Origin: Patescibacteria group bacterium
Lineage (GTDB): Bacteria; Patescibacteriota; UBA1384; 2-12-FULL-50-11
NCBI GenBank assembly: GCA_038058635.1
Contig: JBBUAP010000001.1
Coordinates: 295,877-359,876, forward strand
DNA length: 64,000 nucleotides
Reading direction: 5' to 3'
The notes under the pieces were generated by a model, which had not been told where the DNA came from, did no database searches, and was given only the letters and a program-made list of their open reading frames with translations. Positions within the stretch are counted from its first letter, which is position 1; each line of letters begins with the position of its first letter. Shown here in pieces: positions 1 through 64,000 of the stretch. The translations under genes were made by a program, and so were the position numbers.

Positions 1-2
1 AA

Positions 3-845
3 ACTCTCCTCGCCCGCGGTTTGCGAGCACTACTACCAAAGTTAGTTGGCGACGAGTTGATTGATGTCGTCAAAATCCACAGCGTTGCTGGCGCCTTAAA
101 ACCGCATCAACCGATCGACACCATCAGCCGGCCGTTTCGCAACCCTCACCACACTGCCAGCCCGGTTGCAATTGTCGGCGGCGGGACGACGGTGCGACCG
201 GGCGAGATTTCGTTGGCCCATCGCGGCGTTTTATTTCTCGACGAACTGCCGGAATTTCCCCGCTCGGTTTTAGAGGCCTTGCGCCAGCCGCTGGAAGACG
301 GCGAGATCCATGTCTCCCGCGCTAATCAAGCCGTTACTTTTCCCGCTCGTTTTCAACTCGTGGCGACGATGAACCCCTGTCCCTGCGGTTGGCTGGACTC
401 CGGCGTCAAAGATTGCATTTGCAGTCCGTTTCAGATTAACGCTTACCGCAAACGGGTCAGCGGCCCGATTATCGATCGAATCGACTTATACCTCCGAGTG
501 CCCGCGGTCAAAATCGCCGAAATGCAAAAAGAGCCAAACGACCAAAGCGAACTAACCGGTTTACGCTCGTTAATATCGCGAACCCGTGATATTCAGTATC
601 GGCGCAATAAAAAGCGCTTGAATCACGAACTTAAAAGCGGGGAGTTGCGTACCAAAATCGGTTTGACGCCGGAAGCGGAAAAGTTGCTTCAGCAAGCGGC
701 CGAGAAGTTTGTCATCACCGGTCGCGGTTACCATCGATTATTGAAAGTGTCGCGGACGATCGCCGATTTGGCCGAAGCCGAATTTGTAACGCCGTCGCAT
801 GTCGCCGAAGCACTTCAGTACCGCTTCAGCGAGAGTACTCGCTGA
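3..845 (+). CDS. Mg-chelatase-like AAA+ ATPase (YifB/ComM family), C-terminal part; 5' end lies outside the window
   Basis: The translation has ComM/YifB-type motifs (VLFLDELPEF, sensor-2 region, CPCGW zinc-finger-like segment, C-terminal HTH-like tail). The ORF is open to the window edge. Confidence 0.7.
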   Translation, partial: TLLARGLRALLPKLVGDELIDVVKIHSVAGALKPHQPIDTISRPFRNPHHTASPVAIVGGGTTVRPGEISLAHRGVLFLDELPEFPRSVLEALRQPLEDGEIHVSRANQAVTFPARFQLVATMNPCPCGWLDSGVKDCICSPFQINAYRKRVSGPIIDRIDLYLRVPAVKIAEMQKEPNDQSELTGLRSLISRTRDIQYRRNKKRLNHELKSGELRTKIGLTPEAEKLLQQAAEKFVITGRGYHRLLKVSRTIADLAEAEFVTPSHVAEALQYRFSESTR

Positions 846-946
846 AGTAACTCAAAACTCAAAGGTCAAAAGTCAAAAGTTTTGAAAATTGTAATCTCGG
901 TGATTTGAGTTTGTTTGGGATTTGGTGCTTGGGATTTGGGGTTTGC

Positions 947-1303
947 TTACGACTGAAGTCGTAAGGCCCAGTAGATCCAGTCGCCGAATTGGTTGAGATA
1001 CGGCGATTTTTGGTCAAAAATAACTGCCGTCACTAGTAGGGCAGCAATAACGACGATACTAACCGCAGTCTTGCGCAGGGCTCGATCGCCCCTCGAGTAC
1101 CCTCGGGGTGACCCTGAGCTGGTCGAAGGGCTGGAAGGCTTAGGACGAGATATTGGAGCCGGAACAACGGCCGACTCGGGTTTCTGAAATGTCTCGATTT
1201 GGGAGCTTTCACCGAAAGAAACGACCGCTCCTTGGGCAACTTGTTGGAGCTGTTGTTTCTTGGCAATTAGCTTTTGGAGGTTTTGTTTCTTCTTTTTACT
1301 CAT
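947..1303 (-). CDS. hypothetical small protein, Lys/Gln-rich N-terminus and C-terminal TM helix
   Basis: 118-aa ORF. A hydrophobic stretch AVSIVVIAALLVTAVIF sits near the C-terminus. No family recognised. Confidence 0.3.
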   Translation of the reverse strand: MSKKKKQNLQKLIAKKQQLQQVAQGAVVSFGESSQIETFQKPESAVVPAPISRPKPSSPSTSSGSPRGYSRGDRALRKTAVSIVVIAALLVTAVIFDQKSPYLNQFGDWIYWALRLQS

Positions 1304-1369
1304 TTGGGAGTATCTTAAGTCCTTTCACTCCTTTACACAACCCCGTCTCAACGGTAGAATAATTTCATT

Positions 1370-1443
1370 GCGGGTATCGTATAACGGTATTATGCCACGT
1401 TGCCAACGTGGAGTCGCGGGTTCGACTCCCGCTACCCGCTCCA
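1370..1443 (+). tRNA. tRNA-Gly (anticodon GCC), CCA encoded
   Basis: Hand-folded cloverleaf. Acceptor GCGGGTA/TACCCGC. Anticodon stem CCACG/CGTGG with loop TTGCCAA. T-arm GCGGG-TTCGACT-CCCGC. Discriminator T then CCA. The D-arm is weak. Confidence 0.8.
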
Positions 1444-1866
1444 ATGTCAGACAACCAGAAAAAGCTTATTGAACTTGCCCGGAGTCTGCTTGGCAAGCTG
1501 TATAAATATGGGGCAAAATTGGAGGAAGCGCCGGAAAGTTTTGATTGCTCAAGTTTCGTTCAGTATCTCTACAAACAAATTGGGTTTGACCTGCCCCGAA
1601 CAGCGCTGGCTCAAGCTTCAATCGGTGAGGTGGTGGCTCCGGGTAAAGAGAAACTCCAGCCAGGCGACTTACTTTTCTTCAAGGGCGGTTGGGGGCATTA
1701 CAACCCGGAATTTCCCGATGGAATTGGTCATGTTGGAATTTATATTGGCGAGGATAAAGTTATTGACGCTCGCTCGGACGGGAAAGAGGGTGGAAGCGTA
1801 ATTGAAGAGCCAGTAATAAACTTTGTTGACCGACCGGATTTCGTGGTTACCAAAAGAATCATCTAA
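1444..1866 (+). CDS. NlpC/P60 family cell-wall peptidase
   Basis: Catalytic Cys context FDCSSFVQY and His context GHVGIYIG, as expected for NlpC/P60. The ATG directly follows the tRNA-Gly CCA. The longer ORF start (1408) overlaps the tRNA. Confidence 0.7.
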   Translation: MSDNQKKLIELARSLLGKLYKYGAKLEEAPESFDCSSFVQYLYKQIGFDLPRTALAQASIGEVVAPGKEKLQPGDLLFFKGGWGHYNPEFPDGIGHVGIYIGEDKVIDARSDGKEGGSVIEEPVINFVDRPDFVVTKRII

Positions 1867-1912
1867 AATAGTCTCGATAATTGGGCATGCTCCAGGTATA
1901 ATACAATCGTTC

Positions 1913-1983
1913 GGCCAGATGCCCGAGTGGTTAGGGAGCGGTCTGCAAAACCGCGTACAGGGGTCCGATTCCCCTTCTGGCCT
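1913..1983 (+). tRNA. tRNA-Cys (anticodon GCA)
   Basis: Acceptor GGCCAGA/TCTGGCC. Anticodon stem GCGGT/ACCGC with loop CTGCAAA. T-arm AGGGG-TCCGATT-CCCCT. Discriminator T. No CCA encoded. Confidence 0.75.
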
Positions 1984-1987
1984 CAAA

Positions 1988-2533
1988 ATGTTTCAGATTG
2001 TGCTTAACGGTCAAAAAATTAGAGCGACCGAGTTTAAATATCCGTGCCTTATTCATGGCAAACAAGGCTCGGGAGCTTCACAATTTACAATTTTCCTTGC
2101 GTCAGATCTATTAAGGCTGGGCAGGGAGGTTATATTTTTTAGTGCCTTTCCTGCCGGCAAGGCAAATCTTCTTGACCAGTTAGGAGACGCCTCTACAAAA
2201 GTGATGCTTCCCGAGTCTGGTAACGAAGAGGCCTTCATAGAGGCGCTTAACAAAGCTAGCGGGGATTCGTTGGCTGTAGTTAAGAATATCGAGGAGTACA
2301 GCAGACAGTTGATGCAGAAAGTTGTCGGTTATGAAAATATCGTCCTTTCCGGGGATTTTGATTTGTTTAAGCACACCGATATCCTACCAGAAGCCCAAAT
2401 ACGCATAATGTTTTCAGCTGTGAATCTACCAGGATTTCCTCGGCAGCTTCCCGCGCTCGACAAATATGAGGGGTTCCTAGCCAGTAACGCTTCGTCGGGT
2501 AGGGTTTCTCTCGCGGTTGGCGAGGGAGAGTAG
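1988..2533 (+). CDS. hypothetical protein, possible degenerate RecA/KaiC-like P-loop fold
   Basis: 181 aa when started at the ATG 5 nt after tRNA-Cys. The 1823 start overlaps the tRNA. A Walker-A-like HGKQGSGAS is weak. No family assigned. Confidence 0.4.
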   Translation: MFQIVLNGQKIRATEFKYPCLIHGKQGSGASQFTIFLASDLLRLGREVIFFSAFPAGKANLLDQLGDASTKVMLPESGNEEAFIEALNKASGDSLAVVKNIEEYSRQLMQKVVGYENIVLSGDFDLFKHTDILPEAQIRIMFSAVNLPGFPRQLPALDKYEGFLASNASSGRVSLAVGEGE

Positions 2534-2607
2534 GCTTCTCTCGAACAGCCAGAATTTTGTATTTCAAGGTTGACCACTAGCTCTGCCGGTGGTAGCATAT
2601 CTCCTAC

Positions 2608-2823
2608 ATGGCTAATATTTTGCAAGTGGGCCAAGTGGTATCCGGGATTCTATTGATCCTGTCGATCCTACTTCAGCACCGGGGAACCGGACTTGGCGGC
2701 GCATTTGGGGGCGAAGGCGTTAGCTACCGTAGTCGAAGAGGCGTTGAACAGCTGTTATTTCGCGGCACGATTTTGTTGGCGGCGATTTTTCTGGTTTGTT
2801 CGGTGGCGCAACTCTTCGTCTAG
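2608..2823 (+). CDS. secG: preprotein translocase subunit SecG
   Basis: 71 aa with two TM helices and a SecG-like LLQ..GTGLGGAFGG motif. Confidence 0.7.
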   Translation: MANILQVGQVVSGILLILSILLQHRGTGLGGAFGGEGVSYRSRRGVEQLLFRGTILLAAIFLVCSVAQLFV

Positions 2824-2829
2824 CCCAAT

Positions 2830-4152
2830 ATGTCACTACCCGATTTTTGGGCTGATATATTCAAAAAACCTTGGCGTCGGCTCGGCCGAATCATTGCCAA
2901 GCACGAAAAAGTGCTCTTAGCGATTTTAGCGGTCGTTATTTTAATTAGCGGCGGTTTTTGGTATCGGCAATTCTCCCAAAAGGATGCCAGCCAGCCGACT
3001 ATCGGCGGCACTTATGTTGAGGGGATCGTGTTCGATTCCGACAAAAAAGAGCTCAATCAAATTACGATGCGGCTGACTAAAGCCGGATTGCTCGGTTTTT
3101 CCGCCGAGGGTAATTTGGAGCCGCAGTTGGCCGAGAAGTGGTCGACGAATGACACTAAAACGGAATTCCGGCTGACGCTGGAGGCGAACATTGATCGCGG
3201 GGAAATTGTTGACGCTCTCCAACAAAGAAGCGATCTGCTCGGCAATGTCGATGTTAAAGCCGATGCCGAACGCGATATCATCCTGACCGTGACCGAAGCT
3301 AGCCCGAGCCTGCCATTACTTTTAACTCGACCGATGTTTGATTACGGACCGTATAAACTCGGTAAAGCCAACGACCAAACGACCGTTTTCTCCCGCAACA
3401 CCCGCAAAGGAGCGCTGGCCGCCTACATCAATAAAATTATTATTCATACTTACCCAAACAACGATGAGCTGAAAGATGCCCTGGTTCGCAACCGAATTGA
3501 CGGGGCGGTTTTGCCTTCGAGCAACGAGACGATCAAAAAGTACCAACGAATTGAGATTGGTCTCAACCGCTATTACGCCGTCATGTTCAACATCAATAAA
3601 GTGCCGTTTCGGGATGTTGGTTTGCGCCAGAGCTTAATCAATAGTACTGGCGCTAGTGCTCAACCGTTCAGTCTGACGGCGCCAGATCAAGAGCCGTACA
3701 AGAGCTTGAGCCAAGAATTGGTGACGAAATGGCAAGCGCTGGGTGCTAAAGTCGAACTTGATTTGCGGCCGCTGGAAGAAGTGACTGGCTCGATCGGCCC
3801 GACTCGCAACTTCCAGGCCTTGCTCATCGGGATCGATTACGGTGCGGAGCTCGATCCTTACTACATCTGGCATTCAACTCAAGTTCGAGCAACTGGCAAC
3901 AATGTCACCGGCGTTCGGGAAGAGGCGGTGGATAAACTGGTTGACCAAATCCGTTCGACGCTTGATGTTAGCGACCGAGAAGATTTGATCGTCCAACTTC
4001 ACCAATTACTAGCGACCAAGGGTGTGGCCTTGATTCTTCAGGGCGAAAAAGTGGAATATTACCTATCAAACAAAATCCATTTTGTCGCCCCAACTTTGCC
4101 AAAATCCTCGGCTGACCGATTCCTCTTAGCCGCCCAGTGGTCAGTGAAGTAG
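2830..4152 (+). CDS. membrane-anchored extracellular solute-binding-like protein (possible SBP family 5 / peptide-binding fold)
   Basis: N-terminal TM anchor followed by a roughly 400-aa soluble domain whose layout resembles OppA/DppA-type binding proteins. No permease gene is adjacent. Confidence 0.4.
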   Translation: MSLPDFWADIFKKPWRRLGRIIAKHEKVLLAILAVVILISGGFWYRQFSQKDASQPTIGGTYVEGIVFDSDKKELNQITMRLTKAGLLGFSAEGNLEPQLAEKWSTNDTKTEFRLTLEANIDRGEIVDALQQRSDLLGNVDVKADAERDIILTVTEASPSLPLLLTRPMFDYGPYKLGKANDQTTVFSRNTRKGALAAYINKIIIHTYPNNDELKDALVRNRIDGAVLPSSNETIKKYQRIEIGLNRYYAVMFNINKVPFRDVGLRQSLINSTGASAQPFSLTAPDQEPYKSLSQELVTKWQALGAKVELDLRPLEEVTGSIGPTRNFQALLIGIDYGAELDPYYIWHSTQVRATGNNVTGVREEAVDKLVDQIRSTLDVSDREDLIVQLHQLLATKGVALILQGEKVEYYLSNKIHFVAPTLPKSSADRFLLAAQWSVK

Positions 4153-4193
4153 TGAAATTACCGCCTGTAACGGGTATGATATAGATTGGATTG

Positions 4194-4276
4194 GCCTGGG
4201 TGGTGGAATGGCAGACACGCTGGATTCAGGTTCCAGTGCTCGCAAGAGTGTGGAGGTTCGACTCCTCTTCCAGGCA
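4194..4276 (+). tRNA. tRNA-Leu (anticodon CAG), long variable arm
   Basis: Acceptor GCCTGGG/TCCAGGC with one G-U pair. Anticodon stem CTGGA/TCCAG with loop TTCAGGT. Variable hairpin GCTC-GCAA-GAG. T-arm GGAGG-TTCGACT-CCTCT. Discriminator A. Confidence 0.8.
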
Positions 4277-4279
4277 CAT

Positions 4280-4957
4280 ATGAAACCACTAGGGAGGGTG
4301 TGTTGCGATTGGACTCCAGAATTAGCGTATGCGATTGGATTGATAGTGACGGATGGGAGTTTATATAATGATGGACGACATCTAAACCTTACATCTAAAG
4401 ATCTTGAGCAAATAAAAACTTTCGCGAGTATTCTGGGGCTAAAAAATAAAATCGGCAAAAAAGCCAGTGGCAGTAACAAGTCTAAGGATTATTATAATTT
4501 TCAGTTCGGAGACGTCAACTTCTATCGCTTTCTTGTCTCGATTGGGGTGACTCCAAATAAAACTAAGACGATCGGATCGGTAGATATTCCGAAGCGATAC
4601 TTTCGCGATTTCTTGAGAGGTCACTTCGATGGGGACGGGTGCACGTATTCGTACTACGATCCTCGTTGGCGCAAGAGCTTCCTGCTTTACTTAAATTTTA
4701 TATCTGCAAGCAAAAAACACATGGTATGGATTTGTAAGGAGATAGCTAGCAATGCAGGGGTTCAGGGAAGGGTTACGCGCTCTGGCGCAAGTATTTTTCA
4801 GGTGCGCTTTGCAAAATACGATTCGATGAAATTATTTAGATTCATTTATTACAAACCCGAGCTACCCTGTTTGACTAGAAAGAGGCTAAAGTTTACCGAG
4901 GCAGTAACGCGTGCAACCCTAGCTACGGAGTCGACTACGCAGTATAATTACACGTGA
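4280..4957 (+). CDS. LAGLIDADG-family homing endonuclease (double-motif, single chain)
   Basis: Two LAGLIDADG motifs: LAYAIGLIVTDGSL and FLRGHFDGDGCT. The ATG lies 3 nt after the tRNA-Leu(CAG) discriminator and the stop lies 3 nt before tRNA-Leu(GAG). The longer 4208 start overlaps the tRNA. Confidence 0.8.
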   Translation: MKPLGRVCCDWTPELAYAIGLIVTDGSLYNDGRHLNLTSKDLEQIKTFASILGLKNKIGKKASGSNKSKDYYNFQFGDVNFYRFLVSIGVTPNKTKTIGSVDIPKRYFRDFLRGHFDGDGCTYSYYDPRWRKSFLLYLNFISASKKHMVWICKEIASNAGVQGRVTRSGASIFQVRFAKYDSMKLFRFIYYKPELPCLTRKRLKFTEAVTRATLATESTTQYNYT

Positions 4958-4960
4958 TTT

Positions 4961-5047
4961 GCCCAGGTGGAGAAATCGGTAAACTCGCAGCCTTGAGGTG
5001 GCTGTGCTCGAAAGAGCTTGGAGGTTCAAGTCCTCTCCTGGGCACCA
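4961..5047 (+). tRNA. tRNA-Leu (anticodon GAG), long variable arm, CCA encoded
   Basis: Acceptor GCCCAGG/CCTGGGC. Anticodon stem CAGCC/GGCTG with loop TTGAGGT. Variable hairpin. T-arm GGAGG-TTCAAGT-CCTCT. Discriminator A then CCA. Confidence 0.8.
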
Positions 5048-5149
5048 CGTAGTAACTTGTTCGGAAATGACTGCTCCGCGAGGGTGCGGCGGATCTTTAC
5101 CCAGCACCAGTAGTAACTTTTGGGCTGAGTGATACGATGATGAAACAGA

Positions 5150-6634
5150 ATGAAAGAGTTGGATTTGGTTGCTTATATCAAGGAACAGCTTGGCTCCAAG
5201 CAAACCGTTCAGGCGGTTATTACCTCCTTGGAAGCCGAGGGCTATAACCAAGAACAGATTGATGCGGCATTTCGGCTGGCTCTCCATCCCGCAAGTAGCA
5301 TTAACGGCGGCGGGGCAATTGGAAGCTCCGAGCCCAAAAAGGCCCTCTTCAATTTTAGTCATTTCGACTTAACACGCGCCTTTCTTTTTCTTGGCTCAAT
5401 TCTAGTGCTCGTCGCCCTGATCATCGTTATTTATTCGCAGTGGGCGACCGTCACGCCTTTGGTGCGTATTTCCTTTTTGGCTCTGCCGATGCTGGCCTTG
5501 TATCTAACGGCCGGGTACTTAGCAAAAAAGCCCAACTACAGTGATGCCTTTCGAATCTGCTTGGCGACGGCTAGCTTGATGCTGCCTTTTACCATCGGCA
5601 CTCTTCTTTATCAAACCGGCATTCTACCGACGATCGGCGAGCTCCTCTTTTTCTGCTCGGCCGCCAGCGCCTTAATTATCTACATTCTCTTTGAATACAT
5701 CTTCAAACAAACCTATCTCTCGTTTTTGACGGTGACCGCTTTCGCTGTGGCCTTGGTCTCGTTACTGACGACTTTGGCGCTCGATATCCTACCGACACTC
5801 TGGATAATGCTGATCGCCTCGGCCCTCGTCGCGGCCTGGGGAATATTTTTAGCCAGCCGGCAAAGGTCGGGCTGCAGTATTTACATTACCGTTGGGACAA
5901 TCGCCACCCTCGTCCTACTGCCAGCCAGCACTCTAACCACCCTCGGTCAAAACGCCGGCATTTCCTATCAGTCGTCGCTCGTTATTGTGGCCGGCTTTGG
6001 TTTGCTCAACCTGGCCGTTGCCTCGTTCTATAATGTTTGTCGAGGCCTCTGGCAGCCGGAGGTTTTTTATCGCATCAAACGCTTACTGGAAGAGACAGCC
6101 ATTCTGGTGATTCTGACGCCGTTGTTGATTTTGGGCTTTCAAGAAGATGCCTACATCTTCGTGGCTTTGGCTTTCAGCTTGGGCTTCGTCCTGCTACGAA
6201 CCCAAGTGGCGATTTCTAGCTTGGCCACTTTTGGGGCAATAGGCACAGTCATCAGCGTTATTGCCATCTCTAGCCAATTCTTTGCCGATTCGATCGGTTG
6301 GCCGATCATTGTTTTTCTGGCCGGCTTCGTCGCTATCGGCTTGGGTTTACTAATTCGAAAAATGACGGTCTTCAATCGATTCAACACTCAAGCGACGCTG
6401 CGGCTGGGCTTGGGGCAGGATCCGGCTTTTGAGTCGCGAGGCCATACCTTCGCCTGGGCCAAGACTCTGGGGGCGCTACTACTAATCTTACTGCTGTTCC
6501 AATTTGTGGCAGCATCGCTGACGGGGCTTAGCGGTAATCGCAATTTCGATTCACCAACAAAGACCCCGACTGAGCCGTATCAAGAGCGAGTCCCCGCTTC
6601 ATCTAGTAGTGTTGAGGAGGCGATCGGTGATTAA
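5150..6634 (+). CDS. polytopic integral membrane protein, about 12 TM helices, function unknown
   Basis: 494 aa. Soluble N-terminal 60 aa followed by many hydrophobic helices. Confidence 0.5.
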   Translation: MKELDLVAYIKEQLGSKQTVQAVITSLEAEGYNQEQIDAAFRLALHPASSINGGGAIGSSEPKKALFNFSHFDLTRAFLFLGSILVLVALIIVIYSQWATVTPLVRISFLALPMLALYLTAGYLAKKPNYSDAFRICLATASLMLPFTIGTLLYQTGILPTIGELLFFCSAASALIIYILFEYIFKQTYLSFLTVTAFAVALVSLLTTLALDILPTLWIMLIASALVAAWGIFLASRQRSGCSIYITVGTIATLVLLPASTLTTLGQNAGISYQSSLVIVAGFGLLNLAVASFYNVCRGLWQPEVFYRIKRLLEETAILVILTPLLILGFQEDAYIFVALAFSLGFVLLRTQVAISSLATFGAIGTVISVIAISSQFFADSIGWPIIVFLAGFVAIGLGLLIRKMTVFNRFNTQATLRLGLGQDPAFESRGHTFAWAKTLGALLLILLLFQFVAASLTGLSGNRNFDSPTKTPTEPYQERVPASSSSVEEAIGD

Positions 6635-7946
6635 ATTTAAGGGGCCGTTATCTCTCCTGGCAATAGTTCTGGTGGCGATCGGCTTAATCGTCGCCGTTTC
6701 GGTTTGGCTGGCCAATATCGAAGGCGGCGTTAGTTTTACGGCCACGCCACTTACCCTTACGAATACAAATTCCCAGCCGGGAATATTGGCTCAACAGTCA
6801 ACCTCGTTAAATTGGCTCGATCCAACTAGCGGTCAGAGCGTCAAAAAAATAACGGTCGAAGGCTTGAACGATGTCTCGACGGTTACTTACGATACGACCA
6901 GCACTAATCAGGAAATCTACAAAGTTTCTTCCGATGGCAAGTACCTGGCGTTAGCTAGCCCGACAACGACCGTTCTCTACGGTTATCCCTACTCGAAAAC
7001 AAATACGGTCGAGGCGACGATCGTAATCGTCGATCTAGCCAGCGGTGAGGCTCAAACAGTCGTCAAATTCGATCCCAAAACGGCGCTGGTGGATATCGCC
7101 TGGGATTTTTCCAACCCTGATGTGATTGGCTTTGCCACCGTCTCTAAAGCCAGCTTGAGTAACCGTTACGAGGTATTACCGATGATGATGCTTTACCCGG
7201 GCCCAGCTACCAATTTGGGTAAATTACACCTAACACGACTGGATTTACGGACCGCTCAATCAAAAAGTACGGAATACGAATTAAGTAATGTCAACTACAA
7301 TCCGCCCATGTTAATGGGCTTAAACGAGACCAAGTTTTGGCTGATCAACAACTCGCTGACTTCCGTTAGTGCTGAAGGCGCGGTCAGTCAGGAGAGCGAC
7401 GTAGTTGCAACTTCTGCATACTACAACAGCGCCAATTTTGGCAATCTCGCCACCAACAACGATCATTCGGTGGTGGCGCTGACTGCGGACAACAAGATCG
7501 TCGTTTACTGGCTCAAGACTGGTCAAAAGCAGGAGCTTAATTTAGCCCAGACCAGTAGAAATATCCAGGTTACTAGCCTAGCGGTATCTAGGAGCGGTAC
7601 CGAGATTGCTTTTGTTGGCCAAACTCTCAATTCAGGAGCGGCGCCAGTTTATGTCAGCCAAAGCCTTCTCTGGTATTACAACCTTGACACCGGTGTTAGC
7701 GAAGAGCTAATCACTTGGACCGACAGCCCAACATTTGGTGGGGTTAAACCCATTCAGGCCGATCAAATTAGTCGGTCGCTGGTTTGGTCGCCGGACGGTA
7801 AGCAGTTGGCGGCAATTTTGCCAAAAAGCGATTCCGCGAGTCCGCTGGCGCAATCAGAGCTGAAAATTTTCACGATTGGAACAAACGGTCGGACAGCCAC
7901 GGTAGACTTGGGAGCTGTCAGCACTCGACTGATTCGCTGGCAGTAG
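6627..7946 (+). CDS. membrane-anchored beta-propeller protein (TolB/PD40-like repeats)
   Basis: GTG start preceded by GAGGAGG with a 6-nt spacer. N-terminal TM anchor. Repeated SPDGK / SRSGTEIAF motifs typical of PD40 blades. Confidence 0.5.
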   Translation: MIKFKGPLSLLAIVLVAIGLIVAVSVWLANIEGGVSFTATPLTLTNTNSQPGILAQQSTSLNWLDPTSGQSVKKITVEGLNDVSTVTYDTTSTNQEIYKVSSDGKYLALASPTTTVLYGYPYSKTNTVEATIVIVDLASGEAQTVVKFDPKTALVDIAWDFSNPDVIGFATVSKASLSNRYEVLPMMMLYPGPATNLGKLHLTRLDLRTAQSKSTEYELSNVNYNPPMLMGLNETKFWLINNSLTSVSAEGAVSQESDVVATSAYYNSANFGNLATNNDHSVVALTADNKIVVYWLKTGQKQELNLAQTSRNIQVTSLAVSRSGTEIAFVGQTLNSGAAPVYVSQSLLWYYNLDTGVSEELITWTDSPTFGGVKPIQADQISRSLVWSPDGKQLAAILPKSDSASPLAQSELKIFTIGTNGRTATVDLGAVSTRLIRWQ

Positions 7947-7973
7947 CCACTTCTGTTTGTTACACTATTACGA

Positions 7974-8714
7974 ATGAGAAGGTGGGCTAAAGTACTAGCG
8001 TGGACAGGCGTCAGTCTGGTTGGGCTGGGCGTACTTTTATTCGTCCTCGGCCCGGCTCTTTTTGCTAGCATCGCCTACCCGCTACCTCAAGAGTATCAAC
8101 AAACTGTTTGCGATGAAGCCAAGAACTTCAATGTTGAGCCAAAACTTCTGGCCGGACTGATCTTTACCGAGAGTCGCTGGATTCCGACCGCCCAATCTGG
8201 TGCCGGCGCCCAAGGATTGACTCAATTTATTTCCGGTACGGCTATATCAGTGGCGAAGCACTTGGAGGTCAGCCCATTTCAGCCCAGCGACCTTAAAACT
8301 AATCCGAAGATGGCGATCAGATTCGGGGCTTACTATCTGGGCGATTTAGTTAATCGGCGTTACGGCGGCAATAAAATCAAGGCCTTGATCGCCTATAACG
8401 GCGGTGGCGGCGCTGTCATCGGCTACGAACAGGGCTATCCGTTCAAAGGGACGCTGGCTTACGCCAATAAAGTAATAGCCGTTGGTGATATGTATGCAAA
8501 TATCTACGGCGACTGGTGCAACCGGGCCGAGTTGCCTAATCTGTCGGCCAAAGCCCAAAACCCCACCGATCTGTTGACGACCATCAACATCGGCGATTTC
8601 TGGAAAGGACTCTTGAGTAGCGAAGCGGTCACGAATGATGGTCAGGCAGATACCACCAATGATTCAAAGAGCTTTGATTTCGGCTCGTTTTGGCAAAGAC
8701 TTATTAATAATTGA
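7974..8714 (+). CDS. lytic transglycosylase (SLT domain), membrane-anchored
   Basis: SLT signature ESRWIPTAQSGAGAQGLTQF and an AYNGG motif. N-terminal TM helix. Confidence 0.75.
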   Translation: MRRWAKVLAWTGVSLVGLGVLLFVLGPALFASIAYPLPQEYQQTVCDEAKNFNVEPKLLAGLIFTESRWIPTAQSGAGAQGLTQFISGTAISVAKHLEVSPFQPSDLKTNPKMAIRFGAYYLGDLVNRRYGGNKIKALIAYNGGGGAVIGYEQGYPFKGTLAYANKVIAVGDMYANIYGDWCNRAELPNLSAKAQNPTDLLTTINIGDFWKGLLSSEAVTNDGQADTTNDSKSFDFGSFWQRLINN

Positions 8715-10399
8715 TGCAATTGGACGAGGTTAGAAAAAGTTTTGTCGACTACTTTACCGACCTTGGTTATTTACGGCAAGACGAATCAAGCTTAATTCCT
8801 CGTAACGACCCGTCGGTCCTCTTTACTACCGCCGGAATGCAACAGTTCAAGGATTTTTACGCCTCGCCGCTTGATGCTCCGGCCAAATCGGTCGTCACCA
8901 TTCAACCAGTCTTTCGCACCAGCGATATTAGCGAAGTCGGCGACGCCACTCACCTGACAATGTTCGAGATGCTGGGCAATTTTCGTTTCGGCGAATCTTC
9001 GTCAATGAAAATGAAGGAGACGGCGATCAAAGAGGCCTGGAACTTTATCCATAAAAAACTTGGGGTTGTGAAAGAGCGGGTGTCAGCAACAGTTTTTAAG
9101 GGCGATAAATTAACTCCCGGCGATACCGAGTCAGAAGGAATCTGGCAGATGCTGGGCATTGAAGTTAAGCGGATGGGTCGCGACGATAACTTTTGGGGAC
9201 CGGCTGGCGACGACGGCCCGTGCGGTCCGTGTAGTGAAATATATATCGACGGGATTGAAGTTTGGAACCTCGTTTTTACTGAATATTTTAAGAGTCGAGA
9301 CGGAAAGTTTACTAGACTGCCGCAAGCAGGCCTTGATACTGGCTCGGGTCTAGAGCGATTGGCGGCTACCTTACAAAGCCATCGATCAGTCTGGGCGATT
9401 GAGCCGTTTGCTAATTGGGTCGAATCAATCGATCGCTCGCGCGAATACGAGAGCAAGATTATCGTTGATCATTTGCGGGCGATAATATTTCTCATCAGCG
9501 AAGGGATAATGCCAGCCAACAAAGGCCGGGATTACATCTTGCGCCGCCTGATTCGTAAGATTGTCTTCTTAGAGCGTCGGGCTGCTATCAAGGCCGACTT
9601 AGAAAAAATCATCGGTGAGATTCACGCCTACTACGCACCGTCCTACACCCTGACCGATCCCGTCAAAATCGTCAAAATTTTTGCTGACGAACAAGCCCAA
9701 TTTGAGAAAAACTTGGCTCGAGCGATTGGGCACTTGGATCGCTGGGTAACTAGTCAAACCAGCCAACCGTCAAGCGAAGAGATTACGAAGTTGGCTTTTT
9801 ATTTATTTGAGTCGTTCGGTTTCCCCAAAGAATTACTGCTAGAACACCTGATAGATTTGGGCTGGGAGTTTGATACCGACTTGTTCGCCAAGCTGTTTGC
9901 GACTCATCAAGAAATTTCTCGCCAGGGCTCGGAGGGTTTGTTCAAAGGCGGTTTGGCGGATCACGACGAACAGACCATTAAACATCACACCGCTCATCAC
10001 TTACTATTGGCGGCATTGCGCCAAGTATTGGGTGATTCAGTTGTCCAAAAAGGCTCGAATGTCACCAGCGAAAGACTGCGCCTAGATTTTAACTACGACC
10101 GAAAATTGACCGACGACGAACTCAAGAAAGTGGAAGATATTGTGAACGACCAGATTGCCGCCGACTTGCCGGTCGTGAAACAGGAAATGTCCAAAGACGA
10201 AGCCCTGCAATCCGGCGCCCTAGCGGAATTCGGCCAAAAATATGGCGATACAGTTTCTGTTTACACTATTGGAAACTTTTCCAAGGAGCTCTGCGGCGGC
10301 CCGCACATAGAAAAAACCGGCCTGCTCGGCCGGTTCGAAATCCTCAAAGAGGAAGCCTCCTCCCAGGGCGTCCGTCGCATCAAAGCCCGAGTTAGTTAG
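8711..10399 (+). CDS. alaS: alanine--tRNA ligase, compact form lacking the C-Ala domain
   Basis: Class II catalytic core at the N-terminus. Editing-domain motifs HHTAHHLL and CGGPH. Only 562 aa. Confidence 0.8.
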   Translation: MMQLDEVRKSFVDYFTDLGYLRQDESSLIPRNDPSVLFTTAGMQQFKDFYASPLDAPAKSVVTIQPVFRTSDISEVGDATHLTMFEMLGNFRFGESSSMKMKETAIKEAWNFIHKKLGVVKERVSATVFKGDKLTPGDTESEGIWQMLGIEVKRMGRDDNFWGPAGDDGPCGPCSEIYIDGIEVWNLVFTEYFKSRDGKFTRLPQAGLDTGSGLERLAATLQSHRSVWAIEPFANWVESIDRSREYESKIIVDHLRAIIFLISEGIMPANKGRDYILRRLIRKIVFLERRAAIKADLEKIIGEIHAYYAPSYTLTDPVKIVKIFADEQAQFEKNLARAIGHLDRWVTSQTSQPSSEEITKLAFYLFESFGFPKELLLEHLIDLGWEFDTDLFAKLFATHQEISRQGSEGLFKGGLADHDEQTIKHHTAHHLLLAALRQVLGDSVVQKGSNVTSERLRLDFNYDRKLTDDELKKVEDIVNDQIAADLPVVKQEMSKDEALQSGALAEFGQKYGDTVSVYTIGNFSKELCGGPHIEKTGLLGRFEILKEEASSQGVRRIKARVS

Positions 10400-10931
10400 T
10401 GTCCGATTTTTCCGGATCGGTTTTTCCGAGTCTCTCGGCTTCCTTAAGAGATTCTTCAATGTCTCTCTGAACCTCATCGAAATTCTGCGGACGATCACTA
10501 TCTAGTTCGTTTTGGGCAATTCTTTCTGCAGCCTGTTTAGCTCGTACATATAAACCAGCGTATAATAGGTTGTCGGGAAGCTCGTCAATCAGATTGTGGA
10601 TTTCCTCGAGAGCATCGCCCTTCATACCGGCGAGCGCCTGTAGCTCGTAGCATTTTAGCTGTAACTCAAGGTTCTGAATATTTCGGTCGTTCCCCGAAAA
10701 AGAGTTTACGACCTGTTCGCCGGCCGCTTGATAAGTCGTATAAAGTTCAACGGTTAATTCTTCGCCTTGCTCAACCCGAGCTCTAATTTCGACCATTGCC
10801 CAGGTCTCGACAAACTCTCCGCTATGAGCAACTTCTAATCTTGTTTCATCACCTGTTTGAGGGGTAACAAAATCCTCGGGGCGAGATTCGCCCGTAACTG
10901 GTTCTCTCGGCTCCCTTTCCATGTCGTCCAT
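10392..10931 (-). CDS. hypothetical acidic protein
   Basis: 179 aa, rich in Glu and Asp. Convergent with alaS. No family recognised. Confidence 0.4.
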   Translation of the reverse strand: MDDMEREPREPVTGESRPEDFVTPQTGDETRLEVAHSGEFVETWAMVEIRARVEQGEELTVELYTTYQAAGEQVVNSFSGNDRNIQNLELQLKCYELQALAGMKGDALEEIHNLIDELPDNLLYAGLYVRAKQAAERIAQNELDSDRPQNFDEVQRDIEESLKEAERLGKTDPEKSDTN

Positions 10932-10997
10932 AGTGTGACTTTACAACATTTAGTGAATTGCGCATAACGGTTTGTATCTGGTAATCTGAAAGGATAA

Positions 10998-12242
10998 ATG
11001 GGGCTGTTTGGGGGGCGCAAAAAACAGAATAATTGGGCGATTAGTCTCGACATCGGGACGGAGTTTGTTAAAACCCTGGTTTTTGAGGTCATTGACGGCG
11101 AGGGTCATATCCGTGGCGTCGGCCGGGCTCGCCAAAAACTTTCTGACATGCAGGGCGGCGGTATTACCGATATTCACGGTGTTGCCCAAAACTGCGAGAA
11201 AGCCATCGAAGAAGCAGCGACGATGGCCCAATTTCTACCTGACAAAGCTATTGTCGGTATCGCTGGTGAGTTGGTGAAAGGGGCGACGACAACCGTTAAA
11301 GTCACCCGAGCGAAACCCCAAACCCAAATTCAAGTTTCTGAGCTTCAAGATATCGTCAACCAAGTCCAAGCTCAGGCCTTCAGCCAGGCACGTAAAGAAT
11401 TGGCGGAAGAAACGGGGTTGGAAGAGATAGACATTCAGCTGGTCAATGCCGCCATCGTTTCAGTTGTTATTGACGGCTACAAAGTTTCTAACCCGATGAG
11501 CTACCAGGGTAAAGAACTGTCGGTTGGGGTTTACAACGCTTTTGCGCCGATCGTCCAATTTGGCGCCTTGGAAACGGTTGTCCGAGAGCTGAATCTGGAG
11601 CTGTTGGCTATCGCCGCCGAACCGTACGCCGTGGCTCGCTGTATGAACGAGGAGTCGACCGATTTTGCCGCCACTTTTATTGATATTGGCGGCGGGACGA
11701 CTGATATTGCCGTTGTGCGAAACGGCGGTGTTGATGGGACAAAAATGTTTGCCATCGGTGGCCGGGCTTTCACCAAACGAGTGGCCGCTGTTTTAGGCGA
11801 AACTTTTGCCAATGCCGAGGACGCCAAGATTGCTTACTCTTCTGGTACCCTCGACAAAGAAAAGGCCGAGTTGGTTCGTCAGGCCTTAAAGAACGATACT
11901 CAAGTTTGGCTGTCGGCTTTGCAAATATCGCTCGAAGATTTTGGCGAAGGCGACCTGTTGCCGTCGAAGATTTTACTCTGTGGCGGTGGAAGTAACTTGC
12001 CGGAGATCAAGGAAGTGCTGTCCGATCGGGAATGGTCGAAAGACTTGCCGTTCGCCCGGGCACCGGAAGTGCAGTTCATCAAGCCGAGCGATGTCGCCAA
12101 TATGATCGATGAAACCAAAACTCTCAAAGATATTTCCCAGGTCACGCCGATGGCTTTAGGCAATGTCGCCTTAGACTTGATTGGCCAAACGAGTATGCTA
12201 GAGACACTGATGAAAAAAGCCCTGACCGGAGTGAAGCAATAA
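10998..12242 (+). CDS. actin-fold ATPase of the FtsA/PilM family (FtsA-like)
   Basis: Phosphate-1 motif SLDIGTEFVK and a FIDIGGGTTDIAVV motif. The C-terminal segment is a candidate amphipathic membrane-targeting helix. Confidence 0.6.
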   Translation: MGLFGGRKKQNNWAISLDIGTEFVKTLVFEVIDGEGHIRGVGRARQKLSDMQGGGITDIHGVAQNCEKAIEEAATMAQFLPDKAIVGIAGELVKGATTTVKVTRAKPQTQIQVSELQDIVNQVQAQAFSQARKELAEETGLEEIDIQLVNAAIVSVVIDGYKVSNPMSYQGKELSVGVYNAFAPIVQFGALETVVRELNLELLAIAAEPYAVARCMNEESTDFAATFIDIGGGTTDIAVVRNGGVDGTKMFAIGGRAFTKRVAAVLGETFANAEDAKIAYSSGTLDKEKAELVRQALKNDTQVWLSALQISLEDFGEGDLLPSKILLCGGGSNLPEIKEVLSDREWSKDLPFARAPEVQFIKPSDVANMIDETKTLKDISQVTPMALGNVALDLIGQTSMLETLMKKALTGVKQ

Positions 12243-12344
12243 AATGCCAAAGGCATTTAGCGTCTGGCAACTAGCAACTAGCTACTGGCAGAAATTTAAA
12301 AAGATAAAGCCAGAAGCCAGAAGCTGTAAGCTAGGAGCTACTTT

Positions 12345-14135
12345 GTGATGAAGCCGATTTACCTCGAGCCGGACGAGGAGATTACTTCGATTATCGATCG
12401 ATTGGCAAAAGTCGACGAAAAGAAGATTGCCGTGGTGGTGCCAAAGAACAGCACGATGTTCCAAAGTCTGGTTAATTTAAAACTCTTAGCCCGTCAGGCC
12501 CAAAAATTGGGTAAAGAAGTGGCGATAATCTCCAGCAACAAAATTGGTAGTCGTTTAGCCAAGCAGGTCGGGCTAGAAACCTACGCTAGTTTAGGGACGG
12601 TTAGCAACGCCCCGACACCTACGTCTGTGACTAAACCTACGCCAAGTACCGAACCAGTAGGAGCTGATGTTTTGCCTGATGGTACCCCGGTGCATCGTTA
12701 CTCACCAGAGGTGGGTACACAGCAACTAGCAACTAGCCAAGAGCCACTAGCAGATGATGACGAGGAACCAGAGTTAGTCAGCCAACCAGACGCTAATTTT
12801 ATCGAGCCAGAAGCCAGTGGCCAGTTACCAGTAGCTCCTGACAACAAGCCAGAAGCAGTTCCTGATGAGCCAGAAACCCCTATCGATTTGCCAGTGGCTA
12901 GTAGCCAGAAGCTAGTTGCCCCCCCAAGTTTACCTCCCATTGTCTCGCGGGGGGTTCAAACTCGTCACGAATTTGTCTTTCCCTGGAAATCCGCAGCTGT
13001 GGCCGGATCGCTGGTGATTATCGCCTTCATCGTCACCTTTCTGTTCTTGCCCAAGGCCACCGTCACCCTGACTTTCCCGGCCATACTGTTGAGCGATACC
13101 GTTACCCTAACCGCCAAAACAACTGCCACCGAAGGCGAAGGAATTATCGCGGGCAATTTACTAACAACCGAAAAAACCTTAACCCAAGAAGTGACGGCGA
13201 CAGGCCAGAAAGATGTTGGCACCAAAGCCAGCGGCTCGGTGGCTGTCAAAAACTGCGAAGACACCAATCCTCATAGTTTAGCCGCTGGTACCAAGGCCAC
13301 TGCTAGCAGTAAAACCTTTACCACCGGCGCGGCCGTGACTATCCCGGCCGGTACTTTTAGTGGCGGCGGCACCGTCTGCACTTCTTCGACGGTTAGCGTG
13401 ACGCTGACGGCCAGCGAAGCCGGAACAGCTCACAACTTAGCCAGTGCCACCTTCACCTTTGCTGGTCTGGCCAGTCGCATTAGCGCTACCGGCTCGACGA
13501 CCGGCGGGACTACCAAACAAATCACTGTTTTGTCCCAAGACGATGTCGATCAGGCCTACTCGGCGCTGAAAACCCAACTTGTTACCGATGCGACCAACGA
13601 CCTGAAAAGCAAGGCTGGCACCCAGAGCATCGTCGCCGAAGCCATCAAACAAACGGTGGTCGAACAAAAAGTCGACAAGTCAGTTGGCGCTGAGGTTGCT
13701 AAAGCGACTGCTTCAGTGACAATTAATCTTTTTACCATCACCTTCGACCAAAGCACCATTGACGCCGCTGTTAAAACGAAGTTGTCGGAAAAATTGACGG
13801 CCGATCAGGAGCTGATCATTGCCGAGAATCAAATCGCCCTGCCCGCGTTTAAAGAAATGTCCGACGACAAGACTAGCTTAACTTTGACGGTGGCCGCGTC
13901 CGGTTTCGCCGCCCCGATTATCAATAAAAAAGCGGTTACCAAAGAAGTTAAGAACAAATCCGTCACTAGCGCCGAAAGTTTTCTCAAAGATAAGTATCAA
14001 GCCAGCAATGCCAAGATCGAAATTATCCCCGGCTGGTGGTTGAAGCGCTTGCCAATTCTCTCCCAAGCCATTACTGTCGAGTACGGCTATGAAGAAACAA
14101 CTCCTCAACCTAAAGATGCGATACCTGGGACTTGA
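12345..14135 (+). CDS. bitopic membrane protein with a cytoplasmic N-domain, Pro-rich linker, one TM helix and a Thr/Ala/Ser-rich extracellular beta-rich domain
   Basis: 596 aa. The TM helix lies near aa 215-237. No family recognised. Confidence 0.5.
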   Translation: MMKPIYLEPDEEITSIIDRLAKVDEKKIAVVVPKNSTMFQSLVNLKLLARQAQKLGKEVAIISSNKIGSRLAKQVGLETYASLGTVSNAPTPTSVTKPTPSTEPVGADVLPDGTPVHRYSPEVGTQQLATSQEPLADDDEEPELVSQPDANFIEPEASGQLPVAPDNKPEAVPDEPETPIDLPVASSQKLVAPPSLPPIVSRGVQTRHEFVFPWKSAAVAGSLVIIAFIVTFLFLPKATVTLTFPAILLSDTVTLTAKTTATEGEGIIAGNLLTTEKTLTQEVTATGQKDVGTKASGSVAVKNCEDTNPHSLAAGTKATASSKTFTTGAAVTIPAGTFSGGGTVCTSSTVSVTLTASEAGTAHNLASATFTFAGLASRISATGSTTGGTTKQITVLSQDDVDQAYSALKTQLVTDATNDLKSKAGTQSIVAEAIKQTVVEQKVDKSVGAEVAKATASVTINLFTITFDQSTIDAAVKTKLSEKLTADQELIIAENQIALPAFKEMSDDKTSLTLTVAASGFAAPIINKKAVTKEVKNKSVTSAESFLKDKYQASNAKIEIIPGWWLKRLPILSQAITVEYGYEETTPQPKDAIPGT

Positions 14136-14544
14136 TGTTGGGTCACGACATATCGGCGTGGCGGTAGGCGAGCTCCTGGCCAGCGAATTGACGACTCTTG
14201 ACGCCCCGAAAAACCAGAATTTTTACGACGCACCGAAACTGGTTGACGAGGAAATTGTGCGGTTAATTGCCAGCGAGCAAGTTGACGCGATCGTCGTTGG
14301 CTTGCCGGTCAACGAGCAGGGAGAGCTGTCGGCCGAAGCCGAATCGATCAAAAAATTTGCCGACCAACTAGGAACTCGACTCGACAAAACAATCCACTTT
14401 GTCAACGAAACACTGTCGAGTTTTATGGCTGAAGACATTCTGGAGAGTCAGGGCTTGAGTATCCAGGAAGCTAAACTGCGCGAGCATCAGCTTTCAGCCC
14501 AGTTAATCCTCCAGCAATACATCGAAGAAAATGTTGGTGCTTAA
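14116..14544 (+). CDS. ruvX: Holliday-junction-resolvase-like YqgF/RuvX nuclease
   Basis: N-terminal LGLDVGSRHIGVAVG matches the RuvX fold. An in-frame ATG at 14089 is an alternative start. Confidence 0.7.
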   Translation: MRYLGLDVGSRHIGVAVGELLASELTTLDAPKNQNFYDAPKLVDEEIVRLIASEQVDAIVVGLPVNEQGELSAEAESIKKFADQLGTRLDKTIHFVNETLSSFMAEDILESQGLSIQEAKLREHQLSAQLILQQYIEENVGA

Positions 14545-15442
14545 ACGCCTGGCCTTGGGCTTGCTGGGAATCATCGTCATCCTAGCAGTGATTTTTATTA
14601 TTCTTTTAGCGCCGAAAAATGAAGAGTCTACCGAAAAGGTAGATTTTGTCGTCGCCGCCAATCAACGATCGGCCGATATTTCGCAACATTTGGAAAAAGA
14701 GGGAGTGATCAAAAACGGTTTCGCCTTCTACCTCTATTTGAAGTTAATTAATGGCAAAATCCTGCCCGGTACCTACGAGTTGTCGACTAATCAGTCTGGC
14801 TCCGATATCGCCGGCCAGTTAGCCAGCGGCAAATTCAAGGTCGCCAAAATCACTATCATCGAAGGTTGGCGAGCCAGCCAGATGGAAGATTATTTTGTAA
14901 CCGACAAGAAGTTGCGCCAGCTAGAAGGATTTGCGAAACTGGCTGAGTCGTCCGAGGGCTATCTATTTCCCGATACTTACGAAGTCAAGATTGATGTCAC
15001 CAGTGAGGAGATAATCAAATTGATGCGGGAGACTTTCGAGCAGAAAACCAAGAGTCTACGGATTACACCCGAGACAGTTATTCTGGCCTCGATAGTTGAG
15101 CGCGAGTCGTTGGGGGATGAAGATCGGAGCCAAATCGCCGGTGTCTACGCCAATCGGGTCAGGCAAGGCATTCGACTCGAAGCCGATCCAACCATCCAGT
15201 ACGCCAAAGGCACTTGGGCGGCAGTGACACTCGCCGAGTATAAATCGGTCATCTCGCCGTACAATACATATCTTAACGACGGCTGGCCGCCGGGCCCGAT
15301 CTGCAGCCCGGGGCTGAAAAGCTTGGAAGCCGCTGCCGCACCAGCCAAGCACGACTATCTCTATTTTTTCCACGCCAAAGGTCAAACCTATTTCTCTAAA
15401 TCTTACGCCGAACACGCCGCCAAAGTCCGTCAAAATTTTTAA
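14531..15442 (+). CDS. mltG: endolytic murein transglycosylase MltG (YceG family)
   Basis: N-terminal TM helix and YceG motifs (IIEGWRASQ, ERES, NTYLNDGWPPGPICSPG). Forms the conserved ruvX-mltG pair. Confidence 0.75.
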   Translation: MLVLKRLALGLLGIIVILAVIFIILLAPKNEESTEKVDFVVAANQRSADISQHLEKEGVIKNGFAFYLYLKLINGKILPGTYELSTNQSGSDIAGQLASGKFKVAKITIIEGWRASQMEDYFVTDKKLRQLEGFAKLAESSEGYLFPDTYEVKIDVTSEEIIKLMRETFEQKTKSLRITPETVILASIVERESLGDEDRSQIAGVYANRVRQGIRLEADPTIQYAKGTWAAVTLAEYKSVISPYNTYLNDGWPPGPICSPGLKSLEAAAAPAKHDYLYFFHAKGQTYFSKSYAEHAAKVRQNF

Positions 15443-15454
15443 GCTCTAAGTATA

Positions 15455-16222
15455 ATGTCACGCTCTCCCCGGACGGCTAGAAACAGAATTCCGTGGGTGG
15501 TCGTAGCGGTGGTTGGATTACTGTTGGCGATCTTTATTCGTAGCCAGTATGTCGATTACTACCAAAGACTTGAGACTCCTTCAGACATCTTAACATTTAA
15601 ACCGACCGTACCAGCCAAGTCTATACCGACACCCGCCGCGCCGGCAGTTGCGGAAAAGCCTCCAGTAACCCTTCCGCTCAAAGTGCCGTTTACCTCTCAA
15701 GCGCCGCTGACTATTTGGGATCCACTACACGAAGAAGCCTGCGAAGAAGCTAGTTTGCTGATGGTTTATTATTACCGAACCGGCCAAAAGTTTGTCTCGC
15801 CGCTGGAAGCCGATACGGAGATTAAAAAGTTGGTCGCCTGGGAGGAGAGCAAGGGCTACAAAGTTGATCTGACGGCCAAGGAACTTGTAGCAGTCGCCAC
15901 AGAGTATATGAAACTGAAAACCGGACGAGTAATAGTTGCCCCGACTGTAGATCAGCTCAAAACCGAGCTCAAGGCCGGCCGACCGGTCATCGTTCCGGCC
16001 GCTGGCCGAGAGTTGAAGAATCCTAACTTCACCGCTCCCGGACCGATTTATCATATGCTCGTACTCAAGAGCTTTGATGAGACTGGCTTCATCGTCAACG
16101 ATCCCGGCACTCGCCGCGGCGAAAACTACCATTATGGGTTTAAAACCATAATGGACGCTATGCACGATTGGGATTCGGACAATATCCTAAAAGGCCAAAA
16201 AGCCGTAGTGGTTTTTGATTGA
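15455..16222 (+). CDS. membrane-anchored peptidase-C39-like domain protein
   Basis: TM anchor and Pro-rich linker. The C-terminal domain has the DPLHEEACEEAS cysteine context and a His near the C-terminus, resembling the C39_2 family. Confidence 0.45.
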   Translation: MSRSPRTARNRIPWVVVAVVGLLLAIFIRSQYVDYYQRLETPSDILTFKPTVPAKSIPTPAAPAVAEKPPVTLPLKVPFTSQAPLTIWDPLHEEACEEASLLMVYYYRTGQKFVSPLEADTEIKKLVAWEESKGYKVDLTAKELVAVATEYMKLKTGRVIVAPTVDQLKTELKAGRPVIVPAAGRELKNPNFTAPGPIYHMLVLKSFDETGFIVNDPGTRRGENYHYGFKTIMDAMHDWDSDNILKGQKAVVVFD

Positions 16223-16250
16223 GCGTTGCGTCTGTTGATTTCGGCTTCTG

Positions 16251-17312
16251 TTGCATTACAATGCTAAAACAATGCTAAATCGATTTTGGGGTGCTTTTTC
16301 GCATGATGTCGGCATAGATTTGGGTACCGCTAATACCCTCGTTTATGTTCGGGGCAAGGGGATTGTTATTAATGAACCGTCGGTGGTGGCGATTAACCAG
16401 AGAACCAAACAGATTTTAGCGATTGGGACCGAAGCCCAAGTGATGGTCGGCAAAACGCCAGCCCATATCGTCGCCACTCGACCACTAGTTGACGGCGTCG
16501 TCAGCGACTTTGAAGTGACCGAACAGATGCTCCGATATTTTATCGAACGAGTTCACAAAGAACGCTTTTCGTTTTTACCGCGCCCGCGAGTTGTGATTGG
16601 GGTGCCTTACGGGGTAACTGAAGTAGAACGCCGAGCGGCCGAAGAAGCGGCCTTGAACGCTGGCGCTCGTCAGGCCTTTTTGATTGAAGAGCCAGTGGCG
16701 GCGGCGATCGGTGCTCGACTACCGATTCAAGAAGCGACCGGCAGTATGATCGTGGATATCGGCGGCGGGACAACCGAAGTGGCCGTTATTTCGATGGGCG
16801 GTATCGTCGCCTCTCGCTCGATCCGGATCGCCGGTGACGAGATGAATCAGGATATCATTGACTACGCCCGCGACTACTTCAACCTACTTCTGGGTGAACG
16901 AACAGCAGAAAATATCAAAATCGATATCGGCTCAGCTATTGCCCTAAAAGAACCGTTGGAAAGACCGATGCGCGGTCGGGATTTGGTCTCTGGCCTGCCC
17001 CATCAGGTGATGATTAACGATGAACAAGTTCGCCAAGCGTTGTTGAAGTCGACCAATACAATTGTTGATGCGGTTAAGTCGACCATCGAAGAAACGCCGC
17101 CGGAATTAGTGGCCGATATAATGGAACGCGGTATTGTTCTGGCCGGTGGCGGGGCACTTCTGAATGGGCTGGATATCTTAATCTCTCAAGCCACCCAGAC
17201 TAAAGTTTATATTGCCGACGAACCGCTGACTTGTGTGGCCCGCGGTACCGGCGTCGTCCTGGAAGATTTAGAGACTCTAGAGAGTGTTCTTTTGAGTAGC
17301 GCACTTAGATGA
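16251..17312 (+). CDS. mreB: rod-shape-determining protein MreB
   Basis: Motifs DLGTANTLVYV, IVDIGGGTTEVAV and LAGGGALL. An alternative in-frame ATG sits at 16272. Confidence 0.9.
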   Translation: MHYNAKTMLNRFWGAFSHDVGIDLGTANTLVYVRGKGIVINEPSVVAINQRTKQILAIGTEAQVMVGKTPAHIVATRPLVDGVVSDFEVTEQMLRYFIERVHKERFSFLPRPRVVIGVPYGVTEVERRAAEEAALNAGARQAFLIEEPVAAAIGARLPIQEATGSMIVDIGGGTTEVAVISMGGIVASRSIRIAGDEMNQDIIDYARDYFNLLLGERTAENIKIDIGSAIALKEPLERPMRGRDLVSGLPHQVMINDEQVRQALLKSTNTIVDAVKSTIEETPPELVADIMERGIVLAGGGALLNGLDILISQATQTKVYIADEPLTCVARGTGVVLEDLETLESVLLSSALR

Positions 17313-18106
17313 TTCGTTTTCCTCATTGGAATTATCGGGTCATTATTCTGACGATGGCGGTGCTATTACTGATTGCCAGCCAATTTCGTTTCTTTAGTCC
17401 GGTTCGTGATTTTACTCGTCGAGCAATCGGCGCACCCGCTAGCATGTTTGATTCCTTGGCTAATCGCTTGAGCGCCTCGGCGCGGATCCTGTTTGCGATT
17501 AACGATCTCTCCAAAGAAAACGCTACTCTGCGTCTGCAAAACTCGACTCTCGAAGCCCAACTTGCCAAACTCAACTCGGTCCAAGGTGAAAACGAAACGC
17601 TCCGCCAAGATTTGAGCTTTAAAAACAGCCGAACTGATCTGAAATTAACGCCGGCCGAAGTTTTGTCATTCTCCCCGTCGGGACTTTATCAGGCCTTTAC
17701 GATTAACCGCGGGGCCCATGACGGCATTAAGGAGAATCAGGCTGTTGTTTCCAACGGTTTTCTAATTGGAAAAATTCACAAAGTCGCAGATTCGACCGCC
17801 GAGGTTTGGTTGATCACCAACCGCAACCTCCTGACTCCGGTCGTTCTGACCGGCAGCCAAACTATCGGCTTGCTATCGGGAGGAATTCGGGGATTGGTGG
17901 TCGAAAATATTCCGCTTGACACTAAAGTTTCGGTCGGAGAGCTGGTCGTCACTTCTTCGCTCGAAGGCATTTACCCATCGGGAATCGCCATTGGGAAAGT
18001 CGAGGAAATTATTTCGCTGAAGGAAGAAATTTTTCTAACCCTACGGATTAGCACTCCGACTAAATTCGGCGATCTGACGGTGGTTTTCGTGGTCACTAAG
18101 AGCTAA
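17309..18106 (+). CDS. mreC: rod-shape-determining protein MreC
   Basis: N-terminal TM helix, coiled-coil segment and C-terminal beta domain. Lies immediately after mreB. Confidence 0.75.
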   Translation: MIRFPHWNYRVIILTMAVLLLIASQFRFFSPVRDFTRRAIGAPASMFDSLANRLSASARILFAINDLSKENATLRLQNSTLEAQLAKLNSVQGENETLRQDLSFKNSRTDLKLTPAEVLSFSPSGLYQAFTINRGAHDGIKENQAVVSNGFLIGKIHKVADSTAEVWLITNRNLLTPVVLTGSQTIGLLSGGIRGLVVENIPLDTKVSVGELVVTSSLEGIYPSGIAIGKVEEIISLKEEIFLTLRISTPTKFGDLTVVFVVTKS

Positions 18107-18139
18107 TCCACATCAACCTTAAGAAGCGAATATGAAATT

Positions 18140-18262
18140 CATTTCGAGCGAAAAAGGTGATTTATGTCGAGCCACTAGTTGGCGAGAGCTAGGAGCGAAG
18201 CGACTATGAAGAACGATAGAAGCTCTATCGTGATGAGTAAATCGGTTTTTGCAGCCGAAATG
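18140..18262 (+). repeat. roughly 120-nt intergenic element, copy A of two in the window
   Basis: Shares a 5' terminus CATTTCGAGCGAAAA and a 3' terminus GATGAGT..(T)TTGCAGCCGAAAT with the element at 41058-41173. It has an internal hairpin (GATAGAAGCTCTATC) and 7-bp terminal complementarity CATTTCG/CGAAATG. Confidence 0.5.
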
Positions 18263-18303
18263 AATCAGATGCAGCTATATATGTTGTTGTGGATTAGCTC
18301 TAA

Positions 18304-18777
18304 ATGAAGTGGCTGATGTTACTGGTCGTCGTCGGGCTGACCATTGGCCCGTTCGGACATCTCGCCCAATCGGCGCCGATGACACCCAATTTGTTGGTGG
18401 TATTTTTGTGGGCCATGAGCTGGTTTCGCGGTCGCGAGCAAACACTAGCTTTGGCGATTGGGGGCGGCTTGTTACTAGATCTGGTCGGCTGGAATTGGTT
18501 TGGGCTCTGGACAATCAGCGCCGTCGCCGTCGTTTGGGTAATCAGTCTACTCAAAGGGCGACTTCTGGCCACCAGCTCGATTCTCCACGCCCTGCTGGCC
18601 CTGGCGGTAGTCTCGCTGATTGCGCCGCTACTACTCTCGATCGCCACCGGAACTATTGATGTCAAAGAAGTTAGTCTTGTGGTATTGGGCAATGTACTAC
18701 TTGGCCTAATTGTTTATTATCTGTTAGCAATGAGATTAAGAATGTTTCAACGATGGGCCGGCCGAAGAATCGCGTAG
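18304..18777 (+). CDS. mreD: rod-shape-determining protein MreD (probable)
   Basis: 157-aa protein with several TM helices, sitting between mreC and PBP2. Confidence 0.55.
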   Translation: MKWLMLLVVVGLTIGPFGHLAQSAPMTPNLLVVFLWAMSWFRGREQTLALAIGGGLLLDLVGWNWFGLWTISAVAVVWVISLLKGRLLATSSILHALLALAVVSLIAPLLLSIATGTIDVKEVSLVVLGNVLLGLIVYYLLAMRLRMFQRWAGRRIA

Positions 18778-20789
18778 ACTGGAATCCGGTTCGCCGGGTA
18801 CTGATGCTTCTTTGGGCGCCGATTGGTTGGGTCGCGGCGCACTTAAGGGTATCAAAAATCAGATCGACAGATTCCGGCATTTTTGACCCCTACCTACCGC
18901 TCGGTTCGCTTAAATCAGTCGCTGTCGAATATTCAGCCGACCTCGAGCCTTCTGGAGACACTGGCGTCTTGGAATCAAGTGATGGACTTGGCCGACGGTC
19001 GTTTTTCATCCTCAAGGCAGTTGCCTTTTTGGTGGCTTCTCTATTTGCCTTTCGCTTAATCTCCCTGCAGATAACCCAGGGGCAAGAGAATTATCGTTTA
19101 GCCGAGGGTAATCGTCTCAAAACCACCCTGATTTCAGCGCCGAGAGGTTTGATTTATGATCGCAATGGCGTGCCGCTGGTTCAAAACGCTCCGAGCTTTT
19201 CGCTGATTCTTCGTCCCAGTGAGGTGCCGAAGAAAAAAGACGATCGTCAGAGATATCTGGATGATCTAGCGAGACAGCTGTCCCTGGATCGGGCCGAACT
19301 AGCTTCGAAACTCGACGCCCAAGCTAGCCGCGATGTCGTCACATTGCTCGATGGCTTGAATCGCGATCAGGCACTTTCTTTAGAGTTAAAGACCCACGAC
19401 TTAACTGCCGTCGAATTAATCAAGCAGCCGGTTCGATTGTATAGCGGCGTCCCGTCGATGGGTAATTTACTGGGGTATATCGGCAAGGTTGACCCCGAAG
19501 ATCTCAAACAGCGCCCTAACCTTCTTTCAACGGATTATGTCGGCAAGTCTGGCATTGAAACGACTTACGACGAACTTCTCCAAGGCATTCCAGGGCAAGA
19601 GATCGTTGAAGTTGATTCCGTGGGCCGATCTGTCAGAGCAGTTGGCAACAAGCCACCGACACCAGGGAGCTCGTTAATTCTCGGGTTAGACTCAACCGTG
19701 CAACAGGTTGCCGCGACCGCCCTGCAAGAATCAATCACCAAATCCGGCGCCATCAACGGCGCGGCCGTCGCTATCGATGTTAACACCGGCGAAATTGTGT
19801 CGATGGTCAGCTTACCGACATTTGACAACAATCTCTTCTCGCCCCTAACTGATTCCAATATTCGCCAACAAGTCCTTCAAGATCCTGGCTCGCCCTTGAT
19901 CAATCGTGCAATTTCCGGCCAGTACCCGTCTGGGTCAACAATTAAACCCTTTGTGGCAACGGCGGGACTTGCGACAGGGGTAATAAACGCCAATACAAAA
20001 ATAGATACGTCGGCCGGTAAAATTGAGATTGGCCCGTGGGTTTTTCACGACTGGAAAACTCACGGCGTTAGCGATGTGCGCCAGGCACTCGCCGAAAGTA
20101 ATAACATCTTCTTTTATTCACTCGGTGGTGGCTACAAACAAATCGGCGGCCTCGGGGCTGATCGTTTAAGTGAGTGGCTAACAAAGTTCGGTTTTGGTTC
20201 TATTACCGGCATCGACATTCCGGGCGAACAAGACGGCTTAGTTCCAACGCCCGACTGGAAGAAGAAAACTAAAAAAGAAGCTTGGTACATCGGCGACACC
20301 TACAACCTTTCAATCGGGCAAGGCGATCTACTAGTGACGCCGCTCCAATTAGCGCGGGCAACCGCCGCTATTGCCAATAACGGCCAGTTGTTAACGCCTA
20401 GGTTAGTTAAATCGTCATTCTCTTCATCTGCTGGCCAAGAAGATTATCCAACTAAAAGCATAAAAGAGAATCTGGCGCCTGGGGCCGCCTTACAAGCCGT
20501 TCGTGAAGGTATGCGCCAGGCGGTGCTGACTGGCTCGGCCCGCACATTCGCCACTTTACCTGTCGAGGTGGCAGCCAAAACCGGTACCGCCCAGTTCGAC
20601 AAAGCTAAAGAAAAGACCCACTCTTGGTTAACCGCTTTCGTGCCGTATAATAATCCTCAAATAGCCATCACGGTCATCGTTGAAGGTGGCGGCGAAGGAT
20701 ATGTTGTGGCGGCGCCAGTGGTCAAAAATATTATCGAGGCTTACTTCAAGCTACCAATCACGCCGATCCAACCTTTGAGCGAAAATTAG
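18753..20789 (+). CDS. mrdA: penicillin-binding protein 2 (elongasome transpeptidase)
   Basis: N-terminal TM helix and dimerisation domain. Transpeptidase motifs STIKP (SxxK), SNN and KTGTA. Confidence 0.85.
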   Translation: MGRPKNRVDWNPVRRVLMLLWAPIGWVAAHLRVSKIRSTDSGIFDPYLPLGSLKSVAVEYSADLEPSGDTGVLESSDGLGRRSFFILKAVAFLVASLFAFRLISLQITQGQENYRLAEGNRLKTTLISAPRGLIYDRNGVPLVQNAPSFSLILRPSEVPKKKDDRQRYLDDLARQLSLDRAELASKLDAQASRDVVTLLDGLNRDQALSLELKTHDLTAVELIKQPVRLYSGVPSMGNLLGYIGKVDPEDLKQRPNLLSTDYVGKSGIETTYDELLQGIPGQEIVEVDSVGRSVRAVGNKPPTPGSSLILGLDSTVQQVAATALQESITKSGAINGAAVAIDVNTGEIVSMVSLPTFDNNLFSPLTDSNIRQQVLQDPGSPLINRAISGQYPSGSTIKPFVATAGLATGVINANTKIDTSAGKIEIGPWVFHDWKTHGVSDVRQALAESNNIFFYSLGGGYKQIGGLGADRLSEWLTKFGFGSITGIDIPGEQDGLVPTPDWKKKTKKEAWYIGDTYNLSIGQGDLLVTPLQLARATAAIANNGQLLTPRLVKSSFSSSAGQEDYPTKSIKENLAPGAALQAVREGMRQAVLTGSARTFATLPVEVAAKTGTAQFDKAKEKTHSWLTAFVPYNNPQIAITVIVEGGGEGYVVAAPVVKNIIEAYFKLPITPIQPLSEN

Positions 20790-20907
20790 ATAGTCGCTCT
20801 GCTCCTAGCTCTCCCTTCCTCTAGTCGGTCGACATAGTCGCTCTGCTCCTAGCTCTCCCTTCCTCTAGTCGGTCGACATAGTCGCTTCGCTCCTAGCTCT
20901 CGTCGAC
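20790..20907 (+). repeat. tandem direct repeat, 44-bp unit, about 2.7 copies
   Basis: ATAGTCGCTCTGCTCCTAGCTCTCCCTTCCTCTAGTCGGTCGAC occurs twice exactly, followed by a third copy with a 14-bp deletion. There are no spacers, so it is not CRISPR-like. Confidence 0.8.
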
Positions 20908-21014
20908 AAGCGGCTCTACATTGTAAGAACTCACAGAATCTAGTCTCCTATTGCGCTAGACTTCAGCTAAAACGACGACTTGTCTGGCGTCGCCATTTGT
21001 AGGAATATACTAAT

Positions 21015-22166
21015 ATGTCACCAAAACTTTTCGAACAACTTTTCGAGCAAATTAAACGTGTTATCACCAAACCGCTCTGCCTAACAGACGAACGGGGGGT
21101 AATATACAAGGACTTTTCTGATTTCGGGAACCAAAAACAACTAACACTCCGCGGTACCGTTAGTGATGGCGTTCGTTCACTGGCCGTCGAAGGTGATGAA
21201 TCTGCTCAAGCAATCCCGATTTTTTTAGAAGGTAAACTATTACTAATAGTAGTAGTTAAGGTTTCGCTTGAAGATATTCAAACGGCCCAGATTATTAACA
21301 GTCTGGCCGAACTAATTGTCCAGCAGTTTATTTTAGAGCACAAACCTAAACCCGATGCCGTTGACTTACTCTTGACTCGAGTTGCCTTCCGACCGCAGAC
21401 ACTCGATCCGGAGGAGCTGTCCGAGCAGATGACGGCGCTGGGCTTTCGGCTCGACCTGCCGCGGGTGGCTGTGACTTTCGAGCTGAAAGGTTTTTGGGAT
21501 AACTATCTCCAGACGCTCGGCTCCCCGCTCGGAGAGAAAGAGGGTCTAATCGAAGCCAAGAAGCGCGATCTCAACCAATCGCTGACGAGTTTCTTCACCA
21601 AAAATCCGGACAACCTAGTCGGATTCATCGGCAAAGACACCTTTTTGATACTGAAAGACCTGCACGATACTGACTACACTCGATTCTGTTCTCTCCTATC
21701 TCGTCACTACAGCGAAATTACCGCCCCGTTGAAAAATGTCCATATTAGCGAAGTGACAGTTGGCATCGGATCGCCGGCATCATCGCCAAGCGGTTTAATT
21801 CGCTCGGTCCAAGAAGCCAGGCAGGTCCTAACAATCGGCCAGAAAATTATTGGTAGCAATCAAACTCATCGCTTTGATTCGCTCGGTGTCCTGCCGCTCC
21901 TACTGATGGGTAACGACCAGCAGAAAAAAGAGTTTTCCAGCAAAATGTTCTCCGGGCTTGATGACGATCAACTAACCCAAACCCTGGAGGCCTTCATCGC
22001 CGCCGATCTGAATCTGACTCAAGCGGCGACCAAACTCAAGATCCATCGCAATACCGTTATCTATCGTCTCGATCGGATTCAAGAAAAACTGGGGCGTGAT
22101 CCTCGGAAATTCACCGATGCCGTCGAACTCTACCTGGCCTCGTTGTTTGCGAAGTTGTTTGACTAG
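21015..22166 (+). CDS. CdaR/PucR-family transcriptional regulator
   Basis: C-terminal PucR-type HTH (LNLTQAATKLKIHRNTVIYRLDRIQEKLG) and an N-terminal sensor-like domain. Confidence 0.65.
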   Translation: MSPKLFEQLFEQIKRVITKPLCLTDERGVIYKDFSDFGNQKQLTLRGTVSDGVRSLAVEGDESAQAIPIFLEGKLLLIVVVKVSLEDIQTAQIINSLAELIVQQFILEHKPKPDAVDLLLTRVAFRPQTLDPEELSEQMTALGFRLDLPRVAVTFELKGFWDNYLQTLGSPLGEKEGLIEAKKRDLNQSLTSFFTKNPDNLVGFIGKDTFLILKDLHDTDYTRFCSLLSRHYSEITAPLKNVHISEVTVGIGSPASSPSGLIRSVQEARQVLTIGQKIIGSNQTHRFDSLGVLPLLLMGNDQQKKEFSSKMFSGLDDDQLTQTLEAFIAADLNLTQAATKLKIHRNTVIYRLDRIQEKLGRDPRKFTDAVELYLASLFAKLFD

Positions 22167-22717
22167 CCCCTCTTTTTCAGGGTATTTTCCATCAATGTAT
22201 CGTAACCTTGTTCGATTCGATCAGAATCATCGATTCCTAAACGCTTGAGAAAATTAAATAATTCATCCTGAACTCCGCTTACGTCCCCGCCGTCTTCTAG
22301 AAGTTTCTCGAGCTCAATAAAAGTTCCCAACAGCTCAACTTCATCCAAACATATCTCAACGCCCTTAAACTGAGACTTCCGACGGACTTTCTTGATCTCT
22401 GACGCCAGCACGTAACCAAGCGCTTCCAGCATCTTCTCTGCTTGATCCGGATCACTAACGGCCGTCTCGAGTTCGAAGCTGTCTAGTTCGTTGGTCTCAG
22501 AGCGTTTTAGGGTTAAAAGCGACTTATCTTCTTGGCGACGGACTCTTAGGAAGCTGACCCCGATCTGTCGTGTTCCAAACTTCTCTTTCACCGAAGCAGG
22601 CGAAAAGACCCTGTCGTGTTGGGCTATAGGGGGTCCAAACTTTACGTTCAAATCCCCAAGTCTAGCTAGTACTAGGGATGGGTTCGAAACTCGTGCCTTG
22701 ACTTCTACCTCTCTCAT
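22163..22717 (-). CDS. CYTH-domain protein (class IV adenylate cyclase / triphosphatase-like)
   Basis: N-terminal EVEVKARV motif (the ExExK signature) and a spacing of acidic residues that fits the CYTH triphosphate-tunnel fold. Confidence 0.6.
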   Translation of the reverse strand: MREVEVKARVSNPSLVLARLGDLNVKFGPPIAQHDRVFSPASVKEKFGTRQIGVSFLRVRRQEDKSLLTLKRSETNELDSFELETAVSDPDQAEKMLEALGYVLASEIKKVRRKSQFKGVEICLDEVELLGTFIELEKLLEDGGDVSGVQDELFNFLKRLGIDDSDRIEQGYDTLMENTLKKRG

Positions 22718-23009
22718 TTAGGATATTTTATAGACATTTGCGGTTGGTGTAAACCAAAAGACTCAAGCACCGTGTGGAGACCTTTTTCCTCCAAATACTC
22801 GAGTTCTTTTGGTAATTTGACCGCCCTCTGTCGCTATAGGTGAGCTATCTGCTCGGCCTCGTTTAGTGATCTGGCCGATCCCGAAAGCTCTTCTGTCGAT
22901 CTTGGGTTGTCTTGGGGCAGAAGGTAGAAGGAGCAAACAATGAAAAACACTACTTTACTTTGCCAGATTATCGTATGAAGTCATTAGCATAAGCTACGAA
23001 GAACTGTCT

Positions 23010-23387
23010 TTACTGTAATCGTTTGTTGACGATCTCGACCATTTCGTCGGGGGTGTGGTAGGACTTGACGAGATAATCAACGGCACCGAGGGAAAAAGCC
23101 AGCTGTTTGTCAGAGTCTGATTGTTCGCTGCCTAGATTAGTCAGCACAATGACCGGAATGTCGCGAGTATCGAGATTTCTTTTTAACCGTCTCAAAACTT
23201 CAAAACCGTTGATGCCCGGCAGTAAAATATCCAATAAAATTAAATCGGCACCAAGGTCGGCTTTTTTCAGCGCCTCGTTGCCGTCTCGGGCAATCTCTAG
23301 CTGAAACTCTTCTTCACCGAAGCGCTCCTGATACAAATCGATCAATAACGGCTCATCCTCAACTAGTAAAACTCGTTTGTTACTCAC
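23010..23387 (-). CDS. single-domain response regulator (CheY-like receiver)
   Basis: Receiver motifs VLLVEDE, DLILLDILLPG (phospho-acceptor Asp) and VIVLT. Overlaps the upstream kinase gene by 4 nt. Confidence 0.8.
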   Translation of the reverse strand: MSNKRVLLVEDEPLLIDLYQERFGEEEFQLEIARDGNEALKKADLGADLILLDILLPGINGFEVLRRLKRNLDTRDIPVIVLTNLGSEQSDSDKQLAFSLGAVDYLVKSYHTPDEMVEIVNKRLQ

Positions 23388-25024
23388 TTTTTACTCCTCT
23401 TAGTTTGTTCTAATGGGAAGGCAACGGCAAAATGCGTTCCTTTGCCCGCCCGGCTTTTAACTGTAATGGTTCCATTCTGTTTTTCAACAAAGGATTTCAC
23501 AATATACAACCCCAAACCGGCGCCTTGCTCTCGCGACTGCTCTGGCCGATGAGCCCGATGGAACTTTTCGAAAATTTCTTCAATATTTTTCGAGCTGATA
23601 CCGATACCGCTGTCACGGATATTGACGATCAGCTGGGGATTTAAGCCCTGGCGATCCTCGGAGTTTTCGAGCGAGACCTTGATCGATCCTTGCTCAGTGT
23701 ACTTGGTGGCATTATCGATTAGGTTGGCAAATATCTGCTCGGTTCGTTCCCGATCAAGTCGGACGGTGTCGGGGAGCTTGCTGGTAGTTAGCGACAGCGT
23801 CACGCCCTTGGCGAGGGCCTTAGGCTTAAAGTCGCGAACGACTTTTTTCAGAATGGGGAAAAGATGAATACTCTGGGGCTTAAACGATAGGCGGTCTTGG
23901 TCGATTTGAGTCACCCGGAGGAGATCTTCCGCCAGCCGTCCCAAGCGGTTACTGGCTTTGGTGGCTTGCGACAGGTAGGAGAGTTGTTTCTCGGTTAAAT
24001 TATCTCCCTTGCGCTCGAGTAAACTCAAATAGCCCTTAACGGCCGTCAGGGGTGTGCGCAATTCGTGGGTAGCGATCGAAATAAATTCATTTTTCTTCTG
24101 CTCGAGATTCTTTTTGTGAGAAATGTCACGTGCAACCAGAACGGCTTGCTCAAACACGCCGGAGCGGTTTTTGTAGATTGTCACTAAACAACTAACCCAG
24201 CGCAGTTCATCGTTTTGAGTCAAGATTTGGAAATCGGCGCTGATATGTTTTGGTTCCGGGCTCTTAGCTTCCCCAGAGAGAATCGTCAGCCAGTCGAGCT
24301 GACCAACCCGGCGGAAGAACTGTTCGAAGGGGCGATTGACCGTTTCCGAGCTTCTAAAACCAGTTAAGCGTTGCATCGACCGGTTCCAGAGCGTTATCTG
24401 CCCAGAGCTATTGGTCATGACCATGCCTTCGCCGAGCTGGCTCGTCAGATTGGTGATCGTAGTCGCTTGCTGTTGAAGGTTTTGCGCGAGCTGATTATTT
24501 TTTAGGCGTAAGCCTAAAACTTGTCGAATTACTTCAAAAACGCGGCTGGTTTCAGTCGAGATCGAACGGCTACTGACGGTCAGGAGATAGTTCTGCTGGC
24601 CGTCTAACTCGCCTAAAGACATCAGGTGACAATTTGTCATCGTTTTTTGATTGACCTGGAGGGCGACGGGGGAGCTTTTATTAAAATGGTAATGCTCGGG
24701 TTTAGCGATTCTTTGGATTAGCTTGGTCTCGACACAGCGGAGAGCTTTCTTGCTCGACAAATTGGTAGCGATAATCTGGGCTCCAAGCGGGCCAGCCCCC
24801 CAAATAATAACCCCCTCACAACCTGTTATCTTCGGCAGAAAAACGCAGAGTCGAGCGTAAAGCTGGGCCACAGTGACCGATTCGTTGCTAATCAAACCCA
24901 ACAATTCTAGTCGGAGCGCCTTTTGATCAACAGCCGTCTCGGGCAAGACATAGAGACGCGACAGCAGTTTTTCCCAAGACGGCAAAGTTGGTAGACGGAC
25001 CAGACGGCGTTCTTCAGGTATCAT
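23384..25024 (-). CDS. cytoplasmic sensor histidine kinase with PAS-like domains
   Basis: H-box HELRTPLTAVKGY and the N/G1/G2 boxes of HATPase_c. No TM segment. Confidence 0.8.
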   Translation of the reverse strand: MIPEERRLVRLPTLPSWEKLLSRLYVLPETAVDQKALRLELLGLISNESVTVAQLYARLCVFLPKITGCEGVIIWGAGPLGAQIIATNLSSKKALRCVETKLIQRIAKPEHYHFNKSSPVALQVNQKTMTNCHLMSLGELDGQQNYLLTVSSRSISTETSRVFEVIRQVLGLRLKNNQLAQNLQQQATTITNLTSQLGEGMVMTNSSGQITLWNRSMQRLTGFRSSETVNRPFEQFFRRVGQLDWLTILSGEAKSPEPKHISADFQILTQNDELRWVSCLVTIYKNRSGVFEQAVLVARDISHKKNLEQKKNEFISIATHELRTPLTAVKGYLSLLERKGDNLTEKQLSYLSQATKASNRLGRLAEDLLRVTQIDQDRLSFKPQSIHLFPILKKVVRDFKPKALAKGVTLSLTTSKLPDTVRLDRERTEQIFANLIDNATKYTEQGSIKVSLENSEDRQGLNPQLIVNIRDSGIGISSKNIEEIFEKFHRAHRPEQSREQGAGLGLYIVKSFVEKQNGTITVKSRAGKGTHFAVAFPLEQTKRSKK

Positions 25025-25332
25025 GGTTGTGTTTCAGTCATGGGTTTAGTATACAGCGCCTGGCCAGCTGGTTTGATGGAGGTATTCTCTCATATTTTCT
25101 GTACACCTGTTACTTTTTTGTAGATTCCTACAAAATAGCGCTAACCCTTGACAGAATTTGAGAGGTTGCTAAACTCTTTGTATCAGCTTAACTTACTTCG
25201 CCCGTCTCTGGCTCTAGGGCGAATCGAATTAGCTAACAAACAGTCCACCAACGAACACCACCTAACATACAAACAACACACAGTGCTGGACTGGCCGGAT
25301 TAAAAGTTAAATAATATTTCCTGTTTAGAACA

Positions 25333-25800
25333 ATGCTAAAAAAAGATATCCTCATTACCGAAGAAGGTCTGGAGAAAGTCAAGAACGAGCTGAACGAGCT
25401 ACTGACGGTTCGCCGTCCAGAAGTAATTAACCGTATTAAAGGAGCCAAAGAACTTGGTGATTTATCGGAAAATGCCGAATATTCCGCTGCCAAAGAAGAG
25501 CAGTCGTTTGTTGAGGGACGGATTCAGGAAGTCGAGGAGATTATCAAGCATGCCAAAATCGCCGCTACTAGCTCTGATTGCAACGGTAGCATCGCTATCG
25601 GCTGTCATGTGACGGTCTTGGTTGACGGCGAACAAGACAAATTCGAACTCGTCGGCCCGACCGAATCAGACCCAGCTAAAGGCAAGATTTCGGTTGACTC
25701 ACCAGTTGGCAAGGCCCTGCTTGGCCACAAAGCCAAAGATACCGTCTCAGTTGAAACTCCCGACGGTAAAATTCAGTACAAAATCATTTCCGTCGACTAG
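25333..25800 (+). CDS. greA: transcription elongation factor GreA
   Basis: N-terminal coiled-coil with LSENAEY and a C-terminal FKBP-like domain. 155 aa. Confidence 0.85.
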   Translation: MLKKDILITEEGLEKVKNELNELLTVRRPEVINRIKGAKELGDLSENAEYSAAKEEQSFVEGRIQEVEEIIKHAKIAATSSDCNGSIAIGCHVTVLVDGEQDKFELVGPTESDPAKGKISVDSPVGKALLGHKAKDTVSVETPDGKIQYKIISVD

Positions 25801-25898
25801 CTAAGTCACGGTAGTAGCGACACTGCCGTTCGTTGAAGCACTGGAGTACCAGAACAACTCACGACAGCATCGCTAGTACCTAATTGCTTCTGAGCCCT

Positions 25899-25927
25899 TT
25901 GACTTTCACTATAGAATAGGGTATATT
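25899..25927 (+). promoter_or_regulatory. sigma70-like promoter (-35 TTGACT, 17-nt spacer, -10 TATATT)
   Basis: Near-consensus hexamers with optimal spacing. Lies upstream of the 26042 gene. Confidence 0.45.
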
Positions 25928-25951
25928 TCTCGTGTTCATTAACAAGGATTG

Positions 25952-26003
25952 TTGAGGTTGGCTTTTGGCAAACGATTATTCGTTTTTCAGAAGCCAATCT
26001 CAA
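25952..26003 (+). promoter_or_regulatory. 5'-UTR inverted repeat (13-bp arms, 26-nt spacer), possible operator or regulatory hairpin
   Basis: TTGAGGTTGGCTT ... AAGCCAATCTCAA, with one mismatch. Sits between the predicted promoter and the start codon. Confidence 0.4.
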
Positions 26004-26041
26004 CAGAGAAAAGCAACCATCCTGTTCCCGAGGTACTGACC

Positions 26042-26713
26042 ATGAATGATGCTCACGTAGCGCTCCTCGATGCTCGAGGACCGCTCACCGACCTTCTCAA
26101 GAAGCTATCCGGCAATGACGGCCAGCAATGGCTCGATGCCCTCAAGCGATTCAACCGCAAGGAGAATCCTTGGGAAGTAAAACCTGTTAAAGCCGCAAAG
26201 CAAGAGGCCCCGTTCGGTTTCCCGGCGCTCCCATTACGCCACGCAAAGTTCGTTTTGGATCTGCCGGTGTATGCCTCCAAGGAGGCGTTCATTGAAGCCG
26301 TGAAGAAGAGCGGTTACCTGTTTACTGAAGGCGCGCTTAGCGTTGTTGCTCACGACGACTGGGAGCTCCTCACCGAGGGGGGCAAGTACGGATTCTGGGA
26401 GTACACGGTCCGCGAGCTGACTGGCAAGAATGAAGTGAAGACCCCCGTCTTCTACGAGGCTATTCACGCCCACAAGTTCATCGACGCTCCGCATCAATCG
26501 ACCGGAGATCTTGGGATCGCCTACATCGATCGCTCGCACAGAGAATTGATGGTGGTGATAAGCGACCCCATTCCGGACCCTGCCGGCATCCCAGCTTACC
26601 TCCAATTGCTGGTGCGCGATTCCGGAGGTTCGCTCGTGCTTATGGAGCATGCTCGCCCGGACGACATCTGGTACGGCAATGGGCGTGTCCTGGTCTGCCG
26701 CAAGCTGGATTAA
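26042..26713 (+). CDS. hypothetical protein, GC-richer and codon-biased relative to its neighbours (possibly acquired)
   Basis: 223 aa counted from MNDAHV. The longer 25949 start would overlap the promoter and hairpin. No family recognised. Confidence 0.5.
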   Translation: MNDAHVALLDARGPLTDLLKKLSGNDGQQWLDALKRFNRKENPWEVKPVKAAKQEAPFGFPALPLRHAKFVLDLPVYASKEAFIEAVKKSGYLFTEGALSVVAHDDWELLTEGGKYGFWEYTVRELTGKNEVKTPVFYEAIHAHKFIDAPHQSTGDLGIAYIDRSHRELMVVISDPIPDPAGIPAYLQLLVRDSGGSLVLMEHARPDDIWYGNGRVLVCRKLD

Positions 26714-26764
26714 CTCTTGTGGGTTGGCCGCTTACATCTTCTCGTTTCTTGTCCCTTGCCTTCG

Positions 26765-26789
26765 GGACCGCGCTTGCGCGGTCCTTTTT
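26765..26789 (+). terminator. Rho-independent terminator
   Basis: GGACCGCG-CTTG-CGCGGTCC hairpin followed by TTTTT. Confidence 0.7.
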
Positions 26790-26848
26790 CATACAAAAGA
26801 CGACAAAAGCCCTTGGCGTTTCAGGAGGGGGTTTGGTACACTACCAAC

Positions 26849-28060
26849 ATGATTGATCGTGATTTATTGCGTCAACATCCCGAGATTGTTAAAGAGTCGC
26901 TGACCAAACGCGGCGAAGATCCTAAAAAGCTGGATCGATATCTCGAACTCGAAAAAAAGTGGCGCGCTATCGCTAGCCAAGTTGAGCCGTTACAGGCAGA
27001 AAAGAACAAACTCTCCCGGGGCGGTAAACCTAGCCCAGCCCTATTAAAGAAAGCTCAGGAATTGAGCAAAAAGATTGCTGCCAAAGAAGGCGACCTCAAG
27101 GCCGCCGAGATGGCCTATCAGACCGCCGCCAAAGCATTGCCAAATCTTGTGGCCGATGACGTACCGGTCGGACCAGGCGAATCAGCCAACACTACTATCG
27201 GGCAATTTGGCCGGATTCGTCTTCAAACTGGCAAGCCGCATCACGAGCTGATGACGAAGCTCGGTTGGCTAGACCTAAAAACAGCCGCCGAATTTTCCGG
27301 ATCTCGCTTTCGTTACCTAAAAGGCAATGCCGCCTGGGCTCATCTACAGATCATGGGCGAAGCCCTGCGCTTAGCCGTCCATCACGGTTTTACCCCAGTT
27401 ATTCCGCCGGTCATGACGAGAACAGAAACGCTCGAGAAAGCCGGCTTCTTGCCTTTTGCCGAAGATGATTTTTTTAAGATTGAGGGCGATGACCTGCTCT
27501 TAACCGGAACGAGCGAGCAAACCCTCTTAGCTTTGATGGCGGGCAAAACTTTCAAGGAGAGTGAGCTACCAATCCGCTTGGTCGGTTTTTCGACTTGCTT
27601 CCGGAGAGAGGTTGGTTCTTATGGTAAGGATGTTGAGGGCATGTTCCGTCAACATCAATTCGACAAAGTTGAGATGGTTTCAATTACCACGCCCGAAACA
27701 GCTCTCGAAGAGCACGAGTTCCTCGTCTCGATGGAAGAAATGTTCGTCAAGAAGTTGGGCTTGCCTTATCAGAAGGTTTTGATCGGGAGCGGCGATTTAG
27801 GGCCAACGGCGGTCAAAAAGATTGATATCGAGGCCTGGTTTCCGTCGCAAGGGCGTTATCGCGAAACCCATTCGGCCAGTAACTGTACCGATTTTCAGGC
27901 TCGGCGGCTGGGCATTAAATACCGAACCCTTGACGGCCAAGAGCGACTGACCCACACCCTCAATGGCACGCTGGCGACCGAGCGATTGCTTATTTCATAC
28001 ATTGAGAACAACCAACGGCCTGACGGCTCGGTTAATCTGCCCCGTCATTGGCGGGTATAG
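26849..28060 (+). CDS. serS: serine--tRNA ligase
   Basis: N-terminal coiled-coil arm and class II motifs (FRRE, GLG). The start is taken at MIDRDLL, with an AGGAGG-like sequence upstream. Confidence 0.85.
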   Translation: MIDRDLLRQHPEIVKESLTKRGEDPKKLDRYLELEKKWRAIASQVEPLQAEKNKLSRGGKPSPALLKKAQELSKKIAAKEGDLKAAEMAYQTAAKALPNLVADDVPVGPGESANTTIGQFGRIRLQTGKPHHELMTKLGWLDLKTAAEFSGSRFRYLKGNAAWAHLQIMGEALRLAVHHGFTPVIPPVMTRTETLEKAGFLPFAEDDFFKIEGDDLLLTGTSEQTLLALMAGKTFKESELPIRLVGFSTCFRREVGSYGKDVEGMFRQHQFDKVEMVSITTPETALEEHEFLVSMEEMFVKKLGLPYQKVLIGSGDLGPTAVKKIDIEAWFPSQGRYRETHSASNCTDFQARRLGIKYRTLDGQERLTHTLNGTLATERLLISYIENNQRPDGSVNLPRHWRV

Positions 28061-28092
28061 CTGATGTGGTTAGACTTTAAACAGGTTCACAG

Positions 28093-30681
28093 ATGTCGCT
28101 TTTGAGTCGTTTTTTTGGCGACGCTAATAAAAAGGAAGTCGGTCGTTTTCAAGCCGTCGTTGATGAGACTAACGCAGTTGAACCAGAGCTTGAAGCTAAG
28201 ACTGATCTTGAGCTTAAAGAACTTTCCATTGAACTGAAAGGCGAGCTGTCTAAGACATCGGCCACTATTTTTGCCGACACCGAAATAATCCCCGATCGCC
28301 AAGAGCGCAACAAGGAACGCAAAAAACTGATTAATAGTATTCTGCAACCTAAAGAAGCATATGCCTATGCCCTGGTGCGCGAAGCGGCCAAGCGAACGAT
28401 TGGATTACGGCATTACGATGTCCAAATCCTGGGAGCAGCCGTCTTAAACCAAGGCCAAATCAGCGAAATGAAAACCGGCGAAGGTAAAACGCTGGTGGCC
28501 AGCTTGCCGCTCTACTTAAACGCCCTGACCGGCCTCGGCGCCCATTTGGTGACTGTCAACGACTACTTGGCCCGACGCGACGCCGGTTGGATGGCCCCGG
28601 TTTACACCTTCCTCGGCTTGTCTGTCGGTGTGATTGGACCACAATTCTCTTATTTGTTTGATCCCGAAGCCGACAGCGGTGAGACGGATGAGCGGCTGAA
28701 GCATTTTAGGACTGTCTCGCGCCAAGAAGCCTATCGAGCTGATATCACTTACGGGACGAATAATGAATTCGGTTTTGATTACCTGCGTGACAATATGGTC
28801 CAAACCGCCGCCCAGATGTCTCAAAGAGAACTAGCATATGCTATTGTTGATGAAGTCGACTCAATCTTGATTGATGAAGCTCGAACCCCGTTGATTATCT
28901 CCGCTCCCAGCTCAGAATCGGCCGAACTCTACCAAACTTACGCCAAGATTATCCCCAAACTGAAGAAGGAAACTGACTTTACGGTTGATGAGAAAGCACA
29001 TGCCGCCTCTCTTACCTCTGACGGTATTGCTCGCCTGGAAACGCTGATCGGCGTCGAGAATCTTTACGCGCCTGAGCATGTGGAATTAGTTCATCATGTC
29101 GACTCCGCCTTAAAAGCATATACCCTCTACCTAAAGAATAAAGAATATGTTGTCAAAGACGGCGAAATTGTTATTGTAGACGAATTTACCGGCCGTATGT
29201 TACAAGGTCGCCGATACTCGTCTGGCCTCCATCAAGCGATCGAAGCTAAGGAGGGGGTCGCCGTTAAAGAGGAGTCAGTCACGCTAGCGACAGTGACTTT
29301 CCAGAATTATTTTCGGCTTTACGCCAAGCTCGCTGGAATGACCGGTACGGCCGTGACCGAAGCGGAAGAATTTTCTAAAATCTATAATTTGGAGGTGGTG
29401 GTCATTCCGACTCATCGACCGCTGACCAGAATTGACCGCCAGGATGTCATTTTCAAAACCGAGACCGCTAAATTTAATGCCGTTACTGCCCTCATCAAAG
29501 AACGCAATCTTGATGGTCAACCGGTGCTGGTGGGTACGGTCTCAATCGCTAAGTCGGAAAGATTATCGAAATTTCTCAAGGCCGCTGGCGTTCCCCACAC
29601 GATCTTGAACGCCAAGCATCACCAAAAAGAGGGTGAAATTGTCGCCCAGGCCGGTCGGCTCGGTGGCGTCACGGTCGCGACCAATATGGCCGGTCGCGGT
29701 GTTGACATAATCTTAGGCGGCCAGCCACCACAAAAAAACGCTCCATCAGCCCAGTTCAAGCAATGGGAAGAGGATCACCAAAAAGTTTTGGAGTTGGGCG
29801 GTTTGTTTGTGGTTGGGACCGAGCGGCATGAGTCGCGTCGAATCGATAACCAGCTCCGCGGTCGGGCCGGTCGCCAAGGCGACACCGGTGTTAGTCAATT
29901 TTTTGTCTCGATGGATGATGATCTGATGCGGATTTTTGGCGGCGAGAAAATGAAGGGCTTGATGGAACGATTGAAGATTCCTGACGATGTCAGTATTAAT
30001 AATGTTCTCCTGTCTAAGGCGATCGAGCAGTCGCAAACTAAAGTTGAAACGCACAACTTTGATATTCGCAAACAGTTAGTGGAGTACGACGATGTCATGA
30101 ATAAGCATCGCGAGGCGATTTATCGTCGTCGAGAAGGGATTCTTAAAACCACCGCCGACCATGCGACCGATCTTCATCAAGAAATGATCGCCTTAATGAG
30201 CGACGAGCAAAGAGCTATTTATGAGCCAAAATACGCGCCGTGGCCAGAGGAGCTGAAGCTGGATGTAGAGCGAGCGGTCGGCTTACGCATTATTGATTTG
30301 CTCTGGATTGAGCACCTGAAAACGATGGAGTCGCTCCGCGAGAGTATCGGTTTGCGTGGTTACGGCCAGCGCGAGCCGATTGTCGAGTACAAACGCGAGG
30401 CCTACGACTACTTCCAACAGCTTCAAGCCAATATCGACGCCCAAATTGTTGATCTGCTTTTACGAGCCCAGATTGAAGCTAACGAGCCGGTCAAGCAGGT
30501 AGCGACACCGCAACAAGTGATGACTAACGACCCGTCTGACCAGTCGGCCGCGCCGATCAATCAGAGTAAAAAGGTCGGTCGGAACGACCCTTGTCCATGC
30601 GGAGCAATTAATCCTGCTACCAGCAAACCCTACAAGTACAAGCAGTGCGGACTCATTTCGGCTCCGCACCATCGAGGCTAA
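28093..30681 (+). CDS. secA: preprotein translocase ATPase SecA
   Basis: DEAD-like motor motifs (MKTGEGKT, VDEVDSILIDEARTPLIIS), a preprotein cross-linking domain and a C-terminal CPCG...C zinc-binding tail. Confidence 0.95.
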   Translation: MSLLSRFFGDANKKEVGRFQAVVDETNAVEPELEAKTDLELKELSIELKGELSKTSATIFADTEIIPDRQERNKERKKLINSILQPKEAYAYALVREAAKRTIGLRHYDVQILGAAVLNQGQISEMKTGEGKTLVASLPLYLNALTGLGAHLVTVNDYLARRDAGWMAPVYTFLGLSVGVIGPQFSYLFDPEADSGETDERLKHFRTVSRQEAYRADITYGTNNEFGFDYLRDNMVQTAAQMSQRELAYAIVDEVDSILIDEARTPLIISAPSSESAELYQTYAKIIPKLKKETDFTVDEKAHAASLTSDGIARLETLIGVENLYAPEHVELVHHVDSALKAYTLYLKNKEYVVKDGEIVIVDEFTGRMLQGRRYSSGLHQAIEAKEGVAVKEESVTLATVTFQNYFRLYAKLAGMTGTAVTEAEEFSKIYNLEVVVIPTHRPLTRIDRQDVIFKTETAKFNAVTALIKERNLDGQPVLVGTVSIAKSERLSKFLKAAGVPHTILNAKHHQKEGEIVAQAGRLGGVTVATNMAGRGVDIILGGQPPQKNAPSAQFKQWEEDHQKVLELGGLFVVGTERHESRRIDNQLRGRAGRQGDTGVSQFFVSMDDDLMRIFGGEKMKGLMERLKIPDDVSINNVLLSKAIEQSQTKVETHNFDIRKQLVEYDDVMNKHREAIYRRREGILKTTADHATDLHQEMIALMSDEQRAIYEPKYAPWPEELKLDVERAVGLRIIDLLWIEHLKTMESLRESIGLRGYGQREPIVEYKREAYDYFQQLQANIDAQIVDLLLRAQIEANEPVKQVATPQQVMTNDPSDQSAAPINQSKKVGRNDPCPCGAINPATSKPYKYKQCGLISAPHHRG

Positions 30682-31484
30682 TGCCCTCAATTGATTTCGA
30701 CGATTTACTAATCCAGGCCGATCGGTTGCGTGATAGCGCCGAGATTGACGAAGCTATTAATGCCTACAAGGAAATTGCCCAATTAGCCACTGATGCTCAC
30801 GAAACCTATTTCAAGGCTCGGGCCTGGCACATGGCTGGTGTCTCGGCCAAAGCGGCCGTTATTAATATCGATAGTTCGTATTATCGCGATGCCCTCAATT
30901 TCTTCGCTTCAGCCGAGGCGCTCTATATTACTCTCGGCGATCAAACCCTGCTTGGGGCGCTCTATCGCGATATAGCCAGCTGCGGCGATTACGCTGGTGA
31001 CTCCCAAACGGCCGTCAACTATTTTCAGAAAGCGATTGAAATCCTTGAACCAACCGACTCTTTCGGCGAATTGGCCATCACTTACGATAAATTGGGATTA
31101 CATTTTTCCAAACTCGGCCAACCCCAAGAAGGCCTGGCCTTTATCGATAAAGCTCTCCAGCTACTCAAAAAAGAACCGACGGCCGGTTTCTATCGAGCGA
31201 CAACTTTGTTTGACGGCGCCAAAATTCAAATTCGGTTAGGCAACTTCGACCGTGCCTTTGAGCTAGCCGAGGAGTCGTTGGGTTGGTTTGAAGCTGATCA
31301 TCCCAACCGCGATTACGCCCGACGCCGAGCCCAACTATTCGGTGTGCTGGCGGCCATTAAGAACGAGCTCGGCGAGCAAAAAGCGGCCGAACAGTACTAC
31401 CAACAGTATCAAGAATTACTCAAGAATTTTGACCCGCTGGCAATTAAGGTCATTGAAAAAGAGCTGCAGTTTCTCGCTACCTAG
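30681..31484 (+). CDS. TPR-like repeat protein
   Basis: The start overlaps the secA stop (TAATG). The protein is repetitive and helical with TPR-like Ala/Tyr patterning. Confidence 0.5.
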   Translation: MPSIDFDDLLIQADRLRDSAEIDEAINAYKEIAQLATDAHETYFKARAWHMAGVSAKAAVINIDSSYYRDALNFFASAEALYITLGDQTLLGALYRDIASCGDYAGDSQTAVNYFQKAIEILEPTDSFGELAITYDKLGLHFSKLGQPQEGLAFIDKALQLLKKEPTAGFYRATTLFDGAKIQIRLGNFDRAFELAEESLGWFEADHPNRDYARRRAQLFGVLAAIKNELGEQKAAEQYYQQYQELLKNFDPLAIKVIEKELQFLAT

Positions 31485-31524
31485 ATTTGCAACCAACGGG
31501 GGAGTTCTGTAATGATTACATCTG

Positions 31525-32901
31525 ATGACCAGTCTTGATCCCCAAGTCGAACTAGCTAAAACCGAGCCGATAGCAGATCCTACTAACCTCGATTCTTCAA
31601 GCACTCCTCGACCTCGACGAAAGAAGCGGGGTCTCGGTCGTTTTTTGCGTATTCTGGGCCCGGGAATTGTCACCGGTGCGGCTGACGACGATCCATCAGG
31701 CATCGCGACATACTCCCAAGCTGGAGCCCAATTTGGTTTCCAGCTGCCGTGGACAATGCTCTTTACCTATCCGCTGATGACAGCGGTGCAGGAGGCTTGC
31801 GCCCGCGTCGGTGCTGTGACCGGTAAGGGTCTGGCAGCCGTTGTTCGCGATCACTACTCAAAGAAAATTCTCTTCCCAGTTGTCGCTCTGGTTGTCGTTG
31901 CCAATACACTTAATATTGGTTCGGACATTGGTGCTATGGCCGCTAGTACCCGCTTGCTTCTACCCGGTGTTCCGTTTGTTGCTCTAGCTATTGGGTTTGC
32001 GGTTATTATCCTGCTACTCGAGATATTCATCTCCTATAAGGTCTATATCCGAATTCTCAAGTGGTTGGCGATAGTACTATTTGCCTATTTTATTACGGCT
32101 TTTATGATTCAGGTCCCATGGGCTGAAGTGCTGAAGGCGACACTTGTACCGCATATTGTTTGGAGCAAAGAATTTCTCTTTATTATTGTCGGTATTTTTG
32201 GCACCACAATATCACCGTATCTTTTCTTCTGGCAAACCAGTAACGAAGTGGAAGAAGAGATTGCCGAGAATCTGCTGACCGAAGAGGGCGCCAAGCCCAA
32301 AGTTACCAAGGGTTTCATAAAACGGATGCGAATCGATACGGCCGTGGGGATGTTGTTCTCGAATGTCGCCGCCTGGTTTATTATTGTTGTTGGCGCCGTC
32401 GTCCTCAATCACGGCGGTATTACCAACATTACATCGGCCGCTGACGCTGCTCGAGCTCTGGAGCCACTTGTAAACACTTTTCCAAACGCAGGTTTCTTGG
32501 CCAAATTGATCTTTAGTATCGGGGTAATCGGCATCGGTCTTCAAAGTATCCCAGTTCTGGCTGGCTCATCGTCCTACGCTGTGACGGAGGCGTTCGGTTG
32601 GAAAGAAGGGCTTTACCGCAAGTTCAAAGATGCCCGAAATTTCTACCTGGTTATTATTGCTGGCACCCTGATCGGACTGTCATTCAACTTTATCGGCCTT
32701 GACCCAATCAAGGCACTGATTGCTACTGCTGTCTTTAACGGGATCGCCGCCGTGCCTCTAATCTACCTAATTGCTCGTGTTTCTAGCCGCGAAGATGTCA
32801 TGGGTGAGCACAAAAGCGGGGTCTGGTCGAAACTCGGTCTATGGATTGCTTTCACGGTCATGGGTGTCTTCGCCGTGGCGCTACTACTCTCGTTCATTTA
32901 G
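31525..32901 (+). CDS. mntH: NRAMP-family divalent metal (Mn2+/Fe2+) transporter
   Basis: Signature GPGIVTGAADDDPSGIATYSQAGAQFG and 11-12 TM helices. Confidence 0.85.
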   Translation: MTSLDPQVELAKTEPIADPTNLDSSSTPRPRRKKRGLGRFLRILGPGIVTGAADDDPSGIATYSQAGAQFGFQLPWTMLFTYPLMTAVQEACARVGAVTGKGLAAVVRDHYSKKILFPVVALVVVANTLNIGSDIGAMAASTRLLLPGVPFVALAIGFAVIILLLEIFISYKVYIRILKWLAIVLFAYFITAFMIQVPWAEVLKATLVPHIVWSKEFLFIIVGIFGTTISPYLFFWQTSNEVEEEIAENLLTEEGAKPKVTKGFIKRMRIDTAVGMLFSNVAAWFIIVVGAVVLNHGGITNITSAADAARALEPLVNTFPNAGFLAKLIFSIGVIGIGLQSIPVLAGSSSYAVTEAFGWKEGLYRKFKDARNFYLVIIAGTLIGLSFNFIGLDPIKALIATAVFNGIAAVPLIYLIARVSSREDVMGEHKSGVWSKLGLWIAFTVMGVFAVALLLSFI

Positions 32902-32948
32902 CGTCGTTACCCTTTTTAGTTTAAGCCGTCACTGGTATTCTGTAACTA

Positions 32949-33698
32949 ATGCAGGAGATTCTGACTGTCGGTTCACCAAAACTGGCTCGACCCGTGACTG
33001 ACACCAAGGTCAAGGTGCCATTAATTGAGATGAAAGCAGCCACCAAGAAATACGGCGCTCGAGCCGCCGTCAGTGATGTCACGCTAGTAATCTACGAAGG
33101 GGAGTTTGTTTGTCTGGTTGGTCAGTCGGGAGTCGGTAAAACCACTTTGATTAAGTTTCTGACCAAGCAGGAGTCGCCTAGCTCTGGCTCGGTCTTTGTG
33201 GCTGGTCGAAATTTGGCTGATTTGCGTGGTAGTGAACTGCCGTATTATCGCCGCAAGATTGGTGTAGTGTTCCAGGATTTTAAACTGCTTCCGCAAAAGA
33301 CAGTTTTTGAGAATGTCGCCTTTGCCCTGGAAGTTTGTGGCGTCGCTCGGGCTGATATATTAAGACGCGTCGAGAAGGTTTTGGATTTAGTCAATTTAGG
33401 CCGACGCAAGAATAACTATCCGAGCGAACTCTCTGGAGGTGAGCGTCAGCGAGCCGCGATTGCCCGGGCCTTAGTTCACGGCCCTAAACTCCTAATTGCT
33501 GATGAGCCAACCGGCAATCTTGATCCAGTTAATACCTTTGAAATTATCGATTTACTTTACCGAATCAATCAAAAAGGAACAACGGTGATTTTAGCGACTC
33601 ACAACCGCCAAGCCGTCGATCGGATTCAAAAAAGAGTTCTCCTAATGAAATCCGGTAAATTAGTCAGTGACCAAAAAATGGGGAAGTACGTGATATGA
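32949..33698 (+). CDS. ftsE: cell-division ABC ATPase FtsE
   Basis: Walker A GQSGVGKTT, LSGGERQR and Walker B LLIADEPTGNLD. Paired with ftsX. The true start may be an internal codon near 33013-33027. Confidence 0.8.
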   Translation: MQEILTVGSPKLARPVTDTKVKVPLIEMKAATKKYGARAAVSDVTLVIYEGEFVCLVGQSGVGKTTLIKFLTKQESPSSGSVFVAGRNLADLRGSELPYYRRKIGVVFQDFKLLPQKTVFENVAFALEVCGVARADILRRVEKVLDLVNLGRRKNNYPSELSGGERQRAAIARALVHGPKLLIADEPTGNLDPVNTFEIIDLLYRINQKGTTVILATHNRQAVDRIQKRVLLMKSGKLVSDQKMGKYVI

Positions 33699-33808
33699 CA
33701 AAAAGCTTTCAATTTTTTAGCAGCTGGCAACTAGCTACTAGCAACTGGCCAAATGAATTAGTTCCAAGCCAAAAGCCAGGCGCTAGAAGCGAGAAGCTGC
33801 CGTAGGTC

Positions 33809-34723
33809 ATGGAAACCTTTCAGCGCATTGTTAAATTGGGACTGACCAACTTCTGGCGCAATCGCTGGCTGACGCTCGGAGCGACGCTGCTAATGACCTT
33901 AACGCTGATAATGATCTCGGTTTCATTGGTGCTAAGTTTGATTGTTCGGGATCTAGCCACCACCATCCGCTCCAAGATTGATCTAACGATATATTTCCGT
34001 GACGATGCGGTTGCCGATGAGGACATCACGGCACTCGGGGATCGGATTAAGCTTCAAAACGGCGTCGCTGAAGTTACTTTTACCGACAAGCGCGCTGCTC
34101 TAACGATTTGGAATCGCCTCCCGATTAACGAAAATATCAAACGGCCAGTTGGAGAAAGTTACAATCCTTTGCCCCGCAGTTTACAGGTTCGTGCTACCAA
34201 TCCCGACAACATTCAAGGCTTAGTTAGCACCATTGCCACCCAAGATCGTCAAAAAATTATTTGTAACGAATGTGTGTCATATTCCAAAAATAAAGAAACG
34301 GTCGATCGCCTGCTCTCGATCACCCGTTTTGTCCAACGGGCCGGCCTGTTTCTGAGTTTGTTTTTCGGCCTAATCGCCGTCTTTAATGTTATGAACATCA
34401 TTCGCATCACCATTAATGCTCGCTCGGACGAAATTGAAATTATGCGCTATGTCGGTGCTTCGAACGCTTTTGTCCGTGGTCCGTTTATCGTTGAGGGGAT
34501 TCTCTACGGCGTCTTGGGAACATTTTTCACGACCGCCTTTCTGCTCATCATTGCTTATTTTGTCTCGTCCTCGATCAACACCGTCTTTGCCAGTTTCGGC
34601 GTCGACTTCTTCCAACTAATTGTCGTTAATCTCTGGACTCTAGTCGGCATCCAACTGGCTATCGGCGTCCTCCTCGGCGTCATCGTCAGCTCCATCTCCG
34701 TCCGCCGCTTCCTTAAGGCTTAG
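33809..34723 (+). CDS. ftsX: cell-division permease-like protein FtsX
   Basis: TM1, a large extracellular loop and three C-terminal TM helices in the FtsX arrangement. Lies next to ftsE. Confidence 0.8.
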   Translation: METFQRIVKLGLTNFWRNRWLTLGATLLMTLTLIMISVSLVLSLIVRDLATTIRSKIDLTIYFRDDAVADEDITALGDRIKLQNGVAEVTFTDKRAALTIWNRLPINENIKRPVGESYNPLPRSLQVRATNPDNIQGLVSTIATQDRQKIICNECVSYSKNKETVDRLLSITRFVQRAGLFLSLFFGLIAVFNVMNIIRITINARSDEIEIMRYVGASNAFVRGPFIVEGILYGVLGTFFTTAFLLIIAYFVSSSINTVFASFGVDFFQLIVVNLWTLVGIQLAIGVLLGVIVSSISVRRFLKA

Positions 34724-34793
34724 ATGGTTCTTTGGTGTAATAGTGCAAGTTCGACATTATTTGTATTGACTTCTCTGGTACACTAAATAGATC

Positions 34794-35969
34794 ATGACAT
34801 TTGGAGAGCGTGTTGCTAGGGGCGTAGTTATTTTTGTCGCTGTGATTGGGCTGATTGGTTTATTGTCTCCACCCCAGGCTAATGCCGAGAGCTTGAGTCA
34901 ATTACTCCAACGCCAAGCAGAACTGCGTCGCCAGGCCGAGGAAAGTAAAAAGAAACTGGCGCAGACGAAAGTTATAGTCAACGACCTAACTGGAGTTATC
35001 GGTGGTCTTGATAGTGACATCGCTGAAACTGAAGGAAATATCAGTAATACTGAAGCCCAAATTGCTGTTTCCGAGGAAGTAATTAATGAATTGGCAGTTG
35101 ATATAGACCAAACCCAAACTGAACTTGATGGGTTGCAACTTAAATTACGCTACGCCTATATTTCACTCTACGAGCTCTCACAAGCCAGCCCGCTCGATAC
35201 ATTGTTAGCCTCCGAATCCCTAACAGAAATAATTTCACAGTCCCAGTATATTCAGTCCTTGCAGACAGAACTCCAGGGCAATATCGATAAAACTAACACC
35301 GCTAAAACTGAACTTGAAGGCAAGAAAAGCGAGAATGAGGCCCAAAAAGCCAATCTTGTCGGCTTGAAGCAGGGCTTAACAAAGTCCAAGAATTTTCTCA
35401 ACAGTCGTCGCGGACAAAAAACTACCTTACTGGCTCAAACCCAGGGTCAACAAATCCAGTACGAAGCCCTGCTAAAAAAACTTGATGCCGAGCATGCCAC
35501 TCTGTCTCAAGAGATTTATAACGAACGCCGACGCCTTGGTCAGGGAGAAACTGTCACTGGTGGAACGGGCGGCTATCCCTGGGCTGGCGAAGGGAATTTC
35601 TACGCCGCTGATCCCTGGTTATTCTACAAACGGCAGTGCGTTTCTTATACGGCCTGGAAGTTTCTCAATGTTTACGGACAGGTTTTCTATAACACCCGTC
35701 CCGGGCAGGGATCGGCTTGGAACTGGCCAGCACTGGCTCGCGATCAGGGCTATCAAACCAGTTCAACCCCGCGGGCTGTCTCGGTTGTTTCCTGGCCAGC
35801 CAACAATGCTCTGCGGATGCCGGTCGGCCACACCGCCTGGGTGGAATCAGTCAACCCTAACGGCACGATTAATATCAGCGAATACAACTGGGTAACAGAA
35901 CGCGGTTACAGCGAACGCCAGAATGTTGACCCATTCCGCTACGGCAACCCCACTTACATCTTCCCGTAG
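34794..35969 (+). CDS. secreted coiled-coil + CHAP-domain peptidoglycan hydrolase (PcsB/EnvC-like)
   Basis: Signal peptide or anchor, about 230 aa of heptad-rich coiled coil, then a C-terminal CHAP domain with the Cys context RQCVSYTAWK and the His context GHTAWVESV. Confidence 0.7.
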   Translation: MTFGERVARGVVIFVAVIGLIGLLSPPQANAESLSQLLQRQAELRRQAEESKKKLAQTKVIVNDLTGVIGGLDSDIAETEGNISNTEAQIAVSEEVINELAVDIDQTQTELDGLQLKLRYAYISLYELSQASPLDTLLASESLTEIISQSQYIQSLQTELQGNIDKTNTAKTELEGKKSENEAQKANLVGLKQGLTKSKNFLNSRRGQKTTLLAQTQGQQIQYEALLKKLDAEHATLSQEIYNERRRLGQGETVTGGTGGYPWAGEGNFYAADPWLFYKRQCVSYTAWKFLNVYGQVFYNTRPGQGSAWNWPALARDQGYQTSSTPRAVSVVSWPANNALRMPVGHTAWVESVNPNGTINISEYNWVTERGYSERQNVDPFRYGNPTYIFP

Positions 35970-35995
35970 AGACATCCTTGCGTTACTCTTAGAAT

Positions 35996-36202
35996 ATGTC
36001 GTTATCCAATGTCATTATCTTGGCGGTTTACGCTGGTTTCTTACTCCTCATCCTTATCATCAATCTCCTCTACTTCTTCCAGGTCTTTAAATATCGTCTC
36101 CCCGGCGACGCTTCAATTCCAGTTTTGCTGATTCACCTGATGTTGATTTTGGCCATACTAATTGTCAGCTCCCTTTATTTGGGAATTAGCTCGCTCTTAT
36201 GA
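35996..36202 (+). CDS. small 2-TM membrane protein
   Basis: 68 aa, highly hydrophobic. Its end overlaps the start of the next gene. Confidence 0.4.
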   Translation: MSLSNVIILAVYAGFLLLILIINLLYFFQVFKYRLPGDASIPVLLIHLMLILAILIVSSLYLGISSLL

Positions 36203-36795
36203 GTCATTTAATCAACGAAGAAGTTAACGCCAACGACCAGGCCTTTCTATACCTAAATTTGCATCCTGATGAACAGATTCTCTTTGTTGTCCGCCACCAC
36301 TGGGCCGGATTCTTGGCGACGCTCGGCCTGTTTATAGCGATGTTTATTTTCCCGGTTTTAATTATTTTCGTCGGTAAACTGCTCGCGGCCAACCAATTCT
36401 CGCAATACCACAGCTTTCTCGTCATGGGTTTGTCGGGCTACTATCTGTTTCTCCTAACATTCCTTTTCGGCAGTTGGTTAGACTTCTACTACGACGTCAT
36501 TTTTATTACCGGCGAGAGAATTTTAAATGTTAACCAAAAAGGTCTATTAGCCCGGGAAGTGTCAGAATTAAATATGCACCAAGTCCAAGATGTTTCGGCA
36601 AATATGGACGGTATTTTGCGCTCTTACTTCAACTTTGGGACGCTGACGGTCGAGACGGCCGGAGAGGGCACTTCTGACGACAAGGCCAGGCACGGGTTGC
36701 AGGGCTATTTCAGCGTCAGTGATATCCCTGACCCCAACCGAATTGCCCGGGTCATTTTGGAATTACACCGCAAGATAGTTAATGAGGAAGAGTAG
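36199..36795 (+). CDS. membrane protein with a bacterial PH-like (YdbS/YdbT-type) domain
   Basis: Two TM helices plus a domain with FLYLNLHPDEQILFVVRHHW, resembling bPH_2. Confidence 0.45.
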   Translation: MSHLINEEVNANDQAFLYLNLHPDEQILFVVRHHWAGFLATLGLFIAMFIFPVLIIFVGKLLAANQFSQYHSFLVMGLSGYYLFLLTFLFGSWLDFYYDVIFITGERILNVNQKGLLAREVSELNMHQVQDVSANMDGILRSYFNFGTLTVETAGEGTSDDKARHGLQGYFSVSDIPDPNRIARVILELHRKIVNEEE

Positions 36796-38887
36796 CTTTT
36801 TACTAGCACTTTTTGTTCTGTTAATCTTTCCCAGCGCTGCTTTCGCTCATGATTTTCATCAAAACGAGGGCCTGTTCTTTAACGCCAACATCGGGGTTTA
36901 TCGCCAGAAATCCGTTGACCGACCGTGGCAGTTAGCTTCGTTGCCAGAGACGGCGGTGATTAAGCAGTCGGTCAGTTTCGATGAGACAATTTATTTAGTA
37001 GTTGAAGTCGGCACCAAACAGTCGCTTTGGCGCCAACAAGATCGGCCGCTGCAGTTTGGTCGATTGAGTGGCGTCGATGAGGCCGATAATATCGCCATTA
37101 AAATAGTTGGTAGTCGGTTGGTAATTTTTTCTGCCAACGGTCTGACGGCCAAGACCCAGCTACTTAATTTAGCCGGCTCTTTGGTCAGTGCCCTGCCAGC
37201 GTTAATCGAATCAGCCGACCAATTATCTCGAGTGGTTGATGTGGCTGGTGAGCTTCATTATTTCCAACCATCTGGTTCGACAGTGCTAATCTGGCGCTAC
37301 GACAGCGGCTGGATTTCGGTTAACCAGCCGTCCTGCCAGAATTCCCAAGTCTTAACCACACCGATTGTCGGTCTGTTTTGCCAAAGTGGCTCGATTATTT
37401 ACCGCCAGTCCTTCGATAACTGGTTGATATTGGCCCTCGCCTCACTGAGACGAGTTTATAGCTCTGAATCGATATTAGGGGGCTGGGATTTGGTCGACGA
37501 GCATTTGTTTCATGTTTGGTCATCTGGCCAAGTGACATCAGTTCAACTACCAACCCTAGCCGCTAACTTGACCGATCAGGTAGTTGTGGTCGGTCGTCGA
37601 ATTTTACTACATCAAATTGATGGCAATTGGTTCGAGCTGAAGTGGCAGGAAAACTTGCCGGTCATCGCCGATATTTCTGGCTCGGCTGGTGGGGCAGTCG
37701 TTGGGCCAGGTGCGGGCGAGCAACTACTGATAAACAGTCTGCCGCCGCTCTTGTCGAATGCGACCGGTAACTGGCAGACGCTGACCGTGGTCGGTCCATT
37801 TAGCTCGGCTCGCCAAACCCCGCTCGGACTATTGATTTGGAACACCGGCTCGTTGACCCAATTTGCGCCGACCGGCTCAACCGTTTTTACCAAAGTTAAT
37901 CCTTGGTCATCGACGACTTCACCAATTCAAGCCGTCGAGATCGGCGCAACTAGTTTTGTCTCGGTGATTACCCAGTCCGGAACCGGCAATGTCAATCTTT
38001 ATAAGACGACCGACTTCACCCATTGGAGCCGGATCACCCTGCCAACCAAACCAACCTTTTCGCCAACTATTCTCGAGGCTCGCGCTCTAACGGCCGGCAG
38101 TTTGGTCGAGCTGTCGGGCGTCATTACAGTTGCCCCGAAAGTAGTCGACAGCGAAGTAGTCTATTTAGAAGATGCGACCGCCGGCATCCAAGTTTATCTA
38201 AATCAAACTAGCGGCGCTTTGCCGACAACCACTAAAATCAACGCCGTTGTCACCGGCGAAGTGAGCACCAGCCAAACCAAACGAGTCTTACTCGATACGC
38301 TGGCCGATTTGGAGTTGGGAGATACGACAACCTGGACCCCGCCAACTATCAACGCCGATCAAGTCATTGATTATCAGGGTCGGTTAGTGGGGCTGAAGGG
38401 ATCGGTAACCGATATTGAGACAGATTATCTGATGCTCGGGTCTTTGAAATTGCACTTCGTCGGCGCCAAAGGAGTTTTTCAGAAGGATGACCAAGCCCAG
38501 TGGCTCTCGGTGATTGACTGGAATTCCAGTAGCGGTAAGGTCGAGGCCTGGGCGACTTCGACTAATTACCAGCTGTTGAGCCGAGTTACGCCGTCAGTAC
38601 CACCGGTCGTTAGTCCGCCGACAGTAACTAGTACAACAACTGCCAGCTCGACAGTCAAAAAAACTAACGCGGTGACGAAAAAGACGACCAGTATCTCGGC
38701 TACCAATCCGACCGTCAAAACCGTTTCTAATCAATCCCAGCCAACCGACACTCCAGTTATTATGGCCGGTGTTCAAAGCCAAAATAATAGTAACGATAGT
38801 AAAACTATTTCGATGAGTGCTGTTAGCTTGTTGGCCGGACTAGTATCTTTCCGCGGTCGAAGATTTCGTCGTTGGCTACCAAACTAG
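36782..38887 (+). CDS. large secreted/surface protein with a C-terminal TM anchor and Arg-rich tail
   Basis: Signal peptide MRKSSFLLALFVLLIFPSAAFA, about 600 aa of beta-rich sequence, a Thr/Pro linker, then SAVSLLAGLVSF-RGRRFRRW. Confidence 0.55.
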   Translation: MRKSSFLLALFVLLIFPSAAFAHDFHQNEGLFFNANIGVYRQKSVDRPWQLASLPETAVIKQSVSFDETIYLVVEVGTKQSLWRQQDRPLQFGRLSGVDEADNIAIKIVGSRLVIFSANGLTAKTQLLNLAGSLVSALPALIESADQLSRVVDVAGELHYFQPSGSTVLIWRYDSGWISVNQPSCQNSQVLTTPIVGLFCQSGSIIYRQSFDNWLILALASLRRVYSSESILGGWDLVDEHLFHVWSSGQVTSVQLPTLAANLTDQVVVVGRRILLHQIDGNWFELKWQENLPVIADISGSAGGAVVGPGAGEQLLINSLPPLLSNATGNWQTLTVVGPFSSARQTPLGLLIWNTGSLTQFAPTGSTVFTKVNPWSSTTSPIQAVEIGATSFVSVITQSGTGNVNLYKTTDFTHWSRITLPTKPTFSPTILEARALTAGSLVELSGVITVAPKVVDSEVVYLEDATAGIQVYLNQTSGALPTTTKINAVVTGEVSTSQTKRVLLDTLADLELGDTTTWTPPTINADQVIDYQGRLVGLKGSVTDIETDYLMLGSLKLHFVGAKGVFQKDDQAQWLSVIDWNSSSGKVEAWATSTNYQLLSRVTPSVPPVVSPPTVTSTTTASSTVKKTNAVTKKTTSISATNPTVKTVSNQSQPTDTPVIMAGVQSQNNSNDSKTISMSAVSLLAGLVSFRGRRFRRWLPN

Positions 38888-38891
38888 ATAC

Positions 38892-40046
38892 CTAAACAAT
38901 CGGATTGGTCGGGACGGCTTCGGTCGAGTGAGCCAGAAGATTAAAGACAGAGCCAACGCCTAGGAGGCAGAAAATAAAGCTGATGAAGGCGCCGATAATT
39001 GGTACGAATATCAGGAGCGCGCTAACCACTACTCCCAGCGCCACTGTCCCAATCGTCAGTTGGTAACCCGCCTCGCGCTTGAACAATCGATAGAGCCAAC
39101 TACCGAGCATTATCTTGCCGATGATCGAGCCGATCATCAGGGTTAAGAGCCAAACGACGAACACGATCCCGGCCAACCCGATGCCAACAATACTCATGGC
39201 CAAAACTATCACGGCGAAGATTGTTACAAGCATTGCGATCAAGCCGTAACCAATCGCCGACAGCGGGGAGCCGAAAGCAAAGTCGGCCACTTGACGCGTG
39301 GTTCGCGGCCAGAAACGGATGATTAACCATCCTAACAAGATGGCGCCAAGTATTCGCAGGAGATATCCAAGCGTAAAGGCAGTGCCGAAGAGAAAGCCAT
39401 ACTTATCAAATTGCGAGGCCTGGTATTGGGTGTAATTGGTTTGACCGGTCACAACGGCGCCGGTTTCGATTGAGGCCGACTTGTTCGATCGGTAATTAAA
39501 GTCGCCGTTAACCTTGGCTTTACTAGTCAGTCGGATATTGTCGGCGTGAATATTGGACGAGCCAACCGACCCTTCAAGGACGACCGAACCAGCAGTAATT
39601 TTCAATTCACCAACAATCTTACCGTTAATGGTGACAGTGCCGCTAGCTACATAAAGACCGCCCATAATCTCGGCCGAATCGGCGATAATTACATCCCCAC
39701 CAGCGATATAGACATCGCCCTCAACCTTGCCCGACAAGGTGACAGTCCCACCGGCAATTCTGACATGGCGCAAAACATGACTTCGAACCGTCACAGTGTC
39801 GCCAGCGATGAACAAGCTGTTGTCTACTTCGCCGTTAGCTAAAATCGTTTGACCGACGATCAATAAATCGCCCTTAATTTTGGCATCGGTGATAATATTC
39901 TTACCAGCCAAATGGAGATCTGTCGGTGTTTCCGTTTCATGGATAACAACCGATTCTTGGTTGGACCGAAATTCGGCTGCCTCGGCCGGCAAGATGAAGG
40001 CCCCAATCAGTAATCCAATGGCTAAAAGGCGCCAAATTGTTTTCAT
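38892..40046 (-). CDS. bactofilin-like beta-helix repeat domain fused to a polytopic membrane domain
   Basis: Signal peptide, repeated G-x-V/I-x-G-D-V motifs as in bactofilin / DUF583, then about 6 TM helices. Confidence 0.5.
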   Translation of the reverse strand: MKTIWRLLAIGLLIGAFILPAEAAEFRSNQESVVIHETETPTDLHLAGKNIITDAKIKGDLLIVGQTILANGEVDNSLFIAGDTVTVRSHVLRHVRIAGGTVTLSGKVEGDVYIAGGDVIIADSAEIMGGLYVASGTVTINGKIVGELKITAGSVVLEGSVGSSNIHADNIRLTSKAKVNGDFNYRSNKSASIETGAVVTGQTNYTQYQASQFDKYGFLFGTAFTLGYLLRILGAILLGWLIIRFWPRTTRQVADFAFGSPLSAIGYGLIAMLVTIFAVIVLAMSIVGIGLAGIVFVVWLLTLMIGSIIGKIMLGSWLYRLFKREAGYQLTIGTVALGVVVSALLIFVPIIGAFISFIFCLLGVGSVFNLLAHSTEAVPTNPIV

Positions 40047-40111
40047 GCTTTTATCATATTCTTTTTGCCCCGAGTGGCAAGAGGGTTCTTTTCAGGTATA
40101 TTGAGCAAATC

Positions 40112-41038
40112 ATGGAGTTTTCCCGACAGGTTGTCTTAGAGCCGAGAGATATTTGGTGGGAGGAGGGCGGAGTTTTTAATCCGGCGGCCGTGGAGCTCGG
40201 CGGAAAAATCCACATGCTCTACCGGGCGGTTGGCAGTGATCACATCTCCAGATTCGGGTTGGCCATTTCGGAAGACGGCGAAACTTTTACCCGTTTCGAC
40301 CAACCGATTTTCGAAGGCGACCCCAACAACCCTTTTGAACGATTGGGGGTTAAAGACCCACGCGCCACCGTCATTGGCCGAGATATTTTTATTACTTACA
40401 CCGCCGTCTCAATTTACGAGGCCGGTACTAAACCAATCAACCAACCGCCTGATCCAACCCACACACCATGGAGAACCAGAGTCAGTATTCTCAAAACCCG
40501 AGATATGCGTTCCTTCCAAAAGCTAGGGGTCGTTCTGCCAGATATCGACAGCAAAGATGCCGTGATCGTGCCAGAGCGTCACCTCGGATTTTACTGGCTA
40601 ATCCACCGGGTAGACCCGAGTATTTTTATTGCTCGATCGCGAGATTTGAAAAAATGGGAAGGCAGCATCGAAATGATGACCGCCAAAGAACCCTGGGAGC
40701 AACTGAAAATTGGAGCCGCCTGTCCGCCGATTGAGGTTGAGGGCGGTTGGCTCCTGCTTTATCACGGCGTTTCATCAAATTACACCTATTCGGTCGGCGC
40801 CGCCCTACTGGCCCGCGAAAATCCGGCCGTTGTATTAAAGCGGGCCAAACACCCAATTATGTCACCACATTTTGATTGGGAGAAGCGTGGCGTGGTCAGT
40901 AATGTCGTTTTTCCGACCGGCGCGATTGTCAGTCACGGCAAAATCCATTTATATTATGGCGGGGCCGACAAAGTCGTTGGTTTGGCGAAGATTCCTCTTG
41001 AGAACATAATGCAGGCCCTAGAGCCTGACAACATCTAA
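40112..41038 (+). CDS. GH130 / DUF377-family glycoside hydrolase or phosphorylase (5-bladed beta-propeller)
   Basis: Motifs GGVFNPAAVELGGKIHMLYRAVG and LLYHGV, typical of the GH130 / PH1107-related glycosidases. Confidence 0.6.
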   Translation: MEFSRQVVLEPRDIWWEEGGVFNPAAVELGGKIHMLYRAVGSDHISRFGLAISEDGETFTRFDQPIFEGDPNNPFERLGVKDPRATVIGRDIFITYTAVSIYEAGTKPINQPPDPTHTPWRTRVSILKTRDMRSFQKLGVVLPDIDSKDAVIVPERHLGFYWLIHRVDPSIFIARSRDLKKWEGSIEMMTAKEPWEQLKIGAACPPIEVEGGWLLLYHGVSSNYTYSVGAALLARENPAVVLKRAKHPIMSPHFDWEKRGVVSNVVFPTGAIVSHGKIHLYYGGADKVVGLAKIPLENIMQALEPDNI

Positions 41039-41057
41039 TGCCGAGGAAAAACATTCC

Positions 41058-41173
41058 CATTTCGAGCGAAAACCACGAAGACCGACGAACCGTATCGGGA
41101 TACGGTGAGGAGAGATGTCGTTTAACTCGTCTCTCACTAACCAGTTCGAGATGAGTGATTTGCAGCCGAAATC
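41058..41173 (+). repeat. roughly 120-nt intergenic element, copy B
   Basis: Same conserved 5' and 3' termini as 18140-18262. Its internal hairpins (CCGTATCGGGATACGG and GAGAGA..TCTCTC) differ in sequence. Confidence 0.5.
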
Positions 41174-41230
41174 GGGGGATGTTTTAACCGGCAAGCAGCA
41201 TTGTTTTAGTTTGGATGTTGCGGTTAGATT

Positions 41231-41557
41231 TTGTCAGGATCTAAGATGAGACTTAACTTCTCGCTGGTGACCGACCGTTATCAACAGCTAGCCAACAAAC
41301 GCCGGTTTTGGTGGGTGATCAGCACACTAGTTTTGGTCGGTTTATTTTGGTTGGCGCGAGTCGCCGAACCAACTAGTTTGATAGTCTACCAGCAACTAGT
41401 CGTTCTCTACGCGATCGATAGCGTACTCTTCTTTTTGACCGACCGCACCAATGCTAAGATGGGTGTGTTGACCTTAATTTTTCTAACCACCATGGAGGTG
41501 ATTGTGACTATATTCTACCTAATTAGCCTAACTGCCGGACCCCCAATTCTAATATGA
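41231..41557 (+). CDS. small membrane protein (3 TM)
   Basis: 108 aa, hydrophobic. Its end overlaps the downstream GT2 gene. Confidence 0.4.
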   Translation: MSGSKMRLNFSLVTDRYQQLANKRRFWWVISTLVLVGLFWLARVAEPTSLIVYQQLVVLYAIDSVLFFLTDRTNAKMGVLTLIFLTTMEVIVTIFYLISLTAGPPILI

Positions 41558-43065
41558 GTTTGAGCAGAAGGGCTTGGGAGATAATCCCCGGCCTAACAAC
41601 TTGGGTAACGATCGTTGGCTTACTATTGTTAGTCCGAATCTCTCCACATTTTGTTGCTACCTTCGTTCTGCTCTACGCAGTCTACTGGGTGGTGCGGATT
41701 ATTATTATGACTAGCTATCTAATAGCGGGTTTCTTTCGTTACCGTCGCGAACAGAAAATGGATTGGCAGGTACGCCTGAAGTCAGACTTTCCTGATCGCT
41801 GGGAAAAAATTTACCACTTAGCTTTTGTCCCTACCTATAAGGAAGATATCTCTATTTTGCGACATACTCTCGGAGCAATAAAAAATAGTAACTATCCGTG
41901 CGAAAAGTTAATCGTGGTTGTGGCCTTTGAGGAAAGAGAGAAGGAATTAGCCCCCGGATATGCGAAGACAATTTTGCACGAATTCGAACATGCATTTGGA
42001 GGATTACTAACAACTTTCCACCCCAGCGATATCCCAGGCGAAGTTCGAGGCAAGGGGCCAAACATCACTTGGGCAGCTAGGAGAGCCCTAGAGTACATAG
42101 ATAGTAAAAAAATTGGTCGTGACGATGTAGTGGTAACTACCTTAGACGCCGATAACAGAGTTGATAAAAACTATTTTGGCAATGTCTCTTGGGCGTTTTT
42201 GAAGGATCCTGATCCGCACCACAAGAGTTTTCAGCCCCTGCCGATGTTCTTCAATAACGTCTGGCAAGTTCCTTTGGCCGTAAAAATGACGGCGATGGGA
42301 TCTAGTTTCTGGCAGATGATCCAGGCAATGAGACCGCATCACGCTCGCAATTTTTCTGCCCACTCCCAAAGTCTAAAGGCCTTGGTCGAAACAGATTTTT
42401 GGTCTGTCGAAACAATTGTTGAGGATGGCCACCAGTACTGGCGGTCGTACTTTAAATTTAACGGTAACCATCACATTGTGCCGATCTTTGTACCGGTCTA
42501 TATGGACGCCGTTCAGGGCGAAAATATGTACCAGACTTTTCGCGAACAGTATATCCAGCGCCGTCGATGGTTTTGGGGGGTATCTGACGTACCGTATGTT
42601 TTTTCTCGTTCCTTTAGAAATGGCTCGATTCCATTTTTCTACAAATGGCTCCAGTTCGGTCGGTTATTTGAATCGCACTGGAGTTTGGCAACACAATCTT
42701 TTATTCTACTAATTGGTTGGTTGCCGGCAGTGCTAAATGTTAGTTTCCAAAACTCTGTCTTGGGCTACAATTTCCCGATCGTCTACCGAGGATTTTTGCT
42801 GGCTGCATGGATTGGAATGATCGCCAGTATGGCTATCGCCTCGCTGATTGTCCCACCCCGACCAGGCAGTCGAGCTCGCTACATCTTAACACTGGCAAAG
42901 GAGTGGATACTCGCACCGATCCTGCTGAGCGTGACGGCGATAGTTTTCTCTGCGCTACCGGCGATCGACTCACAAACTCGAATGATGTTTAACAAACCGT
43001 TCACCGTATTCAACGTCACTAAAAAATTTGCTGTGCCAAGCGGTGTAGTTCGTGTCGAGACCTAG
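41554..43065 (+). CDS. processive GT2 glycosyltransferase (cellulose-synthase-like, membrane-embedded)
   Basis: DxD motif TLDADN and a QRRRW (QxxRW) motif. TM helices lie at both ends. Confidence 0.7.
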   Translation: MSLSRRAWEIIPGLTTWVTIVGLLLLVRISPHFVATFVLLYAVYWVVRIIIMTSYLIAGFFRYRREQKMDWQVRLKSDFPDRWEKIYHLAFVPTYKEDISILRHTLGAIKNSNYPCEKLIVVVAFEEREKELAPGYAKTILHEFEHAFGGLLTTFHPSDIPGEVRGKGPNITWAARRALEYIDSKKIGRDDVVVTTLDADNRVDKNYFGNVSWAFLKDPDPHHKSFQPLPMFFNNVWQVPLAVKMTAMGSSFWQMIQAMRPHHARNFSAHSQSLKALVETDFWSVETIVEDGHQYWRSYFKFNGNHHIVPIFVPVYMDAVQGENMYQTFREQYIQRRRWFWGVSDVPYVFSRSFRNGSIPFFYKWLQFGRLFESHWSLATQSFILLIGWLPAVLNVSFQNSVLGYNFPIVYRGFLLAAWIGMIASMAIASLIVPPRPGSRARYILTLAKEWILAPILLSVTAIVFSALPAIDSQTRMMFNKPFTVFNVTKKFAVPSGVVRVET

Positions 43066-43415
43066 TCAAAAGTCCAGCGTTTATTAGCTAGGAAATTCCA
43101 GAAAAAGACAACAAATATCGCCAGAAGTTTTGCGACTTTAAAATTCCAGTCAAAACTATCCGACAGAACGACAACGATAAGGTCGTTTAGTATCAAACCG
43201 ACAATAGCCAGCGTGATAAATCTGTAGAATTTGTTCCAGGTTAATTTTTGTTCGAAGGTCCAGAACGAATTAAATAAATAGTTGTTAACCGCTCCGACGA
43301 GAAATCCAGCGGTTGACGCCCAGATAAGTACCCAGCCAAAGGTTTGGTGGGTGACTATAAGAATTGTGTAGTCAAGCGCGGTTCCTATCACTCCAACACC
43401 AGCGAACCTCAGCAA
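43062..43415 (-). CDS. GtrA-family flippase-like membrane protein
   Basis: 117 aa with 4 TM helices and a GtrA-like layout. Confidence 0.65.
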   Translation of the reverse strand: MLRFAGVGVIGTALDYTILIVTHQTFGWVLIWASTAGFLVGAVNNYLFNSFWTFEQKLTWNKFYRFITLAIVGLILNDLIVVVLSDSFDWNFKVAKLLAIFVVFFWNFLANKRWTFD

Positions 43416-44170
43416 TAATCCGGCGTCCGACAGCCCGCTTTTTTGTAGCGGCCAAGCAGGGAGTTCCTTTTTATTGCCATCAGCTCAAACAGCGTTTTGA
43501 TAAACACCCGACTAGACTGGATCCTGGACTGTTCGTCGTTCTGCCAAGTTATTGGCACCTCTTTTATTTTGTAGCCGTGTTCTTTGGCAATACGCAATAT
43601 TTCCATATCGAAACCCCACCGCCAGATAGTTTGTAGCGCGAATATCTCCTGGGCGGCTCGGCGACTAAAAAGCTTGAAACCACACTGGGTGTCGTGAAGT
43701 CCAGGTAAGACTAGGAGCTGGACAAGGAGATTGCCCAATCGTCCCATCGCGATGCGGGGCACTCCCTGACGGATGGTGATGCGGCTGTCTTTGAGATATC
43801 TCGAGCCAATGATGACTTGATGACTGTCCGTCTGTCGGTGGAGATGCTCGAATTGATTAATTGGCGTTGAGTTGTCGGCGTCAGTAAATAATATCCACTC
43901 ACCTCGGGCGTTTTTCACCCCAAAGTTGACGGCATAGCCCTTGCCACGGTTGGTGCCGTAATTAATAACACGGCAATTTGGAAGATGGAGGCCTTCTACC
44001 ACTGTGGTGGTCTTGTCGCGGCTGCCATCATCAACTACTAAAATTTCGTACGTCTTTTTCCGCTCGTCAAAATATGCGGCAATTTCTTTGAGGGTTTTAG
44101 CGATCCTTTCCGCCTCGTTATAGGCCGGGACAACTACTGAGATCAGTGGAGATTCTATACCCATAGTCAA
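43409..44170 (-). CDS. GT2 polyprenol-phosphate glycosyltransferase (DPM1/Ppm1-like)
   Basis: N-terminal motifs ISVVVPAYNEAERI and VVDDGSRD, and a TDADNS motif. No TM helix. Confidence 0.75.
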   Translation of the reverse strand: MTMGIESPLISVVVPAYNEAERIAKTLKEIAAYFDERKKTYEILVVDDGSRDKTTTVVEGLHLPNCRVINYGTNRGKGYAVNFGVKNARGEWILFTDADNSTPINQFEHLHRQTDSHQVIIGSRYLKDSRITIRQGVPRIAMGRLGNLLVQLLVLPGLHDTQCGFKLFSRRAAQEIFALQTIWRWGFDMEILRIAKEHGYKIKEVPITWQNDEQSRIQSSRVFIKTLFELMAIKRNSLLGRYKKAGCRTPDYC

Positions 44171-45819
44171 TTCGTCAACCAGCAGCTAAAAAGCCCTGGG
44201 GCAATTTTCTCCAGGTCGATACAGTGCTCATTAAATGGAGGGAAGTTGTAAGCAGTGGCACCAAAGATTGCTAGTCCAGTCATTCCGGGTTGCCAATTTT
44301 CGATACTCTGGTAATTTTCCGCTCCAAGGTAGTAATCAAGCGATGACCTCCCCGCCCAGCTATAGTCAACGTAGGGCTTTTCGTTCGGGTGAGCGTCTAC
44401 GTATATTTTTATCCGCTTCAAGTCCTGTCCCCAGTCTAAGTTGGAGTCGGTGGCAATTTTATAACCATTTTTCGATCCACCAGCCAGTTCATTGAAGTAC
44501 CCCAGGTAGGTTGGGTAACTAAGTACAGAGGTGGCTAATAGCCAAGCGAGGAGCGCGAAAGTAGCCGTTCTAAATCGCTGATCAACTGTTACAGCCCAAG
44601 CACTCGCAAGAGTAAGTAGGGGGAAGATTGGCAAGATATGACGGACGCCTAGATTGGCCTTCGAGTCCATCGCTACTAGTAGGAAGACAGCCCCACTTGC
44701 TACCAGACCGATCACCAGGCTGGATCGCGGTTGTCTGGCGACAATTAAGTATGCCGCTCCGCCAAAAATAATCAGCATCGCTAATGGCGTTTTGAGCAGA
44801 AACAGAATCGGGAAGTAGTACCACCAACCAGTCAGCGATTCTTGGCCCAGTAGATATGAGATGTGACCATCGGAAGCGTGATCGATAACCAGAGACAGTC
44901 CTTTTAGGTAGTTTGCCGGCAAGAGTCTTGAAATCGAGCGACTCAGAGTATCGTCAGGGTCCATCTTTGGATCTGTGATCACAACAGGGTCGGGATTACT
45001 TGTCCTGACCATTTTATAGCCGCTCACATTATCGTGGAAACCAAACCCTGCCCAGACCAACGCCCAAACTAGTAATAAACCAACAGCGGATTTGAGTAAG
45101 ACCTGCCGCCAGTCAAACCCTCGCCGCTGTTGGATTAGTGATATCGCAAGCAGCACCAAGAAAGTCGGCAGTAAGATAATCGCCGTATGTTTTACGAGTA
45201 AGCTGAATCCGAAAGCTAGCGCCCAGAGTAAACTCCAGCGCCAAGTCGGTCGTTCAAGCAACTGCCAGAAGCTATAAACTGAGAGTAGGAAACCAAGACT
45301 GATAGCGATGTCGGTAGTTATCAGGTGGCCATGTCCGTTAACTATCGGGTTGAGGGTGTAGAGTGCGGTGGCCGTCAGGGCTGCCGTTGCCCCCCAATGC
45401 TTATATGCAATCCAAAAGATTACCAGACCAAGTAGAAGCGTTAATGCTACCATCGGCATCCGACCCCAAAACAATAGTTGGTCAGGGTTATTGCCGGCCT
45501 TATAGAGCATCGCCTCGCCGAAGGCCCGGTTTTCTTTCCAGGAGTCATAGGATAGATCGCTAGACTTGGCCCAAGCGTCCTCCATTTCGGTTGTTACATG
45601 TGGCTTGATTGCTAACAGAGGCAAAGCAGCCAATATCTTTACTAACGGAGGATGCTCAGGATTAAAACGCCAGTCACCGCGTGTTAGGTAGGTATATCCA
45701 GCAGATAAATGGACAGCTTCGTCGGTAGTTTGAGAATCTGTATCGGCTAGCTTAACCTGGATAATTGTTTGGATGACGAGAAGCAATAGCGCGCCGATTG
45801 CTAGCCATCGCTTCACCAT
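44167..45819 (-). CDS. GT-C glycosyltransferase, family 39/83 (ArnT/PMT-like)
   Basis: N-terminal loop motif DEAVHLSAGYTY...NPEHPPLVK (the DE motif of PMT/ArnT) and about 12 TM helices. Confidence 0.75.
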   Translation of the reverse strand: MVKRWLAIGALLLLVIQTIIQVKLADTDSQTTDEAVHLSAGYTYLTRGDWRFNPEHPPLVKILAALPLLAIKPHVTTEMEDAWAKSSDLSYDSWKENRAFGEAMLYKAGNNPDQLLFWGRMPMVALTLLLGLVIFWIAYKHWGATAALTATALYTLNPIVNGHGHLITTDIAISLGFLLSVYSFWQLLERPTWRWSLLWALAFGFSLLVKHTAIILLPTFLVLLAISLIQQRRGFDWRQVLLKSAVGLLLVWALVWAGFGFHDNVSGYKMVRTSNPDPVVITDPKMDPDDTLSRSISRLLPANYLKGLSLVIDHASDGHISYLLGQESLTGWWYYFPILFLLKTPLAMLIIFGGAAYLIVARQPRSSLVIGLVASGAVFLLVAMDSKANLGVRHILPIFPLLTLASAWAVTVDQRFRTATFALLAWLLATSVLSYPTYLGYFNELAGGSKNGYKIATDSNLDWGQDLKRIKIYVDAHPNEKPYVDYSWAGRSSLDYYLGAENYQSIENWQPGMTGLAIFGATAYNFPPFNEHCIDLEKIAPGLFSCWLTN

Positions 45820-45821
45820 TG

Positions 45822-46421
45822 TTAGTTGTTCTTGGAGTTGGTGACGAAAGCGTTTTGGGAGCAGAGAGTTGGGTTAGTCGAAAAGTCTTGGGCAATACAG
45901 AATAGACGGAGAAAGCCATCACGTTCATACTCGTCTACTAACTGGGAGATCGGGCCGATGTAATTAATGTTTTGGGTGCGTTCCATCCGTGCCATAAGAT
46001 AAAAACCGGTTTTACTGGAGTCTTTGGGGAGGCCGTAGTAGAGATATTGGCCGAAGGCGCTGGGGGCGCAGTCGCCGCTATTGATACTAAATTTGGCTGA
46101 AGGATCTTGAGGAATATTATCTAAATATTTTGGTGCTAAATATTTCCAAACTCCAGGGCTTTGACAACCATAATTGGCCTCCAACTGCCATGATGCTTGA
46201 GGTAAGTTTCTGCCATCTCTGCTGTCGAATAGCGGGTATTCTCGATTATCCAGGTAGAACTGTTCCAAGCCGTTGCGGATAAATTGCAAATCAGTAATTC
46301 GCTGGCTATCGCGTGATCGCGTTAGGGACGCGGCGTATGTATAGGCTCCTATCGACGCCAAAATTCCGATTATCGCCATAACAGTTAGAACTTCAATCAA
46401 TGTAAAACCTCGCAACCTCAT
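45822..46421 (-). CDS. type IV pilin / pseudopilin (prepilin-type N-terminal cleavage-methylation domain)
   Basis: N-terminus MRLRGFTLIEVLTVMAIIGILASIGA. A G|FTLIE cleavage motif followed by a hydrophobic helix. Confidence 0.8.
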   Translation of the reverse strand: MRLRGFTLIEVLTVMAIIGILASIGAYTYAASLTRSRDSQRITDLQFIRNGLEQFYLDNREYPLFDSRDGRNLPQASWQLEANYGCQSPGVWKYLAPKYLDNIPQDPSAKFSINSGDCAPSAFGQYLYYGLPKDSSKTGFYLMARMERTQNINYIGPISQLVDEYERDGFLRLFCIAQDFSTNPTLCSQNAFVTNSKNN

Positions 46422-46519
46422 CTCTTATAGATTACCGATTTTTTTGGTATTTGAAAATCAATCATAGAGAGGCAAGAAAATCCGTAAATTAGCAAACGCA
46501 ACTTTGGTGCTTGACTTGC

Positions 46520-47239
46520 CTAGTAGCCGTCAAAATCTTCGGATTTTATCTGGCCCTCGGGCACGCCGAGCTTTTTGGCCAAGGCGATCATCGCCGATAC
46601 TAAATCTGGTGGTCCAGCGGTGTAGAAAACACTTTCAGCCGGATTCTTGACGAATTTCTTAACAATGTCTACATCGATCCGACCGGTTTCACCGATCCAA
46701 TCTTTTGGCGAGGTATCAGTGTATGACGGGATATAGTGAAGGTTAGGGTTGACTCTGGCAGACTCTTTCAATTCAACTTGGTAGGCGGCAGTTTTTGGCG
46801 AGGCGTTGGCATAGAACAGATATATTTCGCGTTTCTCACTAGTCTCCTTGAGCTCGTCGATCATACTCATGAATGGAGTGATTCCGATGCCGCCAACAAG
46901 GAAAACAGCCGGCTTGGTTGCATCTTGACGTAGGGTCATCCGGCCCATCGGCTCTTTGAGCTTAATTGTGGTGCCGAGCGGCATTTCTTTCAGCCAATTC
47001 TTAAAAGCCGTATTGCGCATTCGAGTGGCGATGACGACTTTCTTTTCACCGGGGGCGTTGACGAAAGAAAATGTCCGAATATTACCCTCGGAATCGGTAT
47101 AAGGCGGGTCGATCAAGGTGAAATCGGTATGTTGACCGGCCTTGAACTGGTAGACACTTTCGCCAGTATCAAAGGTAAACTCCATTGTCTCTTCGGCAAT
47201 TTCCCGACGATTCGTTAAGGTCATTAAATAATCCATCAA
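46520..47239 (-). CDS. FNR-like FAD/NAD(P)-binding oxidoreductase
   Basis: FAD-binding beta-barrel plus a GGIGITPF NAD(P)-binding motif. Confidence 0.6.
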   Translation of the reverse strand: MMDYLMTLTNRREIAEETMEFTFDTGESVYQFKAGQHTDFTLIDPPYTDSEGNIRTFSFVNAPGEKKVVIATRMRNTAFKNWLKEMPLGTTIKLKEPMGRMTLRQDATKPAVFLVGGIGITPFMSMIDELKETSEKREIYLFYANASPKTAAYQVELKESARVNPNLHYIPSYTDTSPKDWIGETGRIDVDIVKKFVKNPAESVFYTAGPPDLVSAMIALAKKLGVPEGQIKSEDFDGY

Positions 47240-47282
47240 CCCATCGTTAACCGATTTGGCGTCAACTGCAAGTTCTTATTGC

Positions 47283-47531
47283 GGGCTTGGCGGGAGCGTA
47301 TTCGCACCCTGTTAGCAGGTTTGTCCGAAGACGACCGGCGTTTCGTGGACGCAACTCCCTTTGACAGCAACCCAGACTCTTCGAAGAATGGAGGAGTAGC
47401 ATGAACAAGGCGAACCATTCCGACTTGACCGCATTCTATCAACACATCTCCGAGATGGGCAGACTGGAGATTGCCAAGCGACGAGCCCAGGGCGAAACGA
47501 TTGGTCAGGCACCACTGGGGTTCCGTAAAGT
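47283..47531 (+). repeat. direct repeat copy 1, about 250 bp, roughly 85% identical to 48439-48683
   Basis: Long near-identical stretch (GGGCTTGGCGGGAGCG...CACCACTGGGGTT) that spans the start of a recombinase-fragment ORF. Confidence 0.8.
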
Positions 47532-47790
47532 CCAAGTGAGCGGCAAATCTACTATCGCGCCAGATCCAGAAACCTTCCCGCTGTTGGTGCTGGCACTGCA
47601 GATGCGCCAAGACGGTAGCACGCTCAGGGAGGTTTGTGCGTTCACGGCAAAAAAGGGCTTGCGGTCTAAACGCGGCAAGGTCATCGGGCTGTCGAGCATG
47701 CTGAAGATACTAAGTCGAGTTACTTGCGAAACTCCAAAATCAAGCGTGGTCGGCCAGCCCAATCTCTGCAGAATACTCTCCAGTTCTTGA
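47401..47790 (+). pseudogene. serine-recombinase fragment (alpha-E helix plus start of the recombinase domain only)
   Basis: ISEMGRLEIAKRRAQGETIGQAPLGFRK and the downstream DPETF...LREVCAF segment resemble the linker and recombinase-domain region of large serine recombinases. The catalytic domain and zinc-ribbon domain are absent. Confidence 0.45.
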
Positions 47791-48388
47791 TACCGGCCAC
47801 TTTGCAGAGCCGTTCATAGCTCTTCTCGTCATGCAAGAAGTGTGGGTTTGATTGGCCCTCCACAACGTCGTTTGAGATCCGGCCTTCCGGCCCGGATCGA
47901 GTCCCGCTGGTAATTTCGGCCTCACTTGCCGGTTGATAGGTCATACTCTCTACCAAGGCAAACCCGTTAGGCCGGATTACCCGAAACATTTCTCTCAGAG
48001 CTTGCCGCTGCTCGGTTCCTCCAAGCAACTCGCTGAAAGCCGACCACAGACATATTGCTGCGTCGAAAGAGTTCTCGCTGTATGGCAGTTGAGTCATCGA
48101 ACCCAAATCGAAAATGCTCGAGAGCTTTTCCTTGCGTACAGTTATCCTGGCCCGCTCGATTAGCTTCTTCGAGAGATCTATCCCAGTTACGTGATATCCG
48201 TCTTTAGCAAGGAGAATTGCAATCCGACCATAGCCGCAGCCTACGTCCAGCACGTCAGCATGGGGTGTCAGCATGGCTTTGATAATATTCGCCGTTGCCT
48301 TATCCCAGTCTGGACGACTCCGGGAAGCAAGTATGTCCGGTCCGATCGTGTTGTAGAAGTCTCTGTTGATCTGTTCGGAGTCCGCCAT
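47720..48388 (-). CDS. class I SAM-dependent methyltransferase (small-molecule type)
   Basis: Motif I VLDVGCGYGR. No DPPY/NPPW motif, so not a DNA methyltransferase. Confidence 0.7.
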   Translation of the reverse strand: MADSEQINRDFYNTIGPDILASRSRPDWDKATANIIKAMLTPHADVLDVGCGYGRIAILLAKDGYHVTGIDLSKKLIERARITVRKEKLSSIFDLGSMTQLPYSENSFDAAICLWSAFSELLGGTEQRQALREMFRVIRPNGFALVESMTYQPASEAEITSGTRSGPEGRISNDVVEGQSNPHFLHDEKSYERLCKVAGIKNWRVFCRDWAGRPRLILEFRK

Positions 48389-48438
48389 GGCAACAATCTA
48401 CCATAAAGGAAGTTCTTTATATATGTGTTCACTTTGGT

Positions 48439-48683
48439 GGGCTTGGCGGGAGCGCATTCGCACCCTGTTAGCAGGTTTGTCCGAAGACGACCGGCGTTTC
48501 GCGGATGCAACTCCTTTTGACAGCATCCCAGACTCTTCGAAGAATGGAGGAGTAGCATGAGCAAGCAGAGCGATCTTACTGCCTTCTACCAAACCATCTC
48601 CGAGATGGGCAGGCTGGAGATTGCCAGGAGGCGAGCCGAAGGGGAGACAATTGGTCCGGCACCACTGGGGTTTCGAAAGGTCG
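48439..48683 (+). repeat. direct repeat copy 2
   Basis: Pairs with 47283-47531. Confidence 0.8.
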
Positions 48684-48754
48684 TGGTGGTCGGCGCCCGA
48701 CACGTGGCCCAAGATTCCCCAACCGGTTGCTCCCCCGTTGCTCCCCACGGGTAA
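48557..48754 (+). pseudogene. second, shorter serine-recombinase fragment
   Basis: MSKQSDLTAFYQTISEMGRLEIARRRAEGETIGPAPLGFRKV is homologous to the N-terminus of the 47401 ORF, then it diverges and stops. Confidence 0.4.
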
Positions 48755-48804
48755 ATCGCAAAGCCCAATGAGACACTCCAAAAGCCGATTTTGAACCTAA
48801 AACC

Positions 48805-49092
48805 TGGAGCCGATGAGCGGATTTGAACCGCTGACCTGCTGTTTACAAACCACCGGCAAGCATGCCCGGCGGGGTAGGTCCTGGTTCCTCAGAGGTCCTT
48901 CGAGACCCCCAGATCATTGTTGGGAGTATTGCATCCAATATGTCAGGCGACACCGACAAACGAAACCGGACTGGCAGACGCCTCGGTCGTGAAGTCCAAG
49001 AATCTCAGAATCCAGTCGCCCCGATGAAAGACGGGGAGACACGGGCTGGGCCCCAAGCCCGAAGGGTCGATAATGGGAAACCTCGCATCGGC
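48805..49092 (-). ncRNA. candidate structured RNA with a tRNA-like 3' end (tmRNA-like, or a remnant of a tRNA/tmRNA integration target)
   Basis: Minus strand: canonical T-arm AGCGG-TTCAAAT-CCGCT, acceptor 3' strand CATCGGC, then T-CCA. The exact complement GCCGATG sits 281 nt upstream and is followed by a TCGAC motif. The roughly 390-nt region is GC-rich with no convincing ORF. Confidence 0.25.
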
Positions 49093-49189
49093 GAGGGCAG
49101 ACATCGGAAAGAACCAGGCCTCGAAGGGAGGACATCAATCCCACACGTAACGTTCGTCGAACACGACTCTAGCCTCCCGAGGGAGCGCT

Positions 49190-50413
49190 CTAGTCAGCCG
49201 GTCTAGCGCCCGTGAGCCCAAAGAGGATCGCACCCGGCCTGTCAGCCGCATCCAACCGCCGCGCAATCTCCAAAGCACCCCAAATGGCATAGGCGGACTC
49301 GGGAGCAGGGGCAATATGCTCACATTCTTCAAAGAGTGCGGCCGCACTCTTCGCTTCCCTGAGCGAGCACGTTAGGCTTGTTAGCCTACCCCTTGACGCG
49401 AGCTCAACGAGCAGAGGAGTCGTGACAGGATACGAGAGACCGGGCGCCCAAGTTTCTTCAGAACTCTTGATGCCCTTGGCATCCGGAAGGCAGGTTGTTA
49501 AACTCCGATATAGCGGACCTTGAGACCCAAACGTACGAACGGGTTTTATGTCGCGGTGTCCAAGTTTATGAGCGTGGTCCGGCTCCACCGCCACAAACTC
49601 GGGGGCCGCAACGTCTCCGCCAACGGGATGATCCAACAAGAAGGGCAGCACCATGCCTCCAAAATTGGTGCCGCCACCACAGCAGCCTACAATCGCATCG
49701 GGAACAACAGACATGCTTGCAAGCTGCTCCTTGGACTCCTGCCCGATTACACTATTAAAACCAACAACAGAATTCAGGAAACAGCCAACTGCGAATCTCG
49801 CCCTCCGCTCCACTAACAGATCCAGGCTTGGTCGGACTTCTGATGCCTCTATGACTCCACCCCATCTATGCACCTGCTCCAGCAACTGCTTGCGACTTGC
49901 CAACAGTGCTTGGGGGGCCATGATCGTGGCCCTGATGCCAAATTGGGCGCAAGCCCATGCTACCGCCACACCCCAATAACCGGAGAGTGTAAAGGCTATC
50001 AACTCCTGAATACCCTCTTGCTTCGCAAACCAGGCTTGCGCTAAGGCCGCGTTGGCCTTGTAGCTGTGCACGGGCGATGCGGTTTCGTCCTTGAACAGGA
50101 TCGTGCTTCGAATGCCAAGAGACCGGCACAGTGTCTTCGCTTCACGTAATGGCGTCGGCCGCCAATCAGCGAGCATTCTGTGCAGGTCGCCGGGAATCTG
50201 TCTTCGCTCCGACCCAACCTCAAGCTGCCAAGCTCCATCCACCAGGATCTTCGCGTGTTGCCCTGGGTCATATCGCTCCGTACACTCCCCGTCTATCCAA
50301 GGTCCCAACTTTAGAACTCCTGGCCACTCTCCAGGAACGCGCCAGCATATCGGAACCCCGATCGTCCGCGCTCGAGTGTCTAAGGGCGATCCACTGTTCA
50401 TTTTCACAAGCAT
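49190..50413 (-). CDS. TrpB2-type PLP-dependent tryptophan-synthase-beta-like enzyme
   Basis: PLP-lysine context LFKDETASPVHSYKANAA, a glycine-rich GCCGGGTNFGG loop and an N-terminal extension as in TrpB2. Confidence 0.65.
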   Translation of the reverse strand: MLVKMNSGSPLDTRARTIGVPICWRVPGEWPGVLKLGPWIDGECTERYDPGQHAKILVDGAWQLEVGSERRQIPGDLHRMLADWRPTPLREAKTLCRSLGIRSTILFKDETASPVHSYKANAALAQAWFAKQEGIQELIAFTLSGYWGVAVAWACAQFGIRATIMAPQALLASRKQLLEQVHRWGGVIEASEVRPSLDLLVERRARFAVGCFLNSVVGFNSVIGQESKEQLASMSVVPDAIVGCCGGGTNFGGMVLPFLLDHPVGGDVAAPEFVAVEPDHAHKLGHRDIKPVRTFGSQGPLYRSLTTCLPDAKGIKSSEETWAPGLSYPVTTPLLVELASRGRLTSLTCSLREAKSAAALFEECEHIAPAPESAYAIWGALEIARRLDAADRPGAILFGLTGARPAD

Positions 50414-50415
50414 AT

Positions 50416-51279
50416 CTACAAAAACTCTATTTGACCAGCATCACAAGATACTAAAGCAGGATGCCTCTTGGGAAGCGAAGTGAACCATTCTTCTAGTAAC
50501 CGCTCGAAATCCACCTTTTGCATCTTCGGTCCCCACAAACCGGCACCCCCGGAACTTAGCTCGTAGGCTCTTTTGTAAGTTTCCGCGGTAAGACGATCGA
50601 CTACGCTTTGAAGAGTTCCGGCTGCCCCACAATACGACTTCAATAAGGCAATCAAGACAACCTCAGCTTCGTTACGTCCCTCGCGCCATTTATCGAACAC
50701 GCCGACATAAAACGCAGCCCCTGCAGGATCAGGATCCCAATATTGCCATCCGACAGTCTCTTCTCTGGATCCAGAAGGCGGAGCACCAGCAATGAGCACT
50801 CTATCATCGCTGACTGAAAACCGAATAGGAAGATCCTGAATCGCCCAAAAGCGTATTTTTCCCGGGTTAGGTGCGTTTCGTACGTACATGAAATGCAAAC
50901 GCCAAAGGAGGTGCGGAAACATAGCGTCCAACGCAACCGGCCCGCAAAAGTCTGATTCCACACCATTGCGCAGGATTGCTGACATCGCTTCCTCCATCTC
51001 GCTTGAAACCCACCAAACCCGCGCTACCGATACTACGCGTTTCCTAGCGGAGACATATAACTCCATAGCTTGACGCAAGTAGAATCGCAGGCCCTGGAAC
51101 TGCTGAAACTCGGCGAGGAACTGCTTGTACTCTTTCCTGGCGACGCTCAAATCGTCCTTGACAAGTCTAATCTCCCTTAACACGGCGAGCATATCCACTC
51201 TTGCTCTCAAATACAACCACACCGTGAGCAGGAGGGATAGGATCGAGGAAAGTGACGCGATAATTACAAAGACTTCCAT
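50416..51279 (-). CDS. hypothetical protein with an N-terminal TM helix (GC-rich island cargo)
   Basis: The start is taken at MEVFVIIASL. The longer 51426 start would overlap the upstream permease gene. Confidence 0.4.
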   Translation of the reverse strand: MEVFVIIASLSSILSLLLTVWLYLRARVDMLAVLREIRLVKDDLSVARKEYKQFLAEFQQFQGLRFYLRQAMELYVSARKRVVSVARVWWVSSEMEEAMSAILRNGVESDFCGPVALDAMFPHLLWRLHFMYVRNAPNPGKIRFWAIQDLPIRFSVSDDRVLIAGAPPSGSREETVGWQYWDPDPAGAAFYVGVFDKWREGRNEAEVVLIALLKSYCGAAGTLQSVVDRLTAETYKRAYELSSGGAGLWGPKMQKVDFERLLEEWFTSLPKRHPALVSCDAGQIEFL

Positions 51280-51352
51280 AGCGTCCTCTTGCGAACAATA
51301 ATTGACATATCGACCCCTGAAATGGACATGATGGCGCTTGACCTGAACATCA

Positions 51353-52114
51353 TTACATGCCCTGCCAGTGAATGAAACGACGCTCGAGGAATGTGATAAT
51401 CCGGTTGAGCAGGAGCCCGATAACACCTATAACAACAATAGCTACCCACATATCGGGAACTCGATATGCGAAGCGCGAATCCTGGATGCGTTGGCCGAGA
51501 CCGCCGACTCCTCCGCCGAGCATCTCAGTAACGACAATCAGGACTAGTGAATTTGAAAGGGAAAGGCGTGCTGCGGAGAGCAGGGGCGACGACATCTCCC
51601 AGGCAATGACCTTGGTAAATACGATCCAGGGACCAGCGCCGAGTGTCTTAAGATAAGCCTCTCGCTGAGGTCGGCAAGCGCGCACCCCGTAGATAATATT
51701 GATGACGAAAATCATGGCACAGCCGAAGGCCGCTGCCGCGACCTGGGAACCACTCCCTATTCCTAGCCATAAGACAAAAGCTGGAAAAAGCGCTGAGACG
51801 GGTATGGAACGAGCAAAGTCGACCGGCAACTCAAATGCGTCAGACAGCCAGTTAATGCGACCCAATAGTAGGCCCAGGGGGACACCGATGCCAAATCCTA
51901 GGGCGAAGGCGAGCGCTGCCTTACCCAGAGTGCTTCCAGTATCCTCCCAAAAAGTCGAGGATCGCAAGTTTTCAATAAGCGCTTCCATCCATTCTACTGG
52001 AGCGGCAAGCACGTACGTTGCGTTAGGAAAGAGAATAGGAAGCAAGAGCCACAAGAAAAAGAGAATCAAAAGCCCGGCAATCCGAAGAGGCAAAGCCCGC
52101 AATCCAGTCCGCAA
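51353..52114 (-). CDS. ABC transporter permease (SsuC/TauC-type, binding-protein-dependent)
   Basis: EAA-loop region and 6 TM helices with SsuC-like layout. Confidence 0.7.
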   Translation of the reverse strand: MRTGLRALPLRIAGLLILFFLWLLLPILFPNATYVLAAPVEWMEALIENLRSSTFWEDTGSTLGKAALAFALGFGIGVPLGLLLGRINWLSDAFELPVDFARSIPVSALFPAFVLWLGIGSGSQVAAAAFGCAMIFVINIIYGVRACRPQREAYLKTLGAGPWIVFTKVIAWEMSSPLLSAARLSLSNSLVLIVVTEMLGGGVGGLGQRIQDSRFAYRVPDMWVAIVVIGVIGLLLNRIITFLERRFIHWQGM

Positions 52115-52508
52115 CTTTGCTGAGAGGGAGATCTACTTCTGAGGAGCTAAGAAGGTCCCGGACTTGACTCTCAGCCTCGGAGACTGGCACATGGCGGAGT
52201 TCCAGCGGAAGCCTCAAGTTGCCTAAATTCGAACGCCAAGGAAGGAGAGTTTGCCTATAATCCTGAAATAGATAGCCTACGCTGTCGCCGCTCAACGGGC
52301 TCCCAGCAAGCAAGACTTCTCCACTCTTCGGCTTGATGAGCCCCGCTACAGTGTTCAGGATCGTTGTCTTGCCTGACCCGTTCATTCCAAGCAGTACGCC
52401 AACGGACGACGCGGGCACGTTGAAGTTAATGTCGGCAACAACACTGCTACCGTTGCTGTAAGAAACCTCGAGGTTTGAAACCGTCAGGCTATCCAGAAGG
52501 GAGCTCAT
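52023..52508 (-). pseudogene. truncated ABC ATPase (SsuB/TauB-like)
   Basis: Walker A GMNGSGKTT and Q-loop YLFQD are present. The frame ends before the LSGGQ signature and Walker B, and it overlaps the permease gene by about 90 nt. Confidence 0.5.
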
Positions 52509-52605
52509 GGGGATTTACCCAGAACTAGCTGCTGAACGTCAATCGTACCTTTTAGCTCTCCGTTTAGACGGAGCAACTCTGCAAACTTGTTCACCAGAGT
52601 CGTGT

Positions 52606-52780
52606 CTATTCGTGCACCAATCCGGTAAGCTGCATGTCAGAACGAAGTTCGATTAGCTCCGCGTCCTTTGGAAGCTGAAGCTCTGGGCGAAGACCCAAGC
52701 GTGCGTATAGCCGCATTGTTGAGCCTGGAAATGTCCCGATTCGCTTTCCTTTGAGTTGTGCAACTCGTTGGATGTCGCCA
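52606..52780 (-). pseudogene. possible remnant of an SsuA-like substrate-binding protein
   Basis: Only the C-terminal roughly 55 aa of the 52606-53133 ORF (KGKRIGTFPGSTMRLYARLGLRPELQL) look binding-protein-like. The rest is antisense to the recombinase gene. Confidence 0.2.
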
Positions 52781-54445
52781 AGTCCACGATCAGCCATCTC
52801 ATCCGCGGGCTGGGCAATCCCATGTATATCACGGCTCGCCGCGTCGTCAAGTGTCTGGAGCATCACCTTGGTCGCAGACTCCACCCCGACGAGGTGTTCT
52901 CGCCCGATGGGATGTATCCCACGTCGTCGGTCTGCAGTCTCTGTGGCTGCCACGGCTGCCTGCCGGATTGCATTTTTAACGACGACGGCTCTTGACGTAG
53001 TCGCTGAACTGACCGAAGCGCACTCCGCCAAAGCGCCCGGGACACGTCCGGTCTTTGCTGACCTACTCGCCCGGATCGAGCGAGGCGAAGCCGAAGGGAT
53101 CGTCTGCTGGAGTATCAACCGACTGGCCCGCAATCCCGTCGATTCTGGTCAGTTGAGCTGGCTCTTGCAGCGAGGGGTGCTCAAGTCCATCCGAACCATC
53201 GATCGAGAATATCTGCCGGAAGACAATGTCCTGCTGATGGCGGTCGAATCAGGCGTTGCCAACCAATACATCCTCGATCTGCGCAAAGCCGTCATCCGCG
53301 GCATGGAAGGCAAAGCCGCCCGAGGCTGGATTCCCAATCGACCTCCCCAAGGGTACGGCGTCAATCCGCTGACCAAGGAGATCGATCCCATAGAGCCGCA
53401 GTTCCAACTTCTTCGACAGGCCTGGGACTTGCTTCTAACGGGCGCCTACACGGTGCCCCAGATACGATCAAGGCTACGAACCTGGGGCTACACCTATGGG
53501 AAGCCCGGCGCACCGGCTAAACCCCTGTTCACCGAATCCCACCTCTACCGAATCTTTGACAACCGCTTCTATTGTGGCACCTTCACCTTTCGCGGCCAGA
53601 CCTACCAAGGCCGGCACCGGCTGATGGTCAGCCCAGAGGAATTTGATCGGGCCCAGCGGATCTTGCACAAAGACAACCGCATCCAGCCCCAGAAGCGTGA
53701 ATTCCCTTTCACCGGCCTCATCCGTTGCGGGCGCTGCGGTTGCCTGGTGACCGCCGAACGCAAGATCAAACACTACAAAACGACCGCCCGAACCGCGGCC
53801 TATGAGTACTACCACTGCACCCACCGCAAGGGTGACTGCAAAGAGGTCAGCGTCACCGGCCCATACATCAACTCCACAATCGCCGGAAAGTTGGAGAGCG
53901 TCCTGATCGACCCGGAATTCGGCCAATGGCTTCTGAAGGCATTTGAGCGCGATTGGGACGAACAGCCTTCCGTTGACCCCAATTTGATCAAACAGCACCA
54001 AGAACACGTTCGTGCAACCGAACAGAAACTCGAACGATTGATCCAGCTTCGGCTGGCCCGGGAACTGGACGCCGAGGAGTTCAGCCGTATCAAAACCCAA
54101 ATTCAGGAAGAGCTGGCCGATGGCCGAAGACAGCTTGAGAGTTTGTCGAAGCGAGCCTCAACCGGGCGACGGGCTCTCATCAATGCCGTTCAGTTCAGCC
54201 TCAATGCTCCAAGGCATTTTGCCGCAAACGACATTCATCTGCAGAGATACGTCGCAACCAGGTTCGGCATTCGCTACGTTCTCACTCTGGGAAAGCTGGA
54301 AATCACACCGCATCCGCTGCTACCGAAATTGGCCGCGCTAGAACCTCCAAAATCGCCGCGCAATATGGTTGGAGCCGGGGCTTTGCGCCCCAACGCTCCC
54401 ATTGAGTGGTCCCAGCGGGAGTCGAACCCGCGATCTTCGCCATGA
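52751..54445 (+). CDS. large serine recombinase (resolvase/invertase-related integrase) with an atypical N-terminus
   Basis: Resolvase-domain C-terminal half (GIVCWSINRLARN), recombinase domain (RPPQGYG...) and zinc-ribbon cysteines (CGRCGC...HYHC). Its 3' end overlaps tRNA-Glu. A canonical Y-x-R-V-S catalytic motif was not found. Confidence 0.65.
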   Translation: MSCATRWMSPSPRSAISSAGWAIPCISRLAASSSVWSITLVADSTPTRCSRPMGCIPRRRSAVSVAATAACRIAFLTTTALDVVAELTEAHSAKAPGTRPVFADLLARIERGEAEGIVCWSINRLARNPVDSGQLSWLLQRGVLKSIRTIDREYLPEDNVLLMAVESGVANQYILDLRKAVIRGMEGKAARGWIPNRPPQGYGVNPLTKEIDPIEPQFQLLRQAWDLLLTGAYTVPQIRSRLRTWGYTYGKPGAPAKPLFTESHLYRIFDNRFYCGTFTFRGQTYQGRHRLMVSPEEFDRAQRILHKDNRIQPQKREFPFTGLIRCGRCGCLVTAERKIKHYKTTARTAAYEYYHCTHRKGDCKEVSVTGPYINSTIAGKLESVLIDPEFGQWLLKAFERDWDEQPSVDPNLIKQHQEHVRATEQKLERLIQLRLARELDAEEFSRIKTQIQEELADGRRQLESLSKRASTGRRALINAVQFSLNAPRHFAANDIHLQRYVATRFGIRYVLTLGKLEITPHPLLPKLAALEPPKSPRNMVGAGALRPNAPIEWSQRESNPRSSP

Positions 54446-54480
54446 AAAGGCGACGTCCTAGGCCACTAGACGATGGGACC
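54407..54480 (-). tRNA. tRNA-Glu (anticodon UUC)
   Basis: Minus strand: acceptor GGTCCCA/TGGGACC, anticodon stem TCGCC/GGCGA with loop TTTTCAT, T-arm GCGGG-TTCGACT-CCCGC. Discriminator A. Confidence 0.8.
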
Positions 54481-54684
54481 ATATTTTTGCCCTAATACTT
54501 AACTAACTTACAGGTTTTTGCCACGGTTGGCCTGCGGCCAAGTCCTAGGCCATTGTCGCCCCTCGTGAACTCGGGGCTCGCTTGTCGCTCTGCAGCTCCA
54601 AGTAGACGATGGGACCAATACGCCTATTTTACGAATTCTAATGAGTAAATCGAATTCGTACTCGAGTTCATTTTACCTTTAAAA

Positions 54685-55587
54685 ATGCCGAGAAACAACG
54701 ATTCGGGGTATGATAAGAGCATGAAAGGCGTGTTTCTATATCTAGTGGCTGGGTTGATGTTGGTTGGGGGCGGTTTGGTTTGGGTGGCATTATTTCATGG
54801 AATCCAGTCCTCTTCCGCCACGCCTCTTTTTGAACCTAAGAAAAACGAGGCGGTCTCAGAGCCATATTTACAGAACGACTCAACCGTTCCCTCGACCCCG
54901 TCGTCTGTCTATGTACCAATTTTGATGTATCACTACATTCGCGACTACCAAGATCGAACCGATGATCCGCTAGGAATTCAGCTCTCCGTTTCGCCTAAAA
55001 CATTTGACAAACAACTATCGAATTTGAAAGCAGCTGGCTATGAGACGATATCGCTTGAGGATTTTGCTGGCGGTAAATACAAACCCAAGTCAGTTGTTCT
55101 CACTTTTGACGATGGCTATGACGACCATTACACGAATGCTCTGCCAATCTTGGAAAAATATCAGGCCACCGCGACATTTTTTATCGTTTCGGGCTTTCTT
55201 GGACGAACTGGGTATATGACGACGCCTCAGGTTCAGCAATTAAGACTAGCGGGTATGGAAATTGGTGGCCATACGGTTACCCATCTGAATTTGGCTAACG
55301 CCCAGTACGAGAAGGCAATTGACGAGATTAGTAATAGCCTGATATCTCGCGATCCGGTTTTTGCCTACCCATCAGGGAAGTATAACCCCGTTACGCTTGA
55401 TATCGTTTCCGGTCTTGGCATCAAAGCAGCCGTCACCACTAATTTGGGGGTAGCAACCGAAAAAAGCAGCTTGTATGAATTGCCACGCATTCGGGTTAAG
55501 GAACATACCGATCTCTTGAAGCGGATTAATGAGGAAATAGCCATTGCGAAGCGTCAGCTCGCACCTTCCCAACGGAGCAAAGATTAG
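54685..55587 (+). CDS. polysaccharide deacetylase (NodB-homology domain), membrane-anchored
   Basis: NodB motifs LTFDDGYDDHYT and GGHTVTHLNL. N-terminal TM helix. Confidence 0.75.
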   Translation: MPRNNDSGYDKSMKGVFLYLVAGLMLVGGGLVWVALFHGIQSSSATPLFEPKKNEAVSEPYLQNDSTVPSTPSSVYVPILMYHYIRDYQDRTDDPLGIQLSVSPKTFDKQLSNLKAAGYETISLEDFAGGKYKPKSVVLTFDDGYDDHYTNALPILEKYQATATFFIVSGFLGRTGYMTTPQVQQLRLAGMEIGGHTVTHLNLANAQYEKAIDEISNSLISRDPVFAYPSGKYNPVTLDIVSGLGIKAAVTTNLGVATEKSSLYELPRIRVKEHTDLLKRINEEIAIAKRQLAPSQRSKD

Positions 55588-55607
55588 TTAAAATGACAGG
55601 TGTAGTC

Positions 55608-55679
55608 GGGCGGTTAGCTCAGGGGTAGAGCATCTCATTGACGTTGAGAGGGTCGAAGGTTCAAATCCTTCACCGCCCA
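55608..55679 (+). tRNA. tRNA-Val (anticodon GAC)
   Basis: Acceptor GGGCGGT/ACCGCCC, D-arm GCTC/GAGC, anticodon stem TCTCA/TGAGA with loop TTGACGT, T-arm GAAGG-TTCAAAT-CCTTC. Discriminator A. Confidence 0.85.
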
Positions 55680-55681
55680 CA

Positions 55682-56290
55682 ATGAAAAATATTATATATC
55701 TTGCAGTTTTCGTTCTCGTGATCATCGGTATTTTTTCTTTCGTTCCGCAAAACAAACCAACAGACACCGCCACAAATACAACTAACCCTACAAAGGAGAC
55801 AACAACCATGACAGCAGATCCAACAACATTTGAAAAAGTCAGCGCTACCTCGGCCGTAATCAAAACCGCAAAAGGTGATATTGCCCTCGAGCTTTACCCG
55901 AACGATGCCCCAAAAACCGTGATGAATTTTGCGACACTTGCCAAGAACGGTTATTACGACAATCTGACTTTCCATCGTGTTGAGCCGGGTTTCGTTATTC
56001 AAGGTGGTGACCCGAGTGGCAACGGCAGTGGCGGTGTCTCGATATACGGCGCCAAATTTGAAGACGAGCTAAATCCCGTCACCGCTAGCTACAAAACCGG
56101 GTATCTAGAGGGTGTCCTAGCAATGGCCAACGCCGGGCCTAACACCAACGGCAGTCAGTTCTTTATAATGTTGGCCAACAATACTTCTCTGCCAAAAAAC
56201 TACACCATCTTCGGCAAAGTGACTTCTGGAATTGATATAGTCAAAAAAATCGCCATCGGCGAAACAATTATTACAATCGCAGTCAAATAA
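55682..56290 (+). CDS. cyclophilin-type peptidyl-prolyl isomerase with an N-terminal TM anchor
   Basis: Cyclophilin motifs [14 protein letters not shown] and [19 protein letters not shown]. The ATG lies 2 nt after the tRNA-Val. Confidence 0.75.
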
Positions 56291-56291
56291 C

Positions 56292-56561
56292 ATGACCCAT
56301 TCTCAGTTAACTGGTTGGTTGTCCCTAGGTGCTGGTCTAATCTCCTTTATTATCGGTGTAAGCGGGGGGATATTATTTCCCGATTTGGACTATTCCGGAT
56401 TTCCGAGCAGGGTTTGGCTTTATTCGGGGTTTATTGCAATAATTTCGGGCTTGATAGCTCTCTTCTCCTCTAGCCAAAAGCAAGAAAGAATTGTTGCTGT
56501 TTTTGGGATCGCATTGGGGATCCTCGGCTTACTAGTTATTTTATTTTCGATTGGGATATAA
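56292..56561 (+). CDS. small membrane protein (3 TM)
   Basis: 89 aa, hydrophobic. Confidence 0.35.
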   Translation: MTHSQLTGWLSLGAGLISFIIGVSGGILFPDLDYSGFPSRVWLYSGFIAIISGLIALFSSSQKQERIVAVFGIALGILGLLVILFSIGI

Positions 56562-56607
56562 TTAAAAAGCGATACTAAATGCTTTTCTGTTTGACGATTT
56601 CAAGCGG

Positions 56608-57213
56608 CTACTTCTTCACTTCAATCTTTTTAATTTTTGGTTTGACTGGTTCCACCTTTGGGGCGGTGATTTTTAGCGTACCGTCGGCGAGTTTGGCTTC
56701 GACTCGATCGACATTGATCGGGTGGGCAAAACGCACTTGACGAGCGAAAGAGCCGTACTCCCATTCGCGACGGATGAGTTTTTTGGCGACATCGTGCCTG
56801 TCGACAGCGCTCTGGGCGCTAATTGTCAGCGTGTCACCCGAAAACTCAAGATTGAGCTCATGTTCCTTGAATCCTGGCGCCTGAACTTGAATCTCGTACT
56901 CTGCTTCATTTTCGTAGACATTAATCGCTCCGGCTAGTAAGCTGGCATCTGGCGATTCAATCATCTGGACAGGCACTTCAGCAACTGAGGGCAATTGGGC
57001 CACATTCTGGCTGAGGCCCTCAACAAGTTCCTCTAAGTCACAGTTGAAAAACTGAATCATATTAATAAGAAGGGGAAAGCTTGGCAAGTAAGCGCCCTGC
57101 TCGAGCGAGATGATAGACTGACGAGAAATACCTAGCTGACGAGCTAGTTCATCCTGGCTTAGCTCTTGTGCTTGGCGCAGATCCCTTAAAAGCAATCGTA
57201 ATTCCGTGGACAT
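56608..57213 (-). CDS. HTH_XRE DNA-binding domain fused to an alpha-crystallin (small heat-shock protein) domain
   Basis: N-terminal LSQDELARQLGISRQSIISLEQG is a Cro/C1-type HTH. The C-terminal 110 aa form an alpha-crystallin fold (EYEIQVQAPGFKEHELNLEFSGDTLTISAQ...VEAKLADGTLKITAPK). Confidence 0.65.
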   Translation of the reverse strand: MSTELRLLLRDLRQAQELSQDELARQLGISRQSIISLEQGAYLPSFPLLINMIQFFNCDLEELVEGLSQNVAQLPSVAEVPVQMIESPDASLLAGAINVYENEAEYEIQVQAPGFKEHELNLEFSGDTLTISAQSAVDRHDVAKKLIRREWEYGSFARQVRFAHPINVDRVEAKLADGTLKITAPKVEPVKPKIKKIEVKK

Positions 57214-57262
57214 TTACCCATAATGTAAAGGAAACTTTACATTGGGTCAAGATGTAATTTAT

Positions 57263-58465
57263 CTACTCGTATTTGAGGGCTTCAACTGGGTTTTTGCGAG
57301 CGGCACGAAGGGCGGGCAAGAGCCCGAAAACTACACCAGCGACGACACCCATGCCAACGGCCATCATGATTGTCGAACTGGTAATGGCTGGTTCGAGCGG
57401 CGAGAACTTGGCTGCCAGATACGAGGTCAAGGCAGCTAATCCTATCCCGATGAGTGCCCCGATAACGGTGAGGAGAATAGACTCAATTAAGAATTGAGTC
57501 AGAATTGCTCCTTCGGTAGCGCCAACGGCTTTACGAATACCGATCTCACGGGTTCGCTCGGCGACGGTGACAAGCATAATATTCATGATACCGATGCCGC
57601 CGACCAGTAGTGAGATCGAAGTGATGCCAATCACCATATATTTCAATACATTGATAATCTGATCGACCGTTTTCAAGATATCGGACGGCTTCATGACCGT
57701 AAAATCCATCGTGCCGTGTTTGGCGGTCAGCGCGTCTTTTACTTCGGTGATGGCTTTGTCGATATCTTCAACCGTCTTGGAGTGGACGACAATGCGATTA
57801 ACTTGAGGGGATTTATTAATCTCATTAGCGACCGGCGCGGGAATAAGGAACATTTCTCCCTGGGCAGAGCTGATACTTAGCGACTGCCCGACTTTGAATA
57901 AGCCGATGACTTCGAAATGATCAACGCCAATACTCATCGTTTCACCGACCTTGACCGCCAGTTTGTCTGCGGCTGATTCGCTTAAGACGACGACTCGATT
58001 CTTCAGATCGAGATCCGACTGTTCGAAGTTGCGGCCGGTGACAATATTGATACCGAATAGTTCTTCTGCGCCCGGGGTAATTCCGACGGGCATACCGGTT
58101 AGCTTTTTATCGCCGTGAGTGGCGAGCCCACCGATGAAAACCGCGTAATCAACTGTGCTGTCGATTAGCTCGGTATGAGTTTTGAGGTAGTCGATATCGT
58201 CAACAAGAAGAGTCGATGGTGCTGCCTGGGCGGCAAAATTTGGTGTGCCAGATGAATCGGATTCTCCGGGCATCACAATGATTGTCCGAGGGCCAAAATC
58301 CTCAACAAAGCCACCGATTTGGTTCTGGACTCCCTGGGCGGCGGCCAACAAAGTGACGACGGCGTAAACGCCGATGACGATTCCTAGTAAAGTCAGAAAA
58401 CTGCGCAGGCGATTATTCCAAAGAGATTTCAAGGCGGTTCTAAAATTCTCGAAAATATTCATCAC
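57263..58465 (-). CDS. ABC exporter permease (MacB/FtsX-like)
   Basis: MacB-type layout: TM1, large periplasmic domain, then three C-terminal TM helices. 400 aa. Confidence 0.75.
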   Translation of the reverse strand: MMNIFENFRTALKSLWNNRLRSFLTLLGIVIGVYAVVTLLAAAQGVQNQIGGFVEDFGPRTIIVMPGESDSSGTPNFAAQAAPSTLLVDDIDYLKTHTELIDSTVDYAVFIGGLATHGDKKLTGMPVGITPGAEELFGINIVTGRNFEQSDLDLKNRVVVLSESAADKLAVKVGETMSIGVDHFEVIGLFKVGQSLSISSAQGEMFLIPAPVANEINKSPQVNRIVVHSKTVEDIDKAITEVKDALTAKHGTMDFTVMKPSDILKTVDQIINVLKYMVIGITSISLLVGGIGIMNIMLVTVAERTREIGIRKAVGATEGAILTQFLIESILLTVIGALIGIGLAALTSYLAAKFSPLEPAITSSTIMMAVGMGVVAGVVFGLLPALRAARKNPVEALKYE

Positions 58466-59136
58466 CTCTTTCCCACTAGCTTGTCGCTAACTATTTTGCC
58501 GTCACGCATCGTGATAATTCGAGTGGCATATTCGAGTAAATCGGGGTTGTGGGTGACCATGACGACGGTCGTTCCTTGGGCGTTAATGCTTTTGAATAGA
58601 TCCATTATTTCGCTGCCAGTTTTGGAGTCCAAGTTTCCGGTCGGCTCATCAGCTAGGATTATTTCCGGCTCGGTCACGAGCGCTCGGGCGATCGCGACTC
58701 GTTGCTGTTGGCCGCCGCTCATTTGATTGGGCCAGTTGCGGCGCTTGTTCCATACTCCAACTTGCTCGAGGGCGTGCTGGACCTTGGTGGCGGCGCCTCG
58801 TGTCTGGCCATATAATAGTGGTAGCAAGACATTATCAAAAGATGTTGTCCGACTGATTAAATTAAACGACTGAAAGACAAACCCAAATTTTTTGTTTCGC
58901 AATCCGGCTCTTTGGCGACTAGAAAACTTGTCAACGCGAGTGCCGTCAATACAATATTCGCCCTCGTCGGTGGAGTCGAGTAAGCCAAGTGTATAGAGTA
59001 GGGTCGACTTGCCGCAGCCGCTCGGGCCGATGATGCCAACAAACTCACCCTTGGCGATTTTAAGTGTTACGCCGTCCAAAGCATTCACAACTTCTCCGGC
59101 GGTAAATTGTTTCCGGGCATTAACTAATTTCAACAT
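58462..59136 (-). CDS. ABC exporter ATPase (MacB/LolD-like)
   Basis: Walker A GPSGCGKST, LSGGQQQRVAIARAL and Walker B ILADEPTGNLD. The start is taken at MLKLVNARK. Confidence 0.8.
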   Translation of the reverse strand: MLKLVNARKQFTAGEVVNALDGVTLKIAKGEFVGIIGPSGCGKSTLLYTLGLLDSTDEGEYCIDGTRVDKFSSRQRAGLRNKKFGFVFQSFNLISRTTSFDNVLLPLLYGQTRGAATKVQHALEQVGVWNKRRNWPNQMSGGQQQRVAIARALVTEPEIILADEPTGNLDSKTGSEIMDLFKSINAQGTTVVMVTHNPDLLEYATRIITMRDGKIVSDKLVGKR

Positions 59137-59593
59137 CAATATCAGGTTACCTTGTCTTACAATTATTGCCAAGAAGTGATAAAATCGCTTGGTGGAAACA
59201 GCATCTCTACTTATTTTTCGTTCTTTCACTTTCGAGTTGTTACAAGTCCCCAGTCCTACGGAGAGTCTTCAAATCGGAAGATTGCTTCTAGGCATCGTTC
59301 AGGAGGACGGATTCGAGGAGTTTGTCGGAAGGAATCACTTGTTCTTAACTCGGTCAGTTTGCAACGACTCTGAGGCGATGACGATTGTAATGAGAGGAAT
59401 CGCCAAAAGGCTGTTTGTGACTATCTACGCCACAGACGCCGCTAGACTAGCCGAAATGGAAGGTATCATTTCGGAAAGACTCGATGGAGTCGCAAAGCGA
59501 TGTGAGTCACGTGGTTAACGGCCGCCTTCGGGCGGCCAATTCTTTACTCATATTGATTGACTTTTCCCCTGTTTAATGCTAGTGTATTCGCAT

Positions 59594-59982
59594 GGGGCTG
59601 TAATGGCTTCGACGGGAACTTTAACAACCAAATTTGCAAGCGGAGAGTACCTGCCTTAGAGTACAAAAAAATACGTGCAAACGTTATGAGCAAAGTCAAA
59701 GCTACTGTAGCAAACGCGTTTGGTAGCTTCGTCGCTCAACCAGTATTCGCCTAAACTCGAATACCGTTTCTCTGTTTGATCTCTACTGAAACAGAGACGC
59801 GTCATAATCGTAGGGTAGTAATTGGGTTTTCATCGGCCCTTTCACAAGATTAAGATGATGCTGTTGCTGGGTGTTTCGTCTGTTTTTAGCCCAATGACCT
59901 AAGAAAAGTAAGCAGTCTAAGCTTGTAGTAGATTTGGTTCGTTTGTTTTCGGACGCGGGTTCGACTCCCGCCAGCTCCACCA
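59594..59982 (+). ncRNA. ssrA: tmRNA (ssrA)
   Basis: 5' end GGGGCTGTAATGGCTTCGACGGG and 3' end GGACGCGGGTTCGACTCCCGCCAGCTCCACCA, both near-identical to canonical tmRNA termini. The internal tag frame GCA AAC GCG ... GCC TAA would read ANAFGSFVAQPVFA. Confidence 0.85.
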
Positions 59983-59990
59983 CGAAAATT

Positions 59991-60012
59991 CCACCTTAAC
60001 GGGTGGTTTTTT
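59991..60012 (+). terminator. Rho-independent terminator after ssrA
   Basis: CCACC-TTAACG-GGTGG hairpin followed by TTTTTT. Confidence 0.5.
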
Positions 60013-60019
60013 CGTATAT

Positions 60020-60673
60020 ATGGTGCTCGTGGTTGAGTTTATGAAGAATTTGTCGTACAATCGCCGTGTAAAACTTCTCTGCTTCAAAGCAGAACAGGAG
60101 GGGAAGTTGCAGCAACTTATATTACCGAAATTGTTGGTTCTGGATCGGAATATAATCCAGCCACTCTTCTTCACTGCCGGGCCAATCAAAGGCGGCGGCA
60201 ACTGGCAAGAAAAAGCCTGGGACTACCTGGCGAATCAGCTAAACGAGATGGCAGCCGCCATTCCGAGGCGCTGGAAAAGCGATCATCGTCTGTTTGCACA
60301 TCGGGCCACCGGCCAGGAGGATGCATTCGACAGACAGACTCTCTGGGAGCGTCACTACATGCAACGTGCATCTAGGTGGGGCTGCCTAGTGTTCTGGCTG
60401 CCTTGCGAGAGCAAAACAGAGCCACGAACTGACGGCCAGCCTTATGCACGAGACACGTACGGGGAGCTGGGGGCTTGGCGGTCCAGACTGGGCGACAGTA
60501 CCTTCGATAAGGTCGTCATCGGTGCCGAACCGGACTTTCCAGGCCTAAGCGTGATCACCTGCAACATAAATGAGGATCTTGGACGCGAGTTCCCGATCTA
60601 CTCAACGCTCGAAGAGACGCTCGATCAAGCGATCTTGCTGGCTCAGGTAACGTCCGCATTCGAGCCCGGCTAG
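60020..60673 (+). CDS. hypothetical protein, GC-rich relative to its surroundings (Rossmann-like; possible nucleoside 2-deoxyribosyltransferase-like fold)
   Basis: 217 aa. An FFTAGPIKGGGNW motif resembles the N-terminus of N-deoxyribosyltransferase/DUF4062-like proteins. Lies immediately downstream of ssrA. Confidence 0.35.
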   Translation: MVLVVEFMKNLSYNRRVKLLCFKAEQEGKLQQLILPKLLVLDRNIIQPLFFTAGPIKGGGNWQEKAWDYLANQLNEMAAAIPRRWKSDHRLFAHRATGQEDAFDRQTLWERHYMQRASRWGCLVFWLPCESKTEPRTDGQPYARDTYGELGAWRSRLGDSTFDKVVIGAEPDFPGLSVITCNINEDLGREFPIYSTLEETLDQAILLAQVTSAFEPG

Positions 60674-60726
60674 TCCGGGCTCTTTCAATACTTGACAAAC
60701 TCGCTACCTACACCTAGGGTGGGGGT

Positions 60727-61008
60727 ATGGGTATAAAAAAAGACAAACAAAAAATATTGATTGGGCTTAAAAAAGCAGAGAGTTTACTTAAGAAAATTAC
60801 CTCAATGGTAGAAGCAGACCAATACTGCGTCGATATAATGCAGCAGAACCTGGCCGTGATTGGCTTACTAAAGTCCGTCCATCAGCAAGTGATGCAGGAC
60901 CATCTCCACACTTGTTTTACCGAAGGTGTTGAGTCTGGTTCTAAGGGCAAGCAAAAGAAAATGATCGAAGAAATTATCAAAGTCAGCCGGTTGGCTAACA
61001 AGTCTTAA
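60727..61008 (+). CDS. CsoR/RcnR/FrmR-family metal-sensing transcriptional repressor
   Basis: 93 aa with the family's Cys-His-His-Cys ligand positions (YCVD...H...H..C). Confidence 0.7.
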   Translation: MGIKKDKQKILIGLKKAESLLKKITSMVEADQYCVDIMQQNLAVIGLLKSVHQQVMQDHLHTCFTEGVESGSKGKQKKMIEEIIKVSRLANKS

Positions 61009-61016
61009 GGAGGGAA

Positions 61017-61505
61017 ATGACCAAATTCGTTTTATCGGTGATTGCGTTTAGCATCGCGGCAATTTTGGCTATTTATTTTATTGGGTCTAAAAACACGAAA
61101 GAGAATACTACGAGTATCGAGAGTCCCGTCGGTACCTACGAACTTTCGAGCGAAAAGATGGACCTAGGCGAAATGACAGTCGACGTTAAAAAAACTGCTA
61201 ATTTTACTTTCAAAAATACGAGTAGCGAAAAGATGAATTTGAGTAAGTTTGAAACTAGCTGTAACTGCACGATGACCGAAGTAAAAATCAACGGCGATAC
61301 TTCGCCGATGTTCAATATGCCGGCCCATATGTCGAGTGCCGAAAAGGCCTGGAATCGCGATCTAGCTCCAGGCGAAACAGCCGAGATAAATGTTACTTAC
61401 GAACCGGCCTTAATGCCGGTCTACGGCCCGATCGAACGTTACTCAACTTTTAAAATTAATAATTTCAAGGAAATTCGACTAACCGTGGCGGCTACCGTCA
61501 AGTGA
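61017..61505 (+). CDS. membrane-anchored hypothetical protein with a CxC motif (DUF1573-like)
   Basis: N-terminal TM helix, a beta-rich domain and an SCNCT motif. Sits inside a metal-handling cluster. Confidence 0.4.
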   Translation: MTKFVLSVIAFSIAAILAIYFIGSKNTKENTTSIESPVGTYELSSEKMDLGEMTVDVKKTANFTFKNTSSEKMNLSKFETSCNCTMTEVKINGDTSPMFNMPAHMSSAEKAWNRDLAPGETAEINVTYEPALMPVYGPIERYSTFKINNFKEIRLTVAATVK

Positions 61506-62362
61506 TGTCGGGGACGATTTTCTGGAGCGCTAGTATCGTTGTCGGATTCATTTCTGGTGCGATCGCCTTGTTTGCGCCGTGTTGCTTAACGGTGTTGCTA
61601 CCAACCTATCTAGCCCAGATTGTCCAAACCCGGGTAAGGGTCTTACTCTCAACGCTCGTTTTCTCGCTCGGCATCGCTGCGGTCATGTTACCGATCGCGC
61701 TCGGATTTCGAGAGCTGATCAACATCTTCAACGATTATCATCCGTACTTTTACGGCATTGGTGGGTTGGTAATGATTCTAATGGGAATCCTGCTGATATT
61801 TCAGTTTAAACTACCGATGTTTGTTAAGCCGACCCAGTTGCAAGGCCGAGCCACCTTCGGATCGCTCTTTTTGCTCGGCGTCACTTCTGGTTTGGCGACG
61901 GCCTGTTGCGCCCCGGTATTAGTTGGGGTCATTGCCCTGACCGCCCTTAGTCCCAGTACTTTCCTAGCTCTACTTGTCGGCACTAGCTATGTCGCTGGTA
62001 TGGTTCTGCCGTTGTTACTGGGAGCATTGCTAATGAGTGGGAGCGGACTAATGAAAATACGAACCTGGCTCAACAAACCGCTTGGCCCGACTACAACTGG
62101 TAGCTTGTTGGCCGGCTTGGTCATGATTGGCTACGGATTATTCCTCGGCATTAGCGTTTTGGCGGGGCGGTTAATCAATTCCGGCGAAATTGACCCAGTC
62201 GCCATTCGGGCAATGACAATAGGGCGCAACATCAGCAAATTCTTGAATGAAAATCCTGTCTTTGCCATTCTTGCCTTGATTGTAATGGCTGGGATAGTAG
62301 TAATTGTCGTCAAACGATTGAGAAAAGAACTAGAATCAAATAAGGGAGGAAAAAATGAGTAA
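61502..62362 (+). CDS. CcdA/DsbD-family thiol-disulfide transporter membrane protein
   Basis: Two Cys pairs inside TM helices (APCCLTV and TACCAPV) and about 6-8 TM helices. Confidence 0.65.
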   Translation: MMSGTIFWSASIVVGFISGAIALFAPCCLTVLLPTYLAQIVQTRVRVLLSTLVFSLGIAAVMLPIALGFRELINIFNDYHPYFYGIGGLVMILMGILLIFQFKLPMFVKPTQLQGRATFGSLFLLGVTSGLATACCAPVLVGVIALTALSPSTFLALLVGTSYVAGMVLPLLLGALLMSGSGLMKIRTWLNKPLGPTTTGSLLAGLVMIGYGLFLGISVLAGRLINSGEIDPVAIRAMTIGRNISKFLNENPVFAILALIVMAGIVVIVVKRLRKELESNKGGKNE

Positions 62363-62537
62363 ACAAGAGTGGATGGTGGGAGTCATTGGTTTGTTAGCGG
62401 GGATAGTAATTACAATTGCATTTGGTGCCCTGTATTATTCATCGAACCACAACGGTGCCGGGATGGGAGAGATGATGCGAAGCTTTGGCGGCAATCCTCA
62501 TGGTGAGACATGTTCTGCTAGTAGCTGTAGCGAGTAG
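62355..62537 (+). CDS. small membrane protein with a C-terminal Cys-rich tail
   Basis: 60 aa. One TM helix and a CSASSCSE tail. Confidence 0.3.
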   Translation: MSKQEWMVGVIGLLAGIVITIAFGALYYSSNHNGAGMGEMMRSFGGNPHGETCSASSCSE

Positions 62538-62626
62538 ATGAAGACCTACCAGAAGATTGCGTACTGGTTTTGTTGGGCTGTTTTAGCGATCTTAGTAATT
62601 TGGGCCATAACTAGGATTGGGGGCAG

Positions 62627-62818
62627 ATGAACGATCCGGGAATGAAGGCTTCAACAGCAGAGTACCAAGCGTCCTTATTCGGTTCTGTTGTAATTGGTCT
62701 TGGAGTGGGGGTGCTTGTAGCTAACTTTGTACCAACCTGGCTAGGGGTGGCTGCTGTCTTGCTTGGAGCATTGGTTCACGGGTGGGGTATGTATCGAATT
62801 TACAAACGGAGTCATTGA
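62627..62818 (+). CDS. small 2-TM membrane protein
   Basis: 63 aa. Its stop overlaps the start of the ATPase gene. Confidence 0.3.
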   Translation: MNDPGMKASTAEYQASLFGSVVIGLGVGVLVANFVPTWLGVAAVLLGALVHGWGMYRIYKRSH

Positions 62819-64000
62819 TGGAAGATTGTCATAGTCACAGCCAGCCAGACCATCAGAGCCATAGTGGCGGTCATCACGCCATGACGATGGATGACGCGGC
62901 AATGTTTTTGCGTCGGTTTTGGTATTCGACGGCACTGCTGGTACCGTTGCTGTTAGTTAGTAATGTTGGGGTTAAGTTTTTGGGCGTTCCAGATTTTGAC
63001 GGCCGAGGGTACGTTGGATTTGCTATCTCGACCATAATTTTCTACTTCTCCCTAATATTTTTTGAACACGCCACTCACGAAATAAAAGCCCGGAGTTACG
63101 GGATGATGACATTAGTATCTCTTGCCGTGGCCAGCGGTTTTCTTTTTTCCGTTGCTTCAACATTCATCCCCAGTTTTGGCGGAATGGAATTTTTCCTTGA
63201 GATTTCGACCTTAATTTGGGTGTTACTATTCGGCCACTACTTGGAAGCCAAATCCACTGCCGCGGCCGGGTCGGCCTTACAAGAAGTGGCGAAATTGTTA
63301 CCAAAAGAAGTTCACCTGCTTGTCAGCGGTCAAGCCCACGATGTGCCGCTAGAGCAGATTAAGCCCGGGGATATGGTGCTGGTTAAACCGGGCGAAAAGC
63401 TACCGGCCGATGGGGTGATCATTGAAGGCCAGGCCAATATGGACGAAGCGCTCATTACGGGCGAATCGAAACCAATTAGCAAAAAAACTGGCGACAAAGT
63501 TATCGCCGGTTCGATCTGTTTAGACGGCTCGCTAACAATAAAACTTGAAAAAGTCGGCCTTGATTCAACTGTTGGGCATATTCAGAAGTTGGTTGAGACC
63601 GCCCAGACCACTAAACCCCAACTTCAGTATCTCGCCGATCGGGTCGCCTCTCTTCTGACTTTTGTTGCCCTAGGTACAGCCATCGCCACTGTCCTGGTTT
63701 GGACTTTGGTGGAGGGACAGACATTCGCCTTTGCTCTAGCTTTGGCCGTAACGGTTCTGGTTATTGCCTGCCCGCACGCGTTGGGCTTAGCCATTCCAAC
63801 TGTTTCAACTACCGCCACCTCTCTTGCCTTGAAACATGGAATTTTTCTTAAATCTTTAAAAAAACTGGAAGCGGCTCGCAACATCACTTATGTCGCCTTT
63901 GATAAAACGGGCACTTTGACCGAAGGCAAACCCGCCGTCACCGATGTTGTCGGCGACCGCGAGAAAGTTCTAGCAATTGCCGCAGCATTGGAGCGCAGCT
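62818..64000 (+). CDS. P1B-type heavy-metal (Cu) translocating ATPase, His-rich N-terminus; 3' end lies outside the window
   Basis: His-rich N-terminus HSHSQPDHQSHSGGHH, a CPH motif in a TM helix, the phosphorylation motif DKTGTLT and a TGES motif. The ORF is open to the window edge. Confidence 0.85.
   Translation, partial: MEDCHSHSQPDHQSHSGGHHAMTMDDAAMFLRRFWYSTALLVPLLLVSNVGVKFLGVPDFDGRGYVGFAISTIIFYFSLIFFEHATHEIKARSYGMMTLVSLAVASGFLFSVASTFIPSFGGMEFFLEISTLIWVLLFGHYLEAKSTAAAGSALQEVAKLLPKEVHLLVSGQAHDVPLEQIKPGDMVLVKPGEKLPADGVIIEGQANMDEALITGESKPISKKTGDKVIAGSICLDGSLTIKLEKVGLDSTVGHIQKLVETAQTTKPQLQYLADRVASLLTFVALGTAIATVLVWTLVEGQTFAFALALAVTVLVIACPHALGLAIPTVSTTATSLALKHGIFLKSLKKLEAARNITYVAFDKTGTLTEGKPAVTDVVGDREKVLAIAAALERS

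Follow-up and report, generated by a model that had tools for sequence, protein, structure and literature searches.

A Dpm1-like GT2 and a GT-C-fold glycosyltransferase, encoded next to each other in a 64-kb stretch of DNA from an ultrasmall, Patescibacteria-type bacterium (the window), plausibly, if tentatively, form an extracytoplasmic module that depends on a polyprenyl-phosphate sugar and serves as an accessory to a conserved Patescibacteria locus for a synthase-type surface glycan. Systems in which a GT2 and a GT-C together perform decoration outside the cytoplasm are already established (PMC11194591). Across relatives, ties of the cluster to the polysaccharide synthase are more widespread than those to the type IV pilin gene that it also contains, so that pilin glycosylation, though possible, has less support than the reading given here; the pilin could serve as an additional acceptor or as an alternative one, and is not needed to explain the module.

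On the favoured reading, the Dpm1-like GT2, which is normally fused to a GtrA/DPMS domain, would by homology take a sugar, presumably a hexose, from its nucleotide-activated form and attach it to polyprenyl phosphate on the inner side of the membrane. The lipid-linked sugar would then move to the outer face, perhaps helped by the GtrA-like domain, which is dispensable in many relatives. There, the GT-C enzyme, whose fold and motif are described below, would pass the sugar from its outward-facing D33-E34 loop to an acceptor. As judged from gene linkage, the likeliest acceptor is the glycan which the BcsA/HAS-like synthase and its small membrane partner would polymerise and extrude, and the sugar would be added as a branch after polymerisation, as in GtrABC or lipoteichoic-acid glycosylation. 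The glycan is possibly mannose-based, the leading guess because a GH130 gene of the beta-1,2-mannoside-phosphorylase-like kind heads the operon and the module's enzymes are of the Dpm1 and PMT types.

Gene organisation and a frameshift in the Dpm1-like gene

The cluster consists of two operons on opposite strands. The plus-strand operon begins with the GH130 gene (40037-41038, with a start that is probably the ATG near 40115), continues with an ORF for a 108-aa membrane protein of approximately three TM helices (41231-41557), a putative accessory subunit of the synthase, and ends with the gene for a 503-aa membrane-embedded, processive-type GT2 synthase resembling BcsA and hyaluronan synthase (41554-43065), the last two overlapping by 4 nt. 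The minus-strand operon starts with the gene for a type IV pilin or GspG-like pseudopilin with four Cys (45822-46421), followed after a 2-nt gap, and with no terminator-like site in between, by the GT-C gene (44167-45819). Next come the gene for the Dpm1/GtrB-like polyprenyl-phosphate hexose synthase (43409-44170) and an ORF for a GtrA/DPMS-type 4-TM domain (43062-43415), on which the plus-strand synthase gene converges with a 4-nt overlap. A sigma-70-like match 5' of the pilin gene on the minus strand (46461-46488, TTTACG-16-TATGAT, 9/12 matches) offers weak evidence of a promoter.

An earlier note on this DNA had listed these ORFs; all of them lie exactly at the coordinates it gave, its family assignments hold in Pfam and NCBIfam matches, and the genome, which it had called Patescibacteria-like, is indeed that of a member of the Patescibacteria. 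It had also described the cellulose-synthase-like GT2 as flanking the minus-strand genes; this neighbour is present, but on the plus strand and convergent with them. Translational coupling, which the note had proposed for the whole minus-strand set, is borne out by the 4-nt overlap of the GT-C and Dpm1-like genes (44167-44170), but the 7-nt overlap of the Dpm1-like and GtrA ORFs is the product of a frameshift. The surrounding ORFs of the window encode cell-envelope functions (SLT, MreB, MreC, PBP2, FtsEX, CHAP and a polysaccharide deacetylase).

The frameshift lies in a homopolymer at 43439-43444 on the minus strand, which is A6 in the window (CGCTAC-AAAAAA-GCGGG) and A7 in a 98%-identical relative (L167). 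In this relative, AAAAAAA is read in a single frame encoding ...GRYKKSGLSDAGLLLRFAGVG..., and the same peptide is found in the +2 frame of the window. A fused protein of approximately 365 aa, with Glycos_transf_2 and GtrA_DPMS_TM domains, is encoded in L167 and in five other loci (L081, L001, L163, L164 and L165), whereas the GtrA domain is absent in L161, L162, L166, the P0012 contig, L007, L004-L006 and L169. From this comparison of reading frames, the GtrA ORF evidently encodes what should be the C-terminus of the Dpm1-like synthase, its membrane domain, which a frameshift in this assembly has detached, and the system is thus one of two enzymes, synthase and GT-C, rather than of three components as first described. 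Nor does GtrA stand as an independent conserved component, being absent from about half of the relatives.

The glycosyltransferases and their partners

The catalytic domain of the Dpm1-like GT2 matches PF00535 at 112 bits and, in phmmer searches, aligns over its full length (residues 6-230) with the P. furiosus DPMS (5mlz), with further matches to GtrB (5ekp) and ArnC, in agreement with its annotation in the earlier note as a polyprenyl-phosphate-sugar synthase. All NCBIfam equivalogs score far below their own cutoffs; for instance, the ArnC equivalog NF007986 reaches 51.5 bits against a cutoff of 529. The GtrA ORF matches PF04138 (GtrA_DPMS_TM) at 92 bits.

The GT-C enzyme belongs to an uncharacterised PMT_2 family with more than 3000 homologues. 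It matches PF13231 (PMT_2) at 43.2 bits (gathering score 26.1) and PF02366 (PMT) at 33.2 bits (gathering score 22.7), in both cases over residues 118-256 only, and a search with the family profile (A1) found no solved relative, and no similarity to any solved PMT sequence. The AF2 model (pLDDT 82, pTM 0.87) has a true GT-C fold, of the GT-C_A type, as had been proposed. Foldseek places it about equally near to ArnT of GT83 (5f15, E 6.6e-9, TM 0.51) and to Pmt4 of GT39 (9i5k, E 3.3e-7, TM 0.49), with ArnT slightly better and STT3, AftA and ALG9 next; the probability is 1.00 for ArnT, Pmt4, STT3 and AftA. D33-E34 in the first outer loop is invariant in alignment A1, and the C-terminal outer domain is conserved (DSNLDWGQD). 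Outer loop 1 carries an HPPLxK-like motif besides the DE motif, and both presumably recall PMT motifs. No MIR or TPR Pfam match was found in the GT-C, and the loop corresponding to the MIR position (265-290) is short and modelled with low confidence. Bacterial PMTs also lack the MIR domain, so its absence here weighs little.

For the 503-aa synthase, the PF13632 (Glyco_trans_2_3) match is weak (27.4 bits against a cutoff of 27). The motifs D198-x-D200, E290-D291 and Q335-xx-R338-W339 are invariant in a 23-sequence alignment (A2), and the AF2 model (pLDDT 79.5, pTM 0.80) finds its best Foldseek matches in BcsA (5ej1/4p00) and in the Chlorella-virus and Xenopus hyaluronan synthases (E ~1e-8, TM ~0.5). 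The synthase is well conserved between lineages of Patescibacteria: among the best sequence matches, which carry Berkelbacteria and Saccharimonadales names, identity is 47-87%, and no characterised homologue of the synthase with its small partner was found. The small partner itself has no Pfam match, yet a hydrophobic ORF of 80-137 aa lies directly 5' of the synthase in 27 of 30 loci, with a sequence that diverges strongly between clades. The third member of the operon matches PF04041 at 199 bits and the NCBIfam beta-1,2-mannobiose phosphorylase NF052550 at 236 bits, under the cutoff of 450, and its nearest solved structures, 7fip and 9fj8, align over the full length at approximately 180 bits. 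It is thus a GH130 family member that resembles beta-1,2-mannoside phosphorylases, a putative specificity, and is predicted to be cytoplasmic. The order GH130, small membrane protein and GT2 recurs in L081, L161, L163, L164, L166, L168, L169 and L007.

Gene linkage and the choice of acceptor

The arrangement was compared across approximately 170 related loci, and in a close set of 28 non-redundant loci whose GT-C reaches 300 bits or more in comparison with that of the window. Related genomes repeat the gene arrangement, which is therefore not due to chance. Across the larger set, the most widespread partner of the GT-C is the 503-aa synthase with its small membrane protein, often translationally coupled to it, and within 3 kb of the GT-C in the close set the synthase is found in 24 of the 28 loci and the pilin in 10 of 28. 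In the deeper, paraphyletic loci, the small membrane protein, GT2 synthase, GT-C and sometimes then the Dpm1-like GT2 follow one another on a single strand, abutting, with overlaps of up to 19 nt (often 4 nt) or gaps of up to 17 nt. These loci, including the sister clade, have no pilin within 10 kb, and the GT-C of the sister clade is translationally coupled to the cellulose-synthase-like GT2. In addition, the synthase is much better conserved than the GT-C (87% against 62% identity between L081 and the window) and occurs without it (L168 and L170), as would be the case if the synthase were the core polymerising enzyme and the GT-C part of a dispensable decorating module. The second idea of the earlier note, that the glycan of the neighbouring GT2 is what the module modifies, is supported by linkage and better supported than its pilin idea, the glycan being a putative acceptor. 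Against decoration of the polymer, the GT-C of the window clade is co-oriented with the pilin gene and lies 2-46 nt downstream of it, convergent with the synthase gene and not co-transcribed with it, and in three well-sampled loci (L165, L008 and L084) the GT-C has neither synthase nor pilin nearby. In a fourth, L088, neither partner was seen, but the contig is too short to judge. Moreover, approximately 25 kb around the cluster is syntenic within the lineage, so that part of the adjacency may be inherited and not selected.

The main alternative, which we consider unlikely though a genuine contender, is that the GT-C transfers a polyprenyl-phosphate hexose onto Ser or Thr of the co-transcribed pilin before assembly, with the globular domain at the outer face. 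The N-terminus of the pilin, MRLRG/FTLIEVLTVMAIIGILA, comprises a class III signal peptide followed by a hydrophobic alpha-1 helix, PF07963 (N_methyl), TIGR02532 and TIGR01710 (GspG, 46 bits) match, and its PDB matches are to the N-terminal regions of geopilin, GspG and PilE. Orthologues occur in 11 related loci. The pilin gene lies directly upstream of the GT-C gene in at least nine relatives, in which GT-C identity is 45-96%, and the order pilin, GT-C, Dpm1-like GT2, with gaps of 1-46 nt and no terminator, is found in the window and in L167, L081, L161, L162, L163, L164, L166, L001 and the P0012 contig, which favours this reading. So does the case of L007, where the pilin gene has been relocated and is still inside the cluster, as does the scarcity of prepilin-like ORFs outside this family (8 in ~2 Mb; the pilin carries the sole prepilin motif of the window). 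There is also a precedent in P. aeruginosa group IV, where pilA is directly followed by the gene for the GT-C TfpW, without which the pilin is not arabinosylated and which works with a GtrA-like helper (10.1101/2020.04.19.049825; PMC11194591).

The same comparison tells against the pilin as the principal acceptor. The linkage to pilin that the earlier note had emphasised is retained in relatives, but the pilin-linked loci form a monophyletic group in the GT-C tree as in the GT2 tree, and their sister clade has no such link, its GT-C being the one coupled to the synthase. The pilin link is real but, as judged from these trees, arose once, in one clade. Furthermore, the pilin keeps to the synthase rather than to the GT-C: in L168, which is nested within the pilin clade, the pair of GT-C and Dpm1-like GT2 has been lost, and in L169 the pair lies on the other side, and in both the pilin is still beside the GT2 synthase. 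The window pilin has no Ser/Thr-rich tract (S+T 13%, at most 4 in any stretch of 10 residues), and no Ser or Thr in the globular part is invariant across orthologues, although several of them are rich in S/T/P in the loop that follows the conserved ARMER strand. The pilin is also an orphan, with no T4P assembly genes (PilB/C/D/N/O) in the 64-kb window, where the only T4P-type match is an FtsA-like ORF (10998-12242) whose 27.2 bits barely pass the PilM_2 cutoff of 27; the machinery could be encoded elsewhere in the genome. For Patescibacteria, an experimental study of T4P describes pilin glycosylation as predicted and not demonstrated (PMC11623550).

Three further readings appear improbable. 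The first is general protein O-mannosylation, in which the Dpm1-like GT2 would supply polyprenyl-P-mannose and the GT-C would mannosylate many secreted or surface proteins, as in actinobacterial Ppm1/Pmt, with pilin and synthase as mere neighbours. The PMT and PMT_2 matches above gathering scores, the motifs of outer loop 1, the place of Pmt4 among the best structural matches and the GT-C loci with neither partner nearby all suit such a role, whereas the failure of profile A1 to detect solved PMT sequences, the slightly higher fold score of ArnT and the operon coupling to the synthase in the deeper clades, which is not expected of a housekeeping PMT, do not.

Of similarly low probability is an integrated synthase-dependent pathway, whereby the Dpm1-like GT2 would prime the lipid, the BcsA-like GT2 would elongate and export the chain, and the GT-C would move it en bloc to pilin, another protein or the cell wall. 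Some O-antigens are elongated by a synthase on a lipid-linked primer. Such a pathway would account for the five or six genes all lying together, is compatible with both operon layouts, and would explain how about half of the relatives can do without the GtrA domain, as export of the chain by the BcsA-like GT2 would make a flippase unnecessary. It is entirely conjectural, however; many colinear loci (L002, L009-L012) have the synthase with no Dpm1-like GT2 nearby, others have it without a GT-C (L168, L170), and the nearest GT-C_A enzymes, ArnT and PMT, transfer single sugars. An elaboration of it, in which all six genes make up a new protein glycosylation pathway, the Dpm1-like GT2 priming, the BcsA-like GT2 with its small partner elongating and exporting possibly a beta-mannan chain, the GT-C acting as oligosaccharyltransferase onto the co-encoded pilin and the GH130 enzyme trimming or recycling, is slightly less probable again; it would imply polysaccharide-coated pili on ultrasmall episymbiotic bacteria.

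Equally doubtful is modification of a membrane-anchored lipoglycan or scavenged lipid, akin to ArnT or to lipomannan or LTA glycosylation, which the ArnT match and the cell-envelope neighbourhood would fit, but which has against it the lack of Arn pathway genes among the window ORFs scanned, the ArnC equivalog score of ~51 bits, the absence of any cluster gene indicating a lipid acceptor, and the general view of Patescibacteria as monoderm and without lipid A.

Significance and comparison with known systems

Patescibacteria attach to other microbes, and their surface molecules, including pili, decide host binding, yet their glycobiology is almost unexplored. The 503-aa synthase and its small partner may make a major surface polymer. 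Natural variants, in which the GT-C module is present, absent or rearranged and the pilin present or absent, provide an experimental handle on polymer, decoration and pilus glycosylation. If the module is an ordinary Gtr-like decoration module, its value is mainly one of annotation, in the form of a frameshift-corrected gene model and a defined GT-C subfamily.

P. furiosus DPMS (5mlz) belongs to the type III Dpm synthases and carries a GtrA-like domain of four TM helices at its C-terminus, and the fused relatives share its architecture as well as the aligned catalytic domain; by contrast, in the window a frameshift divides the gene, and many relatives have no TM domain. The 503-aa synthase resembles BcsA, hyaluronan synthase, PgaC and NodC in fold, in its DxD/ED/QxxRW motifs and in the TM helices flanking the GT2 domain, but lacks both a PilZ or c-di-GMP domain and a partner of the BcsB kind, and is instead accompanied by the small 3-TM protein and the GH130 gene. 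With actinobacterial Ppm1/Pmt (GT39) and eukaryotic PMTs, the module shares a Dpm1-type synthase and a PMT-Pfam GT-C with the DE motif in outer loop 1, whereas the GT-C has no MIR domain or HMM-level similarity to solved PMTs and is structurally as near to ArnT.

The TfpW system (pilA-tfpW-tfpX and D-Araf genes) is similar in that the GT-C gene lies directly 3' of the pilin gene, with a GtrA-like helper and a donor linked to lipid phosphate, the last by homology in the window (10.1101/2020.04.19.049825). TfpW differs in having 646 aa, a TPR domain, and a polyprenyl-P-D-Araf donor from DprE1/E2 homologues, whereas the 64-kb window contains no Dpr-like genes (DprE1/DprE2), its donor synthase resembles Dpm1, and the wider partner of its GT-C is a polysaccharide synthase.

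Gram-positive analogues of the Gtr system are found in CsbB/GtcA/YfhO and GacI/GacL, which glycosylate cell-wall polymers. In O-antigen glucosylation by GtrA/GtrB/GtrC, as proposed for the window module, a GT2 makes a polyprenyl-phosphate monosaccharide that a GT-C adds to a polymer, nascent or finished, outside the cytoplasm, and both kinds of module are optional and variable between relatives (PMC11194591). The window module differs from Gtr in that its GtrA-like portion, which is often missing, belongs to the synthase as a domain rather than forming a separate small flippase, and in that its GT-C belongs to the PMT_2 family without a solved sequence relative. It differs from the Gtr, CsbB and GacI kinds alike in its partner polymer pathway, which is a BcsA/HAS-type synthase and not a Wzy, ABC or LtaS system.

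Gene content of the locus

Gene calls and family assignments in the window were made from a six-frame ORF list together with Pfam and NCBIfam, by which all ORF coordinates of an earlier note were reproduced and its family assignments upheld. On the minus strand lie a 199-aa ORF (45822-46421; N_methyl plus a GspG-like match), a 550-aa ORF (44167-45819; PMT_2, 43 bits, and PMT, 33 bits), a 253-aa Dpm1-like ORF (43409-44170; Glycos_transf_2, 112 bits) and a 117-aa ORF (43062-43415; GtrA_DPMS_TM, 92 bits). Convergent with these genes is a plus-strand operon containing a 503-aa GT2 (41554-43065), a marginal match to Glyco_trans_2_3 at 27.4 bits. Two further plus-strand genes had been left out of the earlier note, namely a 108-aa membrane ORF (41231-41557) and, at the upstream end of the operon, a GH130 gene (40037/40115-41038). 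The 503-aa GT2 overlaps the 108-aa ORF, itself downstream of GH130, by 4 nt, and is thus the final gene of its own operon. The proposal that the genome is Patescibacteria-like is borne out by the source-named homologues of the 550-aa and 503-aa proteins, which come from Berkelbacteria, Saccharimonadales, Gracilibacteria or 'Patescibacteria group'.

The surroundings of the locus are largely cell-envelope housekeeping genes (SLT, MreB, MreC, PBP2, YceG, FtsEX, CHAP, SecA and a polysaccharide deacetylase). A bactofilin-like/DUF8173 membrane protein (38892-40046) and a secreted protein of 701 aa, Ser/Thr-rich and unmatched in Pfam (36782-38887), are syntenic with the cluster in four related loci (L161, L164, L166 and L169) and on the related P0012 contig; the C-terminal region of the 701-aa protein (…TVTSTTTASSTVKKTNAVTKKTTSISATNPTVKTVS…) would be a plausible O-glycosylation target. 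An insertion of ~7 kb (~47250-54400; GC 0.53-0.56 versus ~0.48), likely a mobile element that has integrated, lies between an FNR-like gene and tRNA-Glu(ttc) (54406-54480). On it are genes for a SAM methyltransferase (47720-48388), a PLP enzyme (49190-50413), an ABC permease (51353-52114) and a large serine recombinase (52751-54445). The insertion is missing from the related locus L167, where the FNR, tRNA-Glu and deacetylase genes are contiguous. Within the insertion is a ~260-bp direct duplication (47283-47544 and 48439-48694; 93% and 79% identity), the copies giving similar N-terminal peptides, …DLTAFYQxISEMGRLEIAxRRAxGETIGxAPLGFRKV. Elsewhere, a tmRNA gene (59594-59982) has a long predicted tag, ANVMSKVKATVANAFGSFVAQPVFA, and a 249-aa ORF (4208-4957) that overlaps tRNA-Leu (4194-4277) is probably spurious.

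The GT-C, Dpm1-like and BcsA/HAS-like enzymes

The 550-aa protein has more than 3000 homologues, and their alignment (A1) contains an invariant D33-E34-x-x-H37 directly after TM1, in addition to the motifs NPEHPPLxK, R393-H394 and a C-terminal DSNLDWGQD. Against solved structures, the A1 profile found no relative, only a chance match to haemoglobin, and the corresponding profile of the 503-aa GT2 (A2) had zero matches, so classification of both proteins was based on predicted folds. The AlphaFold model of the 550-aa protein is confident (pLDDT 82, pTM 0.87) and matches the GT-C_A enzymes ArnT (E 6.6e-9, TM 0.51) and Pmt4 (3.3e-7, 0.49), followed by STT3, AftA, ALG9, PglB and Pmt1-Pmt2. Judged by this model, the 550-aa protein is a genuine GT-C enzyme, about equally far from GT83 and GT39, so that the GT39-versus-GT83 check proposed in the earlier note does not discriminate.

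In the case of the 503-aa GT2, the DxD, ED and QxxRW motifs are invariant, and the best fold matches of its model (pLDDT 79.5) are BcsA and hyaluronan synthases, which supports its earlier description as a processive cellulose-synthase-like enzyme. A small hydrophobic ORF (80-137 aa, ~3 TM helices) directly precedes the synthase gene in 27 of 30 loci. From one clade to another, hardly any sequence similarity can be recognised between these ORFs; their product probably serves the synthase as an obligate small subunit. The GH130 protein aligns from end to end with beta-1,2-mannobiose and 1,2-beta-oligomannan phosphorylases, at a score below the NCBIfam equivalog cutoff. GH130 is first in the synthase operon in many relatives (for instance, L168 4795-5712 and L169 4792-5745), a hint that the polymer or primer may be a beta-mannoside.

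The earlier note had treated the GtrA ORF as a separate flippase, the third component of a synthase, flippase and GT-C triad. The Dpm1-like ORF stops, and the GtrA ORF starts, at a minus-strand A6 run (43439-43444), and a shift of one base at this run yields ...GRYKKSGLSDAGLLLRFAGVG..., identical to the junction of a 369-aa protein in L167. In L167, whose 503-aa GT2 is 98% identical to that of the window, the equivalent site is A7 and there is a single ORF, on which Pfam finds Glycos_transf_2 and GtrA_DPMS_TM together. The same fusion is present in L081, L001, L163, L164 and L165, and has the architecture of the Pyrococcus DPMS, which aligns with the catalytic domain over its full length. The window's 'GtrA flippase' is a frameshifted domain of the Dpm1-like synthase; possible causes of the frameshift are an error in the assembly, a genuine split of the gene, and slippage. 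In L161, L162, L166, the P0012 contig, L007, L004-L006 and L169, a synthase of just ~240 aa has no GtrA domain. The system therefore consists of two enzymes, and conservation does not extend to a dedicated flippase. The presence of GtrA across loci was taken from Pfam tables; a family HMM built from the fused proteins was dropped, its 212 matches including unrelated GT2 and TM ORFs.

Genomic partners of the Dpm1-like/GT-C pair

Loci around GT-C relatives were sampled from genomes (80) and metagenomes (80), with ten contigs added by exact-protein look-up, and every mechanically called ORF was searched with the window proteins and family HMMs. In this sample, in which synthase-only and pilin-only genomes are under-represented because sampling went through GT-C, the 503-aa GT2 is no more than 3 kb away from GT-C in 24 of 28 non-redundant loci with GT-C scores of at least 300 bits, and a pilin orthologue in 10 of the 28. 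The Dpm1/DPMS-type synthase and GT-C are co-transcribed, and the widest and oldest genomic partner of the pair is the BcsA/HAS-like synthase with its small membrane subunit.

Two layouts are found. In the deeper, paraphyletic set (L002-L006, L009-L012, L020, L083, L085-L087 and L090), the small TM ORF, the GT2 synthase, GT-C and sometimes the Dpm1-like GT2 follow each other on a single strand, with genes that abut (19-nt overlap to 17-nt gap, often a 4-nt overlap) and no pilin within 10 kb. In the window-type layout (the window, L167, L081, L161-L164, L166, L001 and the P0012 contig), pilin, GT-C and Dpm1-like GT2 are convergent with the GT2 synthase, the small TM ORF and usually GH130. GT-C relatives of 35% identity or less, including those of Verrucomicrobia, Acidobacteriota and Omnitrophota, have neither synthase nor pilin nearby.

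Pilin-linked loci form a single clade in simple neighbour-joining trees of trimmed alignments of both GT-C and the synthase, and the pilin association therefore arose once. Having entered the neighbourhood, the pilin stayed, and the association outlasts rearrangement within the clade. For instance, the pilin is located after the Dpm1-like gene in L007, whereas L169 has its GT-C and Dpm1-like genes beyond the GH130 operon and its pilin directly next to the 3' end of the synthase gene. The pilin linkage, whose conservation had been proposed as a check, is conserved in at least 9 relatives, with a single origin and a sister clade without pilin. In L165, where there is no synthase, a heliorhodopsin gene (6198-6959) directly upstream of GT-C occupies the pilin's usual place.

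Candidate acceptors of the GT-C enzyme

A Gtr-like extracytoplasmic decoration module acting on the synthase product is tentatively put forward as the most economical mechanism, with chances somewhat short of even. Such decoration is an established kind of system (PMC11194591). Here, the Dpm1-like GT2 and GT-C would constitute the module, and the acceptor would be the polymer made by the BcsA/HAS-like synthase. Synthase conservation is well above that of GT-C (87% versus 62% in L081), and in L170 the synthase and its small partner occur without the GT-C module. Such a pairing of a well-conserved core synthase and a faster-evolving GT-C module of patchy occurrence is in line with how decoration systems usually behave. 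Taken together, the GH130, Dpm1-like and PMT-like enzymes suggest mannose; we infer this sugar, as we do the lipid carrier and the acceptor of the module.

That GT-C glycosylates the pilin, the reading of the earlier note, is a serious rival, if a less likely one. In the window's clade GT-C lies within the pilin operon, with a gap of 2 nt and no terminator found between the two genes that would argue for separate expression, and TfpW sets a precedent for pilin glycosylation by a GT-C whose gene adjoins pilA, there assisted by a GtrA-like protein (10.1101/2020.04.19.049825). Against this reading stand the single origin of the pilin link, the lack of a pilin in the sister clade and the persistence of pilin-synthase adjacency without GT-C. 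The L168 locus, from a complete 768-kb genome that nests next to L163 and L164 in the synthase tree, has no GT-C or Dpm1-like genes, yet its pilin, an orthologue of 42-45% identity, still directly adjoins the synthase gene.

The pilin itself, the 199-aa protein, shows a canonical class III signal (MRLRG|FTLIEV), the sole prepilin motif in the 64-kb window, and a GspG-like N-terminal half; no pilus assembly genes were found in those 64 kb. Because a first prepilin regex proved too stringent, passing over true orthologues, prepilins were sought with a looser pattern and a family HMM. As to the Ser/Thr-rich surface by which pilin glycosylation was to be judged, no such tract was found in the window pilin and its surface Ser/Thr are not invariant among orthologues, which counts against the pilin as acceptor; several orthologues do carry a semi-conserved loop, N-x-S/T or S/T/P-rich, that follows the ARMER strand and is missing from the window copy, and the result as a whole is not decisive for either reading. 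In L057, an unrelated 278-aa prepilin-like ORF (7048-7884) is divergent from, and 39 nt away from, a distant (32% identical) GT-C, an arrangement that could well be due to chance, as ~2 Mb contained 8 ORFs of this kind. The cyanobacterial Ogt encoded beside pilA was ruled out as a relative, being a cytoplasmic GT41 and not a GT-C.

General protein O-mannosylation, an integrated synthase-dependent pathway and lipid or lipoglycan modification share what probability remains beside polymer decoration and pilin glycosylation. ArnT-type lipid A modification was rejected because of the gene context in the window.

In function, the pair is of a known kind, a polyprenyl-phosphate sugar synthase with a GT-C transferase, although membership in the GT39, GT83 or TfpW family is not demonstrable. 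The GT-C subfamily, which has no characterised members, is new, as is the embedding of a pilin gene in the same cluster in one Patescibacteria clade. No description of this cluster in Patescibacteria was found in the literature, and in a study of Saccharibacteria pili, pilin glycosylation was only predicted (PMC11623550). The synthase would make a conserved polymer, and natural genetic variants make the acceptor question testable. In systems described elsewhere, the partners are the Wzy, ABC and LtaS pathways, whereas here GT-C is coupled to a synthase-type polysaccharide pathway, a combination that is new.

What the first reader, a model, noticed from the sequence alone, without database searches (positions are those of the whole stretch)
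47240..54480. GC-rich, decayed integrated element abutting tRNA-Glu: serine recombinase, duplicated recombinase fragments in direct repeats, TrpB2-like enzyme, dead ssuABC
From about 47240 to the 3' end of tRNA-Glu (54407), composition shifts sharply. All six frames are open, which is typical of higher GC, and codon usage differs from the flanks. The block contains a large serine recombinase whose 3' end overlaps tRNA-Glu. It also holds two truncated recombinase fragments, each embedded in a roughly 250-bp direct repeat (47283-47531 and 48439-48683). Cargo includes a SAM methyltransferase, a TrpB2-like PLP enzyme and a hypothetical membrane protein. An ssuABC-like transporter is represented by an intact permease, a truncated ATPase and a fragmentary binding protein, the last apparently clipped by the recombinase gene. 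This looks like serial integration and decay at a tRNA site. The direct repeats may be former att-proximal ends.
Basis: partly seen in the sequence, partly recalled or inferred. Interest (0 to 1): 0.55.

Follow-up and report, generated by a model that had tools for sequence, protein, structure and literature searches.

The report
Decayed serine-integrase island at tRNA-Glu
This is the dead remnant of one or more mobile elements that a serine integrase inserted at the very end of a tRNA-Glu gene in a groundwater Berkelbacteria genome. The locus is ordinary, but it exposes a little-described integrase family that targets tRNA and tmRNA genes from a recombination site inside its own gene.

Summary
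Window 47240-54405 is 54.9% GC against 49.1% elsewhere. It is absent from related Berkelbacteria and abuts tRNA-Glu.

It contains:
- a large serine recombinase (LSR) gene that reads 40 nt into the tRNA;
- a direct repeat of about 260 bp;
- a methyltransferase gene;
- a five-gene cassette (binding protein, ATPase, permease, hypothetical, TrpB-like enzyme) whose transporter part is wrecked.

New points:
1. The recombinase is dead. Its first 30 codons, including the catalytic serine, were lost in a deletion of about 790 bp.
2. Each repeat holds the displaced last 39 codons of such a recombinase gene, then a small downstream ORF homologous to the LSR recombinase domain. In intact elements both lie directly after the recombinase gene. 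They are therefore attL-type junctions.
3. The family's attP lies inside the 3' end of the recombinase gene. Crossover falls in a GTGG core at the 3' terminus of the tRNA or tmRNA. All four junction types were found.
4. There is no tRNA duplicate, as expected for a serine integrase.

The locus is ordinary and the integrase family is a moderately interesting variant. Interest 0.42.

The parts
47281..47284 (+). attL-A core (GCGG). To its left is the upstream region of the oxidoreductase gene. To its right is the P-type arm GCTTGGCGGGAGCG.
   Evidence: Junction alignments. The G73-type GCGG matches attB in L003, L004 and L008.
47283..47404 (+). Repeat copy A, part 1: the displaced last 39 codons of a serine-recombinase gene (..AWRERIRTLLAGLSEDDRRFVDATPFDSNPDSSKNGGVA*). 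Its stop codon overlaps the next start codon (ATGA).
   Evidence: It matches the C-terminal tails of the full-length homologs P0002 and P0003. It is 95.8% identical to copy B.
47401..47790 (+). ORF129, a small stand-alone protein homologous to the N-terminal part of the LSR recombinase domain. In intact elements it is the gene directly after the recombinase gene. Its last ~25 codons overlap the methyltransferase gene and are not conserved.
   Evidence: tblastn places homologs directly after the recombinase gene in L038-L043 and L055. It matches phrog_95 integrase positions 222-309 of 651 at E 1.9e-6. hhalign against the recombinase family gives E 5e-4. There are 122 representative clusters, mostly 100-160 aa. 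dN/dS against the L005 copy is 0.135.
47720..48388 (-). SAM-dependent methyltransferase gene (222 aa), lying between the two attL-type junctions.
   Evidence: Pfam Methyltransf_25, E 1.2e-22. NCBIfam gives generic methyltransferase hits, all below their cut-offs.
48437..48440 (+). attL-B core (GTGG).
48439..48560 (+). Repeat copy B, part 1: a second displaced recombinase C-terminal tail (WAWRERIRTLLAGLSEDDRRFADATPFDSIPDSSKNGGVA*).
48557..48754 (+). Truncated second copy of the ORF129-type gene (65 aa). Homology ends at about 48695.
   Evidence: dS against copy A is 0.87.
48805..48857 (-). tRNA-Thr(UGU)-like pseudogene. Both acceptor strands, the anticodon loop and the T-arm are present. The D-arm and the 5' strand of the anticodon stem are deleted. 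It is preceded at 48772-48816 by a possible recombinase 3' remnant (DTPKADFEPKTWSR*). It may be a fossil attR from a tRNA-Thr site.
   Evidence: Read directly from the sequence. Rfam gives only a tRNA-like mascRNA match at E 0.12. The fold is at z -1.87. ARAGORN does not call it. This part is weak.
49190..50413 (-). TrpB-like PLP enzyme (407 aa), full length relative to its few close homologs. It is the last gene of the cargo cassette.
   Evidence: PALP, E 5.5e-32. NF009057 scores 202.7 bits against a cut-off of 366. Homologs of 399-418 aa share 46-55% identity. Cassette synteny is seen in L058 and L060.
50416..51279 (-). Conserved hypothetical protein of the cassette (about 287 aa; the ORF can extend to 51426). 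No family match.
   Evidence: It is 42-44% identical to the ~295-aa gene at the same cassette position in L058 and L060. No Pfam, NCBIfam or PHROG hit.
51353..52114 (-). ABC permease, intact.
   Evidence: BPD_transp_1, E 1.2e-18. SaoP profile positions 11-249 of 251. 60-66% identity to the cassette permeases.
52023..52508 (-). ABC ATPase remnant. Only residues 7-142 of about 252 remain. The signature motif, Walker B and H-loop are missing.
   Evidence: ABC_tran profile positions 2-91 of 137. Taurine ATPase profile positions 2-116 of 255. tblastn against cassette ATPases.
52520..52911 (-). Substrate-binding protein (NMT1-type) pseudogene. Residues ~97-193 and ~304-339 remain. The N-terminus and an internal block are deleted.
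   Evidence: tblastn with the L058 and L060 binding proteins gives E 6e-21, 3e-21 and 8e-4. The fragment itself has no Pfam hit.
52973..54445 (+). Large serine recombinase gene, 5'-truncated. It corresponds to residues 31-517 of a 528-aa homolog. Codons 1-30, with the catalytic Ser, are absent. The last 12 codons plus the stop are antisense tRNA-Glu.
   Evidence: tblastn with P0001 gives 91.6% identity over residues 31-517, and nothing matches residues 1-30 in any frame. Alignment A2. The Pfam Resolvase match starts only at profile position 31. Compared with L008 the window lacks about 790 bp.
54406..54409 (+). attR core (GTGG): the junction of the recombinase 3' arm (..CCCATTGA) with the 3' terminus of tRNA-Glu.
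54406..54480 (-). tRNA-Glu(UUC), intact. Its discriminator base is A, where most relatives have G.
   Evidence: ARAGORN. Rfam tRNA, 64.9 bits. Comparison of flanks.

Best explanation
Window 47283-54409 is the non-functional remnant of one or more integrative elements of a large-serine-recombinase (LSR) family. They inserted at the extreme 3' end of the tRNA-Glu gene of a Candidatus Berkelbacteria genome.

In this family the element's attachment site (attP) lies inside the 3' coding end of the recombinase gene, at the codons ..E-W-A-W-R-E... Strand exchange occurs in a short core (GTGG, or GCGG in some alleles). That core coincides with the last bases of the tRNA or tmRNA acceptor end.

Integration therefore has these consequences:
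- The tRNA stays intact and no tRNA duplicate is made.
- The recombinase gene now reads antisense into the tRNA, which gives it a new short C-terminus.
- The recombinase's original ~39-codon tail is carried to the far end of the element. So is the translationally coupled downstream gene, ORF129, a small protein homologous to the recombinase domain.

The window holds two such far-end (attL-type) junctions. This fits accretion of two related elements at the same tRNA (inferred), followed by deletions (shown). The deletions removed the first 30 codons of the recombinase gene, which include the catalytic serine, and about 685 bp upstream of it. They also removed most of the binding-protein gene and the distal half of the ABC ATPase gene.

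The GC-rich cargo is a conserved five-gene cassette: NMT1-type binding protein, ATPase, permease, hypothetical protein, TrpB-like PLP enzyme. Only its last three genes are still whole. The element can no longer move by itself.
For: Foreignness. The composition shift is real. Related Berkelbacteria lack the block. L008 has the empty arrangement: pilin gene, 136-aa gene, terminator, tRNA-Glu.

Recombinase identity and death. It has the Pfam Resolvase (partial), Recombinase and Zn_ribbon_recom domains. It is 91.6% identical to residues 31-517 of the 528-aa L008/P0001 protein. Residues 1-30 (MRYILYARKSSESE..) are absent from every frame. L008 17742-17893 matches window 52774-52925, which shows a deletion of about 790 bp in the window.

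attP inside the recombinase gene.
- Among the 120 listed homologs, many C-termini switch at W..R[ED] to antisense-tRNA peptides (..R[ED]SNP[RQ]..). Many others keep a conserved free tail (..W[AS][WM]R[DE].IRTL..). The rest are truncated or too divergent to place by eye.
- The recombinase 3' end overlaps tRNA-Gln in L045 and tRNA-Arg in L047. In L008 it overlaps tmRNA.
- In intact elements the tail is followed, with an ATGA start-stop overlap in L038/L039, by the ORF129 homolog.
- The window repeats start exactly at the core.

All four junction types share the core.
- attB: L005 ..CCTTCA GTGG TCCCAGCGGGAG.
- attP: L038 and L041 ..GA GTGG GCNTGGCGTGA.
- attL: L051 has the L005-type flank, then GTGG, then GCTTACCGAGAACG. 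Window copies A and B are also attL-type.
- attR: window ..CCCATTGA GTGG TCCCAGCGGGAG.

A second independent pair supports this. Homology between L008 attR and the window's empty tmRNA site starts exactly at GTGG.

Serial events rather than a local duplication. The tails are 95.8% identical, but the adjoining ORF parts have dS 0.87. Multiple tails also occur in L051 and L056, and scars occur in L004, L005 and L048.

Cargo. The intact cassette is present in L058 and L060, and the truncations were mapped by tblastn.

Precedent. An att site inside a serine integrase gene is described for rumA-targeting streptococcal ICEs (PMC4701971).
Against: - No excised circle or empty-site read was observed for this element. 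Every junction is inferred from comparing different genomes.
- The left flanks of attL-A and attL-B do not match the ancestral flank downstream of tRNA-Glu seen in L008. Further rearrangement must be assumed, such as the replacement of the 136-aa gene by an oxidoreductase gene.
- How a second element could integrate into an already occupied site is unclear. For serine integrases, attP x attR is not a canonical reaction.
- L041 carries a full-tail recombinase gene about 5 kb from a tRNA-Lys. Not every family member sits at a tRNA junction.
- For divergent integrated members (L045, L047), no far-end tail or ORF129 was found within 10 kb.
- A 121-nt insert flanked by a 15-nt repeat on the 5' side of tRNA-Glu is unexplained. 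It hints at other events at this tRNA.
Confidence: 0.85

Rival explanations
1. There was a single integration event, and the two repeat copies arose by a local segmental duplication or gene conversion inside the island. Two successive integrations are not needed.
For: The first 118 nt of the two copies are 95.8% identical. Only one recombinase gene and one attR are present. Both copies have the same orientation, 1156 bp apart.
Against: Divergence along the repeat is very uneven: 4% in the tail against dS 0.87 in the adjoining ORF part, with a 6-nt indel. That does not fit one recent duplication. Both copies start at the same core, each with its own short flank resembling an att half-site. Multiple tails in series also occur in unrelated contigs L051 and L056.
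Confidence: 0.25
2. The block was not inserted by the serine recombinase. It arrived by homologous or illegitimate recombination, or through a different integrase acting on the 5' half of tRNA-Glu. In that case a ready-made 'island plus tRNA-Glu' segment came from a related strain.
For: The window has a 121-nt insert (54482-54602) between the functional tRNA-Glu and the ancestral upstream region. It is flanked by a 15-nt direct repeat of the tRNA 5' end and holds a second D-arm-like piece. Relatives have only 8-24 nt there. So the present tRNA-Glu copy may not sit at the ancestral position.
Against: The recombinase-tRNA junction is at exactly the same core as in the tmRNA-integrated relative and in the attB, attP and attL comparisons. 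No other integrase gene lies in or near the block. This rival is also compatible with the element having first integrated through the LSR in a donor strain.
Confidence: 0.1
3. The block is a metagenome assembly chimera, joined at the conserved tRNA sequence.
For: The window comes from a metagenome contig. tRNA genes are classic mis-join points, and the composition changes exactly there.
Against: Eight contigs carry the deacetylase protein. Six are listed as places similar to the 136-kb ENA contig, and an independent Logan assembly (ERR3858135) spans the island-to-deacetylase junction. Both sides of the island are syntenic with relatives. The left side carries att-type junctions that match the recombinase family on the right side.
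Confidence: 0.03

Closest known systems
Streptococcal ICEs integrated in rumA by a single large serine integrase (Ambroset et al. 2016, PMC4701971)
   Same: The att site lies inside the 3' end of the serine integrase gene. Integration swaps the integrase C-terminus, so the integrated and excised forms encode different C-termini. Direct repeats are very short.
   Different: There the target is a protein-coding gene (rumA), whose 3' end is also altered. Here the target is the terminal bases of a tRNA or tmRNA gene, which stays intact. Here a translationally coupled small ORF homologous to the recombinase domain follows the integrase gene. The hosts here are Patescibacteria and other uncultured lineages.
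Dehalococcoides ssrA-specific genomic islands with the CcrB-like serine recombinase DsiB (McMurdie et al. 2011, PMC3146451)
   Same: A serine recombinase is associated with integration at a tDNA (tmRNA). Islands accrete in tandem downstream of the target, and many decayed islands lack an integration module.
   Different: [quoted passage not shown] Their integration module sits next to attL and includes a second small catalytic serine recombinase (DsiA). Here the core is only 4 bp at the acceptor terminus. The recombinase gene itself spans the junction, and the small partner lacks a catalytic domain.
Tycheposons of Prochlorococcus (Hackl et al., bioRxiv 10.1101/2020.12.28.424599)
   Same: [quoted passage not shown] A minority (27 of 937) carry a large serine recombinase instead of a tyrosine recombinase.
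   Different: They are mostly tyrosine-recombinase elements. In the passages I read, no att site inside the recombinase gene is reported.
Phage serine integrases with solved structures: SPbeta SprA/YokA (9dxh) and Listeria A118 integrase (4kis)
   Same: They share the domain order: catalytic domain, recombinase domain, zinc ribbon. They are the best PDB sequence matches, at E 8e-13 and 1.5e-5.
   Different: The similarity is only distant. My understanding, from general knowledge, is that those phages target protein-coding genes and have attP outside the integrase gene. Their directionality factors (SprB, gp44) are unrelated in sequence to ORF129, as far as was tested here.
Myxophage Mx8 and SSV1-type archaeal integrases (attP within the integrase gene)
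   Same: Integration alters or splits the integrase gene because attP is intragenic. Mx8 is cited for this in PMC4701971.
   Different: From general knowledge, these are tyrosine recombinases with long identity segments, so their chemistry and att architecture differ.

Membership tests
Large serine recombinase (serine integrase) | N-terminal resolvase catalytic domain with the serine nucleophile (Y-x-R-x-S motif) | tested here: not met
   The Pfam Resolvase match covers only profile positions 31-143. Homologs start MRYILYARKSSESE.., but the window copy aligns only from residue 31, and residues 1-30 are found in no frame. This is a truncated member by descent and not a functional one.
Large serine recombinase (serine integrase) | Recombinase domain (PF07508) followed by a zinc-ribbon domain (PF13408) | tested here: met
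   PF07508 at E 3.6e-7 and PF13408 at E 8.7e-7, both above their gathering scores. phrog_95 integrase at E 4e-50. The zinc-ribbon cysteines are invariant in alignment A2.
Large serine recombinase (serine integrase) | Short att sites with a crossover core of a few bp and no long identity between attP and attB | tested here: met
   attB, attP, attL and attR share only GTGG or GCGG at the junction. There is no duplicate of the tRNA 3' end. The exact 2-bp crossover could not be determined.
Large serine recombinase (serine integrase) | Coiled-coil motif inside the zinc-ribbon domain, which controls directionality | not tested
   No coiled-coil prediction or structure model was made.
Classical tDNA-targeting genomic island (Islander type) | Intact tRNA or tmRNA gene at one end, with an integrase gene on board | tested here: met
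   tRNA-Glu scores 64.9 bits. The recombinase gene is adjacent and overlaps it.
Classical tDNA-targeting genomic island (Islander type) | A displaced tDNA fragment forming a direct repeat at the far end, with a tyrosine integrase | tested here: not met
   The only match to the 30-nt tRNA-Glu 3' end at up to 3 mismatches is the gene itself. The integrase is of the serine family.
Elements with the att site inside their own integrase gene (rumA-ICE / Mx8 type) | The integrase C-terminus differs between free and integrated forms, and the displaced 3' end of the integrase gene lies at the opposite end of the integrated element | tested here: met
   Both free-tail and antisense-tRNA C-termini occur across the 120 listed homologs. 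Tails lie at 47283 and 48439, in the same orientation as the recombinase gene and on the far side of the island.
TrpB2 / TrpB-like PLP enzyme (NF009057, TIGR01415) | Score above the curated family cut-off | tested here: not met
   202.7 bits against a cut-off of 366, and 180.3 against 518.85. Only four close homologs exist (46-55% identity). Ordinary TrpB2 proteins share about 30% identity. It belongs to the PALP fold and is a divergent sister group rather than TrpB2 proper.
NMT1-type (Ssu/Tau/Sao-like) ABC importer | A complete set of binding protein, ATPase (Walker A, signature, Walker B) and permease | tested here: not met
   The permease is complete. The ATPase keeps residues 7-142 of 252. 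The binding protein keeps residues 97-193 and about 304-339. The intact set exists in L058 and L060, where the binding proteins carry NMT1 and NMT1_2.

The most novel reading that the evidence does not exclude
The window is a fossil of a large clade of serine integrases that I did not find described in four literature searches. The recombinase search returned 1342 proteins at E <= 0.001, many from Patescibacteria and some from Fimbriimonadaceae.

The strongly supported part is this. The clade targets the terminal bases of tRNA and tmRNA genes from an attP embedded in the 3' coding end of its own gene.

The speculative part is a built-in state switch. Integration would exchange the integrase's ~40-residue C-terminal tail. 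It would also uncouple a translationally coupled small protein homologous to the recombinase domain (ORF129). The free and integrated forms would then express different recombination machinery. ORF129 could be a new kind of directionality or accessory factor.
Probability: 0.3. Interest if true: 0.65.

Novelty: new variant of a known kind. Interest (0 to 1): 0.42.

Why it matters
For this genome the finding is routine. It is a dead island at a tRNA hot spot, and it documents horizontal gene flow into a streamlined CPR (Candidate Phyla Radiation) bacterium.

The wider value is the integrase family behind it.
- In 2014, serine integrases were stated not to be known to target tRNA genes (PMC4383910). 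Only scattered exceptions have been described since.
- This family shows a consistent, sequence-readable rule: a GTGG core at the tDNA acceptor end, with the T-arm forming one half-site.
- Closely related integrases (91% nucleotide identity) use two different targets, tRNA-Glu and tmRNA, that share an identical T-arm sequence.

Such integrases could be useful in three ways. They mark mobile elements in Patescibacteria. They could serve as compact integration tools aimed at universally conserved sites without disrupting them. They also offer a test case for how an intragenic attP and a coupled small protein homologous to the recombinase domain influence directionality.

The conserved cassette of transporter, hypothetical protein and TrpB-like enzyme is a small lead of its own for an unknown uptake-plus-PLP pathway.

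Tried and rejected
1. None was found. The only extra 17-mer hit inside the island (47894-47910) is inverted and lies inside the methyltransferase coding region. I treat it as chance or as an unexplained fossil.

2. ORF129 as a direct fragment of the resident recombinase. BLASTP against it finds nothing (E 0.15). Homology to the recombinase domain shows only at profile level, and the ORF is a conserved stand-alone gene.

3. A possible retained catalytic serine in the called N-terminus (MGCIPRRRSAVS..). Rejected, because this stretch has no homology to the family N-terminus.

4. The exact-protein look-ups of the oxidoreductase and of P0001 found nothing. The far end of the intact L008 element could therefore not be fetched.

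5. Far-end tails or ORF129 copies in the divergent integrated elements L044, L045 and L047. None was detected with my queries. This is uninformative, because those sequences are too divergent.

6. The 14-nt similarity of 47728-47741 to the recombinase 'LEPPK' region. I judged it chance, because it lies in the conserved C-terminus of the methyltransferase gene.

7. The tRNA-Thr-like piece does not reach significance with Rfam or ARAGORN. It is kept only as a possible fossil.

8. An assembly chimera was considered and rejected.

Full report
**Source and host.** The window is identical to part of a 136-kb contig from Hainich groundwater (0.1 µm fraction). The deacetylase protein next to tRNA-Glu is encoded on eight contigs. 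Six are listed as places similar to that contig, and one comes from an independent Logan assembly. The nearest genomes are Candidatus Berkelbacteria MAGs, whose deacetylase is 76-90% identical. Gene order on both sides of the finding is shared with them.

**Check of the observation.**
- *Composition.* Region 47240-54405 is 54.9% GC against 49.1% for the rest. The highest-GC 7.2-kb window of the 64 kb starts at 47301. Tetranucleotide distance doubles there. GC3 of the island genes is 0.53-0.67, against 0.48-0.52 in host genes.
- *tRNA and recombinase.* tRNA-Glu(UUC) is at 54406-54480 on the minus strand. A plus-strand ORF ending at 54445 has the Resolvase, Recombinase and Zn_ribbon_recom domains.
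- *Direct repeat.* It is real and spans 47283-47544 and 48439-48694.

**The recombinase is dead.**
- Its homologs (1342 at E <= 0.001) begin MRYILYARKSSESEDRQVQSIDDQ.., which includes the serine nucleophile region.
- The window copy aligns only from residue 31 of the 528-aa P0001/L008 protein, at 91.6% identity over residues 31-517. Residues 1-30 occur in no frame. The Pfam Resolvase match likewise starts at profile position 31.
- In L008 the sequence homologous to window 52774-52925 lies about 690 bp upstream of the recombinase start codon. The window has therefore lost about 790 bp.
- dN/dS between the two copies is 0.13 at dS 0.33. Most of their divergence thus accumulated under selection, and the truncation is probably late.

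**What the repeats are.**
- Each repeat starts with GG GCT TGG CGG GAG CG.., which encodes (W)AWRERIRTLLAGLSEDDRRF.DATPFDS..*. This is the C-terminal tail of full-length family members such as P0002 and P0003.
- The tail's stop codon overlaps the start codon (ATGA) of a small ORF. In copy A this ORF is 129 aa. In copy B it is cut to 65 aa.
- In intact elements (L038-L040, L041-L043, L055), the recombinase gene with this tail is followed directly by a homolog of that ORF.
- The ORF is homologous to the N-terminal part of the LSR recombinase domain:
  - phrog_95 positions 222-309 of 651, E 1.9e-6;
  - hhalign against the recombinase family, E 5e-4;
  - a weak Pfam Recombinase match.
- It belongs to a family of 122 representative clusters. 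Most are stand-alone proteins of 100-160 aa.
- The 'recombinase fragments' are therefore a severed recombinase tail plus the recombinase's normal downstream partner gene.

**Where the att site is.**
- Among the 120 listed homologs, many C-termini change at the W..R[ED] codons into peptides such as RESNPR or RDSNPQ. These are the antisense translation of a tRNA acceptor and T-arm. Many others keep the free tail. The rest are truncated or too divergent to place by eye.
- ARAGORN confirms that the recombinase 3' end overlaps tRNA-Gln in L045 and tRNA-Arg in L047. In L008 the last 20 residues are antisense tmRNA.
- Aligning the junctions gives all four site types around one core:
  - attB, L005: ..TTCTCCTTCA GTGG TCCCAGCGGGAGTCG
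  - attP, L041: ..CCCGTAGA GTGG GCCTGGCGTGACCG
  - attL, L051: the same flank as L005, then GTGG GCTTACCGAGAACG
  - attL, window copy A: ..TTATT GCGG GCTTGGCGGGAGCG
  - attL, window copy B: ..CTTTG GTGG GCTTGGCGGGAGCG
  - attR, window: ..CCCATTGA GTGG TCCCAGCGGGAGTCG
- A second, independent pair agrees. Homology between L008 attR (..CCCATTGA GTGG AGCTGGCGGGAGTTG) and the window's unoccupied tmRNA 3' end (..TTTTCGTG GTGG AGCTGGCGGGAGTCG) starts exactly at GTGG.
- tRNA-Glu and tmRNA share the same T-arm sequence (CGGGAGTCGAACCCGCG). This plausibly explains why 91%-identical integrases use both targets.
- No duplicate of the tRNA 3' end exists, as expected when identity is limited to a 4-bp core.

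**History of the locus (partly inferred).**
- L008 shows the empty state: pilin gene, 136-aa gene, terminator, tRNA-Glu.
- L004, L048, L005 and L050 carry one tail-plus-ORF129 scar 0.6-1.7 kb from the tRNA and no recombinase gene. Their tRNA-proximal flank aligns with a decayed recombinase 3' end.
- L051 and L056 carry two tails.
- The window has two attL-type junctions but only one recombinase gene and one attR.
- The two tails are 95.8% identical, while the adjoining ORF parts have dS 0.87. I therefore favour two related elements accreting at the same tRNA over a simple local duplication. This is not proven.
- A tRNA-Thr-like pseudogene at 48805-48857, preceded by a possible recombinase 3' remnant, may be a further fossil junction carried in with the cargo. 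The evidence is weak.

**Cargo.**
- The TrpB-like enzyme has only four close homologs (46-55% identity, 399-418 aa). Ordinary TrpB2 proteins share about 30% identity with it.
- In two unrelated metagenome contigs its homolog is the last gene of a cassette: NMT1 binding protein, ABC ATPase, permease, ~295-aa hypothetical, TrpB-like enzyme.
- The window has the same order on the minus strand:
  - the binding protein is reduced to residues 97-193 and about 304-339;
  - the ATPase is reduced to residues 7-142 of 252;
  - the other three genes are full length.
- The intact element in L008 is also GC-rich: 56% against 49% for its host.

**Comparison with what is known.**
- An att site inside a serine integrase gene, with exchange of the integrase C-terminus, is described for rumA-targeting streptococcal ICEs. 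Mx8 is cited there as a tyrosine-integrase case (PMC4701971).
- Serine recombinases at tDNAs are documented for Dehalococcoides ssrA islands. Those have a 20-bp repeat and tandem accretion (PMC3146451).
- A minority of tycheposons also carry a large serine recombinase.
- The Islander paper stated that serine integrases were not known to target tRNA genes (PMC4383910).
- Two further searches, aimed at Patescibacteria and the Candidate Phyla Radiation, returned nothing that describes this family.
- The locus is therefore a decayed member of a new variant of a known kind. The variant combines three features: tDNA-terminal targeting without tDNA duplication, an intragenic attP, and a coupled partner gene homologous to the recombinase domain.

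**Verdict.** The element itself is inert. Interest is moderate (0.42) and comes from the integrase family rather than from this locus.

Noticed in passing
window 54482-54602, with flanking repeats at 54467-54481 and 54603-54617: A 121-nt insert lies between the functional tRNA-Glu and the ancestral upstream region. It is absent from L003, L004 and L005. It is flanked by a perfect 15-nt direct repeat of the tRNA 5' end (TAGACGATGGGACCA). It also holds a second D-arm-like 17-mer (54536-54552) and a small hairpin. This looks like a scar of another event at the 5' side of the tRNA. Its origin is unexplained.
   Followed up: partly
window 48805-48857 (minus strand) and 48772-48816: A tRNA-Thr(UGU)-like pseudogene. 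Both acceptor strands, the anticodon loop and the T-arm are present, but the D-arm is deleted. A short ORF end resembling the recombinase C-terminus (..TWSR*) reads into it. It may be a fossil attR from a tRNA-Thr site in an earlier host.
   Followed up: partly
window 59920-59982 (tmRNA 3' end): The window's tmRNA gene is an unoccupied attB for the closely related element that sits at the tmRNA of Berkelbacteria RIFCSPLOWO2_01_FULL_50_28 (L008). Homology between the two starts exactly at GTGG.
   Followed up: yes
window 46520-47239: The FAD/NAD-binding oxidoreductase gene next to the island is absent from all related loci. Relatives L004, L005, L008 and L048 carry a conserved 131-136-aa coiled-coil membrane protein gene at that position instead. 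The non-ancestral region therefore starts at about 46430, although the GC shift starts only at 47240.
   Followed up: partly
window 47894-47910 (minus strand), inside the methyltransferase gene: A 17-mer that matches the tRNA-Glu T-arm and acceptor sequence at 15 of 17 positions, in inverted orientation. About 0.16 such matches are expected per 64 kb, and the other hits are real tRNA or tmRNA T-arms. It is either chance or a fossil.
   Followed up: no
L058 4542-9206 and L060 1616-6334: A conserved five-gene cassette: NMT1 binding protein, ABC ATPase, permease, ~295-aa protein with no family, and a divergent TrpB-like PLP enzyme. It occurs in unrelated metagenome contigs. In L058 it lies next to a tyrosine integrase gene. 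It may be an uncharacterised uptake-plus-beta-substitution pathway that travels on mobile elements.
   Followed up: partly
protein P0177 (668 aa): A single protein in which the ORF129-type domain (residues 556-656) sits at the C-terminus of a 668-aa protein, about the length of a recombinase plus ORF129. I did not check what its N-terminal part is.
   Followed up: no
L041 10001-17016: A full-tail family member sits inside an element that carries TraG/TrwB-like, Replic_Relax, ArdC and HTH_17 genes. It lies about 5 kb from a tRNA-Lys that it does not overlap. Some family members therefore ride on conjugative or mobilisable elements, and their integration state is unclear.
   Followed up: no
window 54407 compared with L003, L004, L006-L009 and L011: The discriminator base of tRNA-Glu is A in the window and in L005, but G in the other relatives. 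In the window the A may have been contributed by the element's GAGTGG arm.
   Followed up: partly
L004 about 9840-9900 and L005 about 9806-9865: The flank immediately downstream of tRNA-Glu in genomes that look 'empty' aligns, with a 17-nt gap, to the last ~55 nt of the recombinase gene. Even these sites therefore seem to be decayed attR scars.
   Followed up: partly

Follow-up and report, generated by a model that had tools for sequence, protein, structure and literature searches.

A CylR2-like DNA-binding domain fused to a small heat-shock protein: a probable autoregulated heat-shock repressor in Berkelbacteria-like Patescibacteria

[quoted passage not shown] This question is raised by a gene on the minus strand (56608..57213) of a 64-kb stretch of DNA, referred to here as the window, from an uncultivated, Berkelbacteria-like groundwater bacterium of the Patescibacteria. 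The reading favoured here, to which a probability of roughly 0.6 is given, is that the fusion represses a heat-shock regulon, its own gene included, in Berkelbacteria-like Patescibacteria, with the sHSP part sensing stress through titration by client proteins. In the databases, such proteins are at present labelled merely "Hsp20 family protein".

The gene is a single continuous frame of 201 aa, in which sequence inspection found neither a frameshift nor an internal stop. The identical 201-aa protein is present on 9 contigs from several samples, and the same architecture recurs in many clusters, so that a frameshift or two-gene artefact and an artefact of assembly were both rejected. The N-terminal Cro/C1-type helix-turn-helix (HTH) and the complete alpha-crystallin domain of the original prediction are both borne out. 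Pfam HTH_3 covers residues 9-63 (57025..57189, minus strand) at 49.3 bits against a cut-off of 23, and HSP20 (PF00011) covers residues 100-200, the alpha-crystallin domain and C-terminal extension (56614..56916, minus strand), at 63.5 bits against a cut-off of 20.8. These are the only Pfam families matched by the protein, and no HrcA domain was found in it by Pfam and NCBIfam domain searches. The AlphaFold model consists of two confident domains with a disordered linker between them (residues about 66-96, 56926..57018, minus strand), which has pLDDT below 50 at residues 70-91.

The HTH is modelled as five helices with pLDDT of about 90. Its structure-sequence matches are CylR2 (2xiu, E 2.6e-7, and 1utx) and a 65-aa regulator (9k3w), with residues 9-64 of the fusion aligned to residues 6-61 of 66 in 2xiu, which is almost the whole of CylR2. 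In the family alignment, S30-R31-Q32 in the predicted recognition helix are invariant. The C-terminal domain of the model superposes in Foldseek on solved sHSPs with TM up to 0.86 and rmsd of 1.8-2.6 Å. It shares with wheat Hsp16.9, S. pombe Hsp16, and M. jannaschii Hsp16.5 the alpha-crystallin fold, the conserved arginine, the G-x-L motif, and the C-terminal I-x-I/V motif, of which I197-E-V199 in the fusion aligns with I-Q-I of wheat Hsp16.9. I197 and V199 are at least 90% conserved among 60 family members and the hallmarks R158, G178-x-L180, and I197-x-V199 are invariant or near-invariant across the fusion family, which argues that this part of the protein is under selection as an sHSP.

There are two differences from canonical sHSPs, which have no N-terminal HTH and which have an N-terminal region about 30 aa longer than that of the clade to which the window protein belongs. 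In this clade of 201-207-aa fusions, about 30 aa of the linker that most family members have are absent, a deletion seen by alignment to 233-aa fusions and to stand-alone sHSPs. The sHSP N-terminal motif W.PFQAID.M.DEM (..FGR.DW), conserved in the fusions of 225-263 aa, is missing from it. The window protein is 47-54% identical to stand-alone sHSPs that start exactly at a conserved Met, the one that follows the linker of the longer fusions. The gene may have originated by fusion of a CylR2-type XRE domain in front of a complete sHSP.

The search for the same fusion in other genomes that had been suggested returned more than 110 close clusters with the HTH and HSP20 architecture and, with a wider profile, at least 648 clusters (90% identity) sharing the two domains at E<=1e-20. 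The taxonomic labels of the 648 are Berkelbacteria, Patescibacteria, or unclassified, and nothing else. At 50% identity there are about 60-90 fusion clusters among 1.84 billion representatives (62 at E<=1e-30). The earlier description of the architecture as uncommon is therefore apt overall, but not within the Berkelbacteria/Patescibacteria lineage, where it is common.

The 49 nt between the stop codon of the upstream permease gene and the ATG of the fusion (57211-57213, minus strand) contain a near-consensus promoter, TTGACC-17 nt-TACATT, with a palindrome embedded in it. The -35 hexamer TTGACC, from a promoter scan, is at 57245..57250 and the -10 hexamer TACATT at 57222..57227, both on the minus strand. 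The -10 ends 8 nt before the ATG, which would mean that the fusion mRNA is leaderless or nearly so and has no Shine-Dalgarno sequence. The candidate operator is the perfect palindrome TGTAAAG-N4-CTTTACA (57224..57241, no strand assigned), which extends to ATGTAAAG-gaaa-CTTTACAT at 57223-57242, and its right half-site is overlapped by the -10. It is unique in the window, there being no second copy in the 64 kb at up to 3 mismatches.

This arrangement is not peculiar to the window. In eight fusion loci chosen by protein identity (40-83%), whatever the neighbouring genes, the promoter-operator module is invariant upstream of all eight fusion genes, those without ABC genes nearby included, and the palindrome, a candidate autoregulatory site, is located each time inside the promoter of that fusion gene, between its -35 and -10. 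Across 233 kb of related loci, all sites with 2 or fewer mismatches are upstream of fusion genes. The left half-site is in the spacer, directly behind the -35 TTGACA, and the right one shares bases with the -10 TACA(A/T)T. The half-site sequence is invariant and the 4-nt centre variable across loci, the lone natural half-site variant being TGTCAAG at one locus (L139), where the pairing is broken without compensation. Operator and start codon are between 8 and more than 400 nt apart.

The neighbours of the gene have been annotated as neighbours only. They are a MacB_PCD/FtsX-type ABC permease (57263..58465, minus strand; identified by Pfam and syntenic in many relatives) and an ABC ATPase (58462..59136, minus strand; Pfam ABC_tran, 115 bits). 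The probable start of the latter is the ATG at 59136; the longest ORF extends to 59229, and the NCBIfam alignments start at residue 32 of it. The predicted co-directional ATPase-permease pair just upstream is thus present, and the order ATPase, FtsX permease, fusion recurs in relatives whose proteins are 44-83% identical, with gaps of 49-190 nt before the fusion. No terminator was found in the 49-nt gap of the window. In one relative, however, a HicAB pair is within the gap (L004), and in another an opposite-strand gene (L008), while the ABC genes are not nearby at all in three more (L007, L012, and the P0036 locus), where the promoter-operator module is kept. There is no operator upstream of the ABC genes, either in the window at up to 3 mismatches or in the related loci. 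A PPIase and a polysaccharide deacetylase are as syntenic with the fusion as the ABC genes are, a sign of general conservation of gene order. With a -35, a -10, and an operator of its own in the gap, and an adjacency that is interrupted or absent elsewhere, the gene does not fit the predicted role of terminal member of a MacB-like exporter operon, which is not supported and was set aside as the main reading.

The same operator is present at heat-shock genes. On one contig of 804 kb (Ga0131077_10000003), the single case in which fusion and heat-shock operator are found together on a contig, the fusion (L008) and clpP (L134) are 480 kb apart and have the same module. Each of three ClpP orthologues picked by protein identity, and not by the pattern, has the operator 26-28 nt upstream of its start. 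In BroJett034, dnaK and clpP both have it on one contig, where the fusion was not located. A metagenome census listing 120 modules, with gene identities confirmed by Pfam, has the operator at dnaK (at least 16), grpE (at least 5), groES (at least 8), clpP (at least 1), and the fusion (at least 13), counts that are samples among the matches listed, with the dnaK, grpE, and groES sites on contigs without a taxonomic label. At least 4 of these grpE sites have dnaK downstream. Those heat-shock operator sites that are taxonomically labelled come from Berkelbacteria or Patescibacteria, in which the fusion occurs commonly. TTGAC is found 3-5 nt upstream of the operator at all fusion and heat-shock loci, and 28 fusion and 33 heat-shock promoters have kept the 17-nt spacer together with TACA(A/T)T. 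CIRCE (TTAGCACTC-N9-GAGTGCTAA) was not found at 3 or fewer mismatches in 1.86 Mb that included all operator-linked dnaK, groES, and grpE loci.

In the window itself there are no heat-shock (chaperone or protease) genes. The ORFs there that had been candidates for chaperones or proteases encode other proteins, among them a histidine kinase, SecA, a PBP, a CHAP-domain protein, and MreB. A ClpP (P0162) from the same sequencing run and samples as the fusion has a one-mismatch operator, but it was not assigned to the window genome because its GC content differs (0.44 versus 0.47-0.50).

The operator is not confined to fusions and heat-shock genes. Stand-alone XRE proteins of 64-81 aa, with the identical operator and promoter layout, are widespread, and CylR2-like ones with the same operator are also found in other CPR classes (L050, L058, L114). 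Of 29 stand-alone homologues, 17 have the identical operator 4-20 nt upstream. For operator matches in unrelated phyla a homologous HTH gene is nearby in 32 of 80 loci, and a chance origin of these matches was rejected for that reason. The stand-alone modules are accompanied by genes for DUF2178 membrane proteins (at least 26), not by heat-shock genes, and a small membrane-protein partner is likewise present at cylR1-cylR2. No DUF2178 or other small membrane-protein gene is found between operator and fusion in any fusion locus. The recognition helix reads SRQS in the fusions and SRQT in the stand-alone proteins.

It is through this co-occurrence, and through homology to CylR2-type regulators, that the fusion protein is linked to the candidate operator as its likely binder. 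CylR2, the repressor of the Enterococcus faecalis cytolysin, is homologous to the HTH over almost its whole length, at the E-value given above, and is a homodimeric promoter-binding repressor (PMC3709268, PMC3042103). In the CylR2 and CylR1-DUF2178 systems there is a membrane-protein partner, while the fusion has none and has its HTH joined to an sHSP. The cyl promoter has a palindrome with the half-site TGTCAAG and 5-nt spacing, as against TGTAAAG and 4-nt spacing in the fusion operator, a difference of one base in the half-site. We take the TGTCAAG palindrome to be the mapped CylR2 site. The targets differ also, being a toxin operon or a DUF2178 gene for CylR2-type regulators and, by prediction, heat-shock genes for the fusion.

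In its predicted function the fusion resembles the classical heat-shock repressors (HrcA/CIRCE, HspR/HAIR, CtsR, RheA), as a putative repressor, relieved by proteotoxic stress, that would act at an inverted repeat shared by its own promoter and those of dnaK, grpE, groES, and clpP. RheA is the repressor of an sHSP gene, hsp18, in Streptomyces, and the models for HrcA with GroEL and for HspR with DnaK include feedback through chaperones. There is no sequence relationship between the fusion and HrcA, HspR, CtsR, or RheA, and its operator is different from CIRCE. Whereas repressor and chaperone are separate proteins in the classical systems, the fusion has its chaperone domain inside the repressor chain. 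The closest parallel for an sHSP as a sensor of aggregation is IbpA of E. coli, a translational repressor of ibpA, ibpB, and rpoH that protein aggregates titrate away (PMC10410725). By this titration IbpA governs both its own production and the heat-shock response at large, as is inferred here for the fusion, but its action is post-transcriptional, at the 5' UTRs of mRNAs, and it lacks a dedicated nucleic-acid-binding domain, whereas the fusion would act at promoters via its DNA-binding domain. Literature searches on HTH-sHSP fusions, on heat-shock regulation in the CPR, on DUF2178, and on the operator sequence brought up no relevant work, and the fusion is probably a heat-shock regulator not described before.

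The favoured reading, that of a heat-shock repressor titrated by clients, can be set out as follows. The HTH, as a dimer, would bind TGTAAAG-N4-CTTTACA and, since the palindrome is inside a strong sigma-70-type promoter, would block RNA polymerase, so that binding is expected to repress. The repressor would act on its own gene and, in relatives, on clpP, dnaK, grpE-dnaK, and groES. The alpha-crystallin dimer and the C-terminal I-x-V motif would most likely provide oligomerization and stress sensing, so that the chaperone domain may serve as the stress sensor. On protein unfolding, the sHSP moiety would be pulled into client complexes, or have its oligomeric state altered; by analogy with IbpA, unfolded proteins would thus titrate the fusion off the DNA. 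With the repressor off the operators, the chaperone, protease, and fusion genes would be induced, and repression would return once the clients had been cleared by DnaK and ClpP. The titration step is weaker for the window protein, because its clade lacks some 30 aa of the N-terminal region that usually helps sHSPs to bind clients. The earlier idea that a DNA-binding sHSP could be a stress-linked transcription factor is supported by the candidate operator in its own promoter and in the clpP, dnaK, grpE, and groES promoters of relatives.

A bolder form of this reading makes the single polypeptide both the proteotoxic-stress sensor and the master heat-shock repressor, with the sHSP reading the load of unfolded protein and toggling the HTH at a previously undescribed operator that would control dnaK, grpE, groES/EL, clpP, and the fusion itself throughout the lineage, in place of HrcA/CIRCE or sigma-32. 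This is put forward tentatively, at somewhat less than an even chance.

How the repressor would be released could also be different. Several heat-shock repressors are intrinsic thermosensors, and the HrcA of C. jejuni has reportedly been described as one. A fusion of this kind would be the same repressor, with the same regulon and operator evidence in its favour, but heat itself would shift the sHSP equilibrium between oligomer and dimer, or loosen the alpha-crystallin dimer, and the avidity of the HTH pair would drop with no clients involved. The retention of the alpha-crystallin domain and I-x-V motif in the window clade, which is without the N-terminal client-binding motif, fits a sensor that needs oligomerization and not clients. 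Yet most family members keep the full sHSP N-terminal region, which would suggest that client binding matters, and CylR2-type HTHs dimerize alone (PMC3042103), so that dissociation of the alpha-crystallin domains need not end binding. Direct sensing of temperature is rated unlikely. It is less likely again that the HTH merely autoregulates a self-limiting chaperone, and that a separate, stand-alone CylR2-like XRE protein controls the heat-shock genes, with the fusion as one member of its regulon. The wide occurrence of such proteins with the identical operator, CPR included, would allow this. Against it, neither the 64-kb window nor the 241 kb surrounding 36 heat-shock operator sites contains a stand-alone CylR2-like HTH or DUF2178 gene; the stand-alone regulators go with DUF2178 genes, and where an XRE-DUF2178 pair and groES share one locus (L261) the groES has no operator. 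The labelled heat-shock sites are, moreover, in the lineages in which the fusion is common.

The remaining explanations depart further from a heat-shock repressor. That the protein regulates or terminates the exporter operon, sensing envelope or secretion stress for example, is very improbable; the recurrent gene order and the terminator-free gap speak for it, but they are set against the gene's own promoter, the lack of an operator before the ABC genes, synteny that breaks down where the module is kept, and the equal synteny of the PPIase and deacetylase. It is scarcely credible that the palindrome works as RNA, as a hairpin, attenuator, or RNA thermometer, rather than as protein-binding DNA. 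The region does fold at -15.3 kcal/mol (z = -2.0) in a read-through transcript, but the palindrome is between the -35 and -10 and therefore upstream of the predicted transcription start, its distance to the start codon varies widely, its half-sites are invariant while the centre varies, and the TGTCAAG variant is uncompensated. There is no Rfam match to it, the scan of 56000-60200 having returned a tmRNA only. Just as little credence is given to a chaperone tethered to DNA, in which the HTH would bring the holdase to the nucleoid, where it would shield DNA-bound proteins and take no part in regulation. This had been proposed as the other possible function of the fusion, and nothing was found in its support beyond the combination of domains; a sequence-specific palindrome placed exactly in core promoters, its own and those of heat-shock genes, marks a regulator and not general tethering.

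To our knowledge, almost nothing is known of the regulation of transcription in the uncultivated, genome-reduced CPR/Patescibacteria. The fusion, a protein of 23 kDa, provides for them a concrete candidate regulator, with an operator, a promoter layout, and a set of targets, and with the operator motif heat-shock genes and their promoters could be annotated automatically in Patescibacteria genomes. A generic CylR2-type cassette of HTH and operator would have been recruited, via gene fusion, into a new stress regulon. If the sHSP domain is the sensor, this would be the most compact form of "chaperone titration" (compare sigma-32, HspR, HrcA, and IbpA), with sensor and effector in one chain, and a natural design for a biosensor of protein misfolding.

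The HTH-sHSP fusion gene (56608..57213, - strand) is an uninterrupted frame of 201 aa, in which an XRE-type helix-turn-helix (residues 9-63; Pfam HTH_3, 49.3 bits against a cut-off of 23) and an alpha-crystallin domain (residues 100-200; Pfam HSP20, 63.5 bits against a cut-off of 20.8) are both present, as the original prediction had proposed. The HMMs thus place the protein in the XRE (CylR2-like) and HSP20 families. Its N-terminal domain aligns with the enterococcal repressor CylR2 (66 aa) along nearly the full length of the latter, and its C-terminal part resembles S. pombe Hsp16 and wheat Hsp16.9 in sequence, down to the I-x-I/V motif at the C-terminus. In the AlphaFold model (pLDDT 77.5), five helices make up the HTH domain, and after a linker disordered over residues 70-91 comes a beta-sandwich that superposes on solved sHSPs. 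The family alignment has invariant or nearly invariant residues in both halves, S30-R31-Q32 in the putative recognition helix and, as sHSP hallmarks, R158, G178-x-L180, and I197-x-V199. As all of the sHSP hallmarks are kept, the sHSP half probably forms dimers and oligomers as sHSPs do.

An identical protein is present on 9 contigs, one of which, from the Hainich aquifer (well H43), is itself identical to the window. The search for the fusion in other genomes recovered the same architecture in more than 110 close clusters and, with a broader profile, 648 clusters at E<=1e-20, whose labels are confined to Berkelbacteria, Patescibacteria or "bacterium"; every cluster listed has both domains. An exhaustive profile scan of 1.84 billion representatives returned 62 at E<=1e-30. 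The identical protein on 9 contigs and the many two-domain clusters rule out an assembly accident as the source of the fusion. The current database name is just "Hsp20 family protein". In the longer members of the family (225-263 aa), the HTH is followed first by a variable linker and then by an entire sHSP, which starts at a conserved Met with the classical sHSP N-terminal motif after it; stand-alone sHSPs of 147-149 aa begin at exactly this Met. The alignment makes the origin of the protein visible, as an HTH joined to a complete sHSP. In the clade of the window protein (201-207 aa), about 30 residues are gone, the sHSP N-terminal motif among them, a loss that reads in the alignment as secondary. 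Exhaustive profile searching also found proteins with 8-14 tandem copies of the same type of HTH (P0295, 1002 aa; P0296, 883 aa; P0309, 703 aa; P0429, 1148 aa).

The predicted co-directional ABC pair is present 5' of the fusion gene, with a MacB_PCD/FtsX permease (57263..58465, -) directly upstream, preceded by an ABC ATPase (58462..59136, -). The 49 nt between the permease stop and the fusion ATG contain TTGACC-caa-TGTAAAG-tttc-CTTTACA-TT-atgggtaa-ATG, in which a -35 hexamer (TTGACC) and a -10 hexamer (TACATT) are separated by 17 nt. The candidate operator is the perfect palindrome TGTAAAG-N4-CTTTACA, its left arm filling the spacer and its right arm overlapping the -10. The ATG is 8 nt past the -10 and there is no Shine-Dalgarno sequence, so that the mRNA is probably leaderless. 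On any read-through transcript from the ABC genes, the palindrome and its flanks (57190-57265, -) would fold into a hairpin whose pairing takes in the surroundings of the fusion AUG (-15.3 kcal/mol, z = -2.0). With up to 3 mismatches allowed, the 64-kb window has no second copy of the palindrome. In eight independent fusion loci, chosen by protein identity (40-83% identical), a TTGAC-N3-5-TGTAAAG-nTTn-CTTTACA module is upstream of the fusion gene in all eight, and there are no further sites with 2 or fewer mismatches in the 233 kb of these loci.

That the fusion is the last gene of the ABC operon is not borne out, since it has its own predicted promoter and candidate operator, and the ABC neighbourhood is interrupted or absent in relatives. 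The gap to the permease ranges from 49 to 190 nt, a HicAB toxin-antitoxin pair (L004:3090-3536) or an opposite-strand gene (L008) can separate the permease from the fusion gene, and three loci (L007, L012, and that of P0036) have no ABC genes at all. Because the surroundings vary while the module stays, the evidence argues for an independently transcribed and autoregulated gene. HicA/HicB genes also flank clpP on both sides in another locus (L139:2343-2609 and 3647-4080).

Two further genes adjoin the fusion gene family-wide, even where there are no ABC genes. One codes for a polysaccharide deacetylase (54685-55587), the other for a PPIase of the cyclophilin type whose N-terminus carries a membrane anchor (55682-56290). 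This constancy may reflect conservation of gene order or a functional tie to protein folding in the envelope. The opposite strand carries, close upstream of the ABC genes, a tmRNA gene (59594-59982, +; Rfam 151.7 bits), with the tag peptide ANVMSKVKATVANAFGSFVAQPVFA by ARAGORN. Further along (60727-62362, +), a CsoR-like metal-sensing repressor gene (Trns_repr_metal, 60727-61008) is followed by genes for a DUF1573 protein and for a membrane protein with several passes; together they may be a small metal-resistance unit. The region 48000-54500 has raised GC (0.53-0.56 versus about 0.48) and carries the gene of a large serine recombinase (52751-54445, +; Resolvase, Recombinase, and Zn_ribbon_recom), the 3' end of which overlaps tRNA-Glu (54406-54480, -), with a truncated ABC ATPase ORF (52023-52508) adjoining. 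It looks like a mobile element integrated at a tRNA gene; in locus L001, too, there is a similar recombinase, upstream of the ABC pair.

When one genome per species was scanned for exact matches, the palindrome was found in many phyla among the matches listed. These matches are not noise, as a homologous HTH gene is nearby in 32 of the 80 loci examined (3 fusions and 29 stand-alone). The stand-alone XRE proteins are 51-81 aa, most of them 64-73 aa, with the signature VSRQTIxxxExGxYxPS, and for 17 of the 29 the operator ends 4-20 nt ahead of the start codon. On this sequence evidence the HTH and operator would be a widespread cognate pair, and stand-alone CylR2-like regulators with the same operator also occur in other CPR classes. 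In the metagenome scan a small DUF2178 membrane-protein gene typically precedes the stand-alone XRE gene among the matches listed; operator, DUF2178, and a 65-80-aa CylR2-like XRE form a widespread two-gene unit (L157-L262, e.g. L174, L198, L212, and L265:1178-1701). This layout mirrors palindrome-cylR1-cylR2 on an E. faecalis plasmid, where the palindrome is TTTTGTCAAGTG-T-CACTTGACAAAA and the half-site differs from TGTAAAG by one base. CylR2 is a homodimeric repressor and binds its own promoter (PMC3709268, PMC3042103), and the DNA-binding half of the fusion therefore belongs to a family whose way of acting is already established. CylR2-like regulators typically have a membrane-protein partner, whereas the fusion has none.

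No chaperone genes are present in the 64-kb window. Elsewhere the complete module is directly ahead of clpP in a Berkelbacteria genome (L038) and of dnaK in two further Patescibacteria matches (L041, L124), with no fusion gene in these loci. As a check that does not depend on the operator pattern, ClpP orthologues were picked by protein identity. There is a perfect module upstream of P0192, which shares its 803,959-bp contig with fusion P0072, 480 kb away, the one case in which a fusion gene and a heat-shock operator could be placed on a single contig. The module is also perfect upstream of P0204, whose contig also bears operator-dnaK, and has one mismatch upstream of P0162, from the same samples as the window. 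A metagenome census with a -35-anchored pattern, with representative gene identities confirmed by Pfam and heat-shock contigs without taxonomic labels, gave 120 modules among the matches listed. Downstream of these are dnaK (at least 16), grpE (at least 5, 4 then followed by dnaK), groES (at least 8), clpP (at least 1), fusion genes (at least 13, including a divergent 240-263-aa subfamily), about 40 DUF2178/XRE-type pairs among the matches listed, and Streptococcus parB sites (at least 11). Three results bear on the identity of the protein that controls the heat-shock sites: there is no CIRCE element in 1.86 Mb of fetched loci and no stand-alone CylR2-like gene in 241 kb around the heat-shock sites, and the operator is missing from groES in the sole locus with both a DUF2178-XRE pair and groES (L261). 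Among the census matches listed, a glutamate dehydrogenase gene (L242:49-1400, ELFV_dehydrog) is the one target that is clearly metabolic. In many streptococci a TTGACA-N-TGTAAAG-N4-CTTTACA module is 29 nt upstream of parB (L016, L036, L047, L151, L152, and more than 20 others of the Streptococcus mitis/oralis group), and no CylR2-like HTH gene was detected near these modules.

The fusion and heat-shock promoters come close to the consensus, their 17-nt spacer is optimal, and because the palindrome covers both spacer and -10, their geometry points to repression by occlusion and not to activation. The best-supported reading is that the fusion would be an autoregulated repressor of a heat-shock regulon comprising its own gene, clpP, dnaK/grpE, and groES. 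The proposal that a DNA-binding sHSP acts as a stress-linked transcription factor gains support from the operator at its own and heat-shock promoters; for the sHSP half, we infer that it would couple DNA binding to proteotoxic stress. Clients might titrate the fusion away, as has been proposed for IbpA, which keeps ibpA and rpoH translation repressed until aggregates recruit it (PMC10410725), or temperature might remodel the sHSP oligomer directly, an option that the N-terminal motif loss in its clade leaves open for the window protein.

The fusion probably works like HrcA, HspR, CtsR or RheA, although it is unrelated to them. Full-text searching found no papers on the HTH-sHSP fusion, the TGTAAAG-N4-CTTTACA operator, DUF2178, or Patescibacteria heat-shock regulation. 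Heat-shock repression with chaperone feedback is already known; what is new here is the family of the regulator, the operator, the joining of a chaperone to a repressor, and the lineage.
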